Positions 1 to 64,000 of a stretch of 64,000 bases of DNA are shown piece by piece. Position numbers and translations under genes: made by a program. The notes beneath the pieces were generated by a model. The model did not search any database and was not told the origin of the DNA. It saw nothing but the letters and a program-made list of their open reading frames with translations. The stretch lies in NCBI GenBank assembly GCA_041905645.1, contig JAYRKR010000001.1, forward strand, positions 23,311 to 87,310. Reading direction: 5' to 3'. The DNA is from Luteimonas sp. GTDB taxonomy: Bacteria > Pseudomonadota > Gammaproteobacteria > Xanthomonadales > Xanthomonadaceae. The first letter of the stretch is position 1; every line of letters starts with the position of its first letter.

Positions 1-29
1 AAGGCGAACACATTGAAGGAATGACTCAT
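1..29 (-). CDS. narI: Nitrate reductase gamma subunit NarI, first 9 codons only (runs off the window)
   Basis: ATG at 27-29 overlaps the narJ stop (ATGA). It reads MSHSFNVFA. The position after narGHJ is canonical. Confidence 0.45.
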
Positions 30-709
30 GACTGCACCTCGCGCAGGGCCTCGGGTCGCGCGTGCTGCGGACCCTGGGGCGTACAGTTCTCGTCGGGCGC
101 CTCGCCGCCGAAGCGCACCGCCTCTTCTTCCCACAGCGCGTCGATCGCCTCGGGCGTGTCGTCGCGCGGTTCCTCGCTGGCGCGCCGGCGCAGCGTGTCA
201 AGGTCGAGCTTGCCGTCGGCGAACTCGACCAGCACCTCGAACAGCAGCGCATACGGGCTTTCGCGCTCGCCTGCGCGCGCGGCCAGCAGCCCGACGATGT
301 GGCTGACATGGTGCAGCCAGTCGCGTGCTTCTTCCGGCGGGCGCTGCGACAGGTACTCCAGCAGCAGCGGCAGGTAGTCGGGCAGCTCCTTGGATGCAAG
401 CTCGAAGCCGTTCTTGCGGTAGGCCTCGATCAGGTCGACCATCGCCTGGCCGCGGTCGCGCGATTCGCCGTGGATGTGCTCGAACAGCAGCAGGCTCATC
501 GAGCGGCCGCGGTCGAAGGTGCTCAGCCAGTCGTCCTGCGCCACCAGCGGATCGGTATGGAGCAGCCGCTGCACGAAGGCGCCCAGTTCGCGGCGCCGGC
601 GCGGCGAAAGCTCGGGCGCGTCGGCGGCGGCCAGCAGTTCGTCGCCGTGTTGCCACAGCTCGTCCTGCGGATAGTCGATGAGCACGCCGACCAGCTTGAG
701 CAGGCTCAC
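26..709 (-). CDS. narJ: Nitrate reductase molybdenum cofactor assembly chaperone NarJ
   Basis: 227-aa ORF immediately after narH. The GTG start overlaps the narH stop. Its size and acidic Leu-rich sequence are typical of NarJ. Confidence 0.85.
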   Translation of the reverse strand: MSLLKLVGVLIDYPQDELWQHGDELLAAADAPELSPRRRRELGAFVQRLLHTDPLVAQDDWLSTFDRGRSMSLLLFEHIHGESRDRGQAMVDLIEAYRKNGFELASKELPDYLPLLLEYLSQRPPEEARDWLHHVSHIVGLLAARAGERESPYALLFEVLVEFADGKLDLDTLRRRASEEPRDDTPEAIDALWEEEAVRFGGEAPDENCTPQGPQHARPEALREVQS

Positions 710-2259
710 GGCGCCACCTCTTCTGGATGCTCCTTTTCCTGGCGCGGCGGCGGCACGGTGTAGGTGGTGATGCGGCGCGCGCCGAACAGGTCGGCCGGGC
801 TGTCGCCGCTGCAGCCGTTGCCGAAGGTGAAGCCGCAGCCGCCGCGTTCGCCGTAGGCGTCGTTGGCGTACTCGCGGTGCGCGGTCGGGATGACGAAGCG
901 ATCCTCGTAGTTGGCGATGGCCAGGTAGCGGTACATCTCCTCGGCCTGGGCAACCGTGAGCCCGGCTTGCTCGAGCACCTGCGTGTCCTCGACGCCGTCG
1001 ACGTTCATCGCCCGTCGCCAGGCCCGCATTGCGATCAGCCGCTCCAAGGCGCGCACCACCGGCGCCTCGTCACCGGCGGTCAGCAGGTTGGCGAGGTAGC
1101 GCATCGGCGTGCGCAGCGATGCGACGTCCGGCAGTTCGCCGTTCATGCCGACGTGTCCGCGTTCGGCGGCGGACTGGATCGGCGACAGCGGCGGCACGTA
1201 CCAGACCATCGGCAGCGTGCGGTATTCCGGGTGCAGCGGCAGCGCCAGCTTCCAGTCCACCGCCAGCTTGTACACCGGCGAGGCCTTGGCGCCTTCCAGC
1301 CAGCTGTCGGGAATGCCTTCCTTCCGGGCGGCTTCGATCACTTCAGGATCGAAGGGATCCAGGAAGATGTCCAGGTGGGCCTGGTACAGGTCCTTCTCCG
1401 CTTCCACCGAGGCGGCGGCCTCGATGCGGTCGGCGTCGTAAAGCATCACGCCGAGATAGCGAATGCGGCCGACGCAGGTCTCCGAACACACCGTCGGCTC
1501 GCCCATCTCGATGCGGGGGTAGCAGAAGATGCACTTCTCGGACTTGCCGCTCTTCCAGTTGTAGTAGATCTTCTTGTACGGGCAGGCCGACACGCACATG
1601 CGCCAGCCGCGGCACTTGTCCTGGTCGATCAGGACGATGCCGTCCTCCTCGCGCTTGTAGATCGCACCCGACGGGCAGGCCGACACGCACGCCGGGTTCA
1701 GGCAGTGCTCGCACAGGCGCGGCAGGTACATCATGAAGGTCTTTTCGAACGCGCTGTAGATCTCCTTCTGCACGCCGTCGAAGTTGACGTCCTTGGAGCG
1801 CTTGGCGAACTCGGTGCCGAGCAGCTCCTCCCAGTTCGGGCCCCACTCGATCTTTTCCATGCGCTGGCCGGTGAGCTTGGAGCGCGGCCGCGCGGTCGGC
1901 TGGTGCTTGACCTCCGGCGCTTCGTGCAGGTGCTGGTAGTCGTAGTCGAACGGCTCGTAGTAGTCGTCGATCTGCGGCAGGTCGGGGTTGGCGAAGATCT
2001 TGGCCAGCATCCGCCAGCGCCCGCCGGCCTTGGGCACCAACTTGCCACCGCGGGTGCGCACCCAGCCGCCGTTCCACTTGGCCTGGTTCTCCCACTCCTT
2101 GGGATAGCCGATGCCGGGTTTGGTCTCGACGTTGTTGAACCAGGCGTACTCGACGCCCTCGCGGGAAGTCCACACGTTCTTGCAGGTGATCGAACAGGTG
2201 TGGCAGCCGATGCACTTGTCCAGGTTCAGGACCATCGCGATCTGGGCGCGGACTTTCAT
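706..2259 (-). CDS. narH: Respiratory nitrate reductase beta subunit NarH
   Basis: MKVRAQIAMVLNLDKCIGCHTCS... with multiple ferredoxin-type Cys clusters (CIGCHTC, CEHCLNPAC, CRGWRMC, CIFCYPR), 517 aa. The ORF-track entry 706..3147 carries a spurious N-terminal extension. Confidence 0.95.
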   Translation of the reverse strand: MKVRAQIAMVLNLDKCIGCHTCSITCKNVWTSREGVEYAWFNNVETKPGIGYPKEWENQAKWNGGWVRTRGGKLVPKAGGRWRMLAKIFANPDLPQIDDYYEPFDYDYQHLHEAPEVKHQPTARPRSKLTGQRMEKIEWGPNWEELLGTEFAKRSKDVNFDGVQKEIYSAFEKTFMMYLPRLCEHCLNPACVSACPSGAIYKREEDGIVLIDQDKCRGWRMCVSACPYKKIYYNWKSGKSEKCIFCYPRIEMGEPTVCSETCVGRIRYLGVMLYDADRIEAAASVEAEKDLYQAHLDIFLDPFDPEVIEAARKEGIPDSWLEGAKASPVYKLAVDWKLALPLHPEYRTLPMVWYVPPLSPIQSAAERGHVGMNGELPDVASLRTPMRYLANLLTAGDEAPVVRALERLIAMRAWRRAMNVDGVEDTQVLEQAGLTVAQAEEMYRYLAIANYEDRFVIPTAHREYANDAYGERGGCGFTFGNGCSGDSPADLFGARRITTYTVPPPRQEKEHPEEVAP

Positions 2260-5200
2260 GATGCAATCTCCTCGGCGAGCTTGGGCGCCGCCTCGCCGTC
2301 GAGCCAGTCGACCTTCTTCATCTTGCGCACGATCACGAACTCGTCGCGGTTGGTACCGCAGGTGCCGTAGTAGTTGAACCCGTAGGCCAGCTGCGCGTAG
2401 CCGCCGATCATGTGGGTGGGCTTGACCACGGTGCGCGTGACCGAGTTGTGGATCCCGCCGCGGGTACCGGTGATCTCCGAGCCCGGAATGTTGATGATGC
2501 GTTCCTGGGCGTGGTACATCATCGCCATGCCCGGCATCACCCGCTGGCTCACCACCGCGTTGGCCGTCACCGCTCCGTTGACGTTGAACAGCTCGATCCA
2601 GTCGTTGTCCTCGATTCCGGCCTCGCGCGCATCGTCCTCGCTCAGCCATACGATGGGGCCGCCGCGCGAGAGCGTCTTCATGATCAGGTTGTCGCTGTAG
2701 GTGCTGTGGATGCCCCACTTCTGGTGCGGCGTGATCCAGTTGAGCACGATCTCCTTGTTGCCGTTGCTGCGCTTGTCGAGCAAGGGCTTGATGGTCTTGG
2801 TGTCCACGGGCGGGCGATAGCTCATGAAGCCTTCGCCGAAGGCCACCATCCACTCGTGGTCCTGGTAGAACTGCTGGCGACCGGTCAGGGTGCGCCACGG
2901 GATCAGCTCGTGGACGTTGGTGTAGCCGGCGTTGTAGCTGACGTGCTCGTCCTCCAGGCCCGACCAGATCGGCGAGGAGATGATCTTGCGCGGCTGCGCG
3001 ACGATGTCGCGAAAGCGGATCGCCTCGTGCTCCTTGCCCTTTGCCAGGTGTGTGTGGTCGCGGCCGGTGAATTCGCCGAGCGACTCCCACGCCTTGACCG
3101 CCACGTGGCCGTTGGTCTCGGGTGCGAGGTGCAGCACGACTTCGCACGCATCGATCGCCGATTCGATCTGCGGGCGACCCTGGCTGACGCCCTCGTCGCG
3201 CACCTGGTGGTTGAGCTTGCCGAGGAAGTCGACTTCATCCTTCGTATCCCACTGCATGCCCTTGCCGCCGTTGCCGAGCTTGTCGAGCAGCGGCCCAAGC
3301 GAGGTGAACTTCTTGTACAGGTTCGGATAGTCGCGCTCGACCACCGAGATCGCCGGCATCGTCTTGCCCGGAATCGCCTCGCACTCGCCCCTCTTCCAGT
3401 CGCGCACGTCCAGCGGCATCGCCAGTTCGCCCGGGGTGTCGTGCATGGTCGGCGTGAGCACCACGTCCTGCTCGACGCCCAGCACGCCCGGCGCCATGTC
3501 GCTGACGGTGCGGGCGATGCCCTTGAAGATGTCCCAGTCGCTGCGCGATTCCCAAGCCGGATCCACCGCCTTGGTCAGCGGATGGATGAACGGGTGCATG
3601 TCGGAGGTGTTGAGATCGTTCTTCTCGTACCAGGTCGCGGTCGGCAGCACCACGTCGGAGTACAGCGCGGTAGTGCACATGCGGAAGTCGAGCGTGACCA
3701 GCAGGTCGAGCTTGCCCTCGGCCGCCTCGTCGCGCCACTTGATCTCCTCGGGCTTGACCGCCCCCTCCTCGCCCAGGTCCTTGCCCTGCAGGCCGCTGCG
3801 GGTGCCGAGCATGTGCCGCATCATGTATTCGTGGCCCTTGCCCGAGGAGCCGAGCAGGTTGGAGCGCCAGATGAACATTGCCCGTGGCCAGTTCTGCGGC
3901 GAATCGGGATCGGCGAACGCGAAATCCATCTCGCCGGACTTGAGTTTTTCGACCACGTAATCCGCCGGCGCCTGCCCAGCCTGCTTCGCGTCGCGTGCGA
4001 CCTGCAGCGGATTGCGGTCCAGCTGCGGCGCGCACGGCAGCCAGCCCATGCGCACCGCGCGCAGGTTGAAGTCGGCCAGCGTGCCCGTGTACTTCTTCGG
4101 GTCGGCCAGCGGCGAGAGCAGCTCGTTGGCAAGGATCTTCTCGTAGCGCCACTGGTCGGTGTTGAAGTAGTAGTACGAGGTGCCGTTCATCTGTCGCGGC
4201 GGGCGCGACCAGTCGAGCGCGAACGTCAGCGGGATCCAGCCGGTCTGCGGACGCAGCTTCTCCTGGCCGACGTAATGCGCCCAGCCGCCGCCGGTCTGGC
4301 CCACGCAGCCGCACATGACCAGCATGTTGATCAGGCCGCGGTAGTTCATGTCGTTGTGGAACCAGTGGTTCAGTCCCGCGCCGACGATGATCATGCTGCG
4401 GCCGTGGGTCTTGTCGGCGGTGCGCGCGAACTCGCGCGCGATCTCGATCACGTCCAGGCGCGGCACGCCGGTGATCTTCTCCTGCCAGGCCGGCGTGCCG
4501 GGCACGTTGTCGTCGAAGCTGGCCGCGACGTTGTCGCCGCCCAGGCCGCGATCGACGCCGTACTGCGCCAGCAACAGGTCGTAAACGGTCGCCACTTCCC
4601 ACTGCTTGCCGTCCTCCAGCTGCAGCTTGCGCACCGGCACGTTGCGCTCAAGCACGTCCTCGAACTTCGATGCGGTCCAGCGATCGTGCTCGATGCCGCC
4701 GAAATACGGGAAGCTCACCGCCTCGATGTCGGCGTCGAAATCCTTCAGGCTCAGCCGCAGGCGCGTGTCGCGCCCCTTGGCGTCCTTTTCCTCGATGTTC
4801 CAGCGGCCCTTCTCGCCCCAGCGAAAGCCCACCGAGCCATGCGGCACCACCAGTTCGCCGCTGTTCTCGTCGTAGGCCAGTGTCTTCCACTCGGGATTGT
4901 TGTCTTCGCCCAGCCCGCCCAGATCGCTGGCGCGCAGGAAGCGCCCGGGCACAAGTCGTCCGTCCTCGCGCTTCTCCAGACGCACCAGCAGCGGCATGTC
5001 TGTGTACTGGCGGCAGTAGTCGGTGAAGTACTGCGAGGGTTTGTCGACGTGGAACTCCTTGAGGATCACGTGACCGAACGCGAACGCCAGCGCGGCGTCG
5101 GTACCCTGCTTGGGATGCAGCCAGTGGTCGGTGAGCTTGGCCAGCTCGGAGTAGTCGGGGCAGATCGACACGCACTTGGTGCCGTTGTAGCGCGCCTCGA

Positions 5201-6002
5201 CGAAGAAATGCGCGTCGGGCGTGCGCGTCTGCGGAACGTTGGAGCCCCAGGCGATGAGGTAGCGGCTGTTGTACCAGTCGGCCGACTCGGGTACGTCGGT
5301 CTGCTCACCCCAGACCTGCGGCGAGGACGGCGGCAGGTCGCAGTACCAGTCGTAGAACGACAGGCAGGCGCCACCGAGCAGCGACAGGTAGCGCGCGCCG
5401 GCTGCATAGGAAATCATCGACATCGCCGGGATCGGCGAGAAGCCGATCACGCGATCGGGGCCATACTGCTTGACGGTGTAGAGATTGGACGCGGCGATGA
5501 TCTCGTTGGCCTCGTCCCAGCGCACGCGCGCGAAACCGCCCATGCCGCGCTTGGACTTGTAGTCCTTCGCCTTGACCGGATCCTCGACGATGCTCGCCCA
5601 CGCGTCGACCGGCGACATGGTCTTGCGCGCCTGGCGCCACATCCGCAGCAGCGCGCCGCGCACCAGCGGGTACTTCAGGCGGTTGGCGCTGTACAGGTAC
5701 CAGGAATAGCTGGCGCCGCGCGGGCAGCCGCGCGGCTCGTGGTTGGGGAGGTCGGGACGCGTGCGCGGGTAGTCGGTCTGCTGGGTCTCCCAGGTGACCA
5801 GGCCGTTCTTGACGTAGATCTTCCAGCTGCACGAGCCGGTGCAGTTCACGCCGTGGGTGGAGCGCACCACCTTGTCGTATTGCCAGCGGGCGCGATAGCT
5901 GTTTTCCCACTCGCGGCTTTCGCTGCGGGTGGTGCCATGGCCGTCGGCGAAGGTCGTCCGGTCGCGCTTGAAGAACTGCAGCCGATCGAGAAAATAACTC
6001 AT
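2256..6002 (-). CDS. narG: Respiratory nitrate reductase alpha subunit NarG
   Basis: MSYFLDRLQFFK... 1248 aa with the HGVNCTGSCSW FeS/Mo-bisPGD signature. The stop overlaps the narH start (ATGA). Confidence 0.95.
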   Translation of the reverse strand: MSYFLDRLQFFKRDRTTFADGHGTTRSESREWENSYRARWQYDKVVRSTHGVNCTGSCSWKIYVKNGLVTWETQQTDYPRTRPDLPNHEPRGCPRGASYSWYLYSANRLKYPLVRGALLRMWRQARKTMSPVDAWASIVEDPVKAKDYKSKRGMGGFARVRWDEANEIIAASNLYTVKQYGPDRVIGFSPIPAMSMISYAAGARYLSLLGGACLSFYDWYCDLPPSSPQVWGEQTDVPESADWYNSRYLIAWGSNVPQTRTPDAHFFVEARYNGTKCVSICPDYSELAKLTDHWLHPKQGTDAALAFAFGHVILKEFHVDKPSQYFTDYCRQYTDMPLLVRLEKREDGRLVPGRFLRASDLGGLGEDNNPEWKTLAYDENSGELVVPHGSVGFRWGEKGRWNIEEKDAKGRDTRLRLSLKDFDADIEAVSFPYFGGIEHDRWTASKFEDVLERNVPVRKLQLEDGKQWEVATVYDLLLAQYGVDRGLGGDNVAASFDDNVPGTPAWQEKITGVPRLDVIEIAREFARTADKTHGRSMIIVGAGLNHWFHNDMNYRGLINMLVMCGCVGQTGGGWAHYVGQEKLRPQTGWIPLTFALDWSRPPRQMNGTSYYYFNTDQWRYEKILANELLSPLADPKKYTGTLADFNLRAVRMGWLPCAPQLDRNPLQVARDAKQAGQAPADYVVEKLKSGEMDFAFADPDSPQNWPRAMFIWRSNLLGSSGKGHEYMMRHMLGTRSGLQGKDLGEEGAVKPEEIKWRDEAAEGKLDLLVTLDFRMCTTALYSDVVLPTATWYEKNDLNTSDMHPFIHPLTKAVDPAWESRSDWDIFKGIARTVSDMAPGVLGVEQDVVLTPTMHDTPGELAMPLDVRDWKRGECEAIPGKTMPAISVVERDYPNLYKKFTSLGPLLDKLGNGGKGMQWDTKDEVDFLGKLNHQVRDEGVSQGRPQIESAIDACEVVLHLAPETNGHVAVKAWESLGEFTGRDHTHLAKGKEHEAIRFRDIVAQPRKIISSPIWSGLEDEHVSYNAGYTNVHELIPWRTLTGRQQFYQDHEWMVAFGEGFMSYRPPVDTKTIKPLLDKRSNGNKEIVLNWITPHQKWGIHSTYSDNLIMKTLSRGGPIVWLSEDDAREAGIEDNDWIELFNVNGAVTANAVVSQRVMPGMAMMYHAQERIINIPGSEITGTRGGIHNSVTRTVVKPTHMIGGYAQLAYGFNYYGTCGTNRDEFVIVRKMKKVDWLDGEAAPKLAEEIAS

Positions 6003-6090
6003 CAGGAAACCCTCTTCAGGACGACGGAAAAACCTGCATCTCTTCGTCAATCTTGCCGCGAGATTGCCGGCTCATGCAAACCGGTCGCAC

Positions 6091-7503
6091 TCAACACGGC
6101 GCTTCGGCCCCGCGCCGGAAGTACCACCACCAGGTGATCGCGATGCAGGTCACATAGAATGCGATGAAGCCGTACAGCGCCATTTCCGGACCGCCGGTCA
6201 AGGAGATCGAGGTGCCGTAGCTCTTGGGCACGAAGAACGCGCCATAGGCGGCGATTGCCGAGGAGAAGCCGATCACCGCGGCCGATTCGATGCCCGCGCG
6301 ACGCATCGCGGCGGCCTTCTCGTCGGCGCCGGGAGCCGGCCCCAGCTCGCGTTCGCGCATGGTGCGGAAGATCACCGGGATCATGCGGAAGGTGGAGGCG
6401 TTGCCGATGCCGGTCAGCACGAACAGCGCCATGAACAGCGCCATGAATCCGTAGAAATTGCCGCCCGACGCGCCGCTGGGCAGGAAGTACAGCACTCCGA
6501 AGACGGCGGCGACCATCAGCACGAATACCCAGAACGTCAGTAGCGCGCCGCCGACCTTGTCGGCCAGCCAGCCGCCCACGGGACGCGCCAGCGCGCCGAC
6601 CAGCGGGCCGAGGAAGGCGAAGCTGAGTGCATTGACGTCGGGAAACTGGGTCTTGATCAGCAGCGGAAACCCCGCCGAGTAGCCGATGAAGCTGCCGAAC
6701 GTGCCTGTGTACAGCCAGCACATCAGCCAGTTGTGCTTGCGCCGGAAGATCACCGACTGCTCGGCAAAACTCGACCTGGCCGAGACCAGGTCGTTCATGC
6801 CGAACCATGCGGCGATGCTGCATACCAGCAGGAACGGCAGCCAGATGAATCCGGCATTCTGCAGGTACATCGTGCCGCCATCGGACGTGGTCTGGGGCGC
6901 CCCGGCGATCGTTCCGAACACGCCTGCAGTGATCACCAGCGGAATGGTGAACTGGGTCACGGACACGCCGACGTTGCCCAGCCCCGCGTTCATGCCCAGG
7001 GCGTACCCTTGCTTGGCCTTCGGAAAGAAGAACGAGATGTTCGCCATCGACGAGGCGAAGTTGCCGCCGCCCAGACCGCACAGGATCGCGATCGCCATGA
7101 AGTGCCAGAACGGCGTGGTCGGATCCTGCACGGCTAAGCCGAGCCACACCGCCGGGATCATCAGCAATGCCGTGGACAGCGCGGTCCAGCGTCGGCCGCC
7201 GAAGATCGGCACCATGAACGAATAGAAGATGCGCAGGGTTGCGCCGGACAGGCCCGGCAGCGCCGCCAGCCAGAACAGCTGGTCGGTGCCGAAGCTGAAG
7301 CCGATCTTCGGCAGGCTGACCGCCACCGCCGAGAACATCATCCACACGGCGAACGCCAGCAGCAGCGCCGGGATCGAGATGATCAGGTTGCGGTTGGCGA
7401 TCCGGCGCCCGCTGGACTCCCAGAACGCGGGATCCTCGGGGCGCCAGTCGCTCAGGACCGGGCCGGAGGCCTTGGCCGGTGGCTCGCTGCGTGCTGCTGT
7501 CAT
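6091..7503 (-). CDS. narK: MFS nitrate/nitrite transporter NarK
   Basis: 470-aa polytopic MFS protein directly upstream of narG. Start chosen at MTAARSEPP, with GGAG 7 nt upstream. Confidence 0.9.
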   Translation of the reverse strand: MTAARSEPPAKASGPVLSDWRPEDPAFWESSGRRIANRNLIISIPALLLAFAVWMMFSAVAVSLPKIGFSFGTDQLFWLAALPGLSGATLRIFYSFMVPIFGGRRWTALSTALLMIPAVWLGLAVQDPTTPFWHFMAIAILCGLGGGNFASSMANISFFFPKAKQGYALGMNAGLGNVGVSVTQFTIPLVITAGVFGTIAGAPQTTSDGGTMYLQNAGFIWLPFLLVCSIAAWFGMNDLVSARSSFAEQSVIFRRKHNWLMCWLYTGTFGSFIGYSAGFPLLIKTQFPDVNALSFAFLGPLVGALARPVGGWLADKVGGALLTFWVFVLMVAAVFGVLYFLPSGASGGNFYGFMALFMALFVLTGIGNASTFRMIPVIFRTMRERELGPAPGADEKAAAMRRAGIESAAVIGFSSAIAAYGAFFVPKSYGTSISLTGGPEMALYGFIAFYVTCIAITWWWYFRRGAEAPC

Positions 7504-7607
7504 GCCCTGTCTCCGTTGCGTGTCTGGAAACGACCGGATCGCGGCGCCGGTCCACCCGGGGCCTGACCGCATGCCGGACAGGATAGGAAAGCGCACGCCG
7601 GGTCGCT

Positions 7608-7621
7608 TTGACCTGGGTCAA
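7608..7621 (-). promoter_or_regulatory. FNR/Anr/Dnr-type box TTGACCTGGGTCAA upstream of narK
   Basis: Palindrome fitting TTGAT-N4-ATCAA/GTCAA. On the gene strand, TATCCT lies 22 nt downstream (class II, -41.5 geometry). The box centre is about 110 nt upstream of the narK ATG. Confidence 0.6.
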
Positions 7622-7684
7622 CCCCGGTCCAACGAAGACGCCACAGTTTTGCCGGCAAGGCAGGGCCAGGCAACGCCGATCAAC

Positions 7685-8056
7685 TCAAGTGTTTTCCTGG
7701 GCCGCGCCGTGACGGCGCCTGCCGCCGCGGTGCTGCAGGCTGTCGCGGACGTCGACCTCGAACCGCAGCGACAGCGCGCCCGCGCCAGCGGTCGGAAGAT
7801 CGAAGCCCAGCGCATCCCGGCACGGCAGCCGCGGCACATACCCGCGCACGGTCGACTCCGGCAGCAGCACGCGCCATGCGCCGGGCGGCCCCTCCAGCCG
7901 GGCCACCGGGGCCGCGTGCAGGCCAAGCGACTGCGAGAATGCGCCGCCTCGGCCCAGATCGGTGGTGTTGAGAATCGTTTCGCCGGCCAGCAGCCGCGCC
8001 AGTTCGGCTTCGTCGATCCGGAAACGCAGCGTCTGAGCCTGGATCTGCAGCTTCAT
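7685..8056 (-). CDS. Hypothetical protein, 123 aa, last gene of the moa operon
   Basis: The start overlaps the moaE stop (ATGA at 8053-8056). MKLQIQAQTLRFRIDEAELARL... No family recognised with confidence. Confidence 0.55.
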   Translation of the reverse strand: MKLQIQAQTLRFRIDEAELARLLAGETILNTTDLGRGGAFSQSLGLHAAPVARLEGPPGAWRVLLPESTVRGYVPRLPCRDALGFDLPTAGAGALSLRFEVDVRDSLQHRGGRRRHGAAQENT

Positions 8057-8577
8057 CGGGCAGCCCCGCCCTGGGCGTCTGCGTGGTTGTGCTCGACCGT
8101 CCCGGCGGACACTTCACCCGCTGGTGCTGCGTCGCACAACGAGCAGCCTTCGCTCCAAGAACTGTCGCCGTCCACATAGTGTTCCTGCTTCCAGATCGGC
8201 GCGGTGTGCTTGACCGCCTCGATCGCCGCCCGGCAGGCGCGGAAGGCCTCGTCGCGATGCGGCGTGCCGGCGGCGACCACCACGGCCAGATCGCCGATGT
8301 CCAGCCGACCCATCGTGTGGGCGATGTACAGCTTCAACCGGGAGCCGAACTGGCGCTTCAGCTCCTGCGCGATCGCCTCGAAGCGGGCCAGCGCCAGCGG
8401 CCGGTACAGGTCGTAGCTGATGCCGGTGACGCGCCGGCCGTGGTTGAGGTCGCGGACGCGGCCGACGAAGATCGCGACGCCGCCGAAGCCCGGATCAGAG
8501 ACGAACTCCAGCGCGGCGCTCGCGTCGAGCGTTTCGTGCGCGCGGTCGGCGATGTGGACCAAATGCGTGCCGTCCAT
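8053..8577 (-). CDS. moaE: Molybdopterin synthase catalytic subunit MoaE
   Basis: 174 aa following moaD. The motif APIWKQEHY is typical of MoaE. Confidence 0.9.
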   Translation of the reverse strand: MDGTHLVHIADRAHETLDASAALEFVSDPGFGGVAIFVGRVRDLNHGRRVTGISYDLYRPLALARFEAIAQELKRQFGSRLKLYIAHTMGRLDIGDLAVVVAAGTPHRDEAFRACRAAIEAVKHTAPIWKQEHYVDGDSSWSEGCSLCDAAPAGEVSAGTVEHNHADAQGGAAR

Positions 8578-8580
8578 CGC

Positions 8581-8838
8581 TCAGCCTCCGCTGACCGGCG
8601 GCAGCACCGCCATGCGGCCGTCTTCGGGCAGCGGCTGGCCGTCGCGCAGGATTTCGGTCGAGGTGGCGAAGGCACAACTGCCGAGCAGGCGCGCGCCGGT
8701 CTGCGGCCAGCGGTCGGCCGCATGCGCGGCCAATGCCGCACGCAGGTCGGCCACCGATCCGCCCGCAACCGGCAGCCGCAGCCGGTCGCCGGGCTCCAAG
8801 TCGCGCAGTGCGCCGAACAGTTCCAGTTCAATCTCCAT
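8581..8838 (-). CDS. moaD: Molybdopterin synthase sulfur-carrier subunit MoaD
   Basis: 85 aa, MEIELELFGALRD..., ending in the diagnostic C-terminal Gly-Gly (PPVSGG). Confidence 0.9.
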   Translation of the reverse strand: MEIELELFGALRDLEPGDRLRLPVAGGSVADLRAALAAHAADRWPQTGARLLGSCAFATSTEILRDGQPLPEDGRMAVLPPVSGG

Positions 8839-10093
8839 CGGATGCCTCCATCGCGGACAACAGGACCCCACGGCCATCGACGCCGAACACGTCGACCATC
8901 GTACCGGCCGGCAGCCGTTCGGCAGCCTCGTCGAGCACCGCCCAGGCGTTGGCGGCAAGCAGCGGGCGGATGCGGAACGATTCCTGCCCGGGGAGCAGGC
9001 GCACCTGCAGCCGCGCCTGCGCATCCGGCGACACCCGCGCCTTCTGCAGGAAGCGCAGCCCGGCCTTCTTGCGCACGGCTTCGGCCAGCGGCAACCGCAG
9101 CGGACGCTCCGGCGGCTGGCCGAGCAGCGCGCGCAGCGCCGGCTCGACGAAGAATCGCATCCCCACCGCGCCCGATACCGGGTTGCCGGGCAGGCCGAAA
9201 TACAGCTGGCCACCGGGCAGGCGCGCGAACAGCAGCGGCTTGCCGGGCCGGATCGCGACCTTGTGGAAGACGATGTCCGCGCCAAGCGCGAGCAATGCCT
9301 CGGGCACGAAATCATGGCGCCCCATCGACACCGCGCCGGTGCTCAGCACCACGTGCGCGCCGGCGGCCAGGCCGCGCGCAAGCGCCCGGGTGAAGGCGTC
9401 CGCGTCGTCGCCCACGGTTTGCCGATGCACCACGCTGGCGCCGGCCTCGTGCAGGCGGTCGGACAGGTAAGGGGCATTGGAATTGCGGATCTGCCCGGGC
9501 GCCAGTGGCTGCCGGGGGTCGTCCACCAGTTCGGGTCCGGTGGTGAACAATGCCGTCGGCACCCGGGGCCGCACCCGGACGTCCGCCACGCCCAGCGCTG
9601 CGAGCAGCATGCGCGCCGCCGGCGCGATGCGCGTGCCGGCGACCAGCACGCGCTGTCCGCGGACCACGTCCTGGCCGCGGCGGCGCACGTGGGCGCCCGG
9701 CGCCACCGCGGCCTCGAGCCGGATCCGCTGCGGCCGCCCGTCGGCGTCGCGCGCCAGCACGCTGGCCTGTTCGACCGGCAGCACCGCGTCCAGCCCCACC
9801 GGCAGACTGGCGCCGGTCATGATCTCGCAGGCATGCGTACCGTAATCGGCGTCGCTGTCGCCGGCCGCGTGCGAGCCGACGACGGCGAATTCGCGACCCG
9901 CGGCCAACGCGTCGCCACCGCAGGCCAGCGCGAAACCGTCCATCGCGCTGTTGTCGAACGGCGGCAGATCCTCGCTGGCGACCACGTCCTGCGCCAGCAC
10001 GCGATCGAGCGCGCCGTCGACCGGAACCGTTTCGGGCACCAGCGGCCGGCAGGCGGCGAGGATCGCGCGAAGCGCCTGATCGTAGGCGATCAC
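8828..10093 (-). CDS. moeA: Molybdopterin molybdotransferase MoeA
   Basis: VIAYDQALRAILAAC... about 421 aa. GTG start in a GTGA overlap with the upstream gene. MoeA-like domains are present (SMGRHDFV, GLPGNPVS). Confidence 0.85.
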   Translation of the reverse strand: MIAYDQALRAILAACRPLVPETVPVDGALDRVLAQDVVASEDLPPFDNSAMDGFALACGGDALAAGREFAVVGSHAAGDSDADYGTHACEIMTGASLPVGLDAVLPVEQASVLARDADGRPQRIRLEAAVAPGAHVRRRGQDVVRGQRVLVAGTRIAPAARMLLAALGVADVRVRPRVPTALFTTGPELVDDPRQPLAPGQIRNSNAPYLSDRLHEAGASVVHRQTVGDDADAFTRALARGLAAGAHVVLSTGAVSMGRHDFVPEALLALGADIVFHKVAIRPGKPLLFARLPGGQLYFGLPGNPVSGAVGMRFFVEPALRALLGQPPERPLRLPLAEAVRKKAGLRFLQKARVSPDAQARLQVRLLPGQESFRIRPLLAANAWAVLDEAAERLPAGTMVDVFGVDGRGVLLSAMEASDGD

Positions 10094-11097
10094 GAGTGCT
10101 TTCCGCCCGCGATCATCGCCAACGCATGCGCCAGCACCGGCGCGAGGATGGCGAAGGCCTGCGCCGCGGCGCGCGGACTGCCCGGCAGCGCCACGATCAG
10201 GCAGTTTCCCAGCTGCACCGCACGCGCGCGACTGAGCCAGGCCAACGGGGTATGGAAACGGCTTTCGGCGCGGATCATTTCGGCCAGGCCCGGCACCTCG
10301 CGGCCGCCGAGCGCGGCCAGGGCCTCGGGCGCGTGGTCGCGCGGCCCCAGGCCGGTGCCGCCGGTGCACAGCACCAGGGCGACACCCTCGTCCGCCAGCG
10401 CCTGCAGGCGGGCGGTCAATGGCGCCGGATCGTCGGCCAGGAGTTCGGTCTCGCCGCTGCTCGCGCCCAAGTCGCGCAGGCCCTCGACCAGCACCGGCCC
10501 GGACTTGTCTTCATATGCGCCGCCGGCGGCACGATCGCTCAGCGTCAGCACCGCGGCGCGCACGCCGTCCAGCCGCGCATTGCCGCGCGGCCGGTAATGC
10601 GCGGTTTCCTCTTCGCTCATGCCGTCGGGATGCCGCCACAGGCCGCGCTTGCCGCCCTCCTTGAACAGCAGCCGCACCGCGCCGATCCCCAGCGCCGGTT
10701 CGACCGGCTTGCTCAGGTCGTACAGGGTCAGCAGCGCGGCATTGACGCCGGCCAGCGCCTCCATCTCCACGCCGGTGCGGGCTTCGGTCGCGACCTCGCA
10801 ATACACCCGGACCGCCTGCCGCTGCGCGACCGGCACGCAGCGCACGCGCACCAGCTCCAATGGCAACGGGTGGCACAGCGGCATCAGCATCGAGGCGGAC
10901 TTGGCGCCCTGCAGGCCGGCGACCTCGGCCATCGCCAGGGCATCACCCTTGGGCAGCCGGCGCTCGACGATCAGCGGGAATGCCGAAGCGGCAGCCAGTT
11001 CGCCCACGGCCACGGCGCGGCGGCGGGTCGGCCGCTTGTCGCGGATATCGGCCATGTGGAATGCGCCCGCTGCGGGCGTTGGGTTGTGCGCGTCCAC
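10090..11097 (-). CDS. moaC: Fused cyclic pyranopterin monophosphate synthase MoaC / MoaB(MogA)-like molybdopterin-binding domain
   Basis: The N-terminal half aligns to MoaC (AAGAFHMADIRDK..., LCHPLPL, TGVEMEAL). The C-terminal half is MoaB/MogA-like (LTLSDRAAGG..EDKSG, CTGGTGLGPRD, LPGSP). GTG start. Confidence 0.85.
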   Translation of the reverse strand: MDAHNPTPAAGAFHMADIRDKRPTRRRAVAVGELAAASAFPLIVERRLPKGDALAMAEVAGLQGAKSASMLMPLCHPLPLELVRVRCVPVAQRQAVRVYCEVATEARTGVEMEALAGVNAALLTLYDLSKPVEPALGIGAVRLLFKEGGKRGLWRHPDGMSEEETAHYRPRGNARLDGVRAAVLTLSDRAAGGAYEDKSGPVLVEGLRDLGASSGETELLADDPAPLTARLQALADEGVALVLCTGGTGLGPRDHAPEALAALGGREVPGLAEMIRAESRFHTPLAWLSRARAVQLGNCLIVALPGSPRAAAQAFAILAPVLAHALAMIAGGKHS

Positions 11098-12081
11098 TCA
11101 GCCTCCGATCGAAGCCAGGTGCTGGGTGATGCCGGTGTTGCCTTCGTGCAGCCCATGGCCGGCCTTCTTCAACCCCAGCTGCGCGTGCAGCGCGGCGGTG
11201 AGCTCGTCGATGCCCTCGTCGGACTGCAGCAGCGGCCGCAGCGGGATGCCGAAATCGCCGAACAGGCACAGCCGCAGGTCGCCGGTGGCGGTGACGCGCA
11301 GACGGTTGCAGCCGGCGCAGAAATCGCGCGAGTACGGCGCGATGATGCCGATCCGGCCGAGGAAGTCCGGATGCGCGTACTCGCGCGCCGGGCCGGCGTC
11401 GGCAGCGCGCGGCACCAGCGTCCAGCCTTCGTCCAGCAGCGACTGTTCCAGCGCGTCGGCGCGCCGGTGGTGGCGCTGGAAGTAGTCGCGGTTGTCGCCG
11501 GTCTGCATCAGCTCGATGAAGCGCAGGGTCAGGCGCCGGGTGCGCAGGTAGTCACGCCACGCCGGCAACTCATCGTCGTTGAGCCCGCGCAGCAGCACCG
11601 CGTTGAGCTTGACCGCGCGCAGGCCGCTGGCCAGGGCGAGCTCCACGCCTTCGAGGATATCAGCGGCACGATCGTGGCCGGTGATGGCGTGGAAGCGGCC
11701 CGGATCGAGGCTGTCGACGCTGACGTTGAGCGCGGTTAGCCCGGCCGCGCGCCACTGCGCGATCCGGCGCCGCAGCAGGATGCCGTTGGTGGTCATCGCG
11801 ACGGTTTCGATGCCCGGCGTGGCGGCGGCGTCGGCGATGATGTCGACAAGATCGGTGCGCAGGCTGGGCTCGCCGCCGGTGATGCGCAGCTTGCGCATCC
11901 CGACCGCGGCGAACCCGCGCAGCAGGCGCCCGATCTCCTCGCGGCTCAGCCAGCGCGATTTGCCGGGGCCGGCGCGATAGCCGTCGGGCAGGCAATAGCT
12001 GCAGCGGAAATTGCACGCCTCCAGCAGCGACAGGCGCAAATAGGGAAAACTCCGACCGTAGCGGTCGGCCAGCGCAGCCAT
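11098..12081 (-). CDS. moaA: GTP 3',8-cyclase MoaA (radical SAM)
   Basis: YLRLSLLEACNFRCSYCLP contains the radical-SAM CxxxCxxC motif. 327 aa. Confidence 0.95.
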   Translation of the reverse strand: MAALADRYGRSFPYLRLSLLEACNFRCSYCLPDGYRAGPGKSRWLSREEIGRLLRGFAAVGMRKLRITGGEPSLRTDLVDIIADAAATPGIETVAMTTNGILLRRRIAQWRAAGLTALNVSVDSLDPGRFHAITGHDRAADILEGVELALASGLRAVKLNAVLLRGLNDDELPAWRDYLRTRRLTLRFIELMQTGDNRDYFQRHHRRADALEQSLLDEGWTLVPRAADAGPAREYAHPDFLGRIGIIAPYSRDFCAGCNRLRVTATGDLRLCLFGDFGIPLRPLLQSDEGIDELTAALHAQLGLKKAGHGLHEGNTGITQHLASIGG

Positions 12082-12087
12082 GTTGTC

Positions 12088-12226
12088 ACTCCTTTCCAGA
12101 TGCGGGAGGCGGCCGCGTTTCCACGTCCGCCCTGCCGGCCACGTGCCCGGGGGCGGCGGCCGAGGTCGGCAGGCCGTATTCCTGCAGGAACCGCCGCAGG
12201 AACCGGAGGCCCGCCGACTCGGAGTT
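12088..12226 (-). promoter_or_regulatory. Candidate Moco (molybdenum cofactor) riboswitch in the moaA leader
   Basis: About 139-nt structured leader. ACUCC at the 5' end pairs with GGAGU of the SD (..UGGAAAGGAGUGACAACAUG). A long stem forms between CCGAGUCGGCGGGCC and GGCCUGCCGACCUCGG, with inner hairpins. The CCGAG/GCCUCC/CCUCCCGC/GGAAAGGAG elements match my recollection of the Moco motif. Confidence 0.5.
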
Positions 12227-12283
12227 GCGACGCGCGCAGTCGCGCGTCACCCCGCCATGGTAGCGACCGAGCGCGGCGATGCC

Positions 12284-12297
12284 TTGAGATGGATCAA
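12284..12297 (-). promoter_or_regulatory. FNR-type box TTGAGATGGATCAA upstream of the moaA leader
   Basis: One mismatch to TTGAT-N4-ATCAA. On the gene strand, TACCAT lies 21 nt downstream. The predicted TSS near 12250 falls just 5' of the riboswitch candidate. Confidence 0.5.
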
Positions 12298-12451
12298 GCT
12301 TCCTGCCTGCGGGCGTCGCGGTGTCCATCCAGTGGGCGATCGGAGCCGACGTCAAGCCCAGCCGGCGATCCTTGCCGGCGATCTTGACCAGACGCGCACC
12401 GGGCGTCCCCGGCCAGATCGCGAGGCCGGCCTGCCGGGAGCCGCCGGCGGC

Positions 12452-12862
12452 TCATGGCTCCGGCGTTCCGGTGTCCTCCACGCCCTGGTCGAGTTCGAGC
12501 CTGGCGGCACATGCCAAGGCCTGATAGCGCCGCCGGAATCCATTGAGCGTGTCTTCCTCGAGCTCTTCCAGATCCAGCAGGGCGTTGTGCGCGCCCTTGG
12601 TGGCGCGGATCAGCTCGTCCAGCTTGACCTGGATGGCTTCGGTATCGCGATTCTGGGTGTTCTGGATCAGGAACACCATCAGGAAGGTCACGATCGTGGT
12701 CCCGGTGTTGATGACCAGCTGCCATGTGTCGCTGAAGTGGAAGACGGGGCCGGTGACGATCCAGACGACAATGACCAGCACGGCGAGGACGAAGACTCTC
12801 GGCCGCCCGCAAAAGCGCGCGGCGGCTTTCGCGAAACGCGAGTACCAGATGGTGGACTGCAT
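12452..12862 (-). CDS. Low-affinity iron permease family membrane protein (Fet4-like small form)
   Basis: MQSTIWYSRFAKAAARFCG...FLIQNTQNRDTEAIQVKLDELI is the signature of this family. The ORF-track N-terminal extension was rejected. Confidence 0.75.
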   Translation of the reverse strand: MQSTIWYSRFAKAAARFCGRPRVFVLAVLVIVVWIVTGPVFHFSDTWQLVINTGTTIVTFLMVFLIQNTQNRDTEAIQVKLDELIRATKGAHNALLDLEELEEDTLNGFRRRYQALACAARLELDQGVEDTGTPEP

Positions 12863-13031
12863 GGCCGGGCTCCTGTCGTGGCAGGCGGCAGCATAGAACC
12901 GCCGATCCGGGCTTGTCGAAGGCGCCCTGCCCCACCGATCCGGGCAAATGGCGCCCGGATGCCGCGGAGCCTGCCCGGTCCATGGGCGCCGGTCGCCGGC
13001 TTGCAAGCGCGAACCAGGCGACGCGGATTGC

Positions 13032-13045
13032 TTGATCAGGATCAA
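13032..13045 (+). promoter_or_regulatory. Consensus FNR box TTGATCAGGATCAA
   Basis: Perfect TTGAT-N4-ATCAA. GATACT lies 22 nt downstream. The predicted TSS near 13080 sits upstream of the GNAT ATG at 13102. Confidence 0.65.
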
Positions 13046-13101
13046 TGCACGTGCGGGCGCCGCCGGGGATACTGTTCCCGATCCCCTTCCCGGAGCCCGT
13101 C

Positions 13102-13656
13102 ATGCCTTCGATCGAAGCGTTGCGACCCTGGCAAATGGGCGCCGAATACCCGCGCTGGGACGAGGTGTTGCGGGACGGTCGCCATGTCCTGATCCGTCCG
13201 GTGCGCAAGGAGGACGCGGCGGCCGAACGCGCGTTCATCGAAGCGCTGTCGCCGGAGGCCCGCCGCTACCGTTTTCTGGGTCAGGTCTCGCATCCCAGCG
13301 ACGAATTGATCGAACGGTTCACCGACATCGACTACGAACACGAAGTTGCGTTCGCGGCCGTGTTCCGCGACGGGGAACGCGAGCAGTTCGTCGGCCTCTG
13401 CCGCTACAGCACCAATGCCGAAGAAACCGACTGCGAGTGCGCCGTCACGGTGCTGGACGCGTGGCAGAACAAGGGGCTTGGTGCGCTGCTGCTGACGCGC
13501 CTGATCGAGGTGGCCAGAAGTCGAGACATCAAGTACATGTGGTCGATGGATTCCATCGACAATCTTGCGATGGCCGAGCTGGCGCAATACATGGGATTCC
13601 GGCACAAGCCCGATCCGGACGACTCCTCTCAGGTGATCTACAGCCTTTGGCTGTAG
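13102..13656 (+). CDS. Stand-alone Pat-type GNAT N-acetyltransferase (copy 1)
   Basis: LIRPVRKEDAAAERAFIEALSPEARRYRFLG...IDYEHEVAFAAV...WQNKGLGALLL matches the C-terminal GNAT domain of Pat-like protein acetyltransferases. GGAG lies 7 nt upstream of the ATG. The ORF-track start at 13045 lies inside the FNR box. Confidence 0.8.
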   Translation: MPSIEALRPWQMGAEYPRWDEVLRDGRHVLIRPVRKEDAAAERAFIEALSPEARRYRFLGQVSHPSDELIERFTDIDYEHEVAFAAVFRDGEREQFVGLCRYSTNAEETDCECAVTVLDAWQNKGLGALLLTRLIEVARSRDIKYMWSMDSIDNLAMAELAQYMGFRHKPDPDDSSQVIYSLWL

Positions 13657-13747
13657 CCGGGCGGCACGCTGCCGACCGGCTGCCGCAGAAACCGCCGGAG
13701 GCCTGCGGCCGACTCGCTTACCGATCCCCCCACAGACAGGTGCAGAC

Positions 13748-14170
13748 ATGAAAATCCTCGTTGCAGTCGACGGCAGCCCCATCAGCACGAAGGCGGTCAA
13801 GTTCGCGATCAAGCTCGGGGGCGAACTGGCCCAGCCGGCCGAGCTGACCCTGTTCCATGCGGATCCTCCGCTGCTGAATGCCGTCGCCGTCAAGCTGGGA
13901 CCCGCCGCCCTCAAGCGTTATCACGACGAGAACGGCAAGTTCGCCACCAAGCACGCTCGCGCCGCGCTCAACCGCGCGCAGATCGCATTCGAGGAAACGC
14001 TGGTGGTCGACGAGCCGGCCAGGGCGATCGTGAAGCACGCGGAGAAAGGCCGCTACGATCTGATCGTGATGGGTTCGCGCGGCCATGGCGCGCTGAGCAA
14101 CCTGTTGCTCGGTTCGGTGACCAGCAAGGTCATCGCGGGCTGCGCCATTCCGGTCACGGTCGCGCGCTGA
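13748..14170 (+). CDS. Universal stress protein (single USP domain)
   Basis: MKILVAVDGS...DLIVMGSRGHGALSNLLLGSVTSKV is the canonical UspA-family motif. 140 aa. Confidence 0.9.
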   Translation: MKILVAVDGSPISTKAVKFAIKLGGELAQPAELTLFHADPPLLNAVAVKLGPAALKRYHDENGKFATKHARAALNRAQIAFEETLVVDEPARAIVKHAEKGRYDLIVMGSRGHGALSNLLLGSVTSKVIAGCAIPVTVAR

Positions 14171-14175
14171 GAGCG

Positions 14176-15240
14176 GTGCGCAGGGCCGTCTCCTTCGCGC
14201 TGGTCTGCGGCCTGCTGCTGTCGTCGCCGCCGTCGACGGCCGGCAGGCCAGCAACCGGAGCCACCGAGGACCCGGTCCCTGTCGAGAAGCCCGCCGATCT
14301 GTCCTCGCAAGGCTACCGCTGGTTCCCGCAACTCTCGCCCCAGGGCCCGGTGCTCGTCGTCGTCAGCCTCCCCGAGCAGCGTGCCTACGTGTATCGCAAC
14401 GGCATCCGCATCGGCGAGTCGAAAGTGAGCACCGGCAAGCCGGGCTTCGAGACCCCGGCCGGCGTGTTCACCATTCTCGAAAAACGCCGCGAGCACTACT
14501 CGAACCTGTACGACAGTGCGCCGATGCCGTTCATGCAGCGGCTGACCTGGGACGGTGTCGCGCTGCATGCCGGGCGCATACCGGATCGACCCGCTTCGCA
14601 CGGCTGCATCCGCTTGCCCTACGCGTTCTCCGAAGCGCTGTTCGGGGTGACCGCGCGCGGCATGACCGTGATCGTGACGGATACGGCGATCAGGCCCTCT
14701 CCCGCGTCTCCAGGCCTGTTCGCCCCGGTCGCGGCTGCGCCGGCGGTCACGGCGGCCGATGGGCAGGCGGCGCCCGCCTCGCCCCCCTACCGGTGGCGGC
14801 CCGAGCGCGCGCAGGACGGGCCGATGGCGGTCCTGCTGAGCACGTCCGACAACGAGGTGCGGGTGCTGCGCAACGCGATCGAGATCGGGCGCGCGCCGGT
14901 GACGCTGGCCGCGGGCGCGGTGAGGGGCACCCGCATCTACGTGCTGCTCGACGGCGCCGCACAGGGCCGCAGCAGCATCGTCCCGGACCGGCCTCCGTTG
15001 CGCTGGCTGCAGGTGCCGTTGGTCGACGATCGCGGCGTCGCCCCGCTCGGCCTGCATGCGATCCTGGCGTCGGGACAGCCGGTGGTCGATCCGGAGTTCG
15101 CGCGCCGCGTCTACGACGCGCTCACGCCCGGCACCACGCTGGTGATTACCGACCAGCCGCTCCACCCGCTGGTCGCCGGGGATTTGCCGATCCTCAGCGC
15201 CGAGCAATCGCCGCCAGCGATAGTACCCGCCCCGCATTGA
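14176..15240 (+). CDS. L,D-transpeptidase (YkuD/ErfK family), secreted
   Basis: Signal-like N-terminus and a catalytic motif HAGRIPDRPASHGCIRL. GTG start 5 nt after the USP stop. Confidence 0.85.
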   Translation: MRRAVSFALVCGLLLSSPPSTAGRPATGATEDPVPVEKPADLSSQGYRWFPQLSPQGPVLVVVSLPEQRAYVYRNGIRIGESKVSTGKPGFETPAGVFTILEKRREHYSNLYDSAPMPFMQRLTWDGVALHAGRIPDRPASHGCIRLPYAFSEALFGVTARGMTVIVTDTAIRPSPASPGLFAPVAAAPAVTAADGQAAPASPPYRWRPERAQDGPMAVLLSTSDNEVRVLRNAIEIGRAPVTLAAGAVRGTRIYVLLDGAAQGRSSIVPDRPPLRWLQVPLVDDRGVAPLGLHAILASGQPVVDPEFARRVYDALTPGTTLVITDQPLHPLVAGDLPILSAEQSPPAIVPAPH

Positions 15241-15258
15241 GCCGGCTATACTCGCGGC

Positions 15259-15954
15259 ATGCGCCGCATTGCCGTCTCGTTGCTCGGGTTGCTGTTGCTG
15301 CCGATGGCGTCGGCCGATGCCGCGGACGTGCGCCCCGGGCCGGCAAGCTTGCTGGCACGGCTGCATCAGGCCGCGCCGGCGCTCGACTCGGCCGTCCTGT
15401 CACTGGCGCTCGAAGCGCGCGAGTGCGCGGTCCGCAGCGGAGCCGCGCCTGCCGCTGCGCGCCTGGCGGTGATCGATTACTCGCGCCCTTCCACCCAGCG
15501 ACGGCTGTGGGTCTTCGACCTGACGCAGGTGCGCCTGCTTTACAGCGAATACGTGGCGCACGGCCGCAACAGCGGCGAGAATTTCGCCACCGCGTTTTCC
15601 AATCGGGACGGGAGCCACCAGTCCAGCCTCGGCCTGTTCGAAACCAACGACACCTATATCGGCAGCAACGGCTACTCGCTGCGCATGGACGGCCTCGAAC
15701 CAGGCGTGAACGACAACGCCCGCGCCCGCGCCATCGTCATGCATGGTGCGCGCTACGTCGATCCCGTGCTCGGCGAGCGCCAAGGTCGGCTGGGGCGCAG
15801 TTTCGGTTGCCCTGCCCTGCGCCCGGCGGTCGCGCGCGAGATGATTGACACGCTCAAGGGCGGACAGCTCCTGTTCGCCTACTATCCCGACCACGACTGG
15901 CTGACGCGCTCGCGCTTTCTCGGCTGCAGCGGCGACCGGGTCGCCTCGCGCTGA
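15259..15954 (+). CDS. Murein L,D-transpeptidase catalytic-domain family protein (YkuD_2 type)
   Basis: Signal peptide. VAHGRNSGENFATAFSNRDGSHQSSLGLF...GRLGRSFGCPAL is typical of this family. Confidence 0.85.
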   Translation: MRRIAVSLLGLLLLPMASADAADVRPGPASLLARLHQAAPALDSAVLSLALEARECAVRSGAAPAAARLAVIDYSRPSTQRRLWVFDLTQVRLLYSEYVAHGRNSGENFATAFSNRDGSHQSSLGLFETNDTYIGSNGYSLRMDGLEPGVNDNARARAIVMHGARYVDPVLGERQGRLGRSFGCPALRPAVAREMIDTLKGGQLLFAYYPDHDWLTRSRFLGCSGDRVASR

Positions 15955-16641
15955 CCGCGCGGGTTTGCCGGCGGACAAGGTCCAGCGCGGCGAACTTCCC
16001 GGCCCGCCATCGACGGCCGTTCCCGTCCGCAACCGCCGCCACCCCGCCACCGCGATTGCCGCCCCCAGCGCCGCCATTGCGGAATCCTTTTGCGCATCCC
16101 ATACGTCGCCCTGGGTCCCGAGGTAGGCCTGGCCGAGATCGCCGCCGAAGGCGGTGGCCGCGCCCCATTCGATCATCTCGTAGACGGTGGAGTGCGCCAT
16201 CATGAACAGCAGCGGCACCAACCAGCGCCAGAGGCCGCGCTGCGGCGCGCGCGCGTCGAGCAACTCGATCGCGGCGGGCGTGACCAGCAGGCCGTAGGCG
16301 AAATGCACCAGCCGGTCGAACTGGTTGCGCTGCAGGCCGAAGGTCTCGCTGACGCCATGCCCGGTGAGGGCCCGTACCCAGTGGTCGTAGGGCACCTCGG
16401 CATAGGTGTAATGGGCGCCGACGGCGTGCAGCGCGAAGAACACCAACAGCAGCGTATAGGCCGTGTTCGACAGCCGCAGTCGCGGATACGCCCACACCAG
16501 CAGCGGCACCGCGAGAAAGACCAGCAGATTCTCCAGCAGCCAGTCCTGCCGGTACCACGGCGCGATGGCCAGTACGCCCCACCAGACGGCGAACACCGCA
16601 AGCAGTGTCAGCGGGTAACGGGAGGATGTTGCCGACGGCAT
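15400..16641 (-). CDS. DUF2238/YjdF-like inner-membrane protein; the ORF stays open about 200 codons past the conserved domain
   Basis: The first ~200 aa are polytopic and YjdF-like (PWYRQDWLLENLLVF...HFAYGLL...). There is no stop until 15400, so the tail runs antisense through 15400-15954. Confidence 0.6.
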   Translation of the reverse strand: MPSATSSRYPLTLLAVFAVWWGVLAIAPWYRQDWLLENLLVFLAVPLLVWAYPRLRLSNTAYTLLLVFFALHAVGAHYTYAEVPYDHWVRALTGHGVSETFGLQRNQFDRLVHFAYGLLVTPAAIELLDARAPQRGLWRWLVPLLFMMAHSTVYEMIEWGAATAFGGDLGQAYLGTQGDVWDAQKDSAMAALGAAIAVAGWRRLRTGTAVDGGPGSSPRWTLSAGKPARSARGDPVAAAAEKARARQPVVVGIVGEQELSALERVNHLARDRRAQGRATETAPQPTLALAEHGIDVARTMHDDGAGAGVVVHAWFEAVHAQRVAVAADIGVVGFEQAEAGLVAPVPIGKRGGEILAAVAAVRHVFAVKQAHLRQVEDPQPSLGGRARVIDHRQARSGRRGSAADRALARFERQ

Positions 16642-16650
16642 GGGTCGCTC

Positions 16651-17913
16651 TCAGATTGACAACATGGCGGCCGCGAACGCGAGCAGCATGGCCGCCGTGC
16701 CGGGGATCAGCCGCAGCGCGTAGGCCGCCCCGCCCTTGGCCCATGCCACGACGCACTTGAGCGTTGAGTTGGCGGCGAAGGCAGCGATCAGGCCGGGGAC
16801 GGCATGGGCCAGGTCGGTCTGGCTGGAGGCGACCAGCTGGGCGGCGGAAGCGGCGGCCGCGTGCACGTCGGCAAGTCCCGAAGCGGCCAGCACCCAGGGC
16901 AGGCTGGCATCGCCGAGCCGGTCGCGGACGATCGCCGCCAGCAGCATCACGCCCGCCAGTACGGCTACGAAGCGCAGCACCGACCAAGGGTCGAAGGGAT
17001 GCGTGCCGGCCATCTGCCGCGTATCCACCGGAGACGCCGCCGCGCGCCAGCTGGCCTGCAGCGCCGCCAGCACCGCGACCGCGCCGGCCACCACCAGCGC
17101 GGCGGCGGTGCGCTGCAGCAGCGGCGGCGACAGCGCACCGAGCACGATCGCCAGCTGGATGGCGGTGGCCACGTTCGACATCAGTCCGGCGCTGGCCGCG
17201 GCGGCGGCCAGGCCGGGCGACGCGCGGGCGCGCTCGCCCATCGCCGCGATGGTCGCGGTGCTGGACACGAAGCCGCCGGCGAGGCCGGCGACGGTCAGGC
17301 CCAGCCTGGAATCGAAAGCGCGCAGCGCCACGTAGCCGAGCGACGACACCGTCATCACCGCCACGACCAGCACCCACAGCCGGTAGGGATTGATCGCCTG
17401 CCATGGATCGACGGTGCGATCGGGCAGCAGCGGCAGGACGACGAACGCGGCGCCGGCCAGCAGCAGCAGATCGTGCAGCTCCTGCTCCGTGAGCACCTGC
17501 CGACTGAACCTGTGCAGGCGCGACTTGCTGGCGAGCACGATGGCGATCACCACGCCGAGGCCGCCGGCCAGCACCGGCATCCGCATCGCCAGGATCCCGG
17601 TCAGGAAGGTCGCCAGCATCGCGACCTCGGTCGTCAGGCCCGGATCGCGCGCCGCGGTGCGCCGATAGCTGGCGAGCATCGCGAACGTGACGAACAGGCC
17701 GGCAACGACCACCCCTGCCGTACCGATCAGGTCGGCGACTGCGCCGGCGAGCGCCAGCAGCGCGAAGGTACGCACGCCCGCAGCGGCACGCCGCGGCCCG
17801 TCGCCCTTGTCGCGCTCGCGCTCCAGCCCGATCAGCAGGCCGGCCCCCAGCGCCACGCCCAGGCCGGTCGCCGTCGCCGCGGCGATATCGTGCAATCCCG
17901 ATGCCTGCATCAT
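16651..17913 (-). CDS. MgtC/SapB-family membrane protein with DUF4010-like C-terminal domain
   Basis: 420-aa polytopic protein. The N-terminus GLGVALGAGLLIGLERE..AGVRTFALLAL is MgtC-like. Confidence 0.7.
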   Translation of the reverse strand: MMQASGLHDIAAATATGLGVALGAGLLIGLERERDKGDGPRRAAAGVRTFALLALAGAVADLIGTAGVVVAGLFVTFAMLASYRRTAARDPGLTTEVAMLATFLTGILAMRMPVLAGGLGVVIAIVLASKSRLHRFSRQVLTEQELHDLLLLAGAAFVVLPLLPDRTVDPWQAINPYRLWVLVVAVMTVSSLGYVALRAFDSRLGLTVAGLAGGFVSSTATIAAMGERARASPGLAAAAASAGLMSNVATAIQLAIVLGALSPPLLQRTAAALVVAGAVAVLAALQASWRAAASPVDTRQMAGTHPFDPWSVLRFVAVLAGVMLLAAIVRDRLGDASLPWVLAASGLADVHAAAASAAQLVASSQTDLAHAVPGLIAAFAANSTLKCVVAWAKGGAAYALRLIPGTAAMLLAFAAAMLSI

Positions 17914-17985
17914 GCGCCGCCCCTGCCCTGCGCCGCGCCGATCGGCGCGCGCCGGCCGCTGTCAAGGCCACGTCCATGCTGCTTG

Positions 17986-17999
17986 CTGATCCGGATCAA
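17986..17999 (+). promoter_or_regulatory. FNR-like box CTGATCCGGATCAA
   Basis: One mismatch to consensus. TTTAAT lies 22 nt downstream on the + strand, so it best fits a promoter for the SDR gene at 18118. Confidence 0.45.
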
Positions 18000-18117
18000 G
18001 GCAGGTTCGGCGCCGGAGGGCTTTAATGTGGAGGTCCGGTCCCCAGTATCGACCAGATTCGCGGCCTGCGTCGACCGTCGCAGGCCATGCGATCGCCTAC
18101 AGCCGGGAGACAGCGCC

Positions 18118-18894
18118 ATGCAACGACGACTCGAAGACAAGGTCTGCATCATCACCGGCGCGGCGCTGGGCATCGGCCGCGCCTGCGCTATCCGCATGGG
18201 TGAACAGGGCGCCCGCGTGGCGCTGTTCGACGTGCTCGACAGGGAAGGCCAGGCGCTGGCCGCAACGCTGCGCGACGGCGACGTGGACGCGCGCTACTGG
18301 CACGTCGACGTCGCCAGCGAACGCTCCGTGCAGGCCGCGATCGACGAGGCCGCGGCGCATTTCGGCGCGCTGCACGTGCTGGTCAACAACGCCGGCATCG
18401 CCGGCATCAACAAACCGACCCACGAGGTCACCGAAGAGGAATGGGACCGCGTGCAGGCGGTCAACGTCAAGGGCGTGTTCTTCTGCACCAAGCACGCCAT
18501 CGCGCACATGAAGCGCGCCGGCCAGGGCAGCATCATCAACCTCTCGTCGATCTACGGACTGGTCGGCGCGCCCGACGTGCCGCCCTACCACGCCTCCAAG
18601 GGCGCGGTCAGGCTGATGACCAAGACCGATGCGCTGATCTATGCGCAGGATCGGATCCGGGTCAACTCGGTGCACCCGGGATTCATCTGGACGCCGATGG
18701 TCGAACACCACCTGCGCGACAGCGGCGCCACCGACATCGAGGCGGCGCGCCGGGACACCGATCTGCTGCATCCGCTGGGCCACATGGGCGAAGCCGACGA
18801 CATCGCCTGGGGTGTCGTCTACCTCGCTTCGGACGAATCGAAGTTCGTGACCGGCGCCGAGCTCGCGATCGACGGCGGCTATACCGCGCGCTAG
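18118..18894 (+). CDS. SDR-family oxidoreductase (classical short-chain dehydrogenase)
   Basis: ITGAALGIGRA (TGxxxGxG), NNAG and YHASKGAV (YxxxK) motifs. 258 aa. Confidence 0.9.
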   Translation: MQRRLEDKVCIITGAALGIGRACAIRMGEQGARVALFDVLDREGQALAATLRDGDVDARYWHVDVASERSVQAAIDEAAAHFGALHVLVNNAGIAGINKPTHEVTEEEWDRVQAVNVKGVFFCTKHAIAHMKRAGQGSIINLSSIYGLVGAPDVPPYHASKGAVRLMTKTDALIYAQDRIRVNSVHPGFIWTPMVEHHLRDSGATDIEAARRDTDLLHPLGHMGEADDIAWGVVYLASDESKFVTGAELAIDGGYTAR

Positions 18895-19196
18895 GCATCG
18901 CGGTGATGATCCCGCCTGGCAGCTCCCCATGAGACATGACGAAAACCATCGGGCGCATCGAACCGGGTGGCTCCGTGCGGCCGTTCCACAGCCAGCCTTT
19001 TGTGCGCGTATCGGTATTGCGGGCTTCCTTCTGCGGGGCGTCGGCGAGGGTTCGACCGCTGGAGCCGGGGCGCTGCTGTCCCGCGTGACCGCGCGAGGAC
19101 CATGGAGTCGGTACGCATGACGCCCGACACTGCGTCCGAAGTGAACTTTCTTCCTAGACCGCCCCGATCCGGATGTCGGCTGGCACAGGAGCATTC

Positions 19197-19451
19197 ATGA
19201 CTACCGAATTCATGCGTCATTTCCTGCTGTGGTGCGCCGCCTTCAACTATGCGGTCCTTCTCTTGTGGTTTCTGGTATTCGCGCTGGCGCGCGGTTGGCT
19301 CTTCCGGCTTCATACCCGCTGGTTCAAACTCTCGATCGAGAGTTTCGACCGGATTCACTACGCAGGCATGGCCGTGTACAAGATCGGCATTCTCCTGTTC
19401 AATCTTGTTCCCTATGCTGCGCTATGGGTGCTGTCCAGCCGCGTCGGCTGA
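19197..19451 (+). CDS. Small membrane protein (possibly DUF6868-like)
   Basis: MTTEFMRHFLLWCAAFNYAVLLLWF...IHYAGMAVYKIGILLFNLVPY. Two predicted TM helices. The family assignment is from memory only. Confidence 0.5.
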   Translation: MTTEFMRHFLLWCAAFNYAVLLLWFLVFALARGWLFRLHTRWFKLSIESFDRIHYAGMAVYKIGILLFNLVPYAALWVLSSRVG

Positions 19452-19548
19452 CGGCCCGTTCGAGCCGGGCCTGGTTCGCGGCTCCGACATTCGCGTCCGA
19501 AACGTCTCGAGACACAGGGCACTGTCCGGAAGCGAGGTTTCCCGGAGC

Positions 19549-19956
19549 ATGGTCGAAGCTGTTCACATCATCCTCTACGTAGCCGACCAGGCGCGCAGCA
19601 CCACGTTCTATGAGACCGTGCTGGCCATGGCGCCACAGTTGCACGTGCCGGGAATGACGGAGTTCAGGCTTCCGGGCGGTACGATTCTTGGCCTCATGCC
19701 GGAATCGGGAATCGAGCGCTTGCTCGGGCCATCGATCATCCGTCCATCGACGGCGCGTGGCGTCGCCAGGGCCGAGCTTTACCTTCGGGTTCAGGACCCG
19801 AACGCCTGGCACGCCCGGGCGCTTGCCGCCGGCGCCCGCGAACTCAGCCCGATGCAGCTGCGTTCCTGGGGGGATGGGGTCGCCTACTCGCAGGATCCCG
19901 ACGGCCATGTCCTGGCCTTCGCAGGTGGCACAAGCAATACCGAGCTTGCGGCCTAG
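19549..19956 (+). CDS. VOC (glyoxalase/bleomycin-resistance) family protein
   Basis: MVEAVHIILYVADQARSTTFYETVL...DPDGHVLAF, 135 aa. The longer ORF-track frame start was rejected. Confidence 0.75.
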   Translation: MVEAVHIILYVADQARSTTFYETVLAMAPQLHVPGMTEFRLPGGTILGLMPESGIERLLGPSIIRPSTARGVARAELYLRVQDPNAWHARALAAGARELSPMQLRSWGDGVAYSQDPDGHVLAFAGGTSNTELAA

Positions 19957-20057
19957 GCACTTGCCCGAGCAAGTCCGCAGCTGTATCCAGGCCTTGACTC
20001 GCTTGCATCCTGCGCCGCGCCGAATGTCGGTCGGCGCATCGTCCCGGGAGCGCGCTC

Positions 20058-20390
20058 ATGCTCGTTGCGATCAAGGTCGTTCACACCATCGTCTGGGCCT
20101 TCTTCGCGGCCTGTATCCTGGCGATCCCCTTCCATGCCCATCGCGGCGATTTCAGGGTCGCGGGGATCCTGATCGCCGTCGTGCTGATCGAGGTGCTGGT
20201 GCTTGTCGTCAATCGCTGGAGCTGTCCGCTCACCGGGGTAGCGGCCCGTTACACGCACGATCGCCGGGACAACTTCGATATCTTCCTTCCCCTCTGGCTG
20301 GCCAGGCACAACAAGACCGTGTTCGGCGCACTGTTCGCGGCCAGCGTGCTGTACACGTTCGCCCGGTGGTGGCACCGCACGGGGACTTGA
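20058..20390 (+). CDS. Hypothetical membrane protein (CPLT motif)
   Basis: 110 aa with three hydrophobic segments. The NRWSCPLTG motif resembles DUF2784-type proteins, but the assignment is weak. Confidence 0.5.
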   Translation: MLVAIKVVHTIVWAFFAACILAIPFHAHRGDFRVAGILIAVVLIEVLVLVVNRWSCPLTGVAARYTHDRRDNFDIFLPLWLARHNKTVFGALFAASVLYTFARWWHRTGT

Positions 20391-20524
20391 ATGTCCGTTC
20401 CGACGCGCCGGATCGCCGACCGCGGCCTGTCACCACTGCCGGACCAACCGAGACGGCACATGACCGCGCGCCCTGCGGATCGGCGGAGAATCCAGGTTCG
20501 ACCGCGCTGCATCCGGGGCATCGC

Positions 20525-21361
20525 CTAGTGCGAGAACAGCACCGGAATTTCCGAATGCTCGAACAGCGCGCGGGTGACGCCGCCGAATACCTGTTCGGTG
20601 GCGCGCGCGTGCCCGTAACCGCCGGAGACGATCATGTCGGCGCCCACTTCTTTCGCGAAGGCCAGAATCGCCTGCCCCGTGGAGACATCCCCTTTCGGTC
20701 GCCTGACGGGAGCCGCGGACAAACCGTGCTGCCCGAGATAGTGGAGGACATCGGCCTCCATCGCCTCGATGCGTGATTCCTCGTTCTGGTAGCTCTCGAT
20801 CATCAGCAGGTCGATCGATTCTGCCCGATGCAGGAACGGCATCGAATCGTGCAGCGCACGCGCGGACTCGCGCGTCGGTTTCCAGGCGACCACGACGCGA
20901 GCGATGCCGGTCGACGCGTCGCGCTCCGGCCCGGGCACGACCATGACGGGGCGCCCGGAGCCGAGCAGGATCGAGGCGAAGAGCCGTTTCTCGGGATCCT
21001 GCGGAGATTCACCCCGTCCCATCACGACGAGATCGGCGATGCGTGCATGCAGGATCGACTGTTCGGCGGGCGTCAGCCAGAAGGCGCCTGCGGTGCGGAC
21101 CTCATGCGGCACGTTCTCCGCCGCCAGCAAGTCGCGAACGTCCTGTGCGAGCGCCCCGGCGGCCGCCTTGGAGGTTTCGTCCATCGTGTCGTACATGCCG
21201 GAGGGAAAATACTCCCATCCGCCCATCATCGGGCTCGTTGCGCTCAGGCCGATCAGGGCAGTCACGCTCGCGGCATGCTCTCTTGCCAGCGCGCAGCCGG
21301 TCCGCAGTGCGTGGCGCTCGATCCGACCCAGTACTTGGGGCACCAGTAGGCTCTTCAACAT
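20525..21361 (-). CDS. Tandem-domain universal stress protein (copy A)
   Basis: 278 aa. C-terminal VSGGYGHARATEQVFGGVTRALFEHSEIPVLFSH. Aligns end-to-end with the paralog at 22229-23068. Confidence 0.85.
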   Translation of the reverse strand: MLKSLLVPQVLGRIERHALRTGCALAREHAASVTALIGLSATSPMMGGWEYFPSGMYDTMDETSKAAAGALAQDVRDLLAAENVPHEVRTAGAFWLTPAEQSILHARIADLVVMGRGESPQDPEKRLFASILLGSGRPVMVVPGPERDASTGIARVVVAWKPTRESARALHDSMPFLHRAESIDLLMIESYQNEESRIEAMEADVLHYLGQHGLSAAPVRRPKGDVSTGQAILAFAKEVGADMIVSGGYGHARATEQVFGGVTRALFEHSEIPVLFSH

Positions 21362-21416
21362 CCTGCGTCTCCCTTGGCGTGGCGTCTGGATCCTGCACGA
21401 GTTCGCGAGGCCGGCG

Positions 21417-21430
21417 TTGACCCGGATCAA
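21417..21430 (-). promoter_or_regulatory. FNR box TTGACCCGGATCAA (USP side)
   Basis: Palindromic FNR/Anr-type site, with its centre 62 nt upstream of the USP ATG at 21361. Confidence 0.55.
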
Positions 21431-21461
21431 TCTTCCTCGTGCGGGCGATTATCCGCGGGAA

Positions 21462-21475
21462 TTGACCCGCATCAA
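21462..21475 (+). promoter_or_regulatory. FNR box TTGACCCGCATCAA (GNAT side)
   Basis: TAAGCT lies 21 nt downstream. The predicted TSS near 21510 argues for the GNAT start at 21532 rather than 21508. Confidence 0.55.
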
Positions 21476-21531
21476 GGCAGGAGGACCGGGGCGGCGTAAG
21501 CTCTGCCATGACGACCGCCCGGAGCCATCCC

Positions 21532-22083
21532 ATGGCAAGCTCGCCGAACACGCCCTCGCCCACCGATTCCGAATACCCGCGCTGGTCCGAAACCCTGCAC
21601 GATCGAAGTCATGTCCTCATTCGCCCCATTACCAGTCAAGACAAGGCCGAGGAGCGCGCATTCATCGAGGAGCTTTCTGCGGAAGCGAAACGATTCCGTT
21701 TTCTGGGCCAGATAAGATCCGCGAGCGATCGGATGATCGAGCGCTTCACGGACATCGATCAGGTTCACGATGTCGCCTTCGCTGCCATCACCCACGAGGA
21801 TTCGCGAGATCGCATCGTGGGCGTCAGCCGCTTTGCCGCCGATCCAGAGGGGCTGCGCTGCGAATGCGCGGTCACCGTCAGCGATACCTGGCACAACAAG
21901 GGTCTCGGCACCCTGTTGATGAAGCATCTGATCGAGGTGGCGCGTTCCCGCGGCATCACTACCATGTATTCGATCGACTCTTGCGAGAATCTCGCCATGA
22001 AGGATTTGGCGACCTATCTCGGCTTCCATACCCGCGTCGATCCGGACGACGCGCGCCAGGTCATCCACGAACTGGAACTTTGA
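21532..22083 (+). CDS. Stand-alone Pat-type GNAT N-acetyltransferase (copy 2)
   Basis: Paralog of 13102-13656 (EYPRW..HVLIRPI..EERAFIEELSAEAKRFRFLGQ...WHNKGLGTLLM). GGAG lies 8 nt upstream of the ATG. Confidence 0.8.
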   Translation: MASSPNTPSPTDSEYPRWSETLHDRSHVLIRPITSQDKAEERAFIEELSAEAKRFRFLGQIRSASDRMIERFTDIDQVHDVAFAAITHEDSRDRIVGVSRFAADPEGLRCECAVTVSDTWHNKGLGTLLMKHLIEVARSRGITTMYSIDSCENLAMKDLATYLGFHTRVDPDDARQVIHELEL

Positions 22084-22228
22084 CGCCTGCGTGAGGGCTG
22101 AAGGCTGTCATCGCTCGGAACGACAGTGCATAACTGTCCAGCATGGACCACGGCGCCCCTGGCTAGATCGAGGACTTGATCGGGATCTCGCAGGACGCGC
22201 AATGCCCCAAGGCCGAAAAAATCGCCTC

Positions 22229-23068
22229 TTAGTGCGAGTACAAGACAGGAATCGACGCTGAGATCAGCAGCTCGCGCGTCACGCCACCCATCGCCCATTC
22301 CCGGAATCGCGAATGGCCATAGCCACCCACCACCAGAAGGTTGGCGCGCATCTGCCTTGCGTGATCGAGCAGAATCGAACTGACTTCCTTGTTCCCGGAC
22401 TTGTGCACGACCACGTTCATGTTGACGCCATGGCGCGCCAGATGCGTGGCGATATCGGCACCGGGCTGCGCGTCGGGGTTGCACTCGTCGTCCGATGTGT
22501 CGACCAGCAGCAGATCGACCGCCTCGGCGCCCTTGAGGAGCGGCATGGCATCGTGCAGCGCCCGCGTCGCTTCGCGTGTCGGTCGCCACGCCATCACCAC
22601 GCGCTGTGGCGGCATCGGCACCTTGCAGCGCGGCGGGATCACAAGTACGGGCCGACCAGATTCGAGCAACAGGCTGCCGAAGTAGGCGTGCGTCGTTTCT
22701 GCCTCGATAGTGTCGCCGATCGACCCCGCGACAACGGCCAGATCGGCGTAATGCGCCCGGTGCGCGGCCATACCGGCGGGCTCGACAAGCGTCTCGACCA
22801 TCCTGACTTCGAAAGAAATGGATTCTTTCCCGAGCCGGGATTTCAGGCTGGCGACGTTGATCTCCGCCTGCGACCGCAGCTTGCTGTAGACATCGCTCAT
22901 CGCCACGTCCGGCACCATCCCCCAGGGCCCGAGCATCGGCGTCGGCAGGTTAACCATCTCCAGCACCGTGAGATGTGCGTTGTAGCTCGCTGCAAGATCA
23001 ATCGCGATATTCAGCGCATCCATGTCGCCCGGGGTGCCCGTGATCGGTATCACCAGATCCTTGTACAT
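22229..23068 (-). CDS. Tandem-domain universal stress protein (copy B)
   Basis: 279 aa. MYKDLVIPITGTPGD...LLVVGGYGHSRFREWAMGGVTRELLISASIPVLYSH. Confidence 0.85.
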   Translation of the reverse strand: MYKDLVIPITGTPGDMDALNIAIDLAASYNAHLTVLEMVNLPTPMLGPWGMVPDVAMSDVYSKLRSQAEINVASLKSRLGKESISFEVRMVETLVEPAGMAAHRAHYADLAVVAGSIGDTIEAETTHAYFGSLLLESGRPVLVIPPRCKVPMPPQRVVMAWRPTREATRALHDAMPLLKGAEAVDLLLVDTSDDECNPDAQPGADIATHLARHGVNMNVVVHKSGNKEVSSILLDHARQMRANLLVVGGYGHSRFREWAMGGVTRELLISASIPVLYSH

Positions 23069-23134
23069 GGCTTGCCCTCTTGCGTGGGAGAAATGCGCCC
23101 GGATGCATTACGCAATGGAACGGAGCTCCACGCA

Positions 23135-23148
23135 TTGATCTGAATCAA
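23135..23148 (-). promoter_or_regulatory. Consensus FNR box TTGATCTGAATCAA
   Basis: Perfect TTGAT-N4-ATCAA, with its centre 73 nt upstream of the USP ATG (23068). CGTAAT lies 22 nt downstream on the gene strand. Confidence 0.65.
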
Positions 23149-23314
23149 GATATCCCCCATATCGCCGCTGGAATCGCGGGCTTTCGGGCTGACCGGCATG
23201 CCGGAGGACTGGCGTGCCCGCCCACCATGCTTCCCTGCATGTATATAGTCCAGAGACAGCACCTGACGGCAGGTGCCTCGTTGCCTTCGCTCCTGATCTC
23301 TTCACGGTGCCCCG

Positions 23315-24706
23315 ATGAATCCTGATGCGGCACACGCCTCCCGCCGGCTCCAGCTGCAATTCCTCGGGGCCAACGCCACGGTCACCGGTTCGCGCTACCT
23401 GCTGGAAGCCGGCAGCGCGCGCATCCTCGTCGACTGCGGGTTGTTCCAGGGCTACAAGCCGCTGCGCCTGCGCAACTGGGCGCCCTTCCCCGTCGAGCCT
23501 GCCTCGATCGACGCGGTGCTGCTCACCCACGCCCACCTGGACCACAGCGGGTACCTACCGCGCCTGGTCCGGGCGGGATTCCGCGGCCGGGTCTGGTGCA
23601 CGCGCGCCACCGCCAGCCTGTGCGGGATCCTGCTGCCGGATTCAGGACGCCTGCTGGAAGAAGAGGCCGCCTACGCCAACCGCAGCGGCTCATCCAGGCA
23701 CAGGCCGGCCGAACCGCTGTATGACGAAGCCGACGCCCGGCGCAGCCTGGAGCGGCTGAATGGCGTGGACTTCGACCAGGGCTTCGAGCCGGTGCCGGGC
23801 ATGCGCGCGACGTTCCGCAGCCAGGGCCATATCCTGGGCGCGGCCGCGGCGTCGCTGGCGTTCGACGGGACGCGGATCGTGTTCAGCGGCGACATCGGCC
23901 GGCTGGACGACCCGGTGATGCCGGCGCCGGCCGGATTGCCCGAGTGCGACTGGATCGTGACCGAATCCACTTATGGCGACCGCAGCCACCCGGCCATCGC
24001 GCTCGAGGACGAACTGCTTCCGGTACTGCGACGCGTGATCGGGCGCGGAGGCGTCGTGGTCATCCCATCCTTTGCGGTCGGCCGCGCCCAGCTGCTGCTG
24101 CACGTGATTACACGCCTGCAGGTCAGCGGCCGACTGCCGGAGGCGCCGATCTACCTCAACAGCCCGATGGCCTCGGACGTCACCTCTCTGTATGGGCGCT
24201 TTCCGGGCCAGCACAGGCTCGGGGCCGACGACCTGGCCGCGCTGCGGCAGCACGTGCGCATCATCAACAGCGTCGAGGAATCCAAGGCGCTCAACCGGCG
24301 CAAGGGGCCGATGATCATCGTCTCGGCCAGCGGCATGGTCACCGGCGGACGCGTGCTGCACCACCTCATCGCGTTCGCTCCCGACCCGCGCAACGCCATC
24401 GTCCTGGGCGGCTATCAGGCCGGTGGCACCCGCGGCGCATCGCTCGCCGCCGGCGCCAGGACGGTGCGCATCTACGGCCAGGACGTCGCCGTCGCCGCCG
24501 AGGTGGTGCAGCTGGAAACGGCATCGGCGCACGCCGATGCTGGCGAGATCCTAGCCTGGCTGCGCACGGCGCCGCGGCCGCCGCGCGGGGTGTTCGTGAC
24601 CCACGGCGAGCCCGATGCCGCCGATGCGCTGCGCATCCGCATCCGGCGCGAACTGGGCTGGAACGCGCACGTCCCCGAATACCTGGAGCGCGCCGACTTG
24701 GCGTGA
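23315..24706 (+). CDS. MBL-fold beta-CASP hydrolase (RNA-metabolising metallo-beta-lactamase family), copy 1
   Basis: LQFLGANATVTGSRYLLE...ILVDCGLFQG...LLTHAHLDHSGYLPRL. The C-terminal ETASAHAD and VTHGE motifs are typical of the beta-CASP family. 463 aa. Confidence 0.85.
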   Translation: MNPDAAHASRRLQLQFLGANATVTGSRYLLEAGSARILVDCGLFQGYKPLRLRNWAPFPVEPASIDAVLLTHAHLDHSGYLPRLVRAGFRGRVWCTRATASLCGILLPDSGRLLEEEAAYANRSGSSRHRPAEPLYDEADARRSLERLNGVDFDQGFEPVPGMRATFRSQGHILGAAAASLAFDGTRIVFSGDIGRLDDPVMPAPAGLPECDWIVTESTYGDRSHPAIALEDELLPVLRRVIGRGGVVVIPSFAVGRAQLLLHVITRLQVSGRLPEAPIYLNSPMASDVTSLYGRFPGQHRLGADDLAALRQHVRIINSVEESKALNRRKGPMIIVSASGMVTGGRVLHHLIAFAPDPRNAIVLGGYQAGGTRGASLAAGARTVRIYGQDVAVAAEVVQLETASAHADAGEILAWLRTAPRPPRGVFVTHGEPDAADALRIRIRRELGWNAHVPEYLERADLA

Positions 24707-24752
24707 GCGGCGCGCGGGTGATCCGCCGCCGCGCCGGAGCCTGCTCCACGAT

Positions 24753-25196
24753 TCAGTTCTCGCGCCCGACGGCGGCGCGGGTCCAGGTCACGATGTCGCC
24801 AGCCGCGAGCGCACCCGCCTGCCGGGCCAGCTCGCGTCCGCCGCGGAACAGCACCAGCGTCGGGATGCTGCGAATCCCGTAGCGTGCGCCGAGTTCCGGC
24901 TCTGCCTCGGTATCGACCTTGGCCAGACGCAGCCGCGGTTCCAGCTGCCCTGCCGCGGCCTCGAACTGCGGCGCCATCATCCGGCACGGGCCGCACCACG
25001 GCGCCCAGAAATCCACCAGCAGCGGCAGGTCGCCTTTCAGGTGCGCGTCGAAACGATCGCCGCCGAGCGCCAGCGGCTGGCCGGTGAACAAGGACCGGTG
25101 GCAGCGGCCGCAGGACGGCGCCTCGGCCAGGCGCGCTCCCGGCACGCGGTTGGTCGCGTCGCAATGCGGGCACACGACGTGGAGCGGCGCGTTCAT
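24753..25196 (-). CDS. trxC: Thioredoxin 2 (TrxC-type, N-terminal zinc finger)
   Basis: CPHC...CGRC zinc-finger motif plus the WAPWCGPC active site. 147 aa. Confidence 0.9.
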   Translation of the reverse strand: MNAPLHVVCPHCDATNRVPGARLAEAPSCGRCHRSLFTGQPLALGGDRFDAHLKGDLPLLVDFWAPWCGPCRMMAPQFEAAAGQLEPRLRLAKVDTEAEPELGARYGIRSIPTLVLFRGGRELARQAGALAAGDIVTWTRAAVGREN

Positions 25197-25672
25197 GAGC
25201 CGGCCTCGAAACTCTTGTCGCCCATCAGGGTGTGTCCATGCACATCCTTGACCGTGACCTTGACATCGACGCCCTCGCGCACGCTCTGGGTGACGATGCA
25301 GAAGTCCTCGAACTGCTGCAGGATGCGCTCCAAGTGCTGGTGCTCCTCGCCGCCTTCGGCCAGCCGGATCTCGACGAAAGCGCGCGGCAGGCGCCAGCGC
25401 CCCTCGGCGTTGCGCCTGGGGCAGGCGCTGATCCGCGCGTGCAGCGGTCCCGGCTGGTTCTTGTACTTGCGCAGCGCGAACAGCAGGCTCGCCGCCAGGC
25501 AGTTGGCGACGCTGGCCAGCAGCAGCCGCGCCGGATTGGGCCCGCGGTCCTCGCCCAGCGGCGAGGGCTCGTCGCTGAGCAGCGGTTCCAGGTCGGTGCC
25601 TTCGAAGCGAATGCGGAACGCGTAACCGTCCTCCTGCTCCAGGGTCAGCCTGATTTCTTCGGTCTCGCTCAT
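25193..25672 (-). CDS. OsmC/Ohr-family peroxiredoxin-like protein
   Basis: 159 aa. GPNPARLLLASVANCLAASL and FCIVTQSV contain the paired Cys typical of the OsmC family. The stop overlaps the trxC start. Confidence 0.75.
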   Translation of the reverse strand: MSETEEIRLTLEQEDGYAFRIRFEGTDLEPLLSDEPSPLGEDRGPNPARLLLASVANCLAASLLFALRKYKNQPGPLHARISACPRRNAEGRWRLPRAFVEIRLAEGGEEHQHLERILQQFEDFCIVTQSVREGVDVKVTVKDVHGHTLMGDKSFEAGS

Positions 25673-25688
25673 CTGGAATTCTCCTTGG

Positions 25689-26219
25689 TCATGTCGATCG
25701 CGGATTCTTGTTGCCCGGATCGCGGCGGCGAGGGAATCCGAACCAGCGCGGGACGCGCCTCGCATAATCGGCGAACGCCGGACCGAACCGCGCGGACAGG
25801 TGCCGCTCCTCGCGCCGGATCGCCAGACGGTCGACCAGCACGACGGCCGCGGCCGTGGTCGCCAGCAGCCACGGCCATGCCAGCGCCAGCGCAAGGCCGA
25901 TCAGCAGCACCGTATTGCCCAGGTAGATCGGGTTGCGCGAGAAGGCGAACACGCCGCCGGTGACCAGGCGATCCGCGCCGCGGTGCGGCAGCACGTTGGT
26001 CCGCGCCCGGCGCATGGCGCGCATCGCGGCCAGGTCGAAGCCCAGGCCGAGGCACGCCATCGCGACGCCCAGGGCGCGCAGCCATGGGGCCGCGCCGGCG
26101 AACAGCGCGTCGGCAGCCAGGATCGTTTCAAGCCCCCATGCCGCCAGCACCGCCGCGAGATAGAGCAGCGGTGGCCAGGGAATGCGGTTGGGCCGCCGCA
26201 GGATGTCGTTTCCCGTCAT
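25689..26219 (-). CDS. Isoprenylcysteine carboxyl methyltransferase (ICMT/PEMT)-family membrane methyltransferase
   Basis: LVTGGVFAFSRNPIYLGNTVLLIG and EERHLSARFGPAFADY motifs. Confidence 0.75.
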   Translation of the reverse strand: MTGNDILRRPNRIPWPPLLYLAAVLAAWGLETILAADALFAGAAPWLRALGVAMACLGLGFDLAAMRAMRRARTNVLPHRGADRLVTGGVFAFSRNPIYLGNTVLLIGLALALAWPWLLATTAAAVVLVDRLAIRREERHLSARFGPAFADYARRVPRWFGFPRRRDPGNKNPRST

Positions 26220-26481
26220 GATCCTATCTTGACGCCGTTGCATTCAGGTCCCCAGCGTACCCGCCCACGGCCAGGTAAAAACTCCGCCGTCGCCCACGTG
26301 TCGGGGCTGCGCCGCATCGGGCGCAACCTGCACGGACCGCGCCTGCCCGCCATCGGAGTCCGGGAACGGATCGCCGCCGATGCCTCCAGGCGCGGAGTCC
26401 GGGGCCGCAGGGTCCGGATCGGCGCACCGACCTCGAACCCGAGGATGGTGGAGCCGACGTCGGCATCGGCGATGCCCGGGT

Positions 26482-27414
26482 TCATGCGAACACTCCCTGT
26501 TGCCGCGCGTGCGCGACCCGAACCGCCAGTCCGCAGGACAGCAGCCGGGTCAGCCGGCTGTCCGCACGGCTGGTGAGAATGATCGGGACGCGCGCGCCCA
26601 GCACCAGTCCGGCGGCCTCGGCCTTGCCGAAGAAAATCAGCTGCTTGGCGAGCATGTTGCCCGCTTCCAGGTTCGGCATCAGCAGCACGTCGGCATCGCC
26701 GGCGACTTCCGACACGATGCCCTTTTCATCGGCGGCCTTGCGTGAAATGGCGTTGTCGAACGCAAGCGGGCCGTCGATCAGCGCAGCTTCGATCTGCCCG
26801 CGCTGCGCCATCTTCGACAGGCAGGCGGCGTCGATCGTGGCCGGCATGTCCGGGTTCACCGTCTCAACGGCTGCCAGCACCGCGATCTTCGGGACGGCAT
26901 CGGCGCCGCGCAGGGCCTTGAACAAGTGGACCGCGTTGCGCGCGATGTCGGCCTTTTCCGCCAGCCCGGGCGCCAGGTTGATGACGCCGTCGGTGACCAT
27001 GAACGGCTTGTGGTACGCATGGTCGATGAAGGCGTAGACATGGCTCATCCGGCGCTCGGTGCGCAGCGGCCTGGCGGCGATCACGGCCCTGAGCAGTTCG
27101 TCCGTGTGCAGCGCGCCCTTCATCAGCGCCCGCACCCCGCCCTCCGCCGCCAGCGTGCAGGCAAGCACGGCGGCGGCATGGCTGTGCTCGACGTCGTGCA
27201 GCGGCCAGTCGCCGATGTCCACCCCGGCATCGGCGGCGGCGGCGCGGATGCGCGCTTCCGGACCGACCAGCACCGGTTCGATCAGGCCCTCGGCGGCCGC
27301 GTCGCGAGCGGCTTCGATGGCGCTCGCCTTGACCGGATGCACGATCGCGGTGCGCAGCGCCGGCATCGTGCTGCAGGCGTCGAGCAGTTCGCGGGAAGTG
27401 GGCAGGCGGGTCAT
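26482..27414 (-). CDS. Phosphate acetyl/butyryl-transferase family protein (PTA_PTB domain only)
   Basis: 310 aa. MKGALHTDELL, MVTDGVINLAP and ILTSRADS are motifs of Pta/Ptb. The start overlaps the upstream OMF stop (ATGA). Confidence 0.8.
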   Translation of the reverse strand: MTRLPTSRELLDACSTMPALRTAIVHPVKASAIEAARDAAAEGLIEPVLVGPEARIRAAAADAGVDIGDWPLHDVEHSHAAAVLACTLAAEGGVRALMKGALHTDELLRAVIAARPLRTERRMSHVYAFIDHAYHKPFMVTDGVINLAPGLAEKADIARNAVHLFKALRGADAVPKIAVLAAVETVNPDMPATIDAACLSKMAQRGQIEAALIDGPLAFDNAISRKAADEKGIVSEVAGDADVLLMPNLEAGNMLAKQLIFFGKAEAAGLVLGARVPIILTSRADSRLTRLLSCGLAVRVAHARQQGVFA

Positions 27415-28892
27415 GAGCCCGCTCCTTCGGAATCGCCGTCGGATGCCATCGCGCCGGTCGTTTGCCAGCCGCCACCCAGCGCCTTGAACAGCGCGACCAG
27501 GTCGATGGCGGTAGCGGTGTGGGTCCGGGCGTAGACATCCTCGGCATCGCGCAGGACCCGCTCCTCGGCCAGCAGGTCGACGAGCGCGATGTCGCCGGCT
27601 TCGAAACGGGCCCGCGCGTGACCGTAGCTGCGGCGCGCGGCTTCCACCGCCGCACGCCGGCCCTGCACCGCATCCAGGCCGAGCCGGTAGTCGCTCAGCG
27701 CGCGCTCCGCGTCGCCCAGGGCGGCCAGTACGGCGTGTTCGTACGCGAGGGCGGCTTGCTGTTGCCGCGCCTCGCTGGCGCGGATCTCCGCGCGTACGCG
27801 ACCGCCGTCGAACACGCGCCAAGAGATCAGCGGCACGATCGAAAAGGTCTGGCTGGCCGATTCGAACAAATTGCCGGCATCCAGCGACTGGAAACCGCCG
27901 CCGGCGCCGATCGACAGTTTCGGGAACAGCTCCGCCGTGGCCACGCCGATGTCGGCGGTGCGGGCGGCTAGGCGACGCTCGGCGGCACGCACGTCCGGCC
28001 GGCGACGCAGGATGTCGGCGCGTTCGCCCACGGGTATCGGCGCCAGCGCGATCTCCGGCGTGGTGGTGTCCAGCAGCGCCAGCTCGCGCTCCGGCGGCGC
28101 GCCGAGCAGTACGCCCAGTCCCAGCGCGGAGGCGCGCAGCCGCGCGCGGATCCCGGGCAGGCCGGCGGCGGCGGCGGCCAGTCGCGACTGCGCGGCGTCG
28201 ACATCGGCCTGCGCGGCGTCGCCCGCCTCCAGGCGCCTGCGCACCAGATCGAGCGTCTGCTGCAGGGTGTCGACCGAGGTTTCGCGCGCGGCCAGCTCAC
28301 GCTGCGCGCCCCGGAGCGTGAGATAGCTGCGCGCGACTTCGGCGGCAACGCTGATGCGCGCATCGAGCGCATCGGCCTGCGCGGCCTGTACGCTGGCCTC
28401 GGCGCTTTCAACCGCGCGCCGGGTCCTGCCGAACAGATCGATTTCCCAGGCGGCGTCGAAGCCGGCATCGTAGATCGTCTGGTCGCGTTCGAGCCCGGGA
28501 ATGGAACCGATCGGCAGCGGTCCGTTCTCGCTCTGCCGGCGCCGGGTTACGCTGGTCCCGGCATCGACCGACGGCGCGTAACCGCCGGCGGCCCGGTCGC
28601 GCAGCGCGCGCGCCTCGCGGATGCGCGCCTGCGCCTGCCGCAGGTCGAGATTGTCCGACAGCGCCTCGGCCACCAGCCGGTCCAGGACGGGGTCGCCCAG
28701 CGAAGTCCACCACGCCGACAATTCGACCTGTGCGTCCGCCGCGGCGGCCGATTGCGTCCAGCCGCTGCCCGTGTCGACCGGCGGCGGCTCGCGATAGTCG
28801 GGGCCGACGGCGCAGGCGCCCAGCAGCAACGCACACAGTGCGGCAGCCGGCGCACGCGCAGGGCGGCACCGCATGAACGATGTGGTTTCCAT
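27411..28892 (-). CDS. Efflux outer-membrane factor lipoprotein (NodT family)
   Basis: METTSF... with lipobox LLLGACAVGPDY, TolC-like repeats, and GAAGGAG 5 nt upstream of the ATG. Confidence 0.85.
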   Translation of the reverse strand: METTSFMRCRPARAPAAALCALLLGACAVGPDYREPPPVDTGSGWTQSAAAADAQVELSAWWTSLGDPVLDRLVAEALSDNLDLRQAQARIREARALRDRAAGGYAPSVDAGTSVTRRRQSENGPLPIGSIPGLERDQTIYDAGFDAAWEIDLFGRTRRAVESAEASVQAAQADALDARISVAAEVARSYLTLRGAQRELAARETSVDTLQQTLDLVRRRLEAGDAAQADVDAAQSRLAAAAAGLPGIRARLRASALGLGVLLGAPPERELALLDTTTPEIALAPIPVGERADILRRRPDVRAAERRLAARTADIGVATAELFPKLSIGAGGGFQSLDAGNLFESASQTFSIVPLISWRVFDGGRVRAEIRASEARQQQAALAYEHAVLAALGDAERALSDYRLGLDAVQGRRAAVEAARRSYGHARARFEAGDIALVDLLAEERVLRDAEDVYARTHTATAIDLVALFKALGGGWQTTGAMASDGDSEGAGS

Positions 28893-28932
28893 GACAACTC
28901 CTTCAGGAAGGGTCGTGTTCATTGGCGGCGGC

Positions 28933-30057
28933 TCATTGCAGGCGGCCGCGGACAAACACGGTGGCCATCGTCAGCGTCACCAGCGCGATCACCGCCAGCG
29001 GCCAGGTATTGGCGATGATGTCAGAAGCGGGCATCGCCTTGAGGAACGTGCCTTCGACGATGACCAGGAAGTGGGTGAGCGGAATCCCCTGCGCCATCCA
29101 CTGGAGCACCAGGGGCATGTTTTCCACCGGCGTGGCGAAACCCGACATCAGCACCGCCGGCACACCGATGGCGAAGGCGCCGAGGATCGCCTGCTGCTGG
29201 GTCGCGGAAACCGCGGAGATCATCAGCCCGATGCCCACCACCGACAGGATGAACAGCAGCAGGCTCGGCAGCAGCAGCCAGAACGAGCCGGTAAAGGGGA
29301 CGCCGAACAGGAACGCCGCCGCGGCGACCATCATCAATCCCAGCACTGCGCCGATGGCGACCGCCGGTACGGTCTTGGCGACGATGATTTCCAGGGTAGT
29401 GGTCGGCGAGACCAGCAGCTGGTCGAAGGTACCCAGCTCGCGTTCGCGGGCGATCGACAGCGCCGTGATCATCAGCGCGCTGAAGAAAACCAGGATTCCC
29501 GACAGGGCCGGCACCACGAACCAGCGGTAGATCAGGTTGGGATTGAACCAGTGGCGGACGACCACGGGCGCCGCGCGCTGCGGCTCCTTCCTGGCAGCGC
29601 TACCCACGTCTGCGGCGATGGCGTTGAGATACCCCACCGTGATCTGACCGGCATTGCTGCGCCGGCCGTCGACGATGACCTGCACCGTTCCCGTGCCTCC
29701 TGCGGCGATGTCGCGTGAAAAGTCCGGCCCCATGTCGAGCGCGGCAATGACCTTGCGCTCGTCGATCATTGCACGCAGCTCATCGCGGCTGTGCACCGTG
29801 CGCACTTCGCTGACGAAATCGGCCGCGCCCACGCGCGCCACCAGCTCGTGCGACCAGCGGCCGGCGTCGCGGTCGTAAACGGCGATATCGGCGTTGCGTA
29901 CTTCCAGGGTGGTGGCGAATGTGAAGATCAACAGCTGCATCAGCGGCGGCACGAACACGATGATGCGACTGCGGGGATCGCGCAGGATGCTGAGGAGTTC
30001 CTTGACGATCTGGGCGCGCAGGCGGCCATTGACGAGTGTGTTGAGCAGACGTCGCAT
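28933..30057 (-). CDS. ABC-2 type transporter permease (YbhR-like)
   Basis: 374 aa. LRAQIVKELLSILRDPRSRIIVFVPPLMQLLIF is a typical ABC-2 N-terminus. Confidence 0.85.
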   Translation of the reverse strand: MRRLLNTLVNGRLRAQIVKELLSILRDPRSRIIVFVPPLMQLLIFTFATTLEVRNADIAVYDRDAGRWSHELVARVGAADFVSEVRTVHSRDELRAMIDERKVIAALDMGPDFSRDIAAGGTGTVQVIVDGRRSNAGQITVGYLNAIAADVGSAARKEPQRAAPVVVRHWFNPNLIYRWFVVPALSGILVFFSALMITALSIARERELGTFDQLLVSPTTTLEIIVAKTVPAVAIGAVLGLMMVAAAAFLFGVPFTGSFWLLLPSLLLFILSVVGIGLMISAVSATQQQAILGAFAIGVPAVLMSGFATPVENMPLVLQWMAQGIPLTHFLVIVEGTFLKAMPASDIIANTWPLAVIALVTLTMATVFVRGRLQ

Positions 30058-30060
30058 CGC

Positions 30061-31251
30061 TCAAGGCTCCAGGTTCTTGCGTGTCTTGCTCTTCGCGATC
30101 ACGAAGAAGAGCACGCCGATCGCCATCATGGCCGCCAGATTCGGCAGGAACACCGCCCAGACGTCGCCGGCCAGGAACACCGTCTGCAAAGAGGACACGA
30201 AGTAGCGCGCCGGTATCACGTAGGTGATCGCCTGGATGGCGGCGGGCATGGCGTCGATCTCGAACAGGAAGCCCGAGAGCAGGAAGGACGGCAGGAAGCC
30301 GGAGAACAGCGCGATCTGCGAGGCGAGGAACTGGTTCCTGGTGACGGCCGAGATCAGCAGGCCCTGGCCGAGCGCGGGGACCAGGAAGACGGCCGACAGC
30401 GTCAGCAGCGCCAGCAGCGAACCGCGCAAGGGCACATCGAACACGAAGATCGCAAGCGCCGCGGACCCGAGCGTGGCGAGCATGCCAAGGATGAAATACG
30501 GCAGCAGTTTGCCGATCAGGATCTCCGCCACCGAAGCCGGGGTCGACAGGATGGCCTCCATCGTGCCCCGCTCCCACTCGCGCGCGACCACCAGCGCGGT
30601 AAGCATGGTGCCGATGATCGTCATCACGATGGCGATGGCGCCGGGCACCAGCGCGCGACGGCTTTCAAGTTCGGGGTTGAACCAGTAGCGTGGCTCCAGC
30701 CGGATGGCCGCCGCGGGCGCGCCGGAATGGCGGCCTGCCCCCCAGGTCTGCACGACCCCCTGGGCGTAATTGGCGACGAAGTTGGCGGTATTGGGCTGCG
30801 AACCGTCGGTGATCACCTGTACCAGTGGTTGCGGTATCCGGGACGCCAGCCGGCGCTCGAAGTCCTGCGGAATCACCACGAAACCGCGCAGCTTGCCGGA
30901 GACGACCTGATCGGCGACCTCGCGACGGTCGCGCGCGGGCGTGACTTTCAGGTAGCGGGTGCCGGCGAAGGCGGCGGCCAGCGACTGCGCCGATGCCGCA
31001 TCGGATTCCAGCACCACGCCGATCCGCACCTCGCGCACGTCCAGCGACACCGCATAGGCGAACAGGAACAGCAGCACCACCGGCAGCACGAAGGCGATCA
31101 GGATGGTGGACGGATCGCGCATCGCCTGCAGGCTTTCCTTGCGCACCAGCGCCATCAGGCGGCGCCAGTCGAATTTGCGGCTGGCCTGCTCGCGGTTGGC
31201 TTGCCCACCCTGCGCGCCGCCTGCGTGGACACTGGTAGTCTCGCCGCTCAT
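30061..31251 (-). CDS. ABC-2 type transporter permease (YbhS-like)
   Basis: 396 aa. LMALVRKESLQAMRDPSTILIAFVLPVVLL. The start overlaps the ATPase stop (ATGA). Confidence 0.85.
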   Translation of the reverse strand: MSGETTSVHAGGAQGGQANREQASRKFDWRRLMALVRKESLQAMRDPSTILIAFVLPVVLLFLFAYAVSLDVREVRIGVVLESDAASAQSLAAAFAGTRYLKVTPARDRREVADQVVSGKLRGFVVIPQDFERRLASRIPQPLVQVITDGSQPNTANFVANYAQGVVQTWGAGRHSGAPAAAIRLEPRYWFNPELESRRALVPGAIAIVMTIIGTMLTALVVAREWERGTMEAILSTPASVAEILIGKLLPYFILGMLATLGSAALAIFVFDVPLRGSLLALLTLSAVFLVPALGQGLLISAVTRNQFLASQIALFSGFLPSFLLSGFLFEIDAMPAAIQAITYVIPARYFVSSLQTVFLAGDVWAVFLPNLAAMMAIGVLFFVIAKSKTRKNLEP

Positions 31252-33038
31252 GCCGCCGCCTTGGCGTTTGCGCGCGCCTCGTCTTCGAGATCGGCCGACT
31301 CGACCAGATGGATGAAGGCGTCTTCCATCGTCGGATCGGGATGCTTGTCGCTGCGCGAATCGCGCTTGAGCGCGTCGGGCGTGTCGAGGGCGATCAGTTT
31401 CGCGCGATACATCATCGCCACCCGGTCGCAGTACTCGGCCTCGTCCATGAAATGGGTGGTGACCATCACCGTCACGCCCTTGCGGGCCAGGCCGTTGATG
31501 TGGGTCCAGAACTCGCGCCGGGTGATCGGATCGACGCCGGAGGTCGGCTCGTCGAGGAACAGCACCGGCGGGCGGTGCATCAGCGAACAAGCCAGCGCCA
31601 GGCGCTGCTTGTAGCCCAGCGGCAGCGAGTCCGGTGAGGCGGCGAGGTATTGCTTCAGGTCGAAGGTCTCGATCATCTCGTCGATGCGCTCGCGCTTGAC
31701 GGCGCCCTCCAGCCCGTAGACGCCGGCGGAGAATTCGAGGTTCTGCCGTACCGTCAGCAAGCCGTACAGGGAGAACTTTTGCGCCATGTAGCCAAGTCGG
31801 CTCTTGGCTGCTCCCGTGGCGTGGCGCAGGTCGTGCCCGACGACGTGGGCCTCGCCTTCGGTGGGCTTCAACAGCCCGCACAGCATCTTGAAGGTCGTCG
31901 ACTTGCCGGCGCCGTTGGGGCCAAGCAGGCCGAAGATCTCGCCCTTGCCGACTTCGAAGCTCACGCTGTCGGTCGCGGTGAAATCGCCGAAGCGTTTGGT
32001 CAGATTCTTGCAGGACACCGCGATGTCCGATTCGAGCTCGACCGGGCCGATGCGCGCGGCCAGCGCGGACGTGCCCCCGGGGCCGCCGCCCAGTAGATCG
32101 ATGAAGGCGTCCTCGAAGCGCGGCTGCACCGGCTCGAGTCTTGCGCCTACCTCGTCGGCCAGCGCATCGATCTCTTCGCATCCGGCATCGGCGCGCAGCA
32201 CCACGCGCACGGCGTCGCCCTGGATCACGCCGTCGCCGACGCTGCGCAGGTCCAGTACCCGGGACAACACGGCGCGGCGCTCGTTGCTGACGCCCGTCAG
32301 CCGGAAGCTGCGCTGCTTGATGCGATCGGTGAGCTCCTGCGGCGGGCCGTCGAACTCGAGCTTGCCTTCGTTGAGCAGCAGCACGCTCTCGCAGCGCTCG
32401 GCCTCGTCGAGGTAGGCCGTCGACCAGACCACGGCCATGCCGTCGTCAGTAAGCTCCTGCACCATGCGCCACAGATCCTGGCGGCTGACCGGATCGACGC
32501 CGACGCTGGGTTCGTCCAGCAGCAGCACTTCGGGCTTGGCCATCAGCGCGCACGCCAGGCCGAGCTTCTGCTTCATGCCGCCGGACAGCTTGCCGGCAAG
32601 GCGTTTGGTGAACGGACCGAGCCGGGTGAATTCAAGCAGGCTTCCGAAGGTATCGCCATGCCGATCCGCGTCCATGCCGCGCAGCTGCGCGTACAGGCGC
32701 ATGTTCTCCATCACCGACAGGTCCTCGTAGAGGCCGAAGCGCTGGGGCATGTAGCCGCTGACGATGTGGATGGCGTCGTTGTCGTCGACCACGTCGAAGC
32801 CGGCCAGCGCGACGCTGCCGCCATCGGGCACCAGCAGGCCGGTCATGATCCGCATCAAAGTGGTCTTGCCGGCACCGTCCGGGCCTACCAGGCCGGTGAG
32901 GCGGCCGTAGCGGACCTCGGCGCTGAGGCCGCGCAGGGCCTGGACCTCGCCGAAGCGCTTGACGAGGTTGTCGATGACGACCGCGGGGGCGTCCCTGCCG
33001 CGCGCGCGCGATGGATCGTTGGAGGTGTGCGCATTCAT
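31248..33038 (-). CDS. Duplicated-domain ABC transporter ATP-binding protein (YbhF-like)
   Basis: Two Walker A sites (GPDGAGKTT, GPNGAGKST) and two LSGGMKQ/YKQRL signature regions. 596 aa. Confidence 0.9.
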   Translation of the reverse strand: MNAHTSNDPSRARGRDAPAVVIDNLVKRFGEVQALRGLSAEVRYGRLTGLVGPDGAGKTTLMRIMTGLLVPDGGSVALAGFDVVDDNDAIHIVSGYMPQRFGLYEDLSVMENMRLYAQLRGMDADRHGDTFGSLLEFTRLGPFTKRLAGKLSGGMKQKLGLACALMAKPEVLLLDEPSVGVDPVSRQDLWRMVQELTDDGMAVVWSTAYLDEAERCESVLLLNEGKLEFDGPPQELTDRIKQRSFRLTGVSNERRAVLSRVLDLRSVGDGVIQGDAVRVVLRADAGCEEIDALADEVGARLEPVQPRFEDAFIDLLGGGPGGTSALAARIGPVELESDIAVSCKNLTKRFGDFTATDSVSFEVGKGEIFGLLGPNGAGKSTTFKMLCGLLKPTEGEAHVVGHDLRHATGAAKSRLGYMAQKFSLYGLLTVRQNLEFSAGVYGLEGAVKRERIDEMIETFDLKQYLAASPDSLPLGYKQRLALACSLMHRPPVLFLDEPTSGVDPITRREFWTHINGLARKGVTVMVTTHFMDEAEYCDRVAMMYRAKLIALDTPDALKRDSRSDKHPDPTMEDAFIHLVESADLEDEARANAKAAA

Positions 33039-34072
33039 CTCAGCGGCCTTGCGCGCTTGTCGACGGTCGGGGCAACATCGACATCGACCGTCACCGGCAT
33101 GCCCTGGCGCAGGCCCTGATCGGCATCGGCAACCACCACGCGCAGCCGGTAGACCAGATCGGTGCGCAAGTCGGTGGTCTCCACCGTTTTCGGGGTGAAC
33201 TCCGCGCGCGGCGAGATGAAGCCGATCTGGCCGCGATAGACCTTGTCGGAGGAGTCGGTGTGCACGCGCACCTTCGCGCCCGGCGCGATGCGGCCCAGGT
33301 CCGGTTCGCTGACATACGCGCGCACATACACCGGATCGCGCAGGCTCAGGCTGTACACGGTGGTGCTGCTCGCCACCATGGAGCCCGGTTCGCGAATCCG
33401 CGCGATCACGGTGGCATTGCCGGGCGCCACGAGCCTGGTGTCGGCCAGCGCGGTGCGCGCCTGCGCCAGCGCGGCGGCCGCCGCGGCCACCCGCGCCTGG
33501 CCGGCGGCGATGTCTTCGCTTCGAAAGCCATCCCGGGCCAGCGACAGGGCCGACCTTGCCGAGGCCAAGCTGGCCGCCGCCTGGTCGCGCGCGGCACGCG
33601 CGGCGTCGACGGTGCGCTGGCTGCTGGCGCCCGATTCGAGCAGTACATTCTGGCGCCTGAAATTGCGCTCGGCTTCGTCAAAGCCCGCCTGCGCCCGGCG
33701 CACGGTCTCCTGCGCCTGCGCGATTTCCTGCGGACGATTGCCGCTGCGCAGCTTGTCCAGTCCGGCCTGCGCCGCTTGCAGCTCGGCCTGGGCCGCGGCC
33801 AGCTTCTCGCGATAAGGCCCGGCGTCGAGTCGCGCCATGACATCGCCGGCGGCGACGGTGTCGCCCTCGTCGAAGGCCATGCTCGCCACGCGGCCGGGCT
33901 GGCGGAATGACAGTTCGACCTCGCGGATGTCAACGTTGCCGTACAGGCGCAGAACGCCATCATCGCCGCCGTCGCGCAGCAGCCACCACAGCAGCAGGCC
34001 GGCGATGGCCGCTGCGGCGACGGCAATCAGTATCCAGCGGGTCTTCCCGTTGGGGAGGCTTGGAATCTTCAT
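33035..34072 (-). CDS. HlyD-family membrane fusion protein (YbhG-like)
   Basis: N-terminal TM helix, a coiled-coil AQAELQAAQA region, and a lipoyl-like fold. 345 aa. The stop overlaps the ATPase start. Confidence 0.85.
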   Translation of the reverse strand: MKIPSLPNGKTRWILIAVAAAAIAGLLLWWLLRDGGDDGVLRLYGNVDIREVELSFRQPGRVASMAFDEGDTVAAGDVMARLDAGPYREKLAAAQAELQAAQAGLDKLRSGNRPQEIAQAQETVRRAQAGFDEAERNFRRQNVLLESGASSQRTVDAARAARDQAAASLASARSALSLARDGFRSEDIAAGQARVAAAAAALAQARTALADTRLVAPGNATVIARIREPGSMVASSTTVYSLSLRDPVYVRAYVSEPDLGRIAPGAKVRVHTDSSDKVYRGQIGFISPRAEFTPKTVETTDLRTDLVYRLRVVVADADQGLRQGMPVTVDVDVAPTVDKRARPLR

Positions 34073-34201
34073 CGATCTGTTCCCGGCAGCAAGAGATTTT
34101 CAATGCGTTTGTGGCGTAGGCATTCCTGGATCGCCTCCAGTACTGCGCGCAAGATATTTGGCCGGCAAGGCAATGCGGCGGCAGACAAGAATTGCGTCGC
34201 C

Positions 34202-34666
34202 TCATGGTTGTCCATCGAAATGTTCCTGGAAAGGTTTACGGAATTGCTGATGGCAGGCCAGGCAGGTTCCCTGCAGAGTCGCAAATTTCGAGATCACCGC
34301 CTTGCCATCGCTGCGAACGGCAGCCTCACCCAACGCACTCGCTGCCAAGTGAGTCTGCTTGTCGTACTGCTTGAAGCTGCCCGCATTGCTGCCGACGAAT
34401 GCCAAGATGCGCATCCGTTCGCCCATCGGCGGCTGCGGATGATTGGCGATCCGCGGCGCGGTCTTGGCGACCAGCACCCAGTCTTCACGGGCAATGCCGT
34501 CGGTGATGGCCTGCATGTCCTTGCCGAGGTCCTGCATGATCTTGCGCAACGCCAGCGGCTTGGCCTTGTCCGCGTCCGCGGCTCGGGCCAGCGGATAGGC
34601 CCCTGCCAGCAGCGCGCCGGCGACCGCGGTCGCCAAACATGCCTTGAACAGTTGATGACGTTGCAT
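34202..34666 (-). CDS. Class II cytochrome c (cytochrome c'/c-556 type)
   Basis: 154 aa with a signal peptide, a four-helix-bundle-like sequence, and a single heme site CLACH near the C-terminus. Confidence 0.75.
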   Translation of the reverse strand: MQRHQLFKACLATAVAGALLAGAYPLARAADADKAKPLALRKIMQDLGKDMQAITDGIAREDWVLVAKTAPRIANHPQPPMGERMRILAFVGSNAGSFKQYDKQTHLAASALGEAAVRSDGKAVISKFATLQGTCLACHQQFRKPFQEHFDGQP

Positions 34667-34737
34667 GAAGGTCTCCTCGAGCGGTTGGTCGGGGCGGCTG
34701 ATGCCGCATCTGCTTCGCGTGCGCATCGCGCGCGCCA

Positions 34738-35946
34738 CTAGAATTCGATGCTCACGGCGATGGAGCCGTAAGCCTGGTTGTCGTCCTGCTCCTCGAACTC
34801 GCGCGTGCGGTAGACGTGCATCACGGCCAGTCTCACGCCATGCTTCGCCACGATGGCCTGGGCGCTGAACCCGATCGCCGCCTGCGCGACCCAGGGCCGG
34901 CGGGTCACGCCGGGGCCTGAACGGAACAGGTTGCCGTCGAGCGAAAAGTCGTAACCGACGGCCTTGGCTTCCACGATCGCGAACAGGTGCGCGCCGGGAC
35001 GCGGCCGACCGGCGGACGCCACCGAAGCGCCGCGGTCGGCATGCAGCGAGGTCGCCGACGGCGGACGGTTCTCGGCGCCCGGCCGGAGCGGATAGCTGCC
35101 GAAATCGTTGGGCAGGTTCCAACCGACGCGGCCCTCGATGCCCGCGGTGGCGGACGTCTCGATGTTGCCGAGCCGCAGCCCCAGCATGCGAATCGAATCG
35201 GCGGAAAACCCCGGAACGACCGCCCCGGAGCCGCGGAAAGGGCGGAACTTGCGGTCCACGGCCAGCTGGAAGGCCGGCTCGTTCTTCAACTGATTGTCCC
35301 AGCCCAGGAACCGGTCTTCGCCGATCGCATCGTGGATCAGGTTCTGGGACTGCTCGGCCAGCGACCAGGGGCCGATCACGCCCAGGGTGATCTCGCGCGT
35401 ATCGAGCATTTCACGATTCGATCCAGGTTGGTGCCGGCGCCGGTTCCACGCCAGGCCCGTGTACAGCAATCCCGCATAGGGCCGGTCATCGGCGATCAGG
35501 TCGGTCCGGCTGTAGTCTTCGGGCGTGTAAATGGACTGGCCGAAGCGGACCACCACGTTCTGCGTGCCCGGAACATCGTCGGCATCGCTCCAGAATCCCG
35601 GATTGACCAGTTCGATGAGTCGCGCATGCAGCCGGATCGGCGCGGGCAGGCATACGGGCCGCAGTTCGCCGGACATGTCGTGCGACACCAGGGTCAACGC
35701 CACGCCGTTGGTGTAGTTTTGGTCGGTACCGGTGAACAGATCGTTTTCCAGCCGTGCGGTGCCGCCACGCAATCGGGGCGTCTGTTCCCGCGTGCAGTCT
35801 CCCGCGCCGACCGCGTCGCCGGCCGCTTGCGCCTGCGCGGGCGAGAGCAGCAGAGCGCCTATCGCCAGCGCCAACGCAGGTCGCCCCGCCAGGCCAGGCC
35901 GGGCAGACGGGTTCGCCGCGAACGGACCGGGCGCGCGCATGCTCAT
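34738..35946 (-). CDS. Lipid A deacylase LpxR-family outer-membrane protein (DUF2219)
   Basis: Signal peptide. LENDLFTGTDQNYTNGVALTL and DDRPYAGLLY motifs. The start overlaps the LOG stop (ATGA). Confidence 0.75.
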   Translation of the reverse strand: MSMRAPGPFAANPSARPGLAGRPALALAIGALLLSPAQAQAAGDAVGAGDCTREQTPRLRGGTARLENDLFTGTDQNYTNGVALTLVSHDMSGELRPVCLPAPIRLHARLIELVNPGFWSDADDVPGTQNVVVRFGQSIYTPEDYSRTDLIADDRPYAGLLYTGLAWNRRRHQPGSNREMLDTREITLGVIGPWSLAEQSQNLIHDAIGEDRFLGWDNQLKNEPAFQLAVDRKFRPFRGSGAVVPGFSADSIRMLGLRLGNIETSATAGIEGRVGWNLPNDFGSYPLRPGAENRPPSATSLHADRGASVASAGRPRPGAHLFAIVEAKAVGYDFSLDGNLFRSGPGVTRRPWVAQAAIGFSAQAIVAKHGVRLAVMHVYRTREFEEQDDNQAYGSIAVSIEF

Positions 35947-36818
35947 ACGGACACGGCTCCTGCAACGTCCGGCGGCCTGCCGTCATAGAATTCTTCCAGC
36001 ACCGCCACGATGTCTTCGGCGAGGTCCACGCACGTGACCAGCTGCACGTCTTGCGGCGCGATGAAGCCTTCTTCCACGAGATAGTCGAAGTCCACGGCGC
36101 GGCGCCAGAACTCGCTGCCGACCAACACGACGGGGATGCGCGCCATCTTGCCGGTCTGCACCAGGGTCAACACCTCGAACAGCTCGTCGAGCGTGCCGAA
36201 GCCGCCGGGGAAGGCGACCAGCGCCCGCGCGCGCAGCAGGAAATGCATCTTCCGAAGGGCGAAATAGCGGAAGCGGAACGCAAGTTCGGGACTGATGAAA
36301 GGATTGGGCGCCTGCTCGTGCGGCAGCGTGATGTTGAGCCCGATCGAGCGCGCGCCGGCTTCGTACGCACCGAGGTTGGCCGCTTCCATGATGCCGGGAC
36401 CGCCGCCGGTTACGACAACGAAGTCGCGCCGCCCTTCGCGCTGGAAGCGGGACGAAATTATGTGCGAGAAGCGGCGCGCCTGTTCGTAGTCTCGCGCATG
36501 CGCGAGCCGGCGTTTGGCCAGTGCGAGCTCCGCGACAGCTCCCGGACCGCGCGGCGTCTCCATGGCACGGCAGCGGGCCTGTGTCAGCTGCGTCTGCGCC
36601 TGCTCCGGCGACGGGGTACGCGCGCTGCCGAACACCACCACTGTGGAGCGGATGCCGTGCGCGCGCAATTCATGTTCGGCCTTGAGCATCTCCAGCTGCA
36701 GGCGCAGCGGACGCAGGTCCTCGCCGGAGAGAAACTCGACATCCTCGCTCGCAAGTCGATACGCCGGCCCGCGCATGATGGCTTGCTGCAGTTCCTGTCG
36801 GCGCCCGTTATCGATCAT
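35943..36818 (-). CDS. LOG / TIGR00730-family Rossmann-fold nucleotide-binding protein
   Basis: VVTGGGPGIMEAAN and AFPGGFGTLDELFE (PGGxGTxxE) motifs. 291 aa. The start overlaps the beta-CASP stop (ATGA). Confidence 0.85.
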   Translation of the reverse strand: MIDNGRRQELQQAIMRGPAYRLASEDVEFLSGEDLRPLRLQLEMLKAEHELRAHGIRSTVVVFGSARTPSPEQAQTQLTQARCRAMETPRGPGAVAELALAKRRLAHARDYEQARRFSHIISSRFQREGRRDFVVVTGGGPGIMEAANLGAYEAGARSIGLNITLPHEQAPNPFISPELAFRFRYFALRKMHFLLRARALVAFPGGFGTLDELFEVLTLVQTGKMARIPVVLVGSEFWRRAVDFDYLVEEGFIAPQDVQLVTCVDLAEDIVAVLEEFYDGRPPDVAGAVSV

Positions 36819-38248
36819 GCCGAGGCGCTCCTGCCGGCGCCGTTCCATCGCACGCGCTGGCCCGGCTCCGGCACGGCCACCCGCCAGCCGCGATCGACGC
36901 GCAGCCGCTCGGCGAACGCCAGCGCCGATCCGGCCTCGCCGTGCACCACGAAGGTCTGCTGCGGCGGACGTTTGAAGCCCGCCGTCCAGGCGAGCAAGGC
37001 GGGCAGGTCGGCGTGCGCGGACAGCCCGCCCGAAGCGTGGATCGCGGCGCGCACGGGAATGTCGTCGCCGAAGATACGCACGCGCTTGGCGCCGTCGAGA
37101 AGCCTGCGACCCAAGGTGCCCTGGGCCTGGAAACCGGTCATCAGCACGCTGCACTCGCGCCGTCCCAGGTTGTGCCGCAAGTGATGTTTGATGCGGCCGG
37201 CATCACACATACCGCTGGCCGAGATGATGAAGGCACCCGAGCGCACCCGGTTGAGCTGCATCGACTCCTCCACGCTCTCCACGAACCGCAGGTAGGGGAT
37301 GTCGCGGCCGACAGCGTGCCAGTCCTTCAGCCGACGCGCCGCCTGGTCGAATAGTTCCAGGTGCTGCATGGTGATCTGCGACGCCCTGCTGGCCATCGGA
37401 GAGTCGACGAAGATCTTCAGGCCGCGCAGCCGGCCTTCGCAGGTCAGGCGGTGGAGGTGATAGATGACTTCTTGGGTGCGGCCCACGGCGAACGCCGGTG
37501 CGATCACGTTGCCGCCCTGCTCGTGCAGGGTACGCTCGACCACCTGGATGAGGTCGGCCTGCGTCGCAGCCAGATCCTTGTGGGTGCGGTCGCCGTAGGT
37601 CGACTCGATCACCAGGATGTCGGCATCCTCGATGAGCGTTGGATCGCGCAGGATCGGCCTGCCGGGCTGGCCCAGATCACCGCTGAACACGAGCTTGGTC
37701 GTCCGCCCGGCCTCGGCTACCCAGACTTCGAGCAAGGCCGATCCGAGGATGTGCCCGGCATCGCGGAAACGGCAGCGCACGTCCGAGTGCGGCCGGAGCT
37801 CCTGGTCATAGGCAGCGGCCTGTACCTGCCGCAGACAGTCCTTCGCGTCCTGCACGGTGTACAGCGGCGTCCCGGTCGCCGACTTGTCGCGCGCCTTTTT
37901 TTTTCTGACCCGGCGCTGCGCACGCGCGGCGTTGGTTTCCTGGATATGGCCGCTGTCGGGCAGCATCACCTGCAGCAGGTCCGCGGTCGCGGCGGTGGCG
38001 TGGATCGGGCCCCGGAATCCCGCGTTCGTCAGCTTCGGCAGCAGACCGCTGTGATCAATGTGGGCGTGCGTCAGAAGCACGAAATCGATCGTTCGTGGAT
38101 CGAACGCGAATGGTGCGCGATTGCGTGCCGGAGCTTCCCGCCCGCCCTGGATCATGCCGCAGTCCACCAGGAAGCGGACAGCATCGGTCTCGACCAGAAA
38201 GCATGAACCGGTGACTTCGCGCGCTGCACCGAGGAAGCTGATGTTCAT
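36815..38248 (-). CDS. MBL-fold beta-CASP hydrolase, copy 2
   Basis: MNISFLGAAREVTGSCFLVE...LVDCGMIQGG...LLTHAHIDHSGLLPKL...SAHAD...VVHGE. 477 aa. The start overlaps the upstream membrane-protein stop (ATGA). Confidence 0.85.
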   Translation of the reverse strand: MNISFLGAAREVTGSCFLVETDAVRFLVDCGMIQGGREAPARNRAPFAFDPRTIDFVLLTHAHIDHSGLLPKLTNAGFRGPIHATAATADLLQVMLPDSGHIQETNAARAQRRVRKKKARDKSATGTPLYTVQDAKDCLRQVQAAAYDQELRPHSDVRCRFRDAGHILGSALLEVWVAEAGRTTKLVFSGDLGQPGRPILRDPTLIEDADILVIESTYGDRTHKDLAATQADLIQVVERTLHEQGGNVIAPAFAVGRTQEVIYHLHRLTCEGRLRGLKIFVDSPMASRASQITMQHLELFDQAARRLKDWHAVGRDIPYLRFVESVEESMQLNRVRSGAFIISASGMCDAGRIKHHLRHNLGRRECSVLMTGFQAQGTLGRRLLDGAKRVRIFGDDIPVRAAIHASGGLSAHADLPALLAWTAGFKRPPQQTFVVHGEAGSALAFAERLRVDRGWRVAVPEPGQRVRWNGAGRSASA

Positions 38249-38691
38249 CGACGCCGCCTCGCATCGGAATCCATTGTTCGCGCGTTGCATACATGCCGCT
38301 CCCGGAGCCGCCAGGCACCGATGGCCGCGATCGCAATCCACACCGCACTGCGCAGGGTCATGGCGATGAGCGTGCGTTGTTCGTAGGCGCCACCAGTGCC
38401 TACATGCACGGCAAAAGCCGTGAATGCAGCCAGCGTCCCCGCGGCGATGGCGACGGCCATCCACACGGCCCAGCGCTGCTGCAACCAGAGCCCGGCGCCT
38501 GCAAGGACGTAAGCGAAACCGGCGAGAAAATTGAACCAGAGCACGAACGGAACATAGTTTCCGGCCGCGGCACGCGCCGCCCCGTCATGAAACAGGACTG
38601 CGCCGCCTTCCTTGATGGTCAGTACGCCAAAACCCACGGCGACCAGGGAAATCGCCCATACCCAGAAATCACGATGCGTGCGAGTTTTCAT
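38245..38691 (-). CDS. Hypothetical integral membrane protein (about 4 TM)
   Basis: 148 aa with hydrophobic segments. AAGGA SD. Lies 23 nt downstream of the EncFtn-like gene. No family recognised. Confidence 0.6.
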   Translation of the reverse strand: MKTRTHRDFWVWAISLVAVGFGVLTIKEGGAVLFHDGAARAAAGNYVPFVLWFNFLAGFAYVLAGAGLWLQQRWAVWMAVAIAAGTLAAFTAFAVHVGTGGAYEQRTLIAMTLRSAVWIAIAAIGAWRLRERHVCNARTMDSDARRRR

Positions 38692-38714
38692 GATCGGTCC
38701 TTGCCTGTATCCGC

Positions 38715-39002
38715 TCAGTCATGCGAGATCGGTTTGTCTGTGAACAGGTAATCCTTCAGCTGCCGCGAAAACGTCGGATCCCGGCGCCGGATCCATTCGA
38801 GCAGCATGGCGGCGTGCTCCTTCTCCTCGTCGCGGTTATGCGCGAGGATGGCCTTCAGCGATTCGTCGGCGCAGGCGTCGCGTCGCTGGTTGTACCAGTC
38901 GACCGCCTCCAGCTCTTCCATCAGCGAGACGATCGCGCGATGCATGTCGCGGGTCTCGGTCGAAAGGTCGTCGACGGGCTCGTGGTAGCCAATACTGGAC
39001 AT
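38715..39002 (-). CDS. Encapsulated-ferritin-like (EncFtn family) protein lacking a C-terminal targeting peptide
   Basis: HEPVDDLSTETRDMHRAIVSLMEELEAVDWYNQRRDACADESLKAILAHNRDEEKEHAAMLLEWIRRRD...YLFT closely mirrors the Rhodospirillum rubrum EncFtn core as I recall it. The protein ends right after the core. Confidence 0.75.
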   Translation of the reverse strand: MSSIGYHEPVDDLSTETRDMHRAIVSLMEELEAVDWYNQRRDACADESLKAILAHNRDEEKEHAAMLLEWIRRRDPTFSRQLKDYLFTDKPISHD

Positions 39003-39091
39003 CTGCTTGCTCCTTCGTTCGAGAAAAGTGGAAAACTTGCGATTGGACAACGCGCATCGCGGCGCCGACTTCGAAAAAAGCGGCGATCCGG

Positions 39092-39706
39092 TCAGGCGTC
39101 ACGGCGCGCTTCGATGCCGCGGCGATAAATGTCGAAGACCCGTGCTGCATCGCTGTGCATGCGCTTGACGTCGCCGGCCAGCAGCGACTGCATGACCAGT
39201 CCCTGGATCGTGCCGATGAAAAGAATCACGGCGGCGTCTCTATCGAGCTCGGCGGACAGTTCGCCGCGCGCCTTGCCCGCCTCCATCAGCCGAAGCAGGC
39301 GCTGGCCGTAGCGCTCGATCAAGGTCTGGGCCATGCGTTTGGCGGCGGTTGGTTCGGCCCGCTGCAGCTCGCCGAACATCATCCGCGGCACGCCTGGGTG
39401 TTCGGCCACGAACTCGACGTGGGTCATGAACATCGCCCGCAGTGCCGCCAGCGGCGAGTCGACGCCCTCGGCGGCACGATCGACCCGGGCCAGCAGGCGC
39501 TCGGCCACCCACTCCATGACCGCCTGCCAGATCGCGTCCTTGCTCGGAAAATGGCGGAACAGCGCGCCCTGCGTCAGATGCATGTGCTCGGCGATGGCTG
39601 CCGTGGTGATGTCGTTCGGATTCCGGGTGGCGGCCAGCTCGACCACCGCCTCCACGGTCACCGCGCGTCGCTGCTCGGCCGGCAGGTTCTTGGGACGAAC
39701 AGTCAT
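39092..39706 (-). CDS. TetR/AcrR-family transcriptional regulator
   Basis: The N-terminal HTH ITTAAIAEHMHLTQGALFRHFPSKDAIW is typical of TetR. 204 aa. Confidence 0.9.
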   Translation of the reverse strand: MTVRPKNLPAEQRRAVTVEAVVELAATRNPNDITTAAIAEHMHLTQGALFRHFPSKDAIWQAVMEWVAERLLARVDRAAEGVDSPLAALRAMFMTHVEFVAEHPGVPRMMFGELQRAEPTAAKRMAQTLIERYGQRLLRLMEAGKARGELSAELDRDAAVILFIGTIQGLVMQSLLAGDVKRMHSDAARVFDIYRRGIEARRDA

Positions 39707-39720
39707 GACTACCCCTAATG

Positions 39721-39738
39721 ATAGTAATTGATTACTAT
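39721..39738. promoter_or_regulatory. AT-rich inverted repeat ATAGTAAT-TG-ATTACTAT (candidate TetR operator)
   Basis: 8-bp perfect arms with a 2-bp spacer, 15 nt upstream of the TetR ATG, in a strongly AT-rich patch of a GC-rich genome. Confidence 0.5.
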
Positions 39739-39750
39739 CTTGAAGAGCTG

Positions 39751-39765
39751 TTGCAGAAAATGCAA
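39751..39765. promoter_or_regulatory. Second inverted repeat TTGCA-GAAAA-TGCAA
   Basis: 5-bp arms with a 5-nt spacer, in the divergent TetR / response-regulator intergenic region. Confidence 0.3.
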
Positions 39766-39923
39766 GGTCCGCTGCTCCTGTGTCGCCAATGAGCCTGCCG
39801 AGCAGACCTAAGCCTGGGCAAAGCTTGCCGCCGCATCCTGTTGCGATGAAGCTGCACAGACAAGCCGATGCGCGCGATTCGGCCGGGCTTTCCCGACCGG
39901 ACGACCATCTGGAGATCCAAGGT

Positions 39924-40589
39924 ATGCGTCTGCTGATCGTCGAGGATTCGCCCACGCTGGCCGACGCACTGAAGGCCAGCCTGTCGCGCGAGGGTTACAG
40001 CTGCGACCATGCCGCAGATGGCGTCGACGCGGCCGCTTTTCTGAACCTGCACGATTACGATCTGGTGGTGCTGGACTGGATGCTGCCGCGCCGCGAGGGC
40101 ATCGACGTGCTGCGCGAGCTGCGCCGCAAGGGTGGCCGTGCACGTGTGCTGATGCTGTCAGCGCGCGACCAAGTCGGCGACCGCGTGGCCGCGCTGGACG
40201 CCGGTGCCGACGACTACATCGTCAAGCCATTTGCCTTGAACGAGCTGCTCGCGCGGCTGCGCGCGCTGGTACGCAGGCCGCGGGAATCGGGCGACGCCCA
40301 ACTGCGCTATGGTGAACTCGGTATCGACCTGCACGCGCGACGCGCGCGCTGGCGGGGGCAGGACCTGATGCTGACGCCAAAGGAATACGCGCTGCTGGAA
40401 TTGCTGATGCGCGAGCGGGGGCGGGTGTTGTCGCGGCCGCAGATCTTCGAACGCCTCTACGACAGCGCCAGCGAGGCTTCGGACAAGGTGGTCGAGGTGA
40501 TCGTGAGCACGCTGCGCACCAAGCTGGCCAACGCCGGCGCGCCGGACCTGATCGATACCCGGCGCGGATTCGGCTATGTCCTGGACTGA
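39924..40589 (+). CDS. OmpR-family response regulator
   Basis: MRLLIVEDS...DLVVLDWMLP receiver domain plus a winged-helix C-terminus (RGFGYVL). 221 aa. Confidence 0.9.
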   Translation: MRLLIVEDSPTLADALKASLSREGYSCDHAADGVDAAAFLNLHDYDLVVLDWMLPRREGIDVLRELRRKGGRARVLMLSARDQVGDRVAALDAGADDYIVKPFALNELLARLRALVRRPRESGDAQLRYGELGIDLHARRARWRGQDLMLTPKEYALLELLMRERGRVLSRPQIFERLYDSASEASDKVVEVIVSTLRTKLANAGAPDLIDTRRGFGYVLD

Positions 40590-41973
40590 GCGGCCGACAT
40601 CGCCGCCGGAACGCGGCTGGTCCCTGCAGCGGCGGCTGATGTGGCGGCTGGCGCTGGCCATCGGCCTGCTGCTGGGTGGGCTGTTCGTGGTGTTCGACGT
40701 CATGGTGGATCGGGCGATGTATGCGCACCTCGACCAGTTCCTGGCGGCGCGTGCGCAGGCCTTCGCAGGACAGATCGCCGGACACGATCCGGAGCAGTTG
40801 CGCAAGCTGCTGCCCGCCTACGATCTGGCCGGCCATGCCGAGTTCTTCGCCCTGTTCGATGCCGACGGCAGGCTGCTGCTGGCCTCGGTCAACAGCGCGA
40901 AGCGCACGCTGTCGCTGCCGACAGCGGTCGGATCACCGCATTTTTACGATACGCAACTGCCCGACGGCCATCGCGGACGCGCCGTGGCCCTGCGTCTGCA
41001 GCAAAATCGAACCCGCGGCTGGCGGCTGGTGTTGGCGACCGAGCGCGAGAGCTGGGACCGCACCGAACGGACGCTGCACGGCGTGCTGCTCGGCGGCATC
41101 GTGCTGGCCATCGTGCTGGCCGTCCTGCTTTGCGTGTGGCTGTTGCGACAGGCCTTCTCGGGCATGCGTGCCGAAGGCGAGCGGCTGAGCGGGCTGCACG
41201 GCGGTGAGGATGCCTCGCTCGCCACCGAACATCTGCCGCGCGAACTGCGGCCTTACGCCGTGGCGGTGCGCGATGCGCTGCAGCGGCTGATGAACGCCGC
41301 CGAGCGCGAACGCCGCCTCTCGCGCGACGTCGCCCACGAAATGCGCACGCCGCTGGCCGAGATCCGCGCCAGCGCCGAGCACGCGCTCGACGCCGACGAT
41401 CCCCCCGCGCTGCGCACCGGACTGCACGCCGCGCTTGCCGCCAACGCGCGCATGGAGCGCGGGATCCAGGCCTTGCTGGCGCTGGCGCGCTTCGAATCCG
41501 GGCAGGTCACGCCCGCGCCCGACCCTCTGGACCTGGTGTCGCTGCTGCGCCAGCAGGTGCGCGGGCTGGCACAGGCCGAGGGCTTCGATGCCGGCCGGCG
41601 CTTCGTCATGGACCTGCCGCCTGCGGTCTGGATCCACAGCGATGTCGGCATGCTTGAGCGCATCCTCACCAACTTGCTGCACAACGCGCACGAATACGGC
41701 AGCGCAGAGGCGCCGGTCCGGGTGTGGATCGAAACGCAGGATGGTGCGCACACGCTGTGCATCCGCAACGACGCGCCCGGCCTCGACGCGGACGATGTCG
41801 TCCGTTTCGGCGAGCGCTACTGGCGCGGTCGCGGCGAGGACGCCGATGCCGGCCACGCCGGCCTCGGCCTGGCGCTGGCCACGGCCATGGCCGAGGCGCT
41901 GGGGCTGAGACTCGGCTTCGCGCTGGAGCGCGACGCGGTGGTGGCGCGGCTGGGGCCGTTCGCGGCGCTTTGA
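40576..41973 (+). CDS. Sensor histidine kinase (two TM, HisKA + HATPase_c)
   Basis: H-box SRDVAHEMRTPLAEI. N/G boxes (LLHNAHEYG, GLGLALA). Overlaps the regulator gene by 14 nt. Confidence 0.9.
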   Translation: MSWTERPTSPPERGWSLQRRLMWRLALAIGLLLGGLFVVFDVMVDRAMYAHLDQFLAARAQAFAGQIAGHDPEQLRKLLPAYDLAGHAEFFALFDADGRLLLASVNSAKRTLSLPTAVGSPHFYDTQLPDGHRGRAVALRLQQNRTRGWRLVLATERESWDRTERTLHGVLLGGIVLAIVLAVLLCVWLLRQAFSGMRAEGERLSGLHGGEDASLATEHLPRELRPYAVAVRDALQRLMNAAERERRLSRDVAHEMRTPLAEIRASAEHALDADDPPALRTGLHAALAANARMERGIQALLALARFESGQVTPAPDPLDLVSLLRQQVRGLAQAEGFDAGRRFVMDLPPAVWIHSDVGMLERILTNLLHNAHEYGSAEAPVRVWIETQDGAHTLCIRNDAPGLDADDVVRFGERYWRGRGEDADAGHAGLGLALATAMAEALGLRLGFALERDAVVARLGPFAAL

Positions 41974-42108
41974 TGTCCGCGGCGAGATCCGATCAAAGCG
42001 CTTATTGAGACTTTCTGAATCAAGTGACAAGTTCAGAACAGCTCCGCCTGCTTCCAGAACGCCGTCACCAACCTCGGTCGGCGCTGCATCGAGCACAACC
42101 GGCGCGGT

Positions 42109-43014
42109 TCATGCTTTCGCTCGCAGACGGTTCACCAACAGATCGTCCCGCAGAATTTCGTCCTTGAGCGCGATGAGTTCCTCAACATCCCAGTTGGCGC
42201 TCAGATACCGGCCTCTGGCCCAGTCTGCCTGGCCGGAACACAGCCACACGGCGAAGCACGCCGCCAAATGCGGATCGTCGACAAGATATTCGTGCATGTG
42301 ATCGGGCATGGCGCGTCCAAGCTCCGTCGCGACGCCGCCGGGGTGGATCGCAAAGCACTTGATGCCGTCTTCCCCGTGATCGTTCTGCACGAATTCGCAC
42401 AGGCGGTTGATGGCGTGTTTCGAGGTCTGATAGTCAGAGGCTCCCGGCATGACCAGTTGCGCGCCGATGGAGGACAGCAGGAGGAGATGACCGCCGCTGC
42501 GGCCTTCGACTGCCCGCTTTCGCGCGCTCTCGATCAGGCGGGGCAGGGTGAAGCGGATCACGTGATAGGCGCCCTGCACGTTCACCTGCCAGTTTCGCCA
42601 CCATCCTTCGGGGTCGCTTTCGCCGATCTTCACCCAGCGACCGAGGTAGCCGGCGTTCGCATCGGCCACATCGATGCTGCCGAACCGCGCCACGCAATCC
42701 GCGACGGCGGCCTCGACGTCCGTTGCGCGAGTGACATCGCAAACCGAATAGGCGCACTGCGTGTCCGGGTGGGCCGCCTTGACCAGGCTCTGCGTCTCCT
42801 TCAGCGCGTCCTCTGACCGAGCGGTCAGATAGACGGCCCCCGCGCCGGCTTCGGCGAAGGCAACGGCGGTGGCCTGCCCGATCCCGCGGGACGCCCCGGC
42901 GATGAAGATGACTTTGCCCGATGCGCTGCCCTTGAGCGCCGCGCTCGGATCGATTGCGTCGTAGCGGTCGTGGTGGACGGTCAGGTCGAGGAGCTGGGTT
43001 TGAATGGATGACAT
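42109..43014 (-). CDS. SDR-family oxidoreductase
   Basis: IAGASRGIGQA (GxxxGxG) and YQTSKHAI (YxxxK) motifs. 301 aa. Confidence 0.85.
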   Translation of the reverse strand: MSSIQTQLLDLTVHHDRYDAIDPSAALKGSASGKVIFIAGASRGIGQATAVAFAEAGAGAVYLTARSEDALKETQSLVKAAHPDTQCAYSVCDVTRATDVEAAVADCVARFGSIDVADANAGYLGRWVKIGESDPEGWWRNWQVNVQGAYHVIRFTLPRLIESARKRAVEGRSGGHLLLLSSIGAQLVMPGASDYQTSKHAINRLCEFVQNDHGEDGIKCFAIHPGGVATELGRAMPDHMHEYLVDDPHLAACFAVWLCSGQADWARGRYLSANWDVEELIALKDEILRDDLLVNRLRAKA

Positions 43015-43169
43015 TGCGATGCTCCCTGGTTGTTGGACGCAGAAATACGCGCGATGCCCGTCTTTTGCCTGCCACATCCTGCTAAAAAGCAGCCTATTCC
43101 TCCAGGCGAGTCCATTTCCCGCTGCGCCGGGTTTCCGCGTCTGATAGGGTCGAGGCAAAGGGAGTGCCT

Positions 43170-44072
43170 ATGAACCTTTCGCATCTCATCGACCTGTCCA
43201 CCCATTATGATGTTGAAAATAAGGGGAATACCTGCAAGCTGCCGTGTCTGTCCGTCTATCGCAGGCACGCGGAAAGTGATATCGAGGCCACGATCTACGA
43301 GCCCGTCATCTGCCTGATCCTGCAAGGCAGCAAAGTGGCAAGTTTCGGCGATCAGCGGGTGGACCTTCGCCCCGGCGATGCGCTGTTGGTCAGCCACGAC
43401 CTGCCTGTCGTGTCCCGGATCACCAAGGCGAGCGCGCGGACCCCTTATATCGCAGTGATCCTGTCGCTGGATCTCGGGCTTGTCCGCAGCCTTTGCGGTC
43501 TGGTGGTCGACGCGACCGCATCCGACGCCAGGGCAGGCCCGCTGTCAGCCGGACTTGCCGACCCTGCCTGGCTTGCACCACTGACCCGTTATTTCGAGAT
43601 GATGGACACCCCGCTGGACGCAAAGGTGCTTGGTCCTGCCACCTTGCGCGAAATCCACTACCGCCTGCTGATCTCTCCGATCGGAGGAATGCTGCGCCGT
43701 CTCCTATACGAAGACAGTCACGCCAGCCGGGTGGCAAAGGCCATCCAGACAGTCCGCGCCGAGCTCAGATCTCCGCTCAGCGTGCCTGAGCTTGCAAGAA
43801 CGGTCGGGATGAGCACGTCGTCCTTTCACCAGCACTTCAAGTCGATCACGGGCACGACGCCGCTGCAGTATCAAAAGGACCTGCGGCTGATCAAAGCCCG
43901 AGTCCTGATGGTGGAACAAGGCCGGACAGTGACCGAGGTCGCTTACACGGTGGGCTATGAGAGCCCGACACATTTCAGCCGCGACTACAGCCGCAAATTC
44001 GGCTTGCCCCCGAGCAGAGATGCCCGCCGCACAGTGTCCGCGTCACAAGAAGCGATGTCTGCGACTGCATGA
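43170..44072 (+). CDS. AraC-family transcriptional regulator (AraC_N-type sensing domain)
   Basis: C-terminal HTH_18 (LARTVGMSTSSFHQHFKSITGTTPLQYQKDLRL...GYESPTHFSRDY). ATG with GGAG 6 nt upstream. Divergent from the SDR gene. Confidence 0.9.
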   Translation: MNLSHLIDLSTHYDVENKGNTCKLPCLSVYRRHAESDIEATIYEPVICLILQGSKVASFGDQRVDLRPGDALLVSHDLPVVSRITKASARTPYIAVILSLDLGLVRSLCGLVVDATASDARAGPLSAGLADPAWLAPLTRYFEMMDTPLDAKVLGPATLREIHYRLLISPIGGMLRRLLYEDSHASRVAKAIQTVRAELRSPLSVPELARTVGMSTSSFHQHFKSITGTTPLQYQKDLRLIKARVLMVEQGRTVTEVAYTVGYESPTHFSRDYSRKFGLPPSRDARRTVSASQEAMSATA

Positions 44073-44534
44073 CGACTGCGCTGCGGCTCAAGCCGTCAGG
44101 GCGTATGACAGGCTTCCAGCGACGCGAAACCGGCCTCCTACATGCCAGTGACCATCGCGGCCGATGCGGTCGGCGACCAGCGCCTACGGCTGCGCGTCGC
44201 AGACTGCGATCGCGCCCTTGAACACGACCCGCTTGAGCACGAAGCTGGCCTGCGGCGTGGCGCTCGCTCTCGGCAGTTGCTGCGGGGCTGGCGAACCTGT
44301 ACGTGGCGCGCGCCCGGTTGGCGGGATAGGTGCGTCCAGCGGGCGCCCGGCGGGGCGAAAAAAGCCGCCGGAACCGCCCAACGGGGCTCGATACCGCCTT
44401 GATCGGATAAGCGACGTCGCTCGAACCAGATCAGCCGGTCACGAACATGTCGCGGCGACTTGATCAGCGTTGCCTTAAGGTCCGCGAAAGCTTGGTGAGT
44501 CAGTATCACTGCATCTCCTACCGGTGCATGAAAG

Positions 44535-45671
44535 ATGCCTCTTGCGCGCCTGAAACCCGTCCACTGGATCGCCGTGGCCGTGGCCCTGGTGCTGCTGGTC
44601 CTCGCGGTCTGGTGGCAGCGCCGCCCCGCGCCGCCCGATGCCGGCACCCAAGCCGCTGCGCCGGTCGCCGACGAACAGGGACGCGTGCGCCTGAGCGCCG
44701 AGCAGTTCAAGGCGCTCGGCATCGAGACCGTCGCGGCAAAAGCCGCCGAACGCGTGCCGGTTACCGGCCTGCCCGCCGAGGCGATGCCGCCGCACGCGGC
44801 CAGCACCCAGGTCACGGTGCCGTTCGCAGGCGTGGTGACGCGCGTGCTGGTGGACGAGGGCGAACGCGTCCGCCGCGGCCAGCCGCTGCTGCGCCTGCAG
44901 AGCCGCGATCTGATCGGCATGCAGGGCGATCTGGCCCGTGCCCGCACCGAAGCCGGCGTGGCCGCGCAGCAGGCGCAGCGCGATAGCGTGTTGGCGCAGG
45001 AAGGTATCATCCCCGCCGCACGGCGGGCAGAGAGCGCAGCGCGCGCGGCGACGGCCAGGATCAACCTGGACGAAGCGGGCGCGATGCTCTCGCAGCTGCG
45101 TCGCGTGCGCGGTGGCCTGCCGGGCGAATACGACATTCTCTCGCCGCAGGCCGGCCTGGTCCTGCGGCGCAACGTCACGCCCGGCAAGGCGATCGAGGCG
45201 ATGGCGCCGGCCTTCGTCATCGCCGGGACCGACGCGCTGGACATCCGGTTCAGCGTCCCGATCGCGCTGCGCGCGCAGCTTCGGCCCGGACTGCCCGTGC
45301 TCCTGCCCGGCGGTGCGCAAGGCCGCGTGGTCGCGGTCGGCGCCGATACCGACAGCGCCACCCAGACGCTGCGCGTGCGCGCCAGCGTCGAGTCGCCCGG
45401 CGGGCTGGTCGCAGGACAGCAGACCGAGGTCGCGCTGCAGCTGACTGCGCCGGCCGATGCGGTAGAAGTGCCGGTCGGCGCATTGCTGCCGCACGGCCAG
45501 CGTGAAGTGCTGTACGTGCTGGATGGCGGGACCCTGCGCGGCCTGGTCGTGGAGCGGCTGGGCGGCGATGCGGACATCGCCGTGGTGCGCGGCGATGGAC
45601 TGCGGCCGGGCATGCAGGTCGTGCGCAAGGGCGCCAGCGTGCTCAAGACGCTGGCGCCGCTCGCGGAATAG
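44535..45671 (+). CDS. Heavy-metal-type RND periplasmic adaptor (CzcB/CusB-like MFP)
   Basis: N-terminal TM helix and a barrel-sandwich hybrid region (GERVRRGQPLLRLQS). Sits directly upstream of the CzcA-like gene. Confidence 0.85.
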   Translation: MPLARLKPVHWIAVAVALVLLVLAVWWQRRPAPPDAGTQAAAPVADEQGRVRLSAEQFKALGIETVAAKAAERVPVTGLPAEAMPPHAASTQVTVPFAGVVTRVLVDEGERVRRGQPLLRLQSRDLIGMQGDLARARTEAGVAAQQAQRDSVLAQEGIIPAARRAESAARAATARINLDEAGAMLSQLRRVRGGLPGEYDILSPQAGLVLRRNVTPGKAIEAMAPAFVIAGTDALDIRFSVPIALRAQLRPGLPVLLPGGAQGRVVAVGADTDSATQTLRVRASVESPGGLVAGQQTEVALQLTAPADAVEVPVGALLPHGQREVLYVLDGGTLRGLVVERLGGDADIAVVRGDGLRPGMQVVRKGASVLKTLAPLAE

Positions 45672-45678
45672 CGCCGCC

Positions 45679-48600
45679 GTGCTCGCCCGCCTGATCGAAT
45701 TTTCCCTGCGCCAGCGCCTGCTGGTGCTGCTGATCGCCATCGCGGTCTCGGTCGCCGGTGCGCTGGCCTTCCTGCGGCTGCCGATCGACGCCTTTCCCGA
45801 CATCTCGCCGACCCAGGTGAAGATGATCCTGAAAGCGCCGGGCATGACCCCCGAGGAAGTGGAGTCGCGCGTCATTACCCCGCTGGAGATGGAGCTGCTT
45901 GGCGTGCCGAACGCGGCCATGCTGCGCTCCACCGCCAAGTACGCGATCGCCGACATTACCCTGGATTTCATCGATGGCACCGACATCTACTGGGCGCGAC
46001 AGCAGGTGGCCGAGCGCTTCGCCAACGTCGCGCCTGCGCTGCCGCCCGACGTCAGCGGCGGACTGGCGCCGATCTCCACGCCGCTGTCGGACGTGTACAT
46101 GTTTACCATCGAGGGCGGCGGCCTGAGCCTGCAGGAGCGTCGCAGCCTGCTCGACTGGACCCTGCGCCCGGCCCTGCGCACGATCCCGGGCGTGGCCGAC
46201 GTCAACGTGCTGGGCGGCGAGGCGAAGAGCTTCGTGGTCGTCCCCGATCGCGTCCGCCTCGCCGCCAACGGCCTGCATCTGCGCGACGTGGTGGACGCGC
46301 TGGAGCGCAACAATCGCAACGACGGCGCCGGCCGCCTGCGCACCGGCGAATCGGCGCTGATCGTGCGCGCCGAAGGCGCGCTGCAGACCCCGACCGACAT
46401 CGGCAACGTGGTGGTGAAATCCGGCGTGCAGCCGCTCCGCATCCGCGACATCGCCCAAGTCCGCATCGAGGCATTGACCCGCTACGGCGCGGTCACGCGC
46501 GACGGCGGCGAGGAAGCGGTCCAGGGTATCGTGGTGGCGCTGCGCGGCGCCGACGCCTCGCGGCTGGTCGACAGCGTCGAGGCGCGGTTGCAGGAGATGC
46601 AGGCCGCACTCCCGGCGGGCGTTGCGATCGTGCCGTTCTACAACCGCAGCGCGCTGATCGAGCGCGCGGTCGGTACGGTGAAGAGTGCGCTGATCGAAGC
46701 TACGGTGCTGGTGGTCATCCTGCTGCTGCTGTTCCTGGGCAACCTGCGCGCGGCGATCGTGGTGGCCCTGATCCTGCCGTTCGCGGTGCTGTCAACCTTC
46801 CTGCTGATGCGGCTGGCCGGGCAGAGCGCCAACCTGATGAGCCTGGGCGGCCTGGCCATCGCCATCGGCCTGCTGGTCGATGCGGCCGTGGTGGTGGTGG
46901 AAAACACCGTCACCCGGCTCGATCCGGAGGCGCCCGGCGCCCACCTGCCGCGCCTGCATCGCATCTACGCGGCGACGCGTGAAGTCGCCACGCCGGTCGC
47001 AGCGGGCATGCTCATCATCGCGCTGACCTTCCTGCCGCTGCTCACCCTGCAGGGACTGGAAGGCAAGCTGTTTGCGCCGGTGGCGCTGACGATCGTGTTC
47101 GCGCTGGTGGCATCGCTGGTGGCTTCGCTCACGTTCGTGCCGGTGATGGCCTCCTATCTGATGAAGTCGCACGCGCACAGCGAGCCCTGGCTGATGCGCA
47201 AGATCGACGCCGCCTACCGCCCGCTGCTGGACAAGGCGCTGGCCAGGCCCGCCTACGTCATGGTCGCCAGCGTGCTGGCGCTGGCGCTGGGCGACGTCGC
47301 CTATCTGGGCACCGGCAAGAGCTTCATGCCGACGATGGACGAGGGCGACGTGTTGATCCAGCTGATGAAGTCGCCTTCGATTTCGCTGGAGCGTTCGACC
47401 GAACTCGACCTGGCCGTGGAGCGCGCGATCATGGCCGACATCCCCGAGGTCGAGCACATCGTCTCGCGCGTGGGCTCGGACGAACTCGGCCTCGACCCGA
47501 TGGGCCTGAACGAGACCGACATGTTCCTGCAGCTCGGGCCCAAGGACCAGTGGCGGGTGCGCGACAAGGCTTGGCTGACCGGCGAGCTCCGCACGGTGCT
47601 CGAGCGCTTTCCCGGCATCGAGTACGGCTTCACGCAGCCGATCGAGATGCGCGTCTCGGAGATGCTCACCGGCAGCCGCGGCGATCTTGCGGTCAAGATT
47701 TTTGGCGCCGATCTCGAAACCCTGGGCGGGCTCGCCCAGCGCATCGCCGCGGAACTGAAGGGGATCGAGGGCGCGCAGGACGTGCTGACCCAGACCACCG
47801 AAGGCGTGGACTACCTGACGGTGGACATCGACGCGGTGGCAGCGGGCAGGCAGGGCCTGGCGGTAGCCGACGTGCAGGACGAGCTGCGTGCGCAGCTGGA
47901 AGGCGTCAACGCCGGCCTGGTGATCGAGCCCCACCGCCGCACCCCGATCCTGGTTCGCGGCGGCGATGAGATCCGCCTGTCCGCCGAGCGCTTCTCGCGA
48001 CTGCGAATCAGCCGGCCCGATGGCGGCGAAGTGCCCCTGTCGAGCATCGCCCGCATCGTGCCGGGCAGCGGTCCGGTGAAGGTCGGCCGCGAGCACGGGT
48101 CGCGCTATGCACTGGTACAGGCCAACGTGGACGCACGCGACCTGGTGGGCTTCGTCGAGGAAGCAAAGGCCGCGGTCGCCCGGAACATCGTACTGCCGGC
48201 CGGCTACCGCCTGCAGTGGGGCGGCCAGTTCGAGAACCAGCAGCGTGCGGCGGCGCGGCTGGCCCTGGTTGTGCCGGTGGCGCTGGCGTTGATCTTCGTG
48301 GTGCTGTTTATGACCTTCGGCTCGGTGCGCCAGGCGCTGCTGGTGATTTTCAACATCCCGTTCGCGCTGGTCGGCGGGATGGTCGCGCTGTGGCTTTCGG
48401 GGGAATACCTGTCGGTGCCGGCTTCGGTCGGCTTCATCGCCCTGCTCGGCATCGCGGTCTTGAACGGGCTGGTGCTGGTCACCCGCTTCAACCAGCTGCA
48501 CGACCAAGGCCTGGATATCACCTCTGTGGTGCGCGAAGGCGCGCTGCGGCGCGTGCGCCCGGTGCTGATGACCGCAAACATCGCCGCATTCGGCCTCGTA

Positions 48601-48771
48601 CCGCTGCTGCTGGCCACCGGCCCGGGTTCGGAAATCCAGCGGCCGCTCGCCATCGTGGTGATCGGCGGGCTGGTCAGCGCCACCGCGCTCACCCTGCTGC
48701 TGATGCCGCTGCTCTACCGCCGCTACGGCCTGCCGCCGGCGATCGATTCCGACCGGAGCGTACCGACATGA
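45679..48771 (+). CDS. CzcA/CusA-family heavy-metal efflux RND permease
   Basis: VLARLIEFSLRQRLLVLL...PIDAFPDISPTQVKMILKAPGMTPEEVE is the HME-RND hallmark N-terminus. About 1030 aa. GTG start. Confidence 0.9.
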   Translation: MLARLIEFSLRQRLLVLLIAIAVSVAGALAFLRLPIDAFPDISPTQVKMILKAPGMTPEEVESRVITPLEMELLGVPNAAMLRSTAKYAIADITLDFIDGTDIYWARQQVAERFANVAPALPPDVSGGLAPISTPLSDVYMFTIEGGGLSLQERRSLLDWTLRPALRTIPGVADVNVLGGEAKSFVVVPDRVRLAANGLHLRDVVDALERNNRNDGAGRLRTGESALIVRAEGALQTPTDIGNVVVKSGVQPLRIRDIAQVRIEALTRYGAVTRDGGEEAVQGIVVALRGADASRLVDSVEARLQEMQAALPAGVAIVPFYNRSALIERAVGTVKSALIEATVLVVILLLLFLGNLRAAIVVALILPFAVLSTFLLMRLAGQSANLMSLGGLAIAIGLLVDAAVVVVENTVTRLDPEAPGAHLPRLHRIYAATREVATPVAAGMLIIALTFLPLLTLQGLEGKLFAPVALTIVFALVASLVASLTFVPVMASYLMKSHAHSEPWLMRKIDAAYRPLLDKALARPAYVMVASVLALALGDVAYLGTGKSFMPTMDEGDVLIQLMKSPSISLERSTELDLAVERAIMADIPEVEHIVSRVGSDELGLDPMGLNETDMFLQLGPKDQWRVRDKAWLTGELRTVLERFPGIEYGFTQPIEMRVSEMLTGSRGDLAVKIFGADLETLGGLAQRIAAELKGIEGAQDVLTQTTEGVDYLTVDIDAVAAGRQGLAVADVQDELRAQLEGVNAGLVIEPHRRTPILVRGGDEIRLSAERFSRLRISRPDGGEVPLSSIARIVPGSGPVKVGREHGSRYALVQANVDARDLVGFVEEAKAAVARNIVLPAGYRLQWGGQFENQQRAAARLALVVPVALALIFVVLFMTFGSVRQALLVIFNIPFALVGGMVALWLSGEYLSVPASVGFIALLGIAVLNGLVLVTRFNQLHDQGLDITSVVREGALRRVRPVLMTANIAAFGLVPLLLATGPGSEIQRPLAIVVIGGLVSATALTLLLMPLLYRRYGLPPAIDSDRSVPT

Positions 48772-49073
48772 GCGAGTGGATCCGCATGAACCTGGTGTTC
48801 CCGCCGCAGCTGGAAACGCCCATCACCGAAGCGTTGAGCGCCGACCCCCGGATGCCTGGCTTCACCCTGCTCAATGCCGAGGGGCACACCAGCGATTTCG
48901 ACGGGGCCTCCGACGCCGAGCGCGTGCGCGGGCGCGTGTCGCGGCGACTGTTGTGGCTGGTGATTCCGGCCGAGATGAAGGACGACGTGCTGCAGCTCAT
49001 GCGCGCGCATGTGGATTCCCGCGACCTGCGCTGGTGGACCGAAGCCGTGCTGGACATCGGGAGGCTGGGATGA
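48768..49073 (+). CDS. DUF3240-family protein
   Basis: 101 aa. MSEWIRMNLVFPPQLETPITEAL... The start overlaps the czcA stop and its stop overlaps the next start. The family assignment is from memory of czc-associated small proteins. Confidence 0.6.
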   Translation: MSEWIRMNLVFPPQLETPITEALSADPRMPGFTLLNAEGHTSDFDGASDAERVRGRVSRRLLWLVIPAEMKDDVLQLMRAHVDSRDLRWWTEAVLDIGRLG

Positions 49074-50305
49074 AGCCGATCGCGTGCATCGCATTGTGGT
49101 GGGCCTTGGTCGCTCCGGGCGCGCAGGCGCAGGACTGGCTGCCCGAGCCCGCGCTGGCAAACGCGGCCATCGCTGCGCAGCCGGCCGTGCGCGCGTCGAT
49201 GAGCCGCGTCGATTCCGCCGGAGCCCAAGCGCGCGCCCGTGCAGTCGGTCCGCACGAATTCGAGATGAGCGCGATTCCGCAGGTGCGCCACGCCGATGCC
49301 GACGGAGGCACTCGTCGCTACGACGAGTTCGAAGCGCAGATCGGCCGCGCGTTCCGCTGGCCCGGCAAGGTGACGCTGGACAGGCAGATCGGCGAGCACG
49401 GCCTCAGCGCCGCCGAGCTGCGGCTGAACGACGCCCGTCATCAGGCCGCGCGCACCCTGCTCGAACGCTGGATCGGCTGGCTGCGCGCCAGCGAACGCGC
49501 CGACCAGGCCGGCACGCAGGCCGCTTCGCTGGCTCGCGAACGCACCGCGCTCGCGCGCCGCGTGCAGCTGGGCGACGCCGCGCAGAAAGACCTCGACCTG
49601 CTGGATGTCGAACTGGCGCAGTCGGAGACCGCGCGCCTTGCCGCACAGGGCGCGCTGGCCGACGCGCGCGCCGCGCTTGCCAACGACTTCCCCACCCTGC
49701 CGCTGCCCGAACGGGCGCCGCAAATGGGCGAACCGCACGAAATGCAGGAATCGCCGGACATCTGGATCAAGCGCATCATCCAGCGCAGCCACGAGATCGC
49801 GGCCATCGAGGCCGATGCCGCGCAGGCTGACGCGCTCGCCGCCCGCGCCCGCGCCGACCGCCTGCCCGACCCGACGCTCGGCCTGCGCGTTATGAACGAC
49901 CGCGGCGGCGCCGAACGCGCCATCGGACTGGTCTTCACGATGCCGATCGGCGGCCGCCGTCGCGCCGCGCTGGCCGATGCCGAAGGCGCCAACGCCGCCG
50001 CCCTGCACGGCGACGCGGCAGCCATGCGCCGCGACATCCAGCGCGAAGCGGAACAGACGGTGCGCATGGTCGAACAAGCCCGAAGCCAGTGGCTGGCGCA
50101 GCAGCGCGCCCTGGCTGCCAGCAGCGCGGCCAGCCGCCGCATCCGTCGGGGCTGGGAACTGGGCGAGCTCCCGCTCTCCGACTGGCTGCTCGCCGAACGT
50201 ATGCACCGGCAGATCGCTTTCGCCGAAGCCTCCGCACGCGCTGACGCCGAGCAGGCCCGCCTGCGCGTGCTGGTGGACAGTCACGATCTGTGGCACGGCG
50301 AATAG
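49070..50305 (+). CDS. TolC/CzcC-family outer-membrane efflux protein
   Basis: Signal peptide MKPIACIALWWALVAPGAQA. Ala/Arg-rich coiled-coil repeats typical of CzcC-like OMFs. 411 aa. Confidence 0.75.
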   Translation: MKPIACIALWWALVAPGAQAQDWLPEPALANAAIAAQPAVRASMSRVDSAGAQARARAVGPHEFEMSAIPQVRHADADGGTRRYDEFEAQIGRAFRWPGKVTLDRQIGEHGLSAAELRLNDARHQAARTLLERWIGWLRASERADQAGTQAASLARERTALARRVQLGDAAQKDLDLLDVELAQSETARLAAQGALADARAALANDFPTLPLPERAPQMGEPHEMQESPDIWIKRIIQRSHEIAAIEADAAQADALAARARADRLPDPTLGLRVMNDRGGAERAIGLVFTMPIGGRRRAALADAEGANAAALHGDAAAMRRDIQREAEQTVRMVEQARSQWLAQQRALAASSAASRRIRRGWELGELPLSDWLLAERMHRQIAFAEASARADAEQARLRVLVDSHDLWHGE

Positions 50306-50363
50306 GTCCAGGCGGACGCATGACAGCGTGCCATTCGCGCGCCGTTTGCCGACCGACTGCGGC

Positions 50364-50753
50364 TCAGAGCGACTCGATCACGCGCTTGAGCCGGTCGCGC
50401 ACATCCGCGGCCACGCCGGCAAGCCGTGGATTGTCGACCGCCTGCATCGACGCCACCGGATCGACCGCGGCGACCTCGACCTCGCCGTTGTCGCGCTGCT
50501 GGACGATGACGTTGCACGGCAGCATCGTGCCGATCCTGTCCTCGGCCTGCAGCGCTTGCCAGGCCATCGACGGATTACAGGCGCCGAGGATGCGGTAGTC
50601 GCGGAAATCCTTGTCGAGTTTCTTTTTCATCGTCGCCTTGACGTCGATCTCGGTCAGGATGCCGAAGCCCTCCTCTTTCAGGGCATCGGTCGCCCGCGCG
50701 ATCGCGTCGTCGAAACTGGTGCCCGGCAATGTCCGGGAAAAGTAGTAGCTCAT
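50364..50753 (-). CDS. DUF302 domain protein
   Basis: 129 aa. EEGFGILTEIDVKATMKKKL...ILGACNP is the DUF302 signature. Confidence 0.85.
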   Translation of the reverse strand: MSYYFSRTLPGTSFDDAIARATDALKEEGFGILTEIDVKATMKKKLDKDFRDYRILGACNPSMAWQALQAEDRIGTMLPCNVIVQQRDNGEVEVAAVDPVASMQAVDNPRLAGVAADVRDRLKRVIESL

Positions 50754-50798
50754 GGTCGACTCCTTGGTTGGCCGAAAATGTTGGATCGTCGAGAACGA

Positions 50799-52193
50799 TC
50801 AGTGGGCGGATGCCTGCAGGTCCGGCGCCACGGTTCGATGGCCTCGGGCTTCCCAGGCGTCCATCGACCCGAGGAACACGTCCAACTCGCGGAAACCGGC
50901 GCGCAGCAGCACCGAGGCAGCGATCGTCGCCCTTGCGCCGCTGGCGCACATGACCGTATAACGCCGGTCGCGAGCAAGGCCATCGAGTCGCCCCGGCAGT
51001 TCGCCGACGTAGACGTGCTGCGAACCCTCGACCACGCCGCTCTGGATCTCGGAGCGGCTGCGTACGTCGAGCAGCGTCCAGTCCTGTGGCGGGTCGGCGA
51101 CACGCCGCGCGACTTCGTCGACATCGACCGCGGTGACCGACCGGAAGGCGCGCGCCTCCATCGCCCAACCGGTGATGGCGGCGGCGAGAAATCCGCTTGT
51201 CCGGTCGTAGCCGATGCGCGCCAGATGGCGGGCCGCGATTTCGGCCTGCGCGGCATCCTGCGCCACCAGGACGAGGTCGCACTCGGGATCGAACAGCCAT
51301 CCGGCGAATGCCGGCACCATATCCTCGGGAAGGGAGAGGCTGCCGGGCACGTGCGCGCCGAGAAAAGCGCCGATGCCGCGCACATCGACGATATCCGCGT
51401 CCTGGACGGCCTCGGAAAACGCCTCAATATCCAGTGCACGCGGTGCCAGCACGCGGGCGGCCGGCGTTGCGCCCTGGAGGTTGAGTCGCTCCATCCGCCG
51501 GAAGTATGGCGGCTGTTCGTGGTGTTCGGCCAGCTTGCGCGCGATGAATGCGTCGCGATCGTCGATCTGCAGCATCGGGTTGTTGCGGCGCTCGTAGCCG
51601 ATCGTCGAGAACTCTCGGTCGGCCATGTCGTCTCCGCAGACCGATCCGGCGCCATGCGCCGGATAGACGATCGCCTGATCCCCGAGCCGCATCAGCTTGC
51701 GCAGGCTGTCGAACAACAGTCCGGCCACTTCTTCCGCGCGGTCGGGATAGAAATCGGTGCGGCCGACATCGCCGATGAACAGCGCATCGCCGGTGAAGAC
51801 GCCGACCGCCTGGTCGCCGAACCCGGAATCGTAGATCGCATAGGACAGGCTGTCGTCAGTATGGCCCGGCGTCTCCAGCACTTCTATCCGCATCGCGCCA
51901 AGCACGAAGGCATCGCCTTCGCGGACGGTTCTGGCATAGACGACTTCGCCGTCCGCGTTCGGCCCGTGGTGCACGCTCGCGCCGGTGAGGCTGGCCAGAA
52001 CCGGCGCGCCCGACACCAGGTCCTCGTTGCGATGCGTCTCCAGGACGTGAGTGATCCGGCAGCCGGCCGCGGCGGCCTTCTCGACGTAGATCTCGCAGTC
52101 GCGGCGCGGGTCGATCACCGCGGCTTGGCCGCCATCGCCGATCAACCAGGACAGATGGGCCAGGCCCTCGGACTTGATTTTCTCGATGAACAT
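50799..52193 (-). CDS. MBL-fold persulfide-dioxygenase-like protein fused to two rhodanese domains (CstB-like)
   Basis: MFIEKIKSEGLAHLSWLIGD...LETHRNEDLVSG...TPGHTDDS (ETHE1-like metal site). The C-terminal rhodanese carries the active-site loop CASGARA. 464 aa. Confidence 0.8.
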   Translation of the reverse strand: MFIEKIKSEGLAHLSWLIGDGGQAAVIDPRRDCEIYVEKAAAAGCRITHVLETHRNEDLVSGAPVLASLTGASVHHGPNADGEVVYARTVREGDAFVLGAMRIEVLETPGHTDDSLSYAIYDSGFGDQAVGVFTGDALFIGDVGRTDFYPDRAEEVAGLLFDSLRKLMRLGDQAIVYPAHGAGSVCGDDMADREFSTIGYERRNNPMLQIDDRDAFIARKLAEHHEQPPYFRRMERLNLQGATPAARVLAPRALDIEAFSEAVQDADIVDVRGIGAFLGAHVPGSLSLPEDMVPAFAGWLFDPECDLVLVAQDAAQAEIAARHLARIGYDRTSGFLAAAITGWAMEARAFRSVTAVDVDEVARRVADPPQDWTLLDVRSRSEIQSGVVEGSQHVYVGELPGRLDGLARDRRYTVMCASGARATIAASVLLRAGFRELDVFLGSMDAWEARGHRTVAPDLQASAH

Positions 52194-52344
52194 GCGCTTG
52201 GCGGAACCTCGCGGGTGCGAAAATGACGGTGCAATCAAGCCACATGCTGCGTACAGGTGCGGTGAACTGCGGCGATGCCGGTCATACTGTCCGCGAAACC
52301 CGCGAACGCCGGAACGGAGAACGTCCAATGCGCGCGACCGACGC

Positions 52345-54921
52345 ATGCCCGGATCGATGAAACCCGCGCCCGACCGCCTCGATCCCGCTCCCGGGCCTGC
52401 GGGTTCGCGAACGCTGCCGGGCCTGAGCTCATCGCAGGCCGCCGAGCGACTGGCGCGCGACGGCCCCAACGTGCTGCCGCAGGCCGAACGACGCCGCTTC
52501 TGGCAGGTCATCGTCAAGGTCCTGCGCGAGCCGATGCTGTTGTTGCTGCTGTTCGCAGCCGCGGTCTACCTGCTTCTTGGCGACACAAGCGAAGCCTTGA
52601 TCCTCGGCGCCTCGGTCCTGCTGGTGATCGGGCTGACGCTCTACCAGGAGCAGAAATCCGAAAATGCGCTGCAGGCGCTGCGCGACCTGAGCAGCCCGCG
52701 CGCGCAGGTCGTGCGCGACGGGAAGCCCAAGATGGTTGCGGCGAGCGAGCTGGTCGTCGGCGACACGATCGTGGTGACGGAAGGCGACCGCGTGCCCGCC
52801 GACGCGCGCGTGCTCGAGGAGATCGACCTGCACCTGGACGAATCCCTGCTGTCGGGCGAGTCGGTTCCGGTCCGCCGCGGCGTATCGCTCGACGCGGACG
52901 AGGACGGCTTGCTGCGCGCCAGCACGCTGGTGGCCCGCGGGCACGGCAAGGCCGAAGTGGTCGCCACCGGGCCGCATACCGCCATCGGCCGCATCGGCAC
53001 GGCCATGCGCGCCATCGGGATCGAAACCACGCCGATGCAGCATGAAGTGCGCCGGCTGGTGGTGCTGTTCTCCTTGCTCGCGCTGCTCGCATGCGTCGCG
53101 GTGACGGTGCTCCATTACCTGACCCGAGGCGGCTGGCTGGACGCGCTGCTGGCCGGGCTCACGCTGGCGATGGCGACCATTCCCGAGGAGTTTCCGGTGG
53201 TGCTGACCGTCTTCCTCGCCCTGGGCGCCTGGCGAATGGCGCAGCAGGCGGCATTGGTGCGACGGATCCCCGCGATCGAAGCGCTGGGCGCGACGACCGT
53301 TCTGTGCACCGACAAGACCGGCACCCTGACCGAGAACCGCATGGCCGTGGCCGAGCTGGCCGACGACGACCGCGGCGGCCGGCCCGGCGAGGCGTCGCCG
53401 CCCGAACTGCGCGACCTGCTGGGGATCGCCGACATGGCCTCCCCGGACCTGACCCACGATCCGATGGAGCGCGCGCTGCATGACGCGGCCGCGCAGCTGG
53501 GCCTTGATCATGCCCGATGGCGCCACGTCCACGAGTATCCGTTTTCGGCCGAGCGCCCTGCCGTGGCCCACGCGTGGTCGTACCAGGATCAACTGCTCGT
53601 CGCCTGCAAGGGAGCGCCGGAAACCGTTGCCGACCTGTGCGGATTATCGGGCGCGCGGCGCGCCGAGGCGCTCGCCAAGGTGGATGCGATGGCGCGCCGG
53701 GGGCTGCGGGTGCTCGGCGTCGCCTCGTGGCTCTCGACGAACCCCGCCACGCACCGAACGGACCTGCCGGCGGAGATGCAGGACCTGCACCTGGCCTGGC
53801 GCGGGCTCGTCGGCTTCGTCGATCCGCTTCGCGAAGGCGTGCTCGACGCGGTGGCCGAAGCGCGGGCCGCGGGCATCCGCGTGATGATGCTGACCGGCGA
53901 CCACGTCGAAACCGCGCGCGCCATCGCGGACGACGCGGGAATCGCCGATCGCGGCCCGGTCGTGCTCGGCTCCGAACTGGACGCGCTGGACGACGACGCG
54001 CTGGCCCGGCGCTACGCCCGGACCAACGTGTTCGCCCGCGTGCACCCGGAGCACAAGCTGCGCCTGGTAAACCTGCTCAAACGCGCCGGCCAGGTCGTGG
54101 CGATGACCGGGGATGGCGTCAACGACGCGCCGGCGCTGATGGCCGCCCACGTCGGCATCGCGATGGGAGGGCGCGGCACCGACGTGGCGCGCGAGGCGGC
54201 GGCGATCGTGCTGCTGGACGACAACTTCGTGACCGTGGTGCGCGCGGTCCGGCTCGGGCGCACGATCTACGACAACATCCGGCGCGTGATGCACTACATC
54301 CTGGCCGTGCACGTGCCGATCACCGGGCTCGCGCTGCTGCCGCTGCTGACCGGCGGGCCGCTGGTGCTGATGCCGCTGCACGTGGTGTTCATGGAGCTGA
54401 TCATCGACCCCGCCTGTTCGCTCATCTTCGAGCGCGAACCCGCCGTGGCCGGCATCATGCGCCGGCCGCCGCGGCCCCCGACGCAGCGCCTGCTCGGCTT
54501 GCGCAGCATGTCGGCCAGCCTTGCGCAGGGCGCCGCCATGTTCGCCGTCGTGGCCCTGGCGTACGCGCTGGGCAACATGCGCGGGTTGCCGGCGACGCAG
54601 ACCGGCGCCATCGCATTCACCGCGCTGGTCGCCGGCAACATCGGCCTGATCCTGCTGTACCGCACGGGCACGTCACTCTGGAATTCATTGCGTCAGCGCA
54701 ACGTAGCGTTCTGGATCATAAGCCTCGTCGCCCTTGCATTGCTGGTGATCGTGACCCGGTTCGATCTGCCGGCGCTGTGGTTCGGCTTCACGCCGCCGCC
54801 GCTCGGGCTGTGGCTGCTCGCCTTGCTGTCGCCGCTCCTGGCCGCGGCCGTGCTCGCTTCCTTGCAGCACAGACTCAGGCCCGCCGCCGTGCGCGGCGAT
54901 ACCGGATCGGCGGCGGTGTAG
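52345..54921 (+). CDS. Cation-transporting P-type ATPase (type II, Ca2+/Mg2+-like)
   Basis: [13 protein letters not shown] phosphorylation site, [12 protein letters not shown] hinge, and TGES-like LSGESVPV. The start could be 52345 or 52357. Confidence 0.9.
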
Positions 54922-54937
54922 CGCCCGCCGCGCATGC

Positions 54938-57900
54938 TCAGACAGGCTGCGTCGACGGCGATTTGCGCCGCAGCAGCGTGTAATACAGCAGGGGGATCAC
55001 CACCAGCGTCAGCACCGTGCTGACCAGGATGCCGAAGATCAGCGAAACCGCCAGGCCATTGAAGATCGGATCGTCGAGGATGAAGAACGCGCCCAGCATC
55101 GCCGCCAGCGCGGTCAGCGCGATCGGCTTGGCGCGCACCGCGCAGGCCTCGATCACCGCGTCGGCCGGCGCCAGGCCCGCATCCAGGGAGTGGTTGATGA
55201 AGTCCACCAGCAGGATCGAGTTGCGCACGATGATGCCGGCCAGCGCGATCATGCCGATCATGCTGGTGGCGGTGAACTGCGCGCCCAGCAGCGCGTGGCC
55301 GGGCATGACCCCGATCACGGTCAGCGGGATCGGCGCCATGATGATCAGCGGCACGACGTAGCTGCGGAACTGCGCCACCACCAGCAGGTAGATCAGCAGC
55401 ATGCCGGCGGCGTAGGCGATGCCCATGTCACGGAAGGTCTCGTAGGTGATCTGCCATTCGCCGTCCCACTTGACCGCGAAATCGCTGGTGTCCCGCGGCT
55501 GGGCGATGAAGGTCTGCTGCAACGCCTCCCCGGCGACCTCGTGCTCGCGAAGCTGGCCGACCAGGTCGAACATGCCGTACAGCGGGCTGTCGAGTTTCCC
55601 TGCTTCATCGCCGGTGACGTAGACCACCGGCAGCAGGTCCTTGTGGTGGATGGCACCGTCCCACGGCTCGCGCTGCACGCGCACCAGCTCGGAGATCGGC
55701 ACCAGCTGGCCCTGCCCTGCGCGTACGCGCAGGGCGAGCAGGCGGTCGAGATCGGCCTGGTCGGCAATCGGGAGCCGCAGCCGCACCGGGCGCGGATACT
55801 TCGAGCGGCCGTCGTGGATCCAGGTTGCGTCGAAACCCGACACCGCGGTCGCCAGCGCGTCGCTGATCGCCGACTGCGGCACGCCCAGGCGCGCGGCGCG
55901 CACGCGGTCGACGACGAGGGTTTCCCGTGGCGCGGGGTTTTCCACGCTGGTGTCGATGTCGACGATGCCTTCGGTCGCGGCGAAGCGCTTCTCCAGCGCC
56001 AGCGCCACCTGCTGGCTTCGCGCGTAGTCGGGACCGTAGACCTCGGCCACCAGCGGCGCCAGCACCGGCGGACCGGGCGGCACTTCGACCACCTTGACCG
56101 ACGCGCCGTGGCGGCGGCCGATCTTCGCCAGCGCCGGACGCAATGCGCGCGCGATCTCGTGGCTCTGGCGCTTGCGTTCGTGCTTGCCGACCAGGTTGAC
56201 CTGCAGGTCGCCGACGTTGCTGCCGCTGCGCAGGAAGTATTGCCGCACCAGGCCGTTGAAGTTCATTGGCGCCGAAGTGCCCGCATAACCCTGGTAGTCG
56301 AGCACCTCGGGCACGCGCGCGACGGCGGTGCCCAGGTCGACCAGCAGCGCGTTGGTGTCCTCCAGCGTGCGTCCCTCCGGCAGGTCGACCACCACCTGGA
56401 ACTCGGACTTGTTGTCGAACGGCAGCATCTTCAGCACCACCAGCTGCACCACCGCCAGCGACGCCGCCAGCACCACCAGCGCCGCCATGCCGCCAAACAG
56501 CATCATCCGCCGGCGCGGCGCGCGGTCGCCGGCAAGGAACGGCCGCATGAGCCGGCCGAACAGGCGGTGCAGGCGTGTTTCGTCTCCTTTGCGATCCGCA
56601 TGGTCGGCAGCTGGGTGTGCCGGCGCGTGCCGCTTCAGCAGCTTCAGCGACAGCCACGGCGTCACGATCAGCGCGATCGCCAGCGACAGCAGCATGCCGG
56701 CCGAGGCGTTGATCGGGATCGGCCGCATGTACGGCCCCATCAGGCCGGACACGAAGGCCATCGGCATCAACGCGGCGATCACGGTGAACGTCGCCAGGAT
56801 GGTCGGGCCGCCGACTTCGTCCACTGCCGGCGGGATCGCTTCGAACAGGCGCTTGCCGCCCAGCGCCATGTGGCGATGGATGTTCTCGACCACCACGATG
56901 GCGTCGTCGACCAGGATGCCGATCGAGAAGATCAGCGCGAACAGCGACACCCGGTTGAGGGTGAAGCCCATCGCCCACGACGCGAACAGGGTCAGCGCAA
57001 GCGTCAGCACCACCGCGCTGCCGATCACCACGGCCTCGCGCCAGCCCAGCGCGAACAGCACCAGCAGCACTACCGAACCGGTCGCGAACATCAGCTTCTG
57101 GATCAGCTTCTGCGCCTTGTCGGTGGCGGTCCGGCCGTAGTCGCGCGTGACCTCGACGTGCACGCCGGCCGGGATCAGCTCGCCGCGCAGCTGCGCGATG
57201 CGCCTGGTGATGGCGCCGGTGATGTCGGCGGCGTTGCTGCCGGGCTTCTTGGCGATCGCGATGGTCACCGCCGGCGCCTCGCCGGTCGCGGGGCCGCCGC
57301 GAGCCACGGGTGCGCCGTACCAGACGTAGCTGGAGGCGACGTCGGCGCCGTCCCGGATGTCGGCGACATCCGACAGCAGCAGCGGACGGCCGTCGCGCAG
57401 GCCGATCACCAGGTCGGCGACATCCTCGCGCGAGGCCAGGAAGCGCCCGGCCGTCACCGGCACCGCCCCCTGCGCGCCGACCCGCTCGCCGACCTGGTGC
57501 ACCACGTTGGCCGCCTGCAGCGCCTGGATCAGGTCGCCGGCGGCGAGGTGGTAGGCGGCGAGCCTGGCCGGATCGAGCGTCACCACCACCGCGCGCTGCG
57601 GCGCGCCGATGGTGTAGACGTCGCGGGTGCCTGACACGCGCTTGAGTTCGGTTTCCAGCGTATGCGCCACTTCGGCCAGGTCGGTCGCGCTGCGGTGCGG
57701 GTCGTCGGTCCACAGCGTCAGCGCCATCACCGGTACGTCGTCGATGCCCTTGGGCTTGATCAGCGGCTGGCCGACGCCGATGCCCGGCGGCAGCCAGTCC
57801 TGGTTGGAGAACACCTGGTTGTACAGGCGCACGATCGCCGGCTGGCGCTCGACGCCGACGGTGTATTCGACCGTCAGCACCGCCATGCCCGGGCGGCTGA

Positions 57901-58198
57901 TCGAATAGACGTGCTTGATGCCCTCGATCTCGGACAGCTTCTGTTCCAGCGGCGTGCTGACCAGCTGCTCGACGTCGCGCGCGCTGGCGCCCGCGAACGG
58001 CACGAACACGTTGGCCATGGTCACGTCGATCTGCGGCTCTTCCTCGCGCGGCGTGATCAGCACCGCCATCAGCCCGAGCAGCAGGCCCATCAAAGCGAGG
58101 ATCGGCGTCAGCGGATTGGCCTGGAATGCCGCGGCCAGGCGGCCCGACAAGCCCAGCCGCGGTTGCGGCCGCGCGCGGTCGTCCGTGCGCTCAGTCAC
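54938..58198 (-). CDS. RND efflux transporter permease subunit
   Basis: 1086 aa with 12-TM AcrB-like architecture. GTG start overlapping the MFP stop. Confidence 0.9.
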   Translation of the reverse strand: MTERTDDRARPQPRLGLSGRLAAAFQANPLTPILALMGLLLGLMAVLITPREEEPQIDVTMANVFVPFAGASARDVEQLVSTPLEQKLSEIEGIKHVYSISRPGMAVLTVEYTVGVERQPAIVRLYNQVFSNQDWLPPGIGVGQPLIKPKGIDDVPVMALTLWTDDPHRSATDLAEVAHTLETELKRVSGTRDVYTIGAPQRAVVVTLDPARLAAYHLAAGDLIQALQAANVVHQVGERVGAQGAVPVTAGRFLASREDVADLVIGLRDGRPLLLSDVADIRDGADVASSYVWYGAPVARGGPATGEAPAVTIAIAKKPGSNAADITGAITRRIAQLRGELIPAGVHVEVTRDYGRTATDKAQKLIQKLMFATGSVVLLVLFALGWREAVVIGSAVVLTLALTLFASWAMGFTLNRVSLFALIFSIGILVDDAIVVVENIHRHMALGGKRLFEAIPPAVDEVGGPTILATFTVIAALMPMAFVSGLMGPYMRPIPINASAGMLLSLAIALIVTPWLSLKLLKRHAPAHPAADHADRKGDETRLHRLFGRLMRPFLAGDRAPRRRMMLFGGMAALVVLAASLAVVQLVVLKMLPFDNKSEFQVVVDLPEGRTLEDTNALLVDLGTAVARVPEVLDYQGYAGTSAPMNFNGLVRQYFLRSGSNVGDLQVNLVGKHERKRQSHEIARALRPALAKIGRRHGASVKVVEVPPGPPVLAPLVAEVYGPDYARSQQVALALEKRFAATEGIVDIDTSVENPAPRETLVVDRVRAARLGVPQSAISDALATAVSGFDATWIHDGRSKYPRPVRLRLPIADQADLDRLLALRVRAGQGQLVPISELVRVQREPWDGAIHHKDLLPVVYVTGDEAGKLDSPLYGMFDLVGQLREHEVAGEALQQTFIAQPRDTSDFAVKWDGEWQITYETFRDMGIAYAAGMLLIYLLVVAQFRSYVVPLIIMAPIPLTVIGVMPGHALLGAQFTATSMIGMIALAGIIVRNSILLVDFINHSLDAGLAPADAVIEACAVRAKPIALTALAAMLGAFFILDDPIFNGLAVSLIFGILVSTVLTLVVIPLLYYTLLRRKSPSTQPV

Positions 58199-59273
58199 GC
58201 TGGCGCTCCGCCTCGCGCTGCGCGGCCAGCGCCTGCGTGGCCGCGACCGGATCGGCGGCGATCGTCTCGCCCGGCTTCAGGCCCGCGAGCACCTCGACCC
58301 TGCCGCCGATGCTGCGACCCAGCCGCAGCTGGCGAAGGCGCAGGGTGCCGTCGGCGAGCACGTACACGCCATTGACCTCACCGCGCTGGACCAGCGCGCT
58401 GGCCGGGATCCGCACGATGCGCGGCCCCGCCGCGCCAGCCGACAGCGGAAACACGATGCGCGCGGTGGTGCCGGGCGCCGGCGCCTGTTCCAGATCGGGC
58501 AAGCCGATGCGCACCGTGACGCTGTGGGTCGCCGGATCGGCCGCGGGAAACACGATCACCTGCGCCGCCTCCACGCTGCGACCATCGGCCAGCTCCACGC
58601 GCGCACGACCGGACTCGCGGATCGCATCGGCCACCGATTGCGGCACCTGCACCTGGATGCGCAGCGCGCCTGGCGCATAGACCGTCATCAGCGGCTGCCC
58701 TGGCGCCACTGCCTCGCCGGGCTCCACGTCACGGCGACTGACGATGCCCGCATAGGGCGCTCGCACCACGGTGTAGTCGGTCTGCTGCCCCGCCTGCGCC
58801 AGCTGCGCACGCGCGGCGGCGACCGCGGCGACGGCCGAGTCGCGCGCGGCGCGCGCTTGGTCGATCTGCGCACGCGACACGTACCGGGTGGGCGCCAGCG
58901 CCACAAAGCGCCTGTAGTTCTGTTCGGCCTCCGCTGCGACCGCTTGCGCCGCGCGCAGCTGCGCGCGCGCGGTATTGACGCCGGCCTGCTGCTCGACCGC
59001 GGTCAGGCGCAGCAGCACCGCGCCGGCCTTGACGCGGTCGTCGACATCGGCCTCGACCGTCGTCACCCGACCGGTGGTTTGCGCCGATACCGTGGCCTGG
59101 CGCACCGCCTCGACCACGCCGTCCCAGGCGCGGGCGTCGGCCGACGTACCGGCGGCCACCGTCAGCGTCTGCAGCTTCGGCAGCGGCGGCGGTCGATCTG
59201 CCGCAGGTTCGCCACCGCAGGCGGCGAGCAGCAGCACGAGACCGACGCCCGGCCACCAGCGGGCCGGGCGCAT
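58191..59273 (-). CDS. RND efflux periplasmic adaptor subunit (lipoprotein)
   Basis: MRPARWWPGVGLVLLLAACGG lipobox and HlyD_D23-like repeats. Confidence 0.85.
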   Translation of the reverse strand: MRPARWWPGVGLVLLLAACGGEPAADRPPPLPKLQTLTVAAGTSADARAWDGVVEAVRQATVSAQTTGRVTTVEADVDDRVKAGAVLLRLTAVEQQAGVNTARAQLRAAQAVAAEAEQNYRRFVALAPTRYVSRAQIDQARAARDSAVAAVAAARAQLAQAGQQTDYTVVRAPYAGIVSRRDVEPGEAVAPGQPLMTVYAPGALRIQVQVPQSVADAIRESGRARVELADGRSVEAAQVIVFPAADPATHSVTVRIGLPDLEQAPAPGTTARIVFPLSAGAAGPRIVRIPASALVQRGEVNGVYVLADGTLRLRQLRLGRSIGGRVEVLAGLKPGETIAADPVAATQALAAQREAERQRD

Positions 59274-59295
59274 TCGCAGGACACGACGCACCGGC

Positions 59296-59511
59296 TCAGC
59301 GCACGCCGCAGCTGGCGGCGCCATCGCGGCCGATGCCGAGCCGGCGCATCACCATCGCCGCCGGGCAGAAGCCGGTAAACGCCGACTGGAACAGGTTCAG
59401 GCCGATGAAGGCGGTCAGCAGCCAGAACCACGGCGAGACGAACTGGGTCAGCGCGATGCTGATCAGGATCATCACGCCTGCAAAGGCCTGGACGGCGCGG
59501 TCGAGTGTCAT
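59296..59511 (-). CDS. DUF2892 (YgaP-like transmembrane domain) protein
   Basis: 71 aa. RAVQAFAGVMILISIAL...LNLFQSAFTGFCPAAMVMRRLG is the DUF2892 signature. Confidence 0.8.
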   Translation of the reverse strand: MTLDRAVQAFAGVMILISIALTQFVSPWFWLLTAFIGLNLFQSAFTGFCPAAMVMRRLGIGRDGAASCGVR

Positions 59512-59544
59512 GGAAGCTCTCCTTACGGGATGGATGGATTCGAT

Positions 59545-60105
59545 TCAGCGCAGCTGCGCCTGGCGCCGCGACAGCATCCGCAGAAGCGCGTTGTCGCGCA
59601 GGACGTAGTGGTGGAACAGCGCGGCCGCCGCGTGCAGGCCGACCAAGTAGTAGCCGACGGTGCCGATGGTTTCGTGGAGCTCCTCGACGTTGTCGGCGAG
59701 ACCCTCGTTCGTTGTGGCCAAGGCGGGCAACTCCAGACCGAAGAACGGGATCGTCTTGCCCTCGGCGCTGAGCAGCAGCCAGCCCAGCAGCGGCATGACC
59801 ACCATGAACAGGTACAGCGCCAGATGCATGGCGACCGCGGCGCGGTGCTGCCAGCGGCCGACCGCGGGCTGGATCCGCGGCGACGGCCCCCACAGCCGCA
59901 GCGCCAGCCGCAGCCACACCAGCGCGAACACCGACAGGCCCAGCATGAAGTGCCACTGCTTCAAGCCATCGCGCAAGTCGCTGCCCTTGGGATAGAACTC
60001 GCGCAATTCGATCGTTGCGTATACCGCCACCAGCAACAGCAACATCAGCCAGTGCATCGCGATCGACAGCGAGCCGTAGCGGTCGGTAGTGTTTTTCAGG
60101 CCCAT
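59545..60105 (-). CDS. Cytochrome b561 family protein (CybB-like)
   Basis: 186 aa. RYGSLSIAMHWLMLLLL...His ligands in four TM helices (HWLM, HFML, HLALY, HAAAALFHH). Confidence 0.85.
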   Translation of the reverse strand: MGLKNTTDRYGSLSIAMHWLMLLLLVAVYATIELREFYPKGSDLRDGLKQWHFMLGLSVFALVWLRLALRLWGPSPRIQPAVGRWQHRAAVAMHLALYLFMVVMPLLGWLLLSAEGKTIPFFGLELPALATTNEGLADNVEELHETIGTVGYYLVGLHAAAALFHHYVLRDNALLRMLSRRQAQLR

Positions 60106-60147
60106 GTCATCGTCTCCATTTCGGGATCGCTACGCATATCGACTCAC

Positions 60148-61440
60148 TCAGGAACCGCTACCTGTACCTGGCTTGAGACGTTCTATCCCCAGCGCCTTCA
60201 TCACGTACTTCTCGTAGACGGGTTCGGACGTACCGTGCCGCATCTTGTAGAGGAAGTATTTTTCGAACGCGAGCTTGGCCACGTGCACCCACTTGCCGAT
60301 CTTGGTCCAGGTCACGTTGCGCGGCGGGATCTGCGGCAGCGCGACGAAGGCCGCGCCGGTATCGCCCATGTCGGCCAGGCACACCGCGTTCCAGGTGCCT
60401 TCGAAGTCCGCGGGTTTGCCCGCGAGCTCGGCCTGGATATTGCGCACGATGGTGGTGACCATCGACTCGATCATGAAGCCGGTCTTGGGCGCGCCGGTCG
60501 GGATCGGCGTGGCCTCCACCGGCGGAATCGCCACGCACACGCCGGCCGAGAATATGTTCGGGTACTTGGGGCTGCGCTGGTGCTTGTCGACGATGACGAA
60601 GCCGCGCGGATTGCACAGCCCTTCCACTGCGGCCACGGCATCCACGCCCTTGAACGCGGGCAGCAGCATCGAGAACCTGAACGGCAACGTCTTTTCGCCG
60701 AGCGGCTGGCCCTGCGCGTCGTGCTCGACCACGGTCATTTCCCCGTCGCGCACCTCGGTCACCCTGGCGTTGACGGTCCAGCCGATATGGCGCTGGCGCA
60801 GTTCCGATTCCATCAATCCCTTCGAATCCCCCACCCCGCCCAGCCCCATGTGGCCGACGTAGGGCTCGCTGCTGACGAAGTGCATGGGCACCTTGTCGCG
60901 CAGCTTGCGGCGGCGCAGGTCGGCGTCGAGGATCATCGCGAACTCGTAGCCCGGACCGAAGCAGCTGGCACCCTGCACCGCGCCGACCACGATCGGGCCG
61001 GGATCCTTGAGGAAGGCCTCGTAGGCCTCCCACGCCGTCTGCGCGTGCGCGGTGGTGCAGACCGATTGCGTATAGCCGCCCTCGGGCCCGCTGCCGGGTA
61101 CCTCGTCGAAGGCCAGCTTCGGTCCGGTGCAGATCAGCAGGTAGTCGTAGTCCACGCGCTCGCCGCCGCCGCTGACGACTTGATTGGCGTCGGCATCGAT
61201 GCGCGTGACGGCCTCGCCGATGTAGCGGATGCCGTGCTTGCCGACGTGCTTGGCGACCGGCACCGTGATGTCCTCGGGCTTGCGCCAGCCGACCGCCAGC
61301 CAGGGATTCGAAGGCGTGAAGCCGAATGTCTCGCCCACGCCCACCAGCGTGATCTCGTGATCCTTGCCCAAGGTATCGCGCAACTCGTAGGCCGCGCTCA
61401 TTCCGCCCAGTCCCGCACCCATCACCACGAACTTCGCCAT
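60148..61440 (-). CDS. sqr: Sulfide:quinone oxidoreductase (type I SQR)
   Basis: MAKFVVMGAGLGGMSAAYE...SNPWLAVGW...GASCFGPGYEFAM...GVGDSKG...PKTGFMIESM is near-colinear with the Acidithiobacillus ferrooxidans SQR as I recall it. 430 aa. Confidence 0.9.
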   Translation of the reverse strand: MAKFVVMGAGLGGMSAAYELRDTLGKDHEITLVGVGETFGFTPSNPWLAVGWRKPEDITVPVAKHVGKHGIRYIGEAVTRIDADANQVVSGGGERVDYDYLLICTGPKLAFDEVPGSGPEGGYTQSVCTTAHAQTAWEAYEAFLKDPGPIVVGAVQGASCFGPGYEFAMILDADLRRRKLRDKVPMHFVSSEPYVGHMGLGGVGDSKGLMESELRQRHIGWTVNARVTEVRDGEMTVVEHDAQGQPLGEKTLPFRFSMLLPAFKGVDAVAAVEGLCNPRGFVIVDKHQRSPKYPNIFSAGVCVAIPPVEATPIPTGAPKTGFMIESMVTTIVRNIQAELAGKPADFEGTWNAVCLADMGDTGAAFVALPQIPPRNVTWTKIGKWVHVAKLAFEKYFLYKMRHGTSEPVYEKYVMKALGIERLKPGTGSGS

Positions 61441-61533
61441 GACGCTTCCTCCTGGATTGCGACGCCGACTTGGCGTCACCTTGCCGCGAGCGGCCCTATG
61501 GAACCCTGCCTGAGCCGAGATCAGAGCTGACTG

Positions 61534-61583
61534 CTTGACTAGAATATTAGTCTTATCTTATATTAGAGTCAAGTAATATTTAG
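61534..61583. promoter_or_regulatory. AT-rich inverted/direct repeat cluster (candidate BigR/SqrR-type operator plus divergent promoters)
   Basis: CTTGACTAGAATAT (61534-61547) and ATATTAGAGTCAAG (61560-61573) form an imperfect inverted repeat (12/14). An ATATTAG-like word occurs three times. This is the only strongly AT-rich patch between sqr and the rhodanese-bigR-blh operon. Confidence 0.5.
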
Positions 61584-61619
61584 CCCGCGCGGACTCCCGC
61601 CCTCAACAGGAGCATTCCG

Positions 61620-62006
61620 ATGTCGCAGACCGCTTCCGACCTCGTCGCCAAGGCCCGCGCCGAAATCCGCGAGATCGCTCCGCGAGACTATTTCTCCGAT
61701 CGCGCCAATTGCGTGCTGATCGACGTGCGCGAGCCGGCCGAGTTCGCCACCGGCCGCATCGAGGGCGCTATCAACATCCCGCGCGGCGTGCTGGAGTTCC
61801 AGGTCGACGCCGATCCGGCGGTGGCCAACGTCAGCGACCCCGCGCTGTCGCACAAGGAGCAGCGCCTCGTGCTCTATTGCCGCACCGGCGGCCGTGCCGC
61901 ATTGGCGGCGCAAAGCCTGCAGCGCATGGGCTTTACCGGCGTGTCTTCGATCGCCGGCGGCATCACGGGCTGGACGGAAGCCGGGCTGCCGGTCAGCGCG
62001 CGTTAG
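61620..62006 (+). CDS. Single-domain rhodanese sulfurtransferase
   Basis: 128 aa with the active-site loop CRTGGRA. AGGAG lies 8 nt upstream of the ATG. Confidence 0.9.
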   Translation: MSQTASDLVAKARAEIREIAPRDYFSDRANCVLIDVREPAEFATGRIEGAINIPRGVLEFQVDADPAVANVSDPALSHKEQRLVLYCRTGGRAALAAQSLQRMGFTGVSSIAGGITGWTEAGLPVSAR

Positions 62007-62015
62007 GCTCTACCG

Positions 62016-62384
62016 ATGCGCGATACTCGCCCCACAGACCGGCGCGCCCGCGCCGTTGCGATCGACCCCGAGGCCATGCGCGAGCACGCCGGAAACGCGG
62101 CGCAACTGCTTAAGTCGCTGGCCAATGAGAAGCGCCTGATGGTGCTGTGCCTGCTGGTCGACGGCGAACACTCGGTGGGCGAACTCAATGCCGAGCTCGA
62201 CCTCAGCCAGTCGGCGCTGTCGCAACACCTGGCCGTACTGCGCGCCGACGGTCTGGTCACGACCCGTCGCGAGGCGCAGACGATCTACTACTCGCTGGCC
62301 GCCGGATCCGCCCAGCGCATCATCGAAACCCTGCACGACATCTACTGCGGCGCGGCCGCTGTCGCGTGCAAGCGAACGTCATGA
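62016..62384 (+). CDS. bigR: ArsR/SmtB-family persulfide-sensing repressor (BigR/SqrR type)
   Basis: wHTH region (SVGELNAELDLSQSALSQHLAVLRADGLV). Cys45 and Cys111 are 66 residues apart, the same spacing as the sensing cysteines of BigR (42/108) and SqrR (41/107). Confidence 0.8.
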   Translation: MRDTRPTDRRARAVAIDPEAMREHAGNAAQLLKSLANEKRLMVLCLLVDGEHSVGELNAELDLSQSALSQHLAVLRADGLVTTRREAQTIYYSLAAGSAQRIIETLHDIYCGAAAVACKRTS

Positions 62385-63259
62385 ACAAGACCCTGCACAT
62401 CGAACCCTTCTTCCATCCGCCCACCGGCACCTGGTCCTACGTCGTGAAGCGCGGCCGCGACGCGGTGGTGATCGATCCGGTCCTGGACTACGACGCCAAG
62501 TCCGGCCGCATCGGCACCGAGAGCGCACGTGCGCTGCTGCGCCACGTGCATGACCGGCAACTGGTGGTGCACCGGATCCTCGAAACCCACGCCCACGCCG
62601 ACCACCTGACCGCGGCGACGTTCCTGCATGCGCGCACCGATGCGCCGATCGCCATCGGCGCGGGCATCCGCGACGTGCAGGCGCACTTCGCCGATGTGTT
62701 CGCCTTCGATCCGTCCGACCCATCCCTCGCCAGTGCCTTCGGTGCGTTGCTCGCCGATGGCGAAGTCGTCGAGGCCGGCGTCCTGCGCCTCGAAACCCTG
62801 GCCCTGCCCGGCCACACCGCCGACTCGCTCGGCTACCGCATCGACGGCAACGTCTTCATCGGCGACACCCTGTTCGCGCCCGATGTCGGCACCGCCCGCT
62901 GCGATTTTCCCGGCGGCAGCATCGACAAGCTTTACGACTCGATCCAGCGCCTCTACGCGCTGCCCGACGACACCGTGCTGTGGCTCTGCCACGACTACCC
63001 GCCCGAGGGACGCGAGCGCCGCGCCAGCGTCACGGTCGGCGAAAGCAGGCGCGACAACCGCATGCTCGCCGGCGACACCTCGCGGCAAGCGTTCACCGCT
63101 GCACGCCGGGACCGCGATGCGACGCTGCCCGCGCCGCAGCTGCTGTACCCCTCGCTGCAGGTCAACATCCGCGGCGGACGACTGCCCGAAGCGGAGGCGA
63201 ACGGCCGCCGCTACCTGCGCACGCCGCTGACGATCCAAGGCGTCGACGACGGCCTGTAG
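62381..63259 (+). CDS. blh: MBL-fold persulfide dioxygenase (Blh/ETHE1-like)
   Basis: ILETHAHADHLTAA and LPGHTADSLGY metal-binding motifs. The start overlaps the bigR stop (ATGA). 292 aa. Confidence 0.85.
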   Translation: MNKTLHIEPFFHPPTGTWSYVVKRGRDAVVIDPVLDYDAKSGRIGTESARALLRHVHDRQLVVHRILETHAHADHLTAATFLHARTDAPIAIGAGIRDVQAHFADVFAFDPSDPSLASAFGALLADGEVVEAGVLRLETLALPGHTADSLGYRIDGNVFIGDTLFAPDVGTARCDFPGGSIDKLYDSIQRLYALPDDTVLWLCHDYPPEGRERRASVTVGESRRDNRMLAGDTSRQAFTAARRDRDATLPAPQLLYPSLQVNIRGGRLPEAEANGRRYLRTPLTIQGVDDGL

Positions 63260-63368
63260 CGGGATCCGGACCGGTCCCACCACCCCATATCCATCGACGG
63301 TTCCGGGCGCAGTGCGCCGACGCCCGTCCCATGCAAGGCGGCACGCCGTGACCGTTCGAGCGGAATGA

Positions 63369-64000
63369 TCAAGCGCAATAGGGATCGAGCGCGGCGCAGG
63401 ACGCCTGCAGCGATTCATTGGCCGCCAACCGTTCGGCCAGATAGTCGACGGTCACGCGCACGCGCGGCGCGATGAGTGCGCGGTGCGGGTACTGCAGCGC
63501 CAGCCGTCGCGAACCCGGGTGATGTTGGTGCCGCAGCACGACCTTGAGCGCGCCGGCGCGCAGCAGCTGCCAGCCATGCGGCAGCCCGATCTGCGCGATG
63601 CCCATGCCCAGGCGCGCCGCGTCGATGGCGGCGAACGGCGAGGAGACGGTGAGCACCGGACGCTCCGGCCGCAGCTCCTGCAGCGCCCCGTCGGCCTGCC
63701 GGAACGTCCACGGCGACACCTGGCCACTGAGAAAACGGATGCCGATCAGATCGTGCGCGGCCAGCTCGGCAACGCTCGCCGGTACGCCGCGCCGGACAAG
63801 GTAGTCCGGTGCCGCCACCAGAACGGTTTCGAGCGTGGCGATCGGGCGCGAGACCAGGCTCGAATCTGCCAGATGTCCGCCACGCAGGCCGATGTCGTAG
63901 CCCTCGGCGATCAGGTCCACCTGCCGGTCGTCGAAGTCGATCTCCAGCTGCAGCCCCGGGTGGCGGGCGCGCAATCCGGGCAGCAGCGGCACCAGGTAGG
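63369..64000 (-). CDS. LysR-family transcriptional regulator, C-terminal substrate-binding part (5' end beyond the window)
   Basis: The LysR_substrate-like sequence (VDLIAEGYDIGLRGGHLADSSLVSRPIA...) continues open to the window edge. Confidence 0.8.
   Translation of the reverse strand, partial: YLVPLLPGLRARHPGLQLEIDFDDRQVDLIAEGYDIGLRGGHLADSSLVSRPIATLETVLVAAPDYLVRRGVPASVAELAAHDLIGIRFLSGQVSPWTFRQADGALQELRPERPVLTVSSPFAAIDAARLGMGIAQIGLPHGWQLLRAGALKVVLRHQHHPGSRRLALQYPHRALIAPRVRVTVDYLAERLAANESLQASCAALDPYCA

Follow-up and report, generated by a model that had tools for sequence, protein, structure and literature searches.

What joins a four-helix membrane protein, a beta-CASP metallo-hydrolase, a LOG-family protein and an LpxR-like outer-membrane protein, whose genes follow one another stop-to-start on one strand of a Luteimonas sp. 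genome? The initial annotation of this 64,000-nt stretch of DNA (the window) described a 4-nt ATGA overlap at each of the three junctions and proposed an obligately co-translated unit, acting either as an envelope plus RNA/nucleotide remodelling module or as a nucleotide-dependent conflict system. The overlaps themselves are confirmed. Read on the minus strand, the 148-aa gene ends in ...CGA TGA where the beta-CASP gene starts with ATG AAC (38248-38245), the beta-CASP gene ends in GCA TGA where the LOG gene starts with ATG ATC (36818-36815), and the LOG gene ends in GTA TGA where the LpxR gene starts with ATG AGC (35946-35943). Likewise, exactly 23 nt separate the stop codon of the preceding EncFtn gene (38717-38715) from the following ATG (38691), and independent calls on six public contigs with an identical beta-CASP protein give identical gene boundaries. 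We consider, with a probability of about 0.55, that the four genes form the central part of a single-strand operon under TetR control, composed of separable parts, which keep their linkage while their order shuffles.

The single-strand array contains 12-13 genes and extends on the minus strand from 39739 to 26482, the focal four genes occupying its middle. Behind a putative operator comes the first gene, encoding a TetR-family repressor (39092..39700; Pfam TetR_N 2.6e-09, plus TetR_C_24 and TetR_C_13), and then an accessory gene for an EncFtn-like ferritin-like protein (38715..39002; PF22277 1.5e-43; TIGR04535 134 bits against a cutoff of 125), which no encapsulin shell gene adjoins. The focal genes encode TM148, a 148-aa four-helix inner-membrane protein (38245..38691) which, as previously proposed, is uncharacterised and matches no Pfam or NCBIfam family; a TTHA0252-type beta-CASP metallo-hydrolase, predicted to act as a 5'-3' exo/endo-ribonuclease (36815..38248; Beta-Casp 1.6e-33, RMMBL 2.1e-15 and Lactamase_B domains); a predicted LOG-family phosphoribohydrolase of type II, with a long N-terminus (35943..36818; Lysine_decarbox, PF03641, 4.4e-30; TIGR00730 above cutoff); and an LpxR-family outer-membrane beta-barrel, predicted to be a lipid A 3'-O-deacylase or related lipid esterase (34738..35946; PF09982 3.7e-85 over the whole profile). 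The earlier domain assignments were therefore correct, and computation establishes these gene identities. Downstream lie genes for a periplasmic class II cytochrome c' (34202..34666; PF01322 2.3e-06, 29 bits against a cutoff of 26.5; C-terminal CxxCH, CLACH), a YbhG-type periplasmic adaptor (33035..34072; NF002939 461 bits against 393), a YbhF-type double ABC ATPase (31248..33038), the ABC-2 permeases YbhS (30061..31251) and YbhR (28933..30057), and a NodT/TolC-type outer-membrane channel (27411..28955; PF02321 1.1e-49; TIGR01845 336 bits against 210). A phosphate acetyl/butyryl-transferase gene, pta (26482..27414; NF008852 413.5 bits against 413; NF006045 429 against 282), is possibly the last member; its inclusion is uncertain since it was not seen after the channel gene in other loci, while the channel gene follows ybhR also in L007-L010, L088, L096, L097 and L099 of the related loci.

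From 39700 to 27411 every gene lies on the same strand, with intergenic gaps of at most 129 nt and six 4-nt overlaps, and terminator-like sites in the array are not enriched (9 against 6.9 expected from shuffled sequence). The genes are thus probably transcribed as a single transcript, although internal promoters could lie in the gaps of 71, 89 and 129 nt. Further ATGA overlaps join YbhG to YbhF (33035-33038), YbhF to YbhS (31248-31251), the channel to Pta (27411-27414) and, outside the array, OsmC to Trx2 (25193-25196), and a scan of the 64-kb window returned 13 candidate NTGA stop/start junctions. Because such overlaps are frequent in the window, three in a row reflect operon packing in a 68% G+C genome and nothing rarer. 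They are not obligatory either, since the TM148/beta-CASP junction is a gap of 19-39 nt in three relatives (L087, L177 and L178), and the beta-CASP/LOG junction holds a gap or an inserted 55-aa ORF in three (L008, L012 and L087). In other relatives the exporter separates the focal genes, being placed between beta-CASP and LOG in L007 and between TM148 and beta-CASP in L008, L088 and L096-L099, and LpxR is replaced or absent. An obligately co-translated four-gene unit is therefore not sustained: the unit is longer, led by TetR, and includes cytochrome c' and the YbhGFSR-type exporter.

The commonness of these overlaps would also suit a loose assembly, in which functionally unrelated stress genes are merely carried along by a mobile low-oxygen or efflux island and the overlaps express only the compactness of high-G+C operons. 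The gene-neighbourhood comparison bears directly on this. Rather than being scattered, the same parts recur in at least 21 related loci, one of them on a plasmid, whose hosts are gamma-, beta- and alphaproteobacteria; the counts given here are samples among the matches listed, and several of the loci are closely related to one another. The exact order of the window occurs in one of these loci and is shuffled in the others; the series TetR-TM148-beta-CASP-LOG-LpxR-cytochrome c' is conserved in L178 and nearly so in L179. Among the 22 arrays listed, 18 contain beta-CASP together with LOG, as neighbours in 16; 18 contain TM148, 17 an ABC exporter, 14 cytochrome c' and 12 a lipid hydrolase. EncFtn is missing from most arrays, although it immediately precedes TM148 also in L007 and L176 (79-84% identity). 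Some arrays carry a MacAB-type pump instead of YbhFSR, and LpxR gives way in some to a patatin or to PldA, or is missing. Two sub-modules recur: an RNase–LOG pair, adjacent and usually overlapping, and an envelope set consisting of TetR, the four-helix protein, the ABC exporter, cytochrome c' and a lipid acyl-hydrolase.

Shuffled order favours the loose assembly, as do proteins 70-87% identical across bacterial classes and an array on a plasmid, from which common descent by transfer could explain the co-occurrence. However, the linkage outlasts repeated rearrangement, and three unrelated folds (LpxR, patatin and PldA) fill the equivalent lipid-hydrolase position. Other anchors give a similar picture: among the matches listed, all five metagenome loci with a LOG of at least 62% identity also contain beta-CASP and TM148, four of seven TM148-anchored loci contain TM148-beta-CASP-LOG, and 10 of 75 more distant LOG loci (46-56%) have an adjacent distant beta-CASP gene (38-46%), on unrelated contigs and in either order, even though distant relatives of LOG and of beta-CASP mostly lie apart from each other. 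Since the operator, where found, also marks the first array gene whichever gene leads, we regard the loose assembly as unlikely.

That putative TetR operator is a 20-bp AT-rich palindrome, GATAGTAATCAATTACTATC, located at 39720..39739, which occurs once in the window and whose end lies some 20 nt before the TetR start codon. Of the 22 arrays listed, 14 (the window and 13 relatives) have a 20-bp palindrome ahead of their first gene, against a background of 8 matches in 654 kb of unrelated loci; its conservation is a computed result. The related palindromes lie 30-45 nt upstream of the first array gene: before TetR in L007, L008, L010, L087, L088/L089, L093, L099, L176 and L178, upstream of a truncated TetR call in L179, and before a non-TetR first gene in L092 (channel) and L094 (adaptor). 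The repressors are 57-81% identical among related arrays. This conserved TetR-type palindrome appears to be the control element of the array.

In the cytoplasmic RNase–LOG pair both enzymes look active, as judged from invariant catalytic motifs and from the described activities of their relatives. The best solved relative of the beta-CASP protein is the T. thermophilus RNase TTHA0252 (2.7e-82; PDB 2DKF/3IEK), a protein with 5'-3' exo-RNase activity that affects global mRNA levels. The two proteins are similar over their full length, with the same domain set and metal-binding motifs, and HAHIDH, H166, D191, E215, H412 and H436 are conserved without exception in 15 relatives. The window protein differs in a basic insert of about 25 residues (105-127), absent from TTHA0252, where the DNA contains a run of nine A; unlike stand-alone TTHA0252, it belongs to a TetR/efflux operon and has LOG as its partner, its activity being predicted only. 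For LOG, the best solved relative is 5WQ3 (E 7.6e-43), and the motifs GGGPGIME and PGG(F/Y)GTxDE are invariant in 9 relatives. Seo and Kim described the structure of Cg1261, a type-II LOG phosphoribohydrolase of C. glutamicum with an extended N-terminus; this enzyme, T. thermophilus TT1465 and the related PpnN share with the window LOG the extended N-terminus and the PGGxGTxxE and GGGxGxM motifs, the window protein being longer (291 aa against 264 aa). Its identification as PpnN, the E. coli nucleotide nucleosidase, was rejected (NF038390 26 bits against a cutoff of 450). The two proteins are probably produced in fixed proportion because their genes usually overlap, and their adjacency and family chemistry suggest a flow from RNA to nucleotide to base. 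We found no description of a conserved LOG and beta-CASP RNase pairing in the literature searched. On a Ralstonia plasmid, a beta-CASP paralog has as neighbours genes for a thymidine-phosphorylase-family protein and a PRPP synthetase, a context pointing in the same direction, nucleotide salvage.

These identities also bear on the conflict-system reading of the initial annotation, in which LOG/SLOG would be a sensor or processor and beta-CASP the effector nuclease of an anti-phage system. SLOG-family proteins and metallo-beta-lactamase nucleases are indeed known from defence systems, the best, sub-threshold NCBIfam match of the beta-CASP protein is the type VII CRISPR Cas14 (379 bits against a cutoff of 800), and faint Apyc1 matches appear in relatives. 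But LOG, its catalytic motifs intact, is a canonical type-II enzyme, PADLOC matched none of the eight proteins scanned, and the high conservation across classes (proteins 60-87% identical) argues against it, as does a neighbourhood holding no CRISPR, toxin or other defence genes, in which efflux and stress genes are the constant neighbours. This reading is abandoned as very improbable.

We give as little credence to a plain drug-efflux or resistance operon with the metallo-hydrolase as a beta-lactamase, despite a review labelling its lxa counterpart BCAM0300 a beta-lactamase and despite the likeness of TetR and pump to E. coli cecR-ybhGFSR. There the exporter gene order is the same, identities to YbhG, YbhF (582 residues), YbhS and YbhR are 52, 58, 48 and 41%, respectively, a TetR-family gene leads the array, and the pump has as neighbours a small four-helix membrane gene (ybhQ), a lipid enzyme gene (clsB) and a nuclease-fold gene (ybhP). 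The window, in contrast, has six extra genes between regulator and pump and its own outer-membrane channel gene; its TetR gave no tblastn match to CecR at E<1, and TM148 shows no similarity to YbhQ. Moreover, the beta-CASP protein has Beta-Casp and RMMBL RNA-specificity domains, no signal peptide and a match of 2.7e-82 to an RNase, whereas beta-lactamase models reach only 1e-05 to 1e-07, far under their cutoffs, and LOG, cytochrome c' and the lipid hydrolases would be left unexplained.

A more specific alternative is a signal circuit, in which the RNase would free modified nucleotides (e.g. tRNA-derived isopentenyl-AMP) and LOG would convert them to a cytokinin-like base that serves as TetR ligand or exporter cargo and triggers envelope remodelling. 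This would parallel, in proteobacteria, the cytokinin signalling of M. tuberculosis. LOG enzymes, the type-II form included, are cytokinin-activating phosphoribohydrolases, and in M. tuberculosis cytokinin induces an operon via the TetR-like Rv0078 and alters the envelope (PMC6016246). The LOG gene here keeps company with genes for a TetR, an exporter and lipid hydrolases of the envelope, just as the mycobacterial pathway (LOG Rv1205, TetR-like Rv0078, Rv0077c) unites a LOG, a TetR-type repressor and envelope change; the mycobacterial genes are not clustered as in the window, and the resemblance would be one of logic only. The array, however, holds no isopentenyl transferase gene for cytokinin synthesis, and L092, L093 and L094 possess TetR, TM148 and the exporter without RNase or LOG, so that a LOG product cannot be what the repressor requires in every array. 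Such a circuit appears doubtful, more so than the loose assembly.

Among the envelope proteins, TM148 has 4122 relatives at E<=0.001, the best 120 of which are 63-79% identical; its invariant residues include G29, G30, N54, H96, R106 and R114, and K27 and E28 are nearly invariant. The structure prediction suggested earlier gave a helical AlphaFold model, although of low, unreliable confidence (pLDDT 62). The window LpxR shares a full-length Pfam LpxR match with the Salmonella lipid A 3'-O-deacylase (PDB 3FID), yet it is about 100 residues longer and matches 3FID weakly (2.5e-07 over ~105 residues). The catalytic H122 of Salmonella aligns with the histidine of QNLIHDAIG, Q118 and N119 also align, and the N-terminus (...LLLSPAQAQA), read by eye, resembles a signal peptide. 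Since patatin or PldA takes the LpxR position in sister arrays, the conserved function may be general lipid deacylation rather than lipid A 3'-O-deacylation.

The surroundings are an island of nitrate-respiration and low-oxygen type, its low-oxygen character having been proposed in the initial annotation: the window also holds NarG, NarK, the Moco genes MoaA and MoeA, universal stress protein genes, OsmC, Trx2, a P-type ATPase and a second beta-CASP gene, and FNR-like boxes are enriched (19 against 6.9 expected). The low-oxygen-activated lxa locus of Burkholderia cenocepacia, whose genes are induced at low oxygen, contains genes of similar types: BCAM0300 encodes a metal-dependent RNase/MBL, BCAM0283, which adjoins the cytochrome c gene BCAM0284, encodes a 'lysine decarboxylase', probably a LOG, and further genes are for an ABC exporter, outer-membrane components, Pta, a cation ATPase and universal stress proteins. 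The window shares with it the universal stress protein genes, Pta, the P-type ATPase and FNR-like boxes. In the one lxa-type region compared, from B. stagnalis, the beta-CASP protein shows 55% identity to the second beta-CASP of the window and only 37% to the focal protein; its gene lies ~10 kb from that of LOG, which is 48% identical. Unlike lxa, the focal operon bears a putative TetR operator and not an Anr/FNR box: no convincing FNR/Anr box was found in it, so that its link to low oxygen is one of neighbourhood only. The partners fit the envelope plus RNA/nucleotide module first proposed, the conserved putative control element being the TetR-type palindrome.

Our search found no literature on the function, expression or biochemistry of this array operon or its close relatives, and we infer the ligand, the substrates and the physiological trigger. 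A promoter overlapped by the conserved 20-bp palindromic operator would drive the operon, and binding of a ligand would release the TetR repressor and switch it on. On derepression the cell would trim and recycle RNA, the beta-CASP RNase yielding 5'-mononucleotides that LOG may split into free base and ribose-5-phosphate. At the same time, the lipid acyl-hydrolase (LpxR, patatin or PldA) would alter outer-membrane lipid acylation, the tripartite ABC exporter (YbhGFSR plus channel, or MacAB type) would export a product or toxin, and NO and iron would be buffered in periplasm and cytoplasm. Arrays of this type are widespread in proteobacteria, and they are best read as a stress-adaptation operon, a programme for growth arrest or nitrosative/low-oxygen stress rather than for phage defence.

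The initial annotation had proposed four genes, encoding a membrane protein, a beta-CASP hydrolase, a LOG-family protein and an LpxR-like outer-membrane protein, as an obligately co-translated unit. The three ATGA junctions that chain them are exact on the minus strand (38248-38245 between the genes of the 148-aa protein and the beta-CASP protein, 36818-36815 between beta-CASP and LOG, and 35946-35943 between LOG and LpxR), and the distance of 23 nt from the EncFtn stop to the following ATG was borne out when the sequence was read on that strand. The same gene boundaries appeared in the gene calls of six public contigs carrying an identical beta-CASP protein, and the domain assignments were likewise right: EncFtn-like (1.5e-43), Beta-Casp with RMMBL and Lactamase_B, Lysine_decarbox/TIGR00730 for the LOG protein, and full-length LpxR (3.7e-85). 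The true unit exceeds four genes. It is a same-strand run in which no gap exceeds 129 nt, composed on the minus strand of genes for a TetR repressor (39700-39092), an EncFtn-like protein (39002-38715), the 148-aa membrane protein, hereafter TM148 (38691-38245), the beta-CASP protein (38248-36815), LOG (36818-35943), LpxR (35946-34738), cytochrome c' (34666-34202), a YbhG-type adaptor (34072-33035), a YbhF-type double ATPase (33038-31248), two ABC-2 permeases of YbhS type (31251-30061) and YbhR type (30057-28933), a NodT/TolC-type channel (28955-27411) and, as a possible last member, a phosphate acetyltransferase, Pta (27414-26482), whose gene shares an ATGA overlap with that of the channel. 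A scan of the window gave 13 candidate NTGA overlaps, including YbhG/YbhF, YbhF/YbhS, channel/Pta and OsmC/Trx2; since such overlaps are common at 68% G+C, three in a row are not exceptional, and they show operon packing and nothing rarer. Neither terminators nor structured RNA exceeded chance in the 71-, 89- and 129-nt spacers, where folding was no better than that of shuffled sequence, the frequency of terminator-like sites also not rising above it. Beyond the run, a 184-aa membrane protein (25689-26243, minus strand) resembles by eye an isoprenylcysteine/phospholipid methyltransferase, and on a Ralstonia plasmid (L091) the gene immediately upstream of a beta-CASP paralog is annotated as a member of that family.

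The window contains one copy of a near-perfect, AT-rich palindrome of 20 bp, GATAGTAATCAATTACTATC (39720-39739), which precedes the TetR ATG by about 20 nt. Related palindromes were found 30-45 nt upstream of TetR in other loci carrying the array (L007, L008, L010, L087, L088/L089, L093, L099, L176 and L178), and in L179 one precedes a truncated TetR call, while in L092 and L094, where TetR is internal, the palindrome precedes the first gene of the array, that of the channel and of the adaptor, respectively. The background amounted to 8 matches in 654 kb of unrelated loci. We infer that the palindrome is a putative TetR operator, and its position points to control of the same-strand array as one unit; such a conserved putative operator offers an easy experimental handle on the operon. 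FNR/Anr control of the operon was considered and rejected, given that the one box-like match near the start of the operon (39728) is part of this palindrome. A response regulator and histidine kinase pair is encoded divergently from the TetR gene.

Linkage was sampled with three independent anchors, namely beta-CASP, LOG (in a metagenome scan) and TM148, the locus counts being samples among the matches listed, with some loci close kin and the nearest relatives reached via exact-protein look-ups. All three anchors recovered the linked array, so that the neighbourhood is conserved, and the four-gene order itself recurs in two loci, L178 and L179. The beta-CASP family is large (at least 8000 proteins at E<=1e-20), with identities of 71-87% across Xanthomonadales, Rhodanobacter, Thiobacillus, Rhodocyclaceae, Alcaligenaceae and Ottowia, and among 80 genome loci taken from the matches listed, most of those with at least 60% identity showed an adjacent LOG gene plus exporter, TetR and cytochrome c'. 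Neighbours of distant beta-CASP proteins (42-50%, mostly Firmicutes) were uninformative, being a lineage-specific mix of GH15, aminotransferases, SpoIVA, RNase H and Cu-oxidase_4. Among the metagenome matches listed, LOG proteins of at least 62% identity were accompanied by beta-CASP and TM148 in 5/5 loci, and those of 46-56% identity by an adjacent distant beta-CASP (38-46%), in either order, in 10/75. TM148 led to TM148-betaCASP-LOG in four of seven loci: followed by a patatin gene in L176 and L177, with LpxR further on in the latter, and in the order of the window (TetR-TM148-betaCASP-LOG-LpxR-cyt c') in L178 and, after a MacAB pump, in L179. An apparent insertion of an opposite-strand 335-aa ORF in the L179 beta-CASP gene was dismissed as a frameshift or assembly error, tblastn giving two in-frame pieces. 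The other three loci lack RNase and LOG yet carry TetR, TM148 and an ABC exporter, alone in L093, with cytochrome c' and LpxR in L092, and with cytochrome c' and PldA in L094, which adjoins NsrR-type, hemerythrin, NnrS and cd1 nitrite reductase genes.

Gene order is shuffled among these arrays. L087 reads TetR-MacAB-TM148-betaCASP-(55 aa)-LOG-cyt c', the Rhodanobacter loci L088/L089 read TetR-TM148-YbhGFSR-channel-(160 aa)-betaCASP-LOG-cyt c', and an alphaproteobacterial Hoeflea plasmid has 4-nt overlaps within the array TetR-betaCASP-LOG-HlyD-RbbA-permease-haem protein and also encodes a divergent TM148 homolog. The exporter lies between beta-CASP and LOG in L007 and between TM148 and beta-CASP in L008, L088 and L096-L099, so the four genes do not form an obligate co-translated block, contrary to the proposal. 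In a sample of 22 arrays, window included, 18 had beta-CASP together with LOG, side by side in 16; TM148 occurred in 18, the ABC exporter in 17, cytochrome c' in 14 and a lipid acyl-hydrolase in 12. Against this recurrence, mere co-travel of unrelated genes on an island seems a rather unlikely account. A defence system, the conflict-system reading of the initial annotation, is highly improbable, as none of the eight proteins scanned gave a PADLOC match at E<=0.001.

By sequence, the focal hydrolase belongs to the beta-CASP ribonuclease group (CPSF-73 / RNase J / TTHA0252), and it is predicted to cleave RNA. Its metallo-beta-lactamase motifs (HAHIDH at 61-66, H166 and D191, with a Lactamase_B match) and its beta-CASP and RMMBL residues (E215, H412 and H436; PF10996 1.6e-33, PF07521 2.1e-15) are invariant in 15 relatives, and the closest solved relative is T. 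thermophilus TTHA0252 (2.7e-82), a stand-alone beta-CASP RNase described as a 5'-3' exonuclease that affects mRNA globally. These RNase domains leave very little room for a beta-lactamase/efflux operon. A similar question arises for BCAM0300 of the low-oxygen-activated lxa locus of Burkholderia cenocepacia, which a 2025 review (PMC12071387) presents as a beta-lactamase contributing to beta-lactam resistance and the original paper (PMC3721108) as a metal-dependent RNase; because the Burkholderia homolog examined is a beta-CASP protein, the claimed role in resistance seems to stem from misannotation. Within the focal gene, a run of nine A (minus strand, 37896-37904), unusual for a 68% G+C gene and a possible slippage site, corresponds to RVRKKKARDK, part of a variable basic insert absent from TTHA0252.

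The adjacent LOG protein carries FPGGFGTLDE and TGGGPGIME, of the PGGxGTxxE and GGGxGxM types and invariant in 9 relatives, preceded by about 130 residues N-terminal to the LOG domain. It is most similar to hexameric type-II LOGs, its top PDB matches being 5WQ3 (7.6e-43), 5ZI9 and 1WEK, and Cg1261 has been described as a type-II LOG with an extended N-terminus, in the source that also defines type II. Judged by sequence, the window protein is a type-II LOG family member with intact catalytic motifs. A literature search for a beta-CASP/LOG pairing found none. From family chemistry and adjacency, the pair would convert RNA to 5'-NMPs and these to bases and ribose-5-phosphate, for salvage or RNA down-sizing in growth arrest. 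The beta-CASP paralog on the Ralstonia plasmid adjoins thymidine-phosphorylase-family and PRPP synthetase genes, a neighbourhood consistent with nucleotide salvage.

The envelope part of the operon includes an exporter and a lipid hydrolase. The LpxR match (PF09982) spans positions 6-323 of 323, and the catalytic H122 of Salmonella LpxR (3FID), its role taken from the literature, aligns with the His in QNLIHDAIG, overall similarity to Salmonella LpxR being weak. The protein is thus a predicted member of the lipid A 3'-O-deacylase family, expected to remove the 3'-acyloxyacyl group. The equivalent position is filled by LpxR, patatin or PldA, three unrelated lipid esterases, which argues for lipid deacylation as its conserved function. 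Very large GH94 plus 'Glycoamylase' genes (beta-1,2-glucan synthase/phosphorylase type) adjoin the array in four loci (L087 18371-21407; L093 1697-5596 and 10793-19453; L177 16217-17278; L178 14698-20426), a further envelope or periplasm theme. The exporter proteins share 52, 58, 48 and 41% identity with YbhG, F, S and R of E. coli, with gene order kept, and the adaptor scores above the NF002939 (YbhG-type) cutoff. The TetR protein gave no tblastn match at E<1 against the E. coli cecR region and so shows no similarity to CecR. In E. coli K-12 (818000-834000), cecR-ybhGFSR is flanked by ybhQ, ybhP, clsB, rhlE and ybiA, which encode a small membrane protein, a protein of nuclease/phosphatase fold, cardiolipin synthase, an RNA helicase and an N-glycosidase. 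This mix of pump, membrane protein, nuclease, lipid enzyme and glycosidase is a loose parallel to the window and may be coincidence. In L092 (3827-4690) and L177 (3319-4182) an HD-domain phosphohydrolase gene separates the adaptor and ATPase genes, and YbhF is split into two single ATPases.

TM148, for which the lack of a family had been correctly noted, appears to represent a new membrane-protein family of thousands of members, with no description found in the literature searched. Pfam and NCBIfam searches returned no family, 40 members giving only sub-threshold DUF7144 and DUF2127, and YbhQ was discarded as a counterpart for lack of similarity; no informative relative emerged. The four-helix family is highly conserved, N54, H96, R106 and R114 being invariant polar residues and K27 and E28 nearly so; the AlphaFold model (pLDDT 62) was too poor for use. 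The L177 array also contains a further cytochrome c' gene, behind which lies a second TM148 paralog (14750-15241; 56% identity), an arrangement suggestive of a TM148-cytochrome c' pairing. Cytochrome c', which binds NO, and EncFtn would buffer NO and iron, as expected from their families. EncFtn-like proteins above the NCBIfam cutoff for encapsulin-associated ferritin are encoded in the window (38715-39002), L007 (9272-9556) and L176 (9691-9978); in all three the downstream neighbour is TM148, and no encapsulin shell gene lies beside them. The window protein ends in …FTDKPISHD, with no obvious targeting peptide.

The suggestion of a low-oxygen island was borne out for the surroundings and applies to the operon itself by context. 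Other products encoded in the window are NarG, a NarK-type transporter, MoaA, MoeA, several universal stress proteins, OsmC, thioredoxin 2, a P-type ATPase and an RND pump, and FNR/Anr-like boxes (TTGAT-N4-ATCAA) are enriched, with 19 found versus 6.9 expected at up to 2 mismatches over the whole window. Boxes with at most one mismatch (12284, 13032, 17986, 21417, 21462 and 23135) cluster at 12-23 kb, adjoining universal stress protein, iron-permease and acetyltransferase genes; those at 13032, 21417, 21462 and 23135, the first and last perfect, lie beside universal stress protein genes and a second beta-CASP gene. This paralog (23315-24706, plus strand) shares about 44% identity with relatives of the focal protein, and the perfect box TTGATCTGAATCAA (23135-23148) lies between it and a divergent universal stress protein gene (22229-23068). 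The same arrangement recurs in Rhodanobacter, where a one-mismatch box (L088 18038) precedes the second paralog by about 90 nt. The kinds of genes in the window match those of the B. cenocepacia lxa locus, where a metal-dependent RNase, a 'lysine decarboxylase', a cytochrome c, an ABC exporter with outer-membrane protein, Pta, universal stress proteins and a cation ATPase are all induced by low oxygen. We compared the lxa-type region on a B. stagnalis replicon, whose beta-CASP is 55% identical to the second paralog, its putative ortholog, and 37% to the focal protein, with LOG at 48%. Since no convincing FNR box was found for the focal operon, and the B. stagnalis lxa-type beta-CASP is nearer the second paralog, the low-oxygen link is contextual.

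Taken together, the operon would best be read as a TetR-gated stress programme in which the RNase-LOG pair may recycle RNA, the envelope set would alter outer-membrane lipid acylation and export a product, and cytochrome c' with EncFtn would buffer NO and iron. A cytokinin-like signal circuit, drawn by analogy with M. tuberculosis LOG, Rv0078 and Rv0077c, is unlikely. It is a long shot that the pair generates a signal, RNA or tRNA breakdown yielding a free, possibly modified purine base for TetR release or ABC export and so coupling RNA turnover in growth arrest to outer-membrane lipid deacylation; if true, proteobacteria would have a 'cytokinin-like' circuit that is self-contained and horizontally mobile, the 4-TM protein serving as its membrane component.

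Each of the component families is known, and operons of the pump's kind are known too; what appears new is the conserved combination under a putative TetR operator, the RNase-LOG pairing and the TM148 family, none of which we found described in the literature searched. We know of no established physiological role for bacterial LOG or proteobacterial non-RNase-J beta-CASP proteins, both abundant, and their conserved, usually overlapped pair provides a concrete pathway to test. A poorly understood ABC exporter (YbhFSR/MacAB type) is linked in the array to outer-membrane lipid hydrolases of three folds, an NO-binding cytochrome and an undescribed membrane-protein family. Most of the array's hosts are denitrifiers, sulfur oxidizers or wastewater bacteria, and the operon may thus bear on survival of anoxia and NO stress and on efflux-linked tolerance.

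Follow-up and report, generated by a model that had tools for sequence, protein, structure and literature searches.

EncFtn-type proteins oxidise Fe2+, and a shell is needed if the product is to be soluble; shell-less in vitro, they give an insoluble product. In the R. rubrum protein the ferroxidase centre consists of E32, E62, H65 and Y39, with an entry site of E31 and E34 and an exit site of H57, E61 and E64 (He et al. 2016, PMC5012862). The same work gave the name ‘Non-EncFtn’ to a short class devoid of a targeting peptide (He et al. 2016, PMC5012862), since named ‘s-FLP’ with the tail consensus LFTD(E/N)KPIAHE, and whether its members are encapsulated was then left as unclear (Eren et al. 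2024, PMC11202242). The relevant structure is 3K6C, of NE0167 from Nitrosomonas europaea, an entry with 10 chains of a 95-aa protein that has been described as a decamer (Eren et al. 2024, PMC11202242). The initial annotation called a shell-less copy functionally unexplained, and in line with this the full-text literature yielded no functional study of any s-FLP member and only two papers in which the class is mentioned; neither NE0167 nor encapsulin in conjunction with Nitrosomonas or Thiobacillus led to anything of use there. (A Pasteurella paper in which EncFtn is mentioned is about a capsid-like protein of a prophage and has no bearing here.) With a crystal structure since 2009 and a presence in hundreds of species, shell-less EncFtn is a recognised gap, which the survey described below narrows and which the window itself, i.e. 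the whole 64-kb stretch of DNA analysed, leaves standing.

The gene of interest and its ribosome-binding site are as follows.

38715 to 39002 (stop codon included), minus strand: EncFtn-like ferritin gene of the s-FLP / Non-EncFtn type, ATG start, 95 aa, with matches to PF22277, TIGR04535 and 3K6C
39010 to 39016, minus strand: ribosome-binding site GAAGGAG, separated from the EncFtn ATG by 7 nt, read from the sequence

Of the upstream regions of orthologues that were examined, nearly all have an AGGAG-type site at the same position. The product is matched by the Pfam EncFtn-like profile PF22277 at E 1.5e-43 (146.9 bits; cut-off 27), with protein residues 6-89 corresponding to profile positions 2-85 of 85 (84/85). 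Its best match among solved structures is 3K6C (E 1e-44, residues 1-95 of 95), and the alignment to NE0167 is free of gaps with 71 of 95 residues identical (75%), which is nearer than the encapsulated ferritin of R. rubrum (64%). At 95 aa, with no long C-terminus and with a tail, LFTDKPISHD, that compares closely with LFTD(E/N)KPIAHE, the protein is almost certainly a member of the s-FLP / Non-EncFtn class, already described. Its initial depiction as an oddity of this locus accordingly has to be given up: the class is a recognised one (He 2016, Eren 2024), a structure exists in 3K6C, and there are relatives in at least 592 species.

The motifs MEELEAVDWY and RDEEKEHAAM occupy residues 28-37 and 57-66 of the 95-aa protein, and in a gap-free alignment with Rru_A0973 all nine metal-site residues of the R. 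rubrum enzyme are retained. The ferroxidase residues E32, E62, H65 and Y39 have their counterparts in E30, E60, H63 and Y37, those of the entry site (E31, E34) in E29 and E32, and those of the exit site (H57, E61, E64) in H55, E59 and E62. Assignment to the EncFtn type with an intact ferroxidase site, first made from inspection of the letters, is thereby upheld by profile and alignment alike.

The C-terminus requires closer consideration. The stop comes 7 residues after YLFT, and the NCBIfam encapsulin-cargo model TIGR04535 aligns over positions 1-88 of 114 only, so that the linker and targeting-peptide part of the model is without counterpart in the window protein. The score, 134 bits against a cut-off of 125, is a passing one, and annotation pipelines will consequently name the gene ‘encapsulin-associated ferritin-like protein’; Nitrosovibrio orthologues already have this name attached. 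For the short class the label ‘encapsulin-associated’ is probably misleading. The segment YLFTDKPIS aligns with YLFTEGPIT of Rru_A0973, with YLFTERPI of the H. ochraceum protein and with YLFTSGPITSIEG... of the Acetoanaerobium protein that serves as a control below. In targeting-peptide-bearing proteins this YLFT...PI segment comes before a linker of 25-45 residues and the real targeting peptide, and it therefore belongs to the conserved domain. The window protein stops 2-3 residues past this conserved core, and x-H-x alone is specific to the short class. The penultimate histidine (H94 in the window protein) is present in at least 90% of the short-class sequences among the 80 orthologues introduced below, with the last residue varying, and at its position the targeting-peptide-bearing relatives have no histidine (...GPIT in R. 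rubrum). This alignment argues against the short tail being a cryptic targeting peptide. Absence of such a peptide had been noted at the outset, and the point where the cargo model stops, the tail alignment with verified EncFtn sequences and the confinement of targeting-peptide motifs to longer relatives all concur.

The tail is nevertheless what an alternative reading turns on, namely that the protein is cargo of a distally encoded shell and is taken up via LFTDKPI-x-H-x, a possibility that Eren et al. (2024) themselves bring up. The tail is conserved, inclusive of its penultimate histidine. It is listed as a ‘putative, uncharacterised’ targeting peptide, and the 8-aa linker of fusion-FLP proteins illustrates that a short tether can be accommodated sterically (Eren et al. 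2024, PMC11202242). Secondary cargo genes far from the shell gene are known from the literature, and passage of the TIGR04535 cut-off can be counted on the same side. Against this, the tail as far as ‘PI’ has its homologue in the pre-linker segment of targeting-peptide-bearing proteins and is part of the fold, the last 3 residues misfit the targeting-peptide consensus (PMC11202242), and the distal cargos in the literature bear canonical targeting peptides.

The search for shell genes weighs further against uptake as cargo. Pfam analysis of 63 ORFs of the window, which comprise every plausible gene, revealed no Linocin_M18/encapsulin, ferritin, Bfr or Dps domain. With the T. maritima encapsulin sequence (100% identical to 3DKT) as query against all stop-to-stop frames, phmmer --max gave no family-1 encapsulin match anywhere in the 64-kb window, and phmmer gave none at any of 80 orthologue loci, for which flanks of up to 10 kb to either side were taken (~1.3 Mb in all). 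At the related loci the shell search was for family 1 only, with the window itself being covered by Pfam also. In an Acetoanaerobium locus used as positive control, phmmer recovers the shell gene (E 1e-58), which is directly downstream of an EncFtn gene whose product has the targeting-peptide-bearing tail ...GLNIGKMK. The initial report of no encapsulin gene in the window is thus borne out by two methods and a working control, and the idea of a distally encoded shell with a short-tail cargo, with no family-1 shell gene within ~10 kb in the window or at 80 of 80 loci, is rather unlikely.

Whether short forms are a class or an accident of this contig is best judged from their distribution. The orthologue survey was of one genome per GTDB species; at least 592 genomes have a close relative, of which the best 80 were kept. 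Orthologues in these best 80 are 77-86% identical to the window protein and, by record title, derive from Gamma- and Betaproteobacteria, Nitrospirales and metagenome-assembled genomes labelled Acidobacteria, Haliangium and Acidimicrobiia. Exactly 95 aa is the length of 70 of the 80, with conservation of the tail LFTxKPIAH-x. The 95-aa form is also present in the complete genomes of N. europaea ATCC 19718, T. denitrificans ATCC 25259 and Halioglobus sp. Uisw_031 (CP159826). Of 1.84 billion 50%-identity representatives, 676 were matched at E 1e-10. Lengths were compared in 107 of the best 150, those in which the C-terminal part could be aligned to the window protein, and among these 107 the C-terminal lengths are bimodal: 28 stop exactly at the last residue of the window protein, and a long class has 21-46 extra residues ending in targeting peptides of the LGIGSL, LTVGSL or FTIGSL type, motifs that occur nowhere else in the set. 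In a rough neighbour-joining tree of the representatives, short forms are mostly in one half and targeting-peptide forms in the other, with a few exceptions. On such comparisons, short forms constitute a stable class and are not truncations.

For the window protein itself, the shared stop position in 70 of 80 orthologues has the same implication. A 3′-truncated remnant of a cargo gene whose shell gene was lost would account for the lack of both a targeting peptide and a nearby shell gene, but such a remnant is not expected to have orthologues of 77-86% identity that end at the same residue, nor to have the same 95-aa form represented by a crystal structure (3K6C), and the GC3 of the gene, 0.81, is inside the range of the coding ORFs of the window. 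The conserved stop position and length refute the truncated-pseudogene version of this explanation, and the explanation as a whole is hardly credible.

Just as the length is fixed, so the surroundings are not. All-against-all clustering of ORFs within 4 kb on either side, in a count that leaves out the EncFtn gene itself and its shadow frames, disclosed no cluster present in more than 5 of the 80 loci. The 145 immediate neighbours gave 150 Pfam families, none of them in more than 6 members, and neither ferritin nor Linocin_M18 is among the 25 most frequent. A recurrent MBL-fold neighbour was considered and dismissed, since the six such neighbours are heterogeneous and mutually unrelated. In Thiobacillus denitrificans ATCC 25259 the EncFtn gene (CP000116.1, about 2,538,164-2,538,466) comes after a GAF-kinase/NarL-type regulator pair. 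Boxes for Fur, FNR, OxyR-like regulators, PerR and NsrR showed no enrichment over shuffles in the regions upstream of the 80 orthologues, and hence no regulatory tie to iron or oxidative stress was found there. No phage matches were found in the search for phage carriage of the gene; plasmid matches number seven, at 73% identity or less, and in IMG/VR there is one match, at 66%. Across these loci the short EncFtn gene behaves as a self-contained chromosomal single-gene unit. Conservation of ~80% across classes and phyla, together with the penultimate histidine, suggests constraint beyond that on a simple free enzyme, perhaps from a partner.

A case for a more distant shell-less subclass in an iron-related context is provided by plasmid pBbPL7HG1 of Bradyrhizobium betae (NZ_CP044544.1, 239270-239584). 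Its 104-aa EncFtn-like homologue has 41% identity, is without a targeting peptide and is encoded between the divergent iron exporter gene mbfA and a cytochrome b gene.

Carriers named among the matches are often sulfur- or nitrogen-oxidising chemolithotrophs and other respiratory specialists. DUF3501/CCG Fe-S oxidoreductase genes often accompany rubrerythrins, and a few of the orthologues are beside such genes (2 in the Pfam profiling of immediate neighbours, 3-4 in the clustering within 4 kb). These features, and the consideration that a shell-less ferroxidase has nowhere for its product, give some foothold to the proposal that the di-iron site does other chemistry in vivo, be it rubrerythrin-like reduction of peroxide or O2, or the handling or sensing of another metal. 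That proposal is unlikely, given that none of the ferroxidase, entry and exit residues known from the characterised enzymes has been lost and that no conserved reductase partner gene adjoins.

The immediate surroundings in the window are of a different nature, the gene being in a string on the minus strand in the order TetR, EncFtn, membrane protein, beta-CASP, LOG, LpxR, cytochrome c′-like protein and exporter genes.

39092 to 39706, minus strand: TetR-family regulator, 204 aa, head of the gene string, with TetR_N and TetR_C domains
39003 to 39091, minus strand: spacer of 89 nt from the TetR stop to the EncFtn start, read from the sequence
38245 to 38691, minus strand: membrane protein, 148 aa, about four hydrophobic segments (4-TM), no Pfam family, starting 23 nt past the EncFtn stop
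36815 to 38248, minus strand: beta-CASP metallo-beta-lactamase-fold nuclease, 477 aa, with Lactamase_B, Beta-Casp and RMMBL domains, in 4-nt overlap with the membrane-protein stop
35943 to 36818, minus strand: LOG / TIGR00730-family protein, 291 aa, PF03641 and TIGR00730, in 4-nt overlap with the beta-CASP gene
34738 to 35946, minus strand: LpxR outer-membrane lipid A deacylase family protein, 402 aa, PF09982 at E 3.7e-85, in 4-nt overlap with LOG
34202 to 34666, minus strand: cytochrome c′-like protein, 154 aa, PF01322, hydrophobic leader-like segment at the N-terminus, CLACH haem motif at the C-terminus
27411 to 34072, minus strand: exporter genes by Pfam, namely HlyD-type adaptor, double ABC ATPase, two ABC-2 permeases and outer-membrane factor

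(The LOG gene start was set from the gene called in locus L001 and from the window sequence.) The downstream membrane protein, beta-CASP, LOG and LpxR genes are hence as initially named, and beta-CASP, LOG and LpxR make up a translationally coupled string. Scoring of 39003 to 39091 and of the surroundings of the EncFtn gene gave neither a sigma-70-like promoter nor a terminator-like site, and judging from the spacing, EncFtn is probably co-transcribed with the TetR-headed operon in the window.

Co-transcription is one matter and membership of a functional unit another. The membrane-protein family, with 4122 matches, is widespread at 50-79% identity, the best 120 listed being 63-79% identical with the window's own set aside. 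(In a few JGI records its homologues are named ‘DUF2068 family’.) In 80 metagenome loci of the family, TetR is upstream of the membrane-protein homologue in 45, mostly directly adjacent; ABC exporter genes, either HlyD-ABC-ABC2 or MFP-MacB-ABC, adjoin it in ~43, and cytochrome c′ is present in 18, LpxR in 8, and beta-CASP and LOG in 5 each. Sulfuricella denitrificans and Gallionellaceae have the order cytochrome c′-like, TetR, membrane protein, LpxR, in Sulfuricella also with ABC-2 exporter genes nearby. The window LpxR is 69-71% identical to the LpxR beside the membrane-protein homologue in Sulfuricella and Gallionellaceae, and the window cytochrome c′-like protein 54-56% identical to its counterparts there. 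In Thermomonas the order is DUF302, TetR, MFP, MacB, ABC, membrane protein, and the TetR heading its MFP-MacB-ABC-membrane-protein operon is 80% identical to that of the window. A two-component system common to the window and the Gallionellaceae module was entertained and discarded, as the pairs, only 35% and 26% identical, are not orthologous.

EncFtn was encountered at none of the 87 other loci of the membrane-protein family, even at phmmer E <= 1. Reciprocally, the module is absent from 78 of 80 s-FLP loci, with the membrane protein adjoining EncFtn only in the Dokdonella loci L011 and L012. Among the loci compared, an EncFtn slot in the module is confined to the window, L011, L012 and L014, in the last two of which EncFtn directly follows a MacAB-like ABC gene; seven metagenome contigs encode an identical EncFtn protein in the same gene order as the window. 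On these gene orders, TetR, the 4-TM protein, exporter, cytochrome c′-like protein, LpxR, beta-CASP and LOG are a separate conserved module of which EncFtn is not a general component, and its placement there is, by the same comparison, a lineage-specific juxtaposition restricted to a Lysobacterales sublineage. The description of the gene as ‘embedded in this operon’ was therefore an overstatement of the link. What the membrane-protein module does may be of greater interest than EncFtn itself.

These counts bear directly on the suggestion that in the Lysobacterales lineage the protein partners its operon neighbours, e.g. by docking the 4-TM protein and coupling iron oxidation to transport or envelope remodelling. 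The gap to the membrane-protein gene is only 23-26 nt, the order is the same in the window, the seven metagenome contigs and the two Dokdonella metagenome-assembled genomes, EncFtn has the same slot after a TetR/MacAB-like unit in L012 and L014, and the Bradyrhizobium plasmid has its distant shell-less homologue beside mbfA. However, with the membrane-protein family lacking EncFtn in 87 of 87 other loci and EncFtn lacking the membrane protein in 78 of 80 species, the two mostly occur apart and neither family depends on the other; in addition, no neighbour gene has an iron-related annotation. Such a partnership is quite unlikely.

Other features of the window merit record. In the sister-strain contigs L001 and L006 (97-98% DNA identity) the DUF302 gene is joined directly to TetR, as in Thermomonas, and in the window the ~10.6 kb at 39773-50359 between the DUF302 and TetR genes is a strain-variable insertion that contains an OmpR/histidine-kinase pair, SDR, AraC regulator and HlyD-AcrB-OEP efflux system. 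Positions 26-12081, 13748-14170 and 20525-25894 resemble a denitrification/low-oxygen stress island, the window having genes like narG, narH and narJ, a NarK-like MFS transporter, molybdenum-cofactor genes (MoaA, MoaC/MoaB, MoeA, MoaE), and stress-type genes for three universal stress proteins, thioredoxin 2 and OsmC, as well as phosphate acetyltransferase. There are two beta-CASP metallo-beta-lactamase paralogues, at 23315-24706 on the plus strand and 36815-38248 on the minus strand; the score of the latter against the NCBIfam Cas14/type VII CRISPR model, 378 bits with a cut-off of 800, denotes family resemblance only. Apart from EncFtn, a single gene with a clear relation to iron was found in the window, that of a low-affinity iron permease (PF04120, Fet4-like, E 7e-53) at 12452-13045 on the minus strand, 26 kb from EncFtn.

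What, then, might a short EncFtn protein do? By extrapolation from characterised EncFtns and from 3K6C, with its 75% identity, the window protein would assemble as an open ring of ten subunits, with its ferroxidase centres predicted to sit at the dimer interfaces of the ring. The ring would work free in the cytoplasm, oxidising Fe2+ with O2 or H2O2 and so diminishing Fenton chemistry, and the Fe3+ product would go to bacterioferritin, ferritin, Dps or cellular ligands with no dedicated shell. Since EncFtn-type proteins oxidise Fe2+ but cannot alone keep the product soluble, a free ferroxidase combined with other iron sinks is the most economical proposition. The fixed length, high conservation, chromosomal location, lack of a partner gene and lack of a nearby shell argue for an autonomous cytoplasmic role, and the same points argue against deducing function from the local operon. 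Taken whole, the reading of this s-FLP member as a decameric ferroxidase, free in the cytoplasm and serving to detoxify Fe2+, is, with due reservation, the probable one.

A variant goes further, in having a ring that never meets a shell but whose near-invariant surface and conserved C-terminal histidine would dock a non-encapsulin partner, with the Lysobacterales lineage of the window having recruited the gene into a TetR-controlled envelope/efflux operon as an iron-stress safeguard. The partner may be bacterioferritin, to which Fe3+ would be handed, or a membrane component. As an elaboration of the free-ferroxidase reading this is fairly improbable.

Of the known systems, NE0167/3K6C is the one that the window protein most resembles, with the same 95-aa length, metal-site residues and tail pattern (KPIAHE compared with KPISHD) and with no targeting peptide; nothing essential distinguishes the two, though the window gene sits inside a TetR/membrane-protein/exporter operon. 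The encapsulated ferritins Rru_A0973 (5DA5) and Hoch_3836 (5N5F/7OE2) are of the same EncFtn fold family, the former being 64% identical to the window protein over 92 aligned residues with identical ferroxidase, entry and exit residues, but they are 131-140 aa long owing to a disordered linker of 35-45 residues ending in SLGIGSLK, and a shell gene adjoins theirs whereas none is near the window gene. More remote are the archaeal fusion-FLP encapsulins, such as P. furiosus PFC_05175 (5N5E), which share a distant EncFtn domain (E 0.0096) and from which the window protein differs in being a free 95-aa protein. With classical ferritin, bacterioferritin and Dps there is in common a di-iron ferroxidase centre on a ferritin-like helical scaffold; theirs, however, are closed iron-storing cages of 12 or 24 subunits, whereas EncFtn-type proteins form open rings without a cavity.
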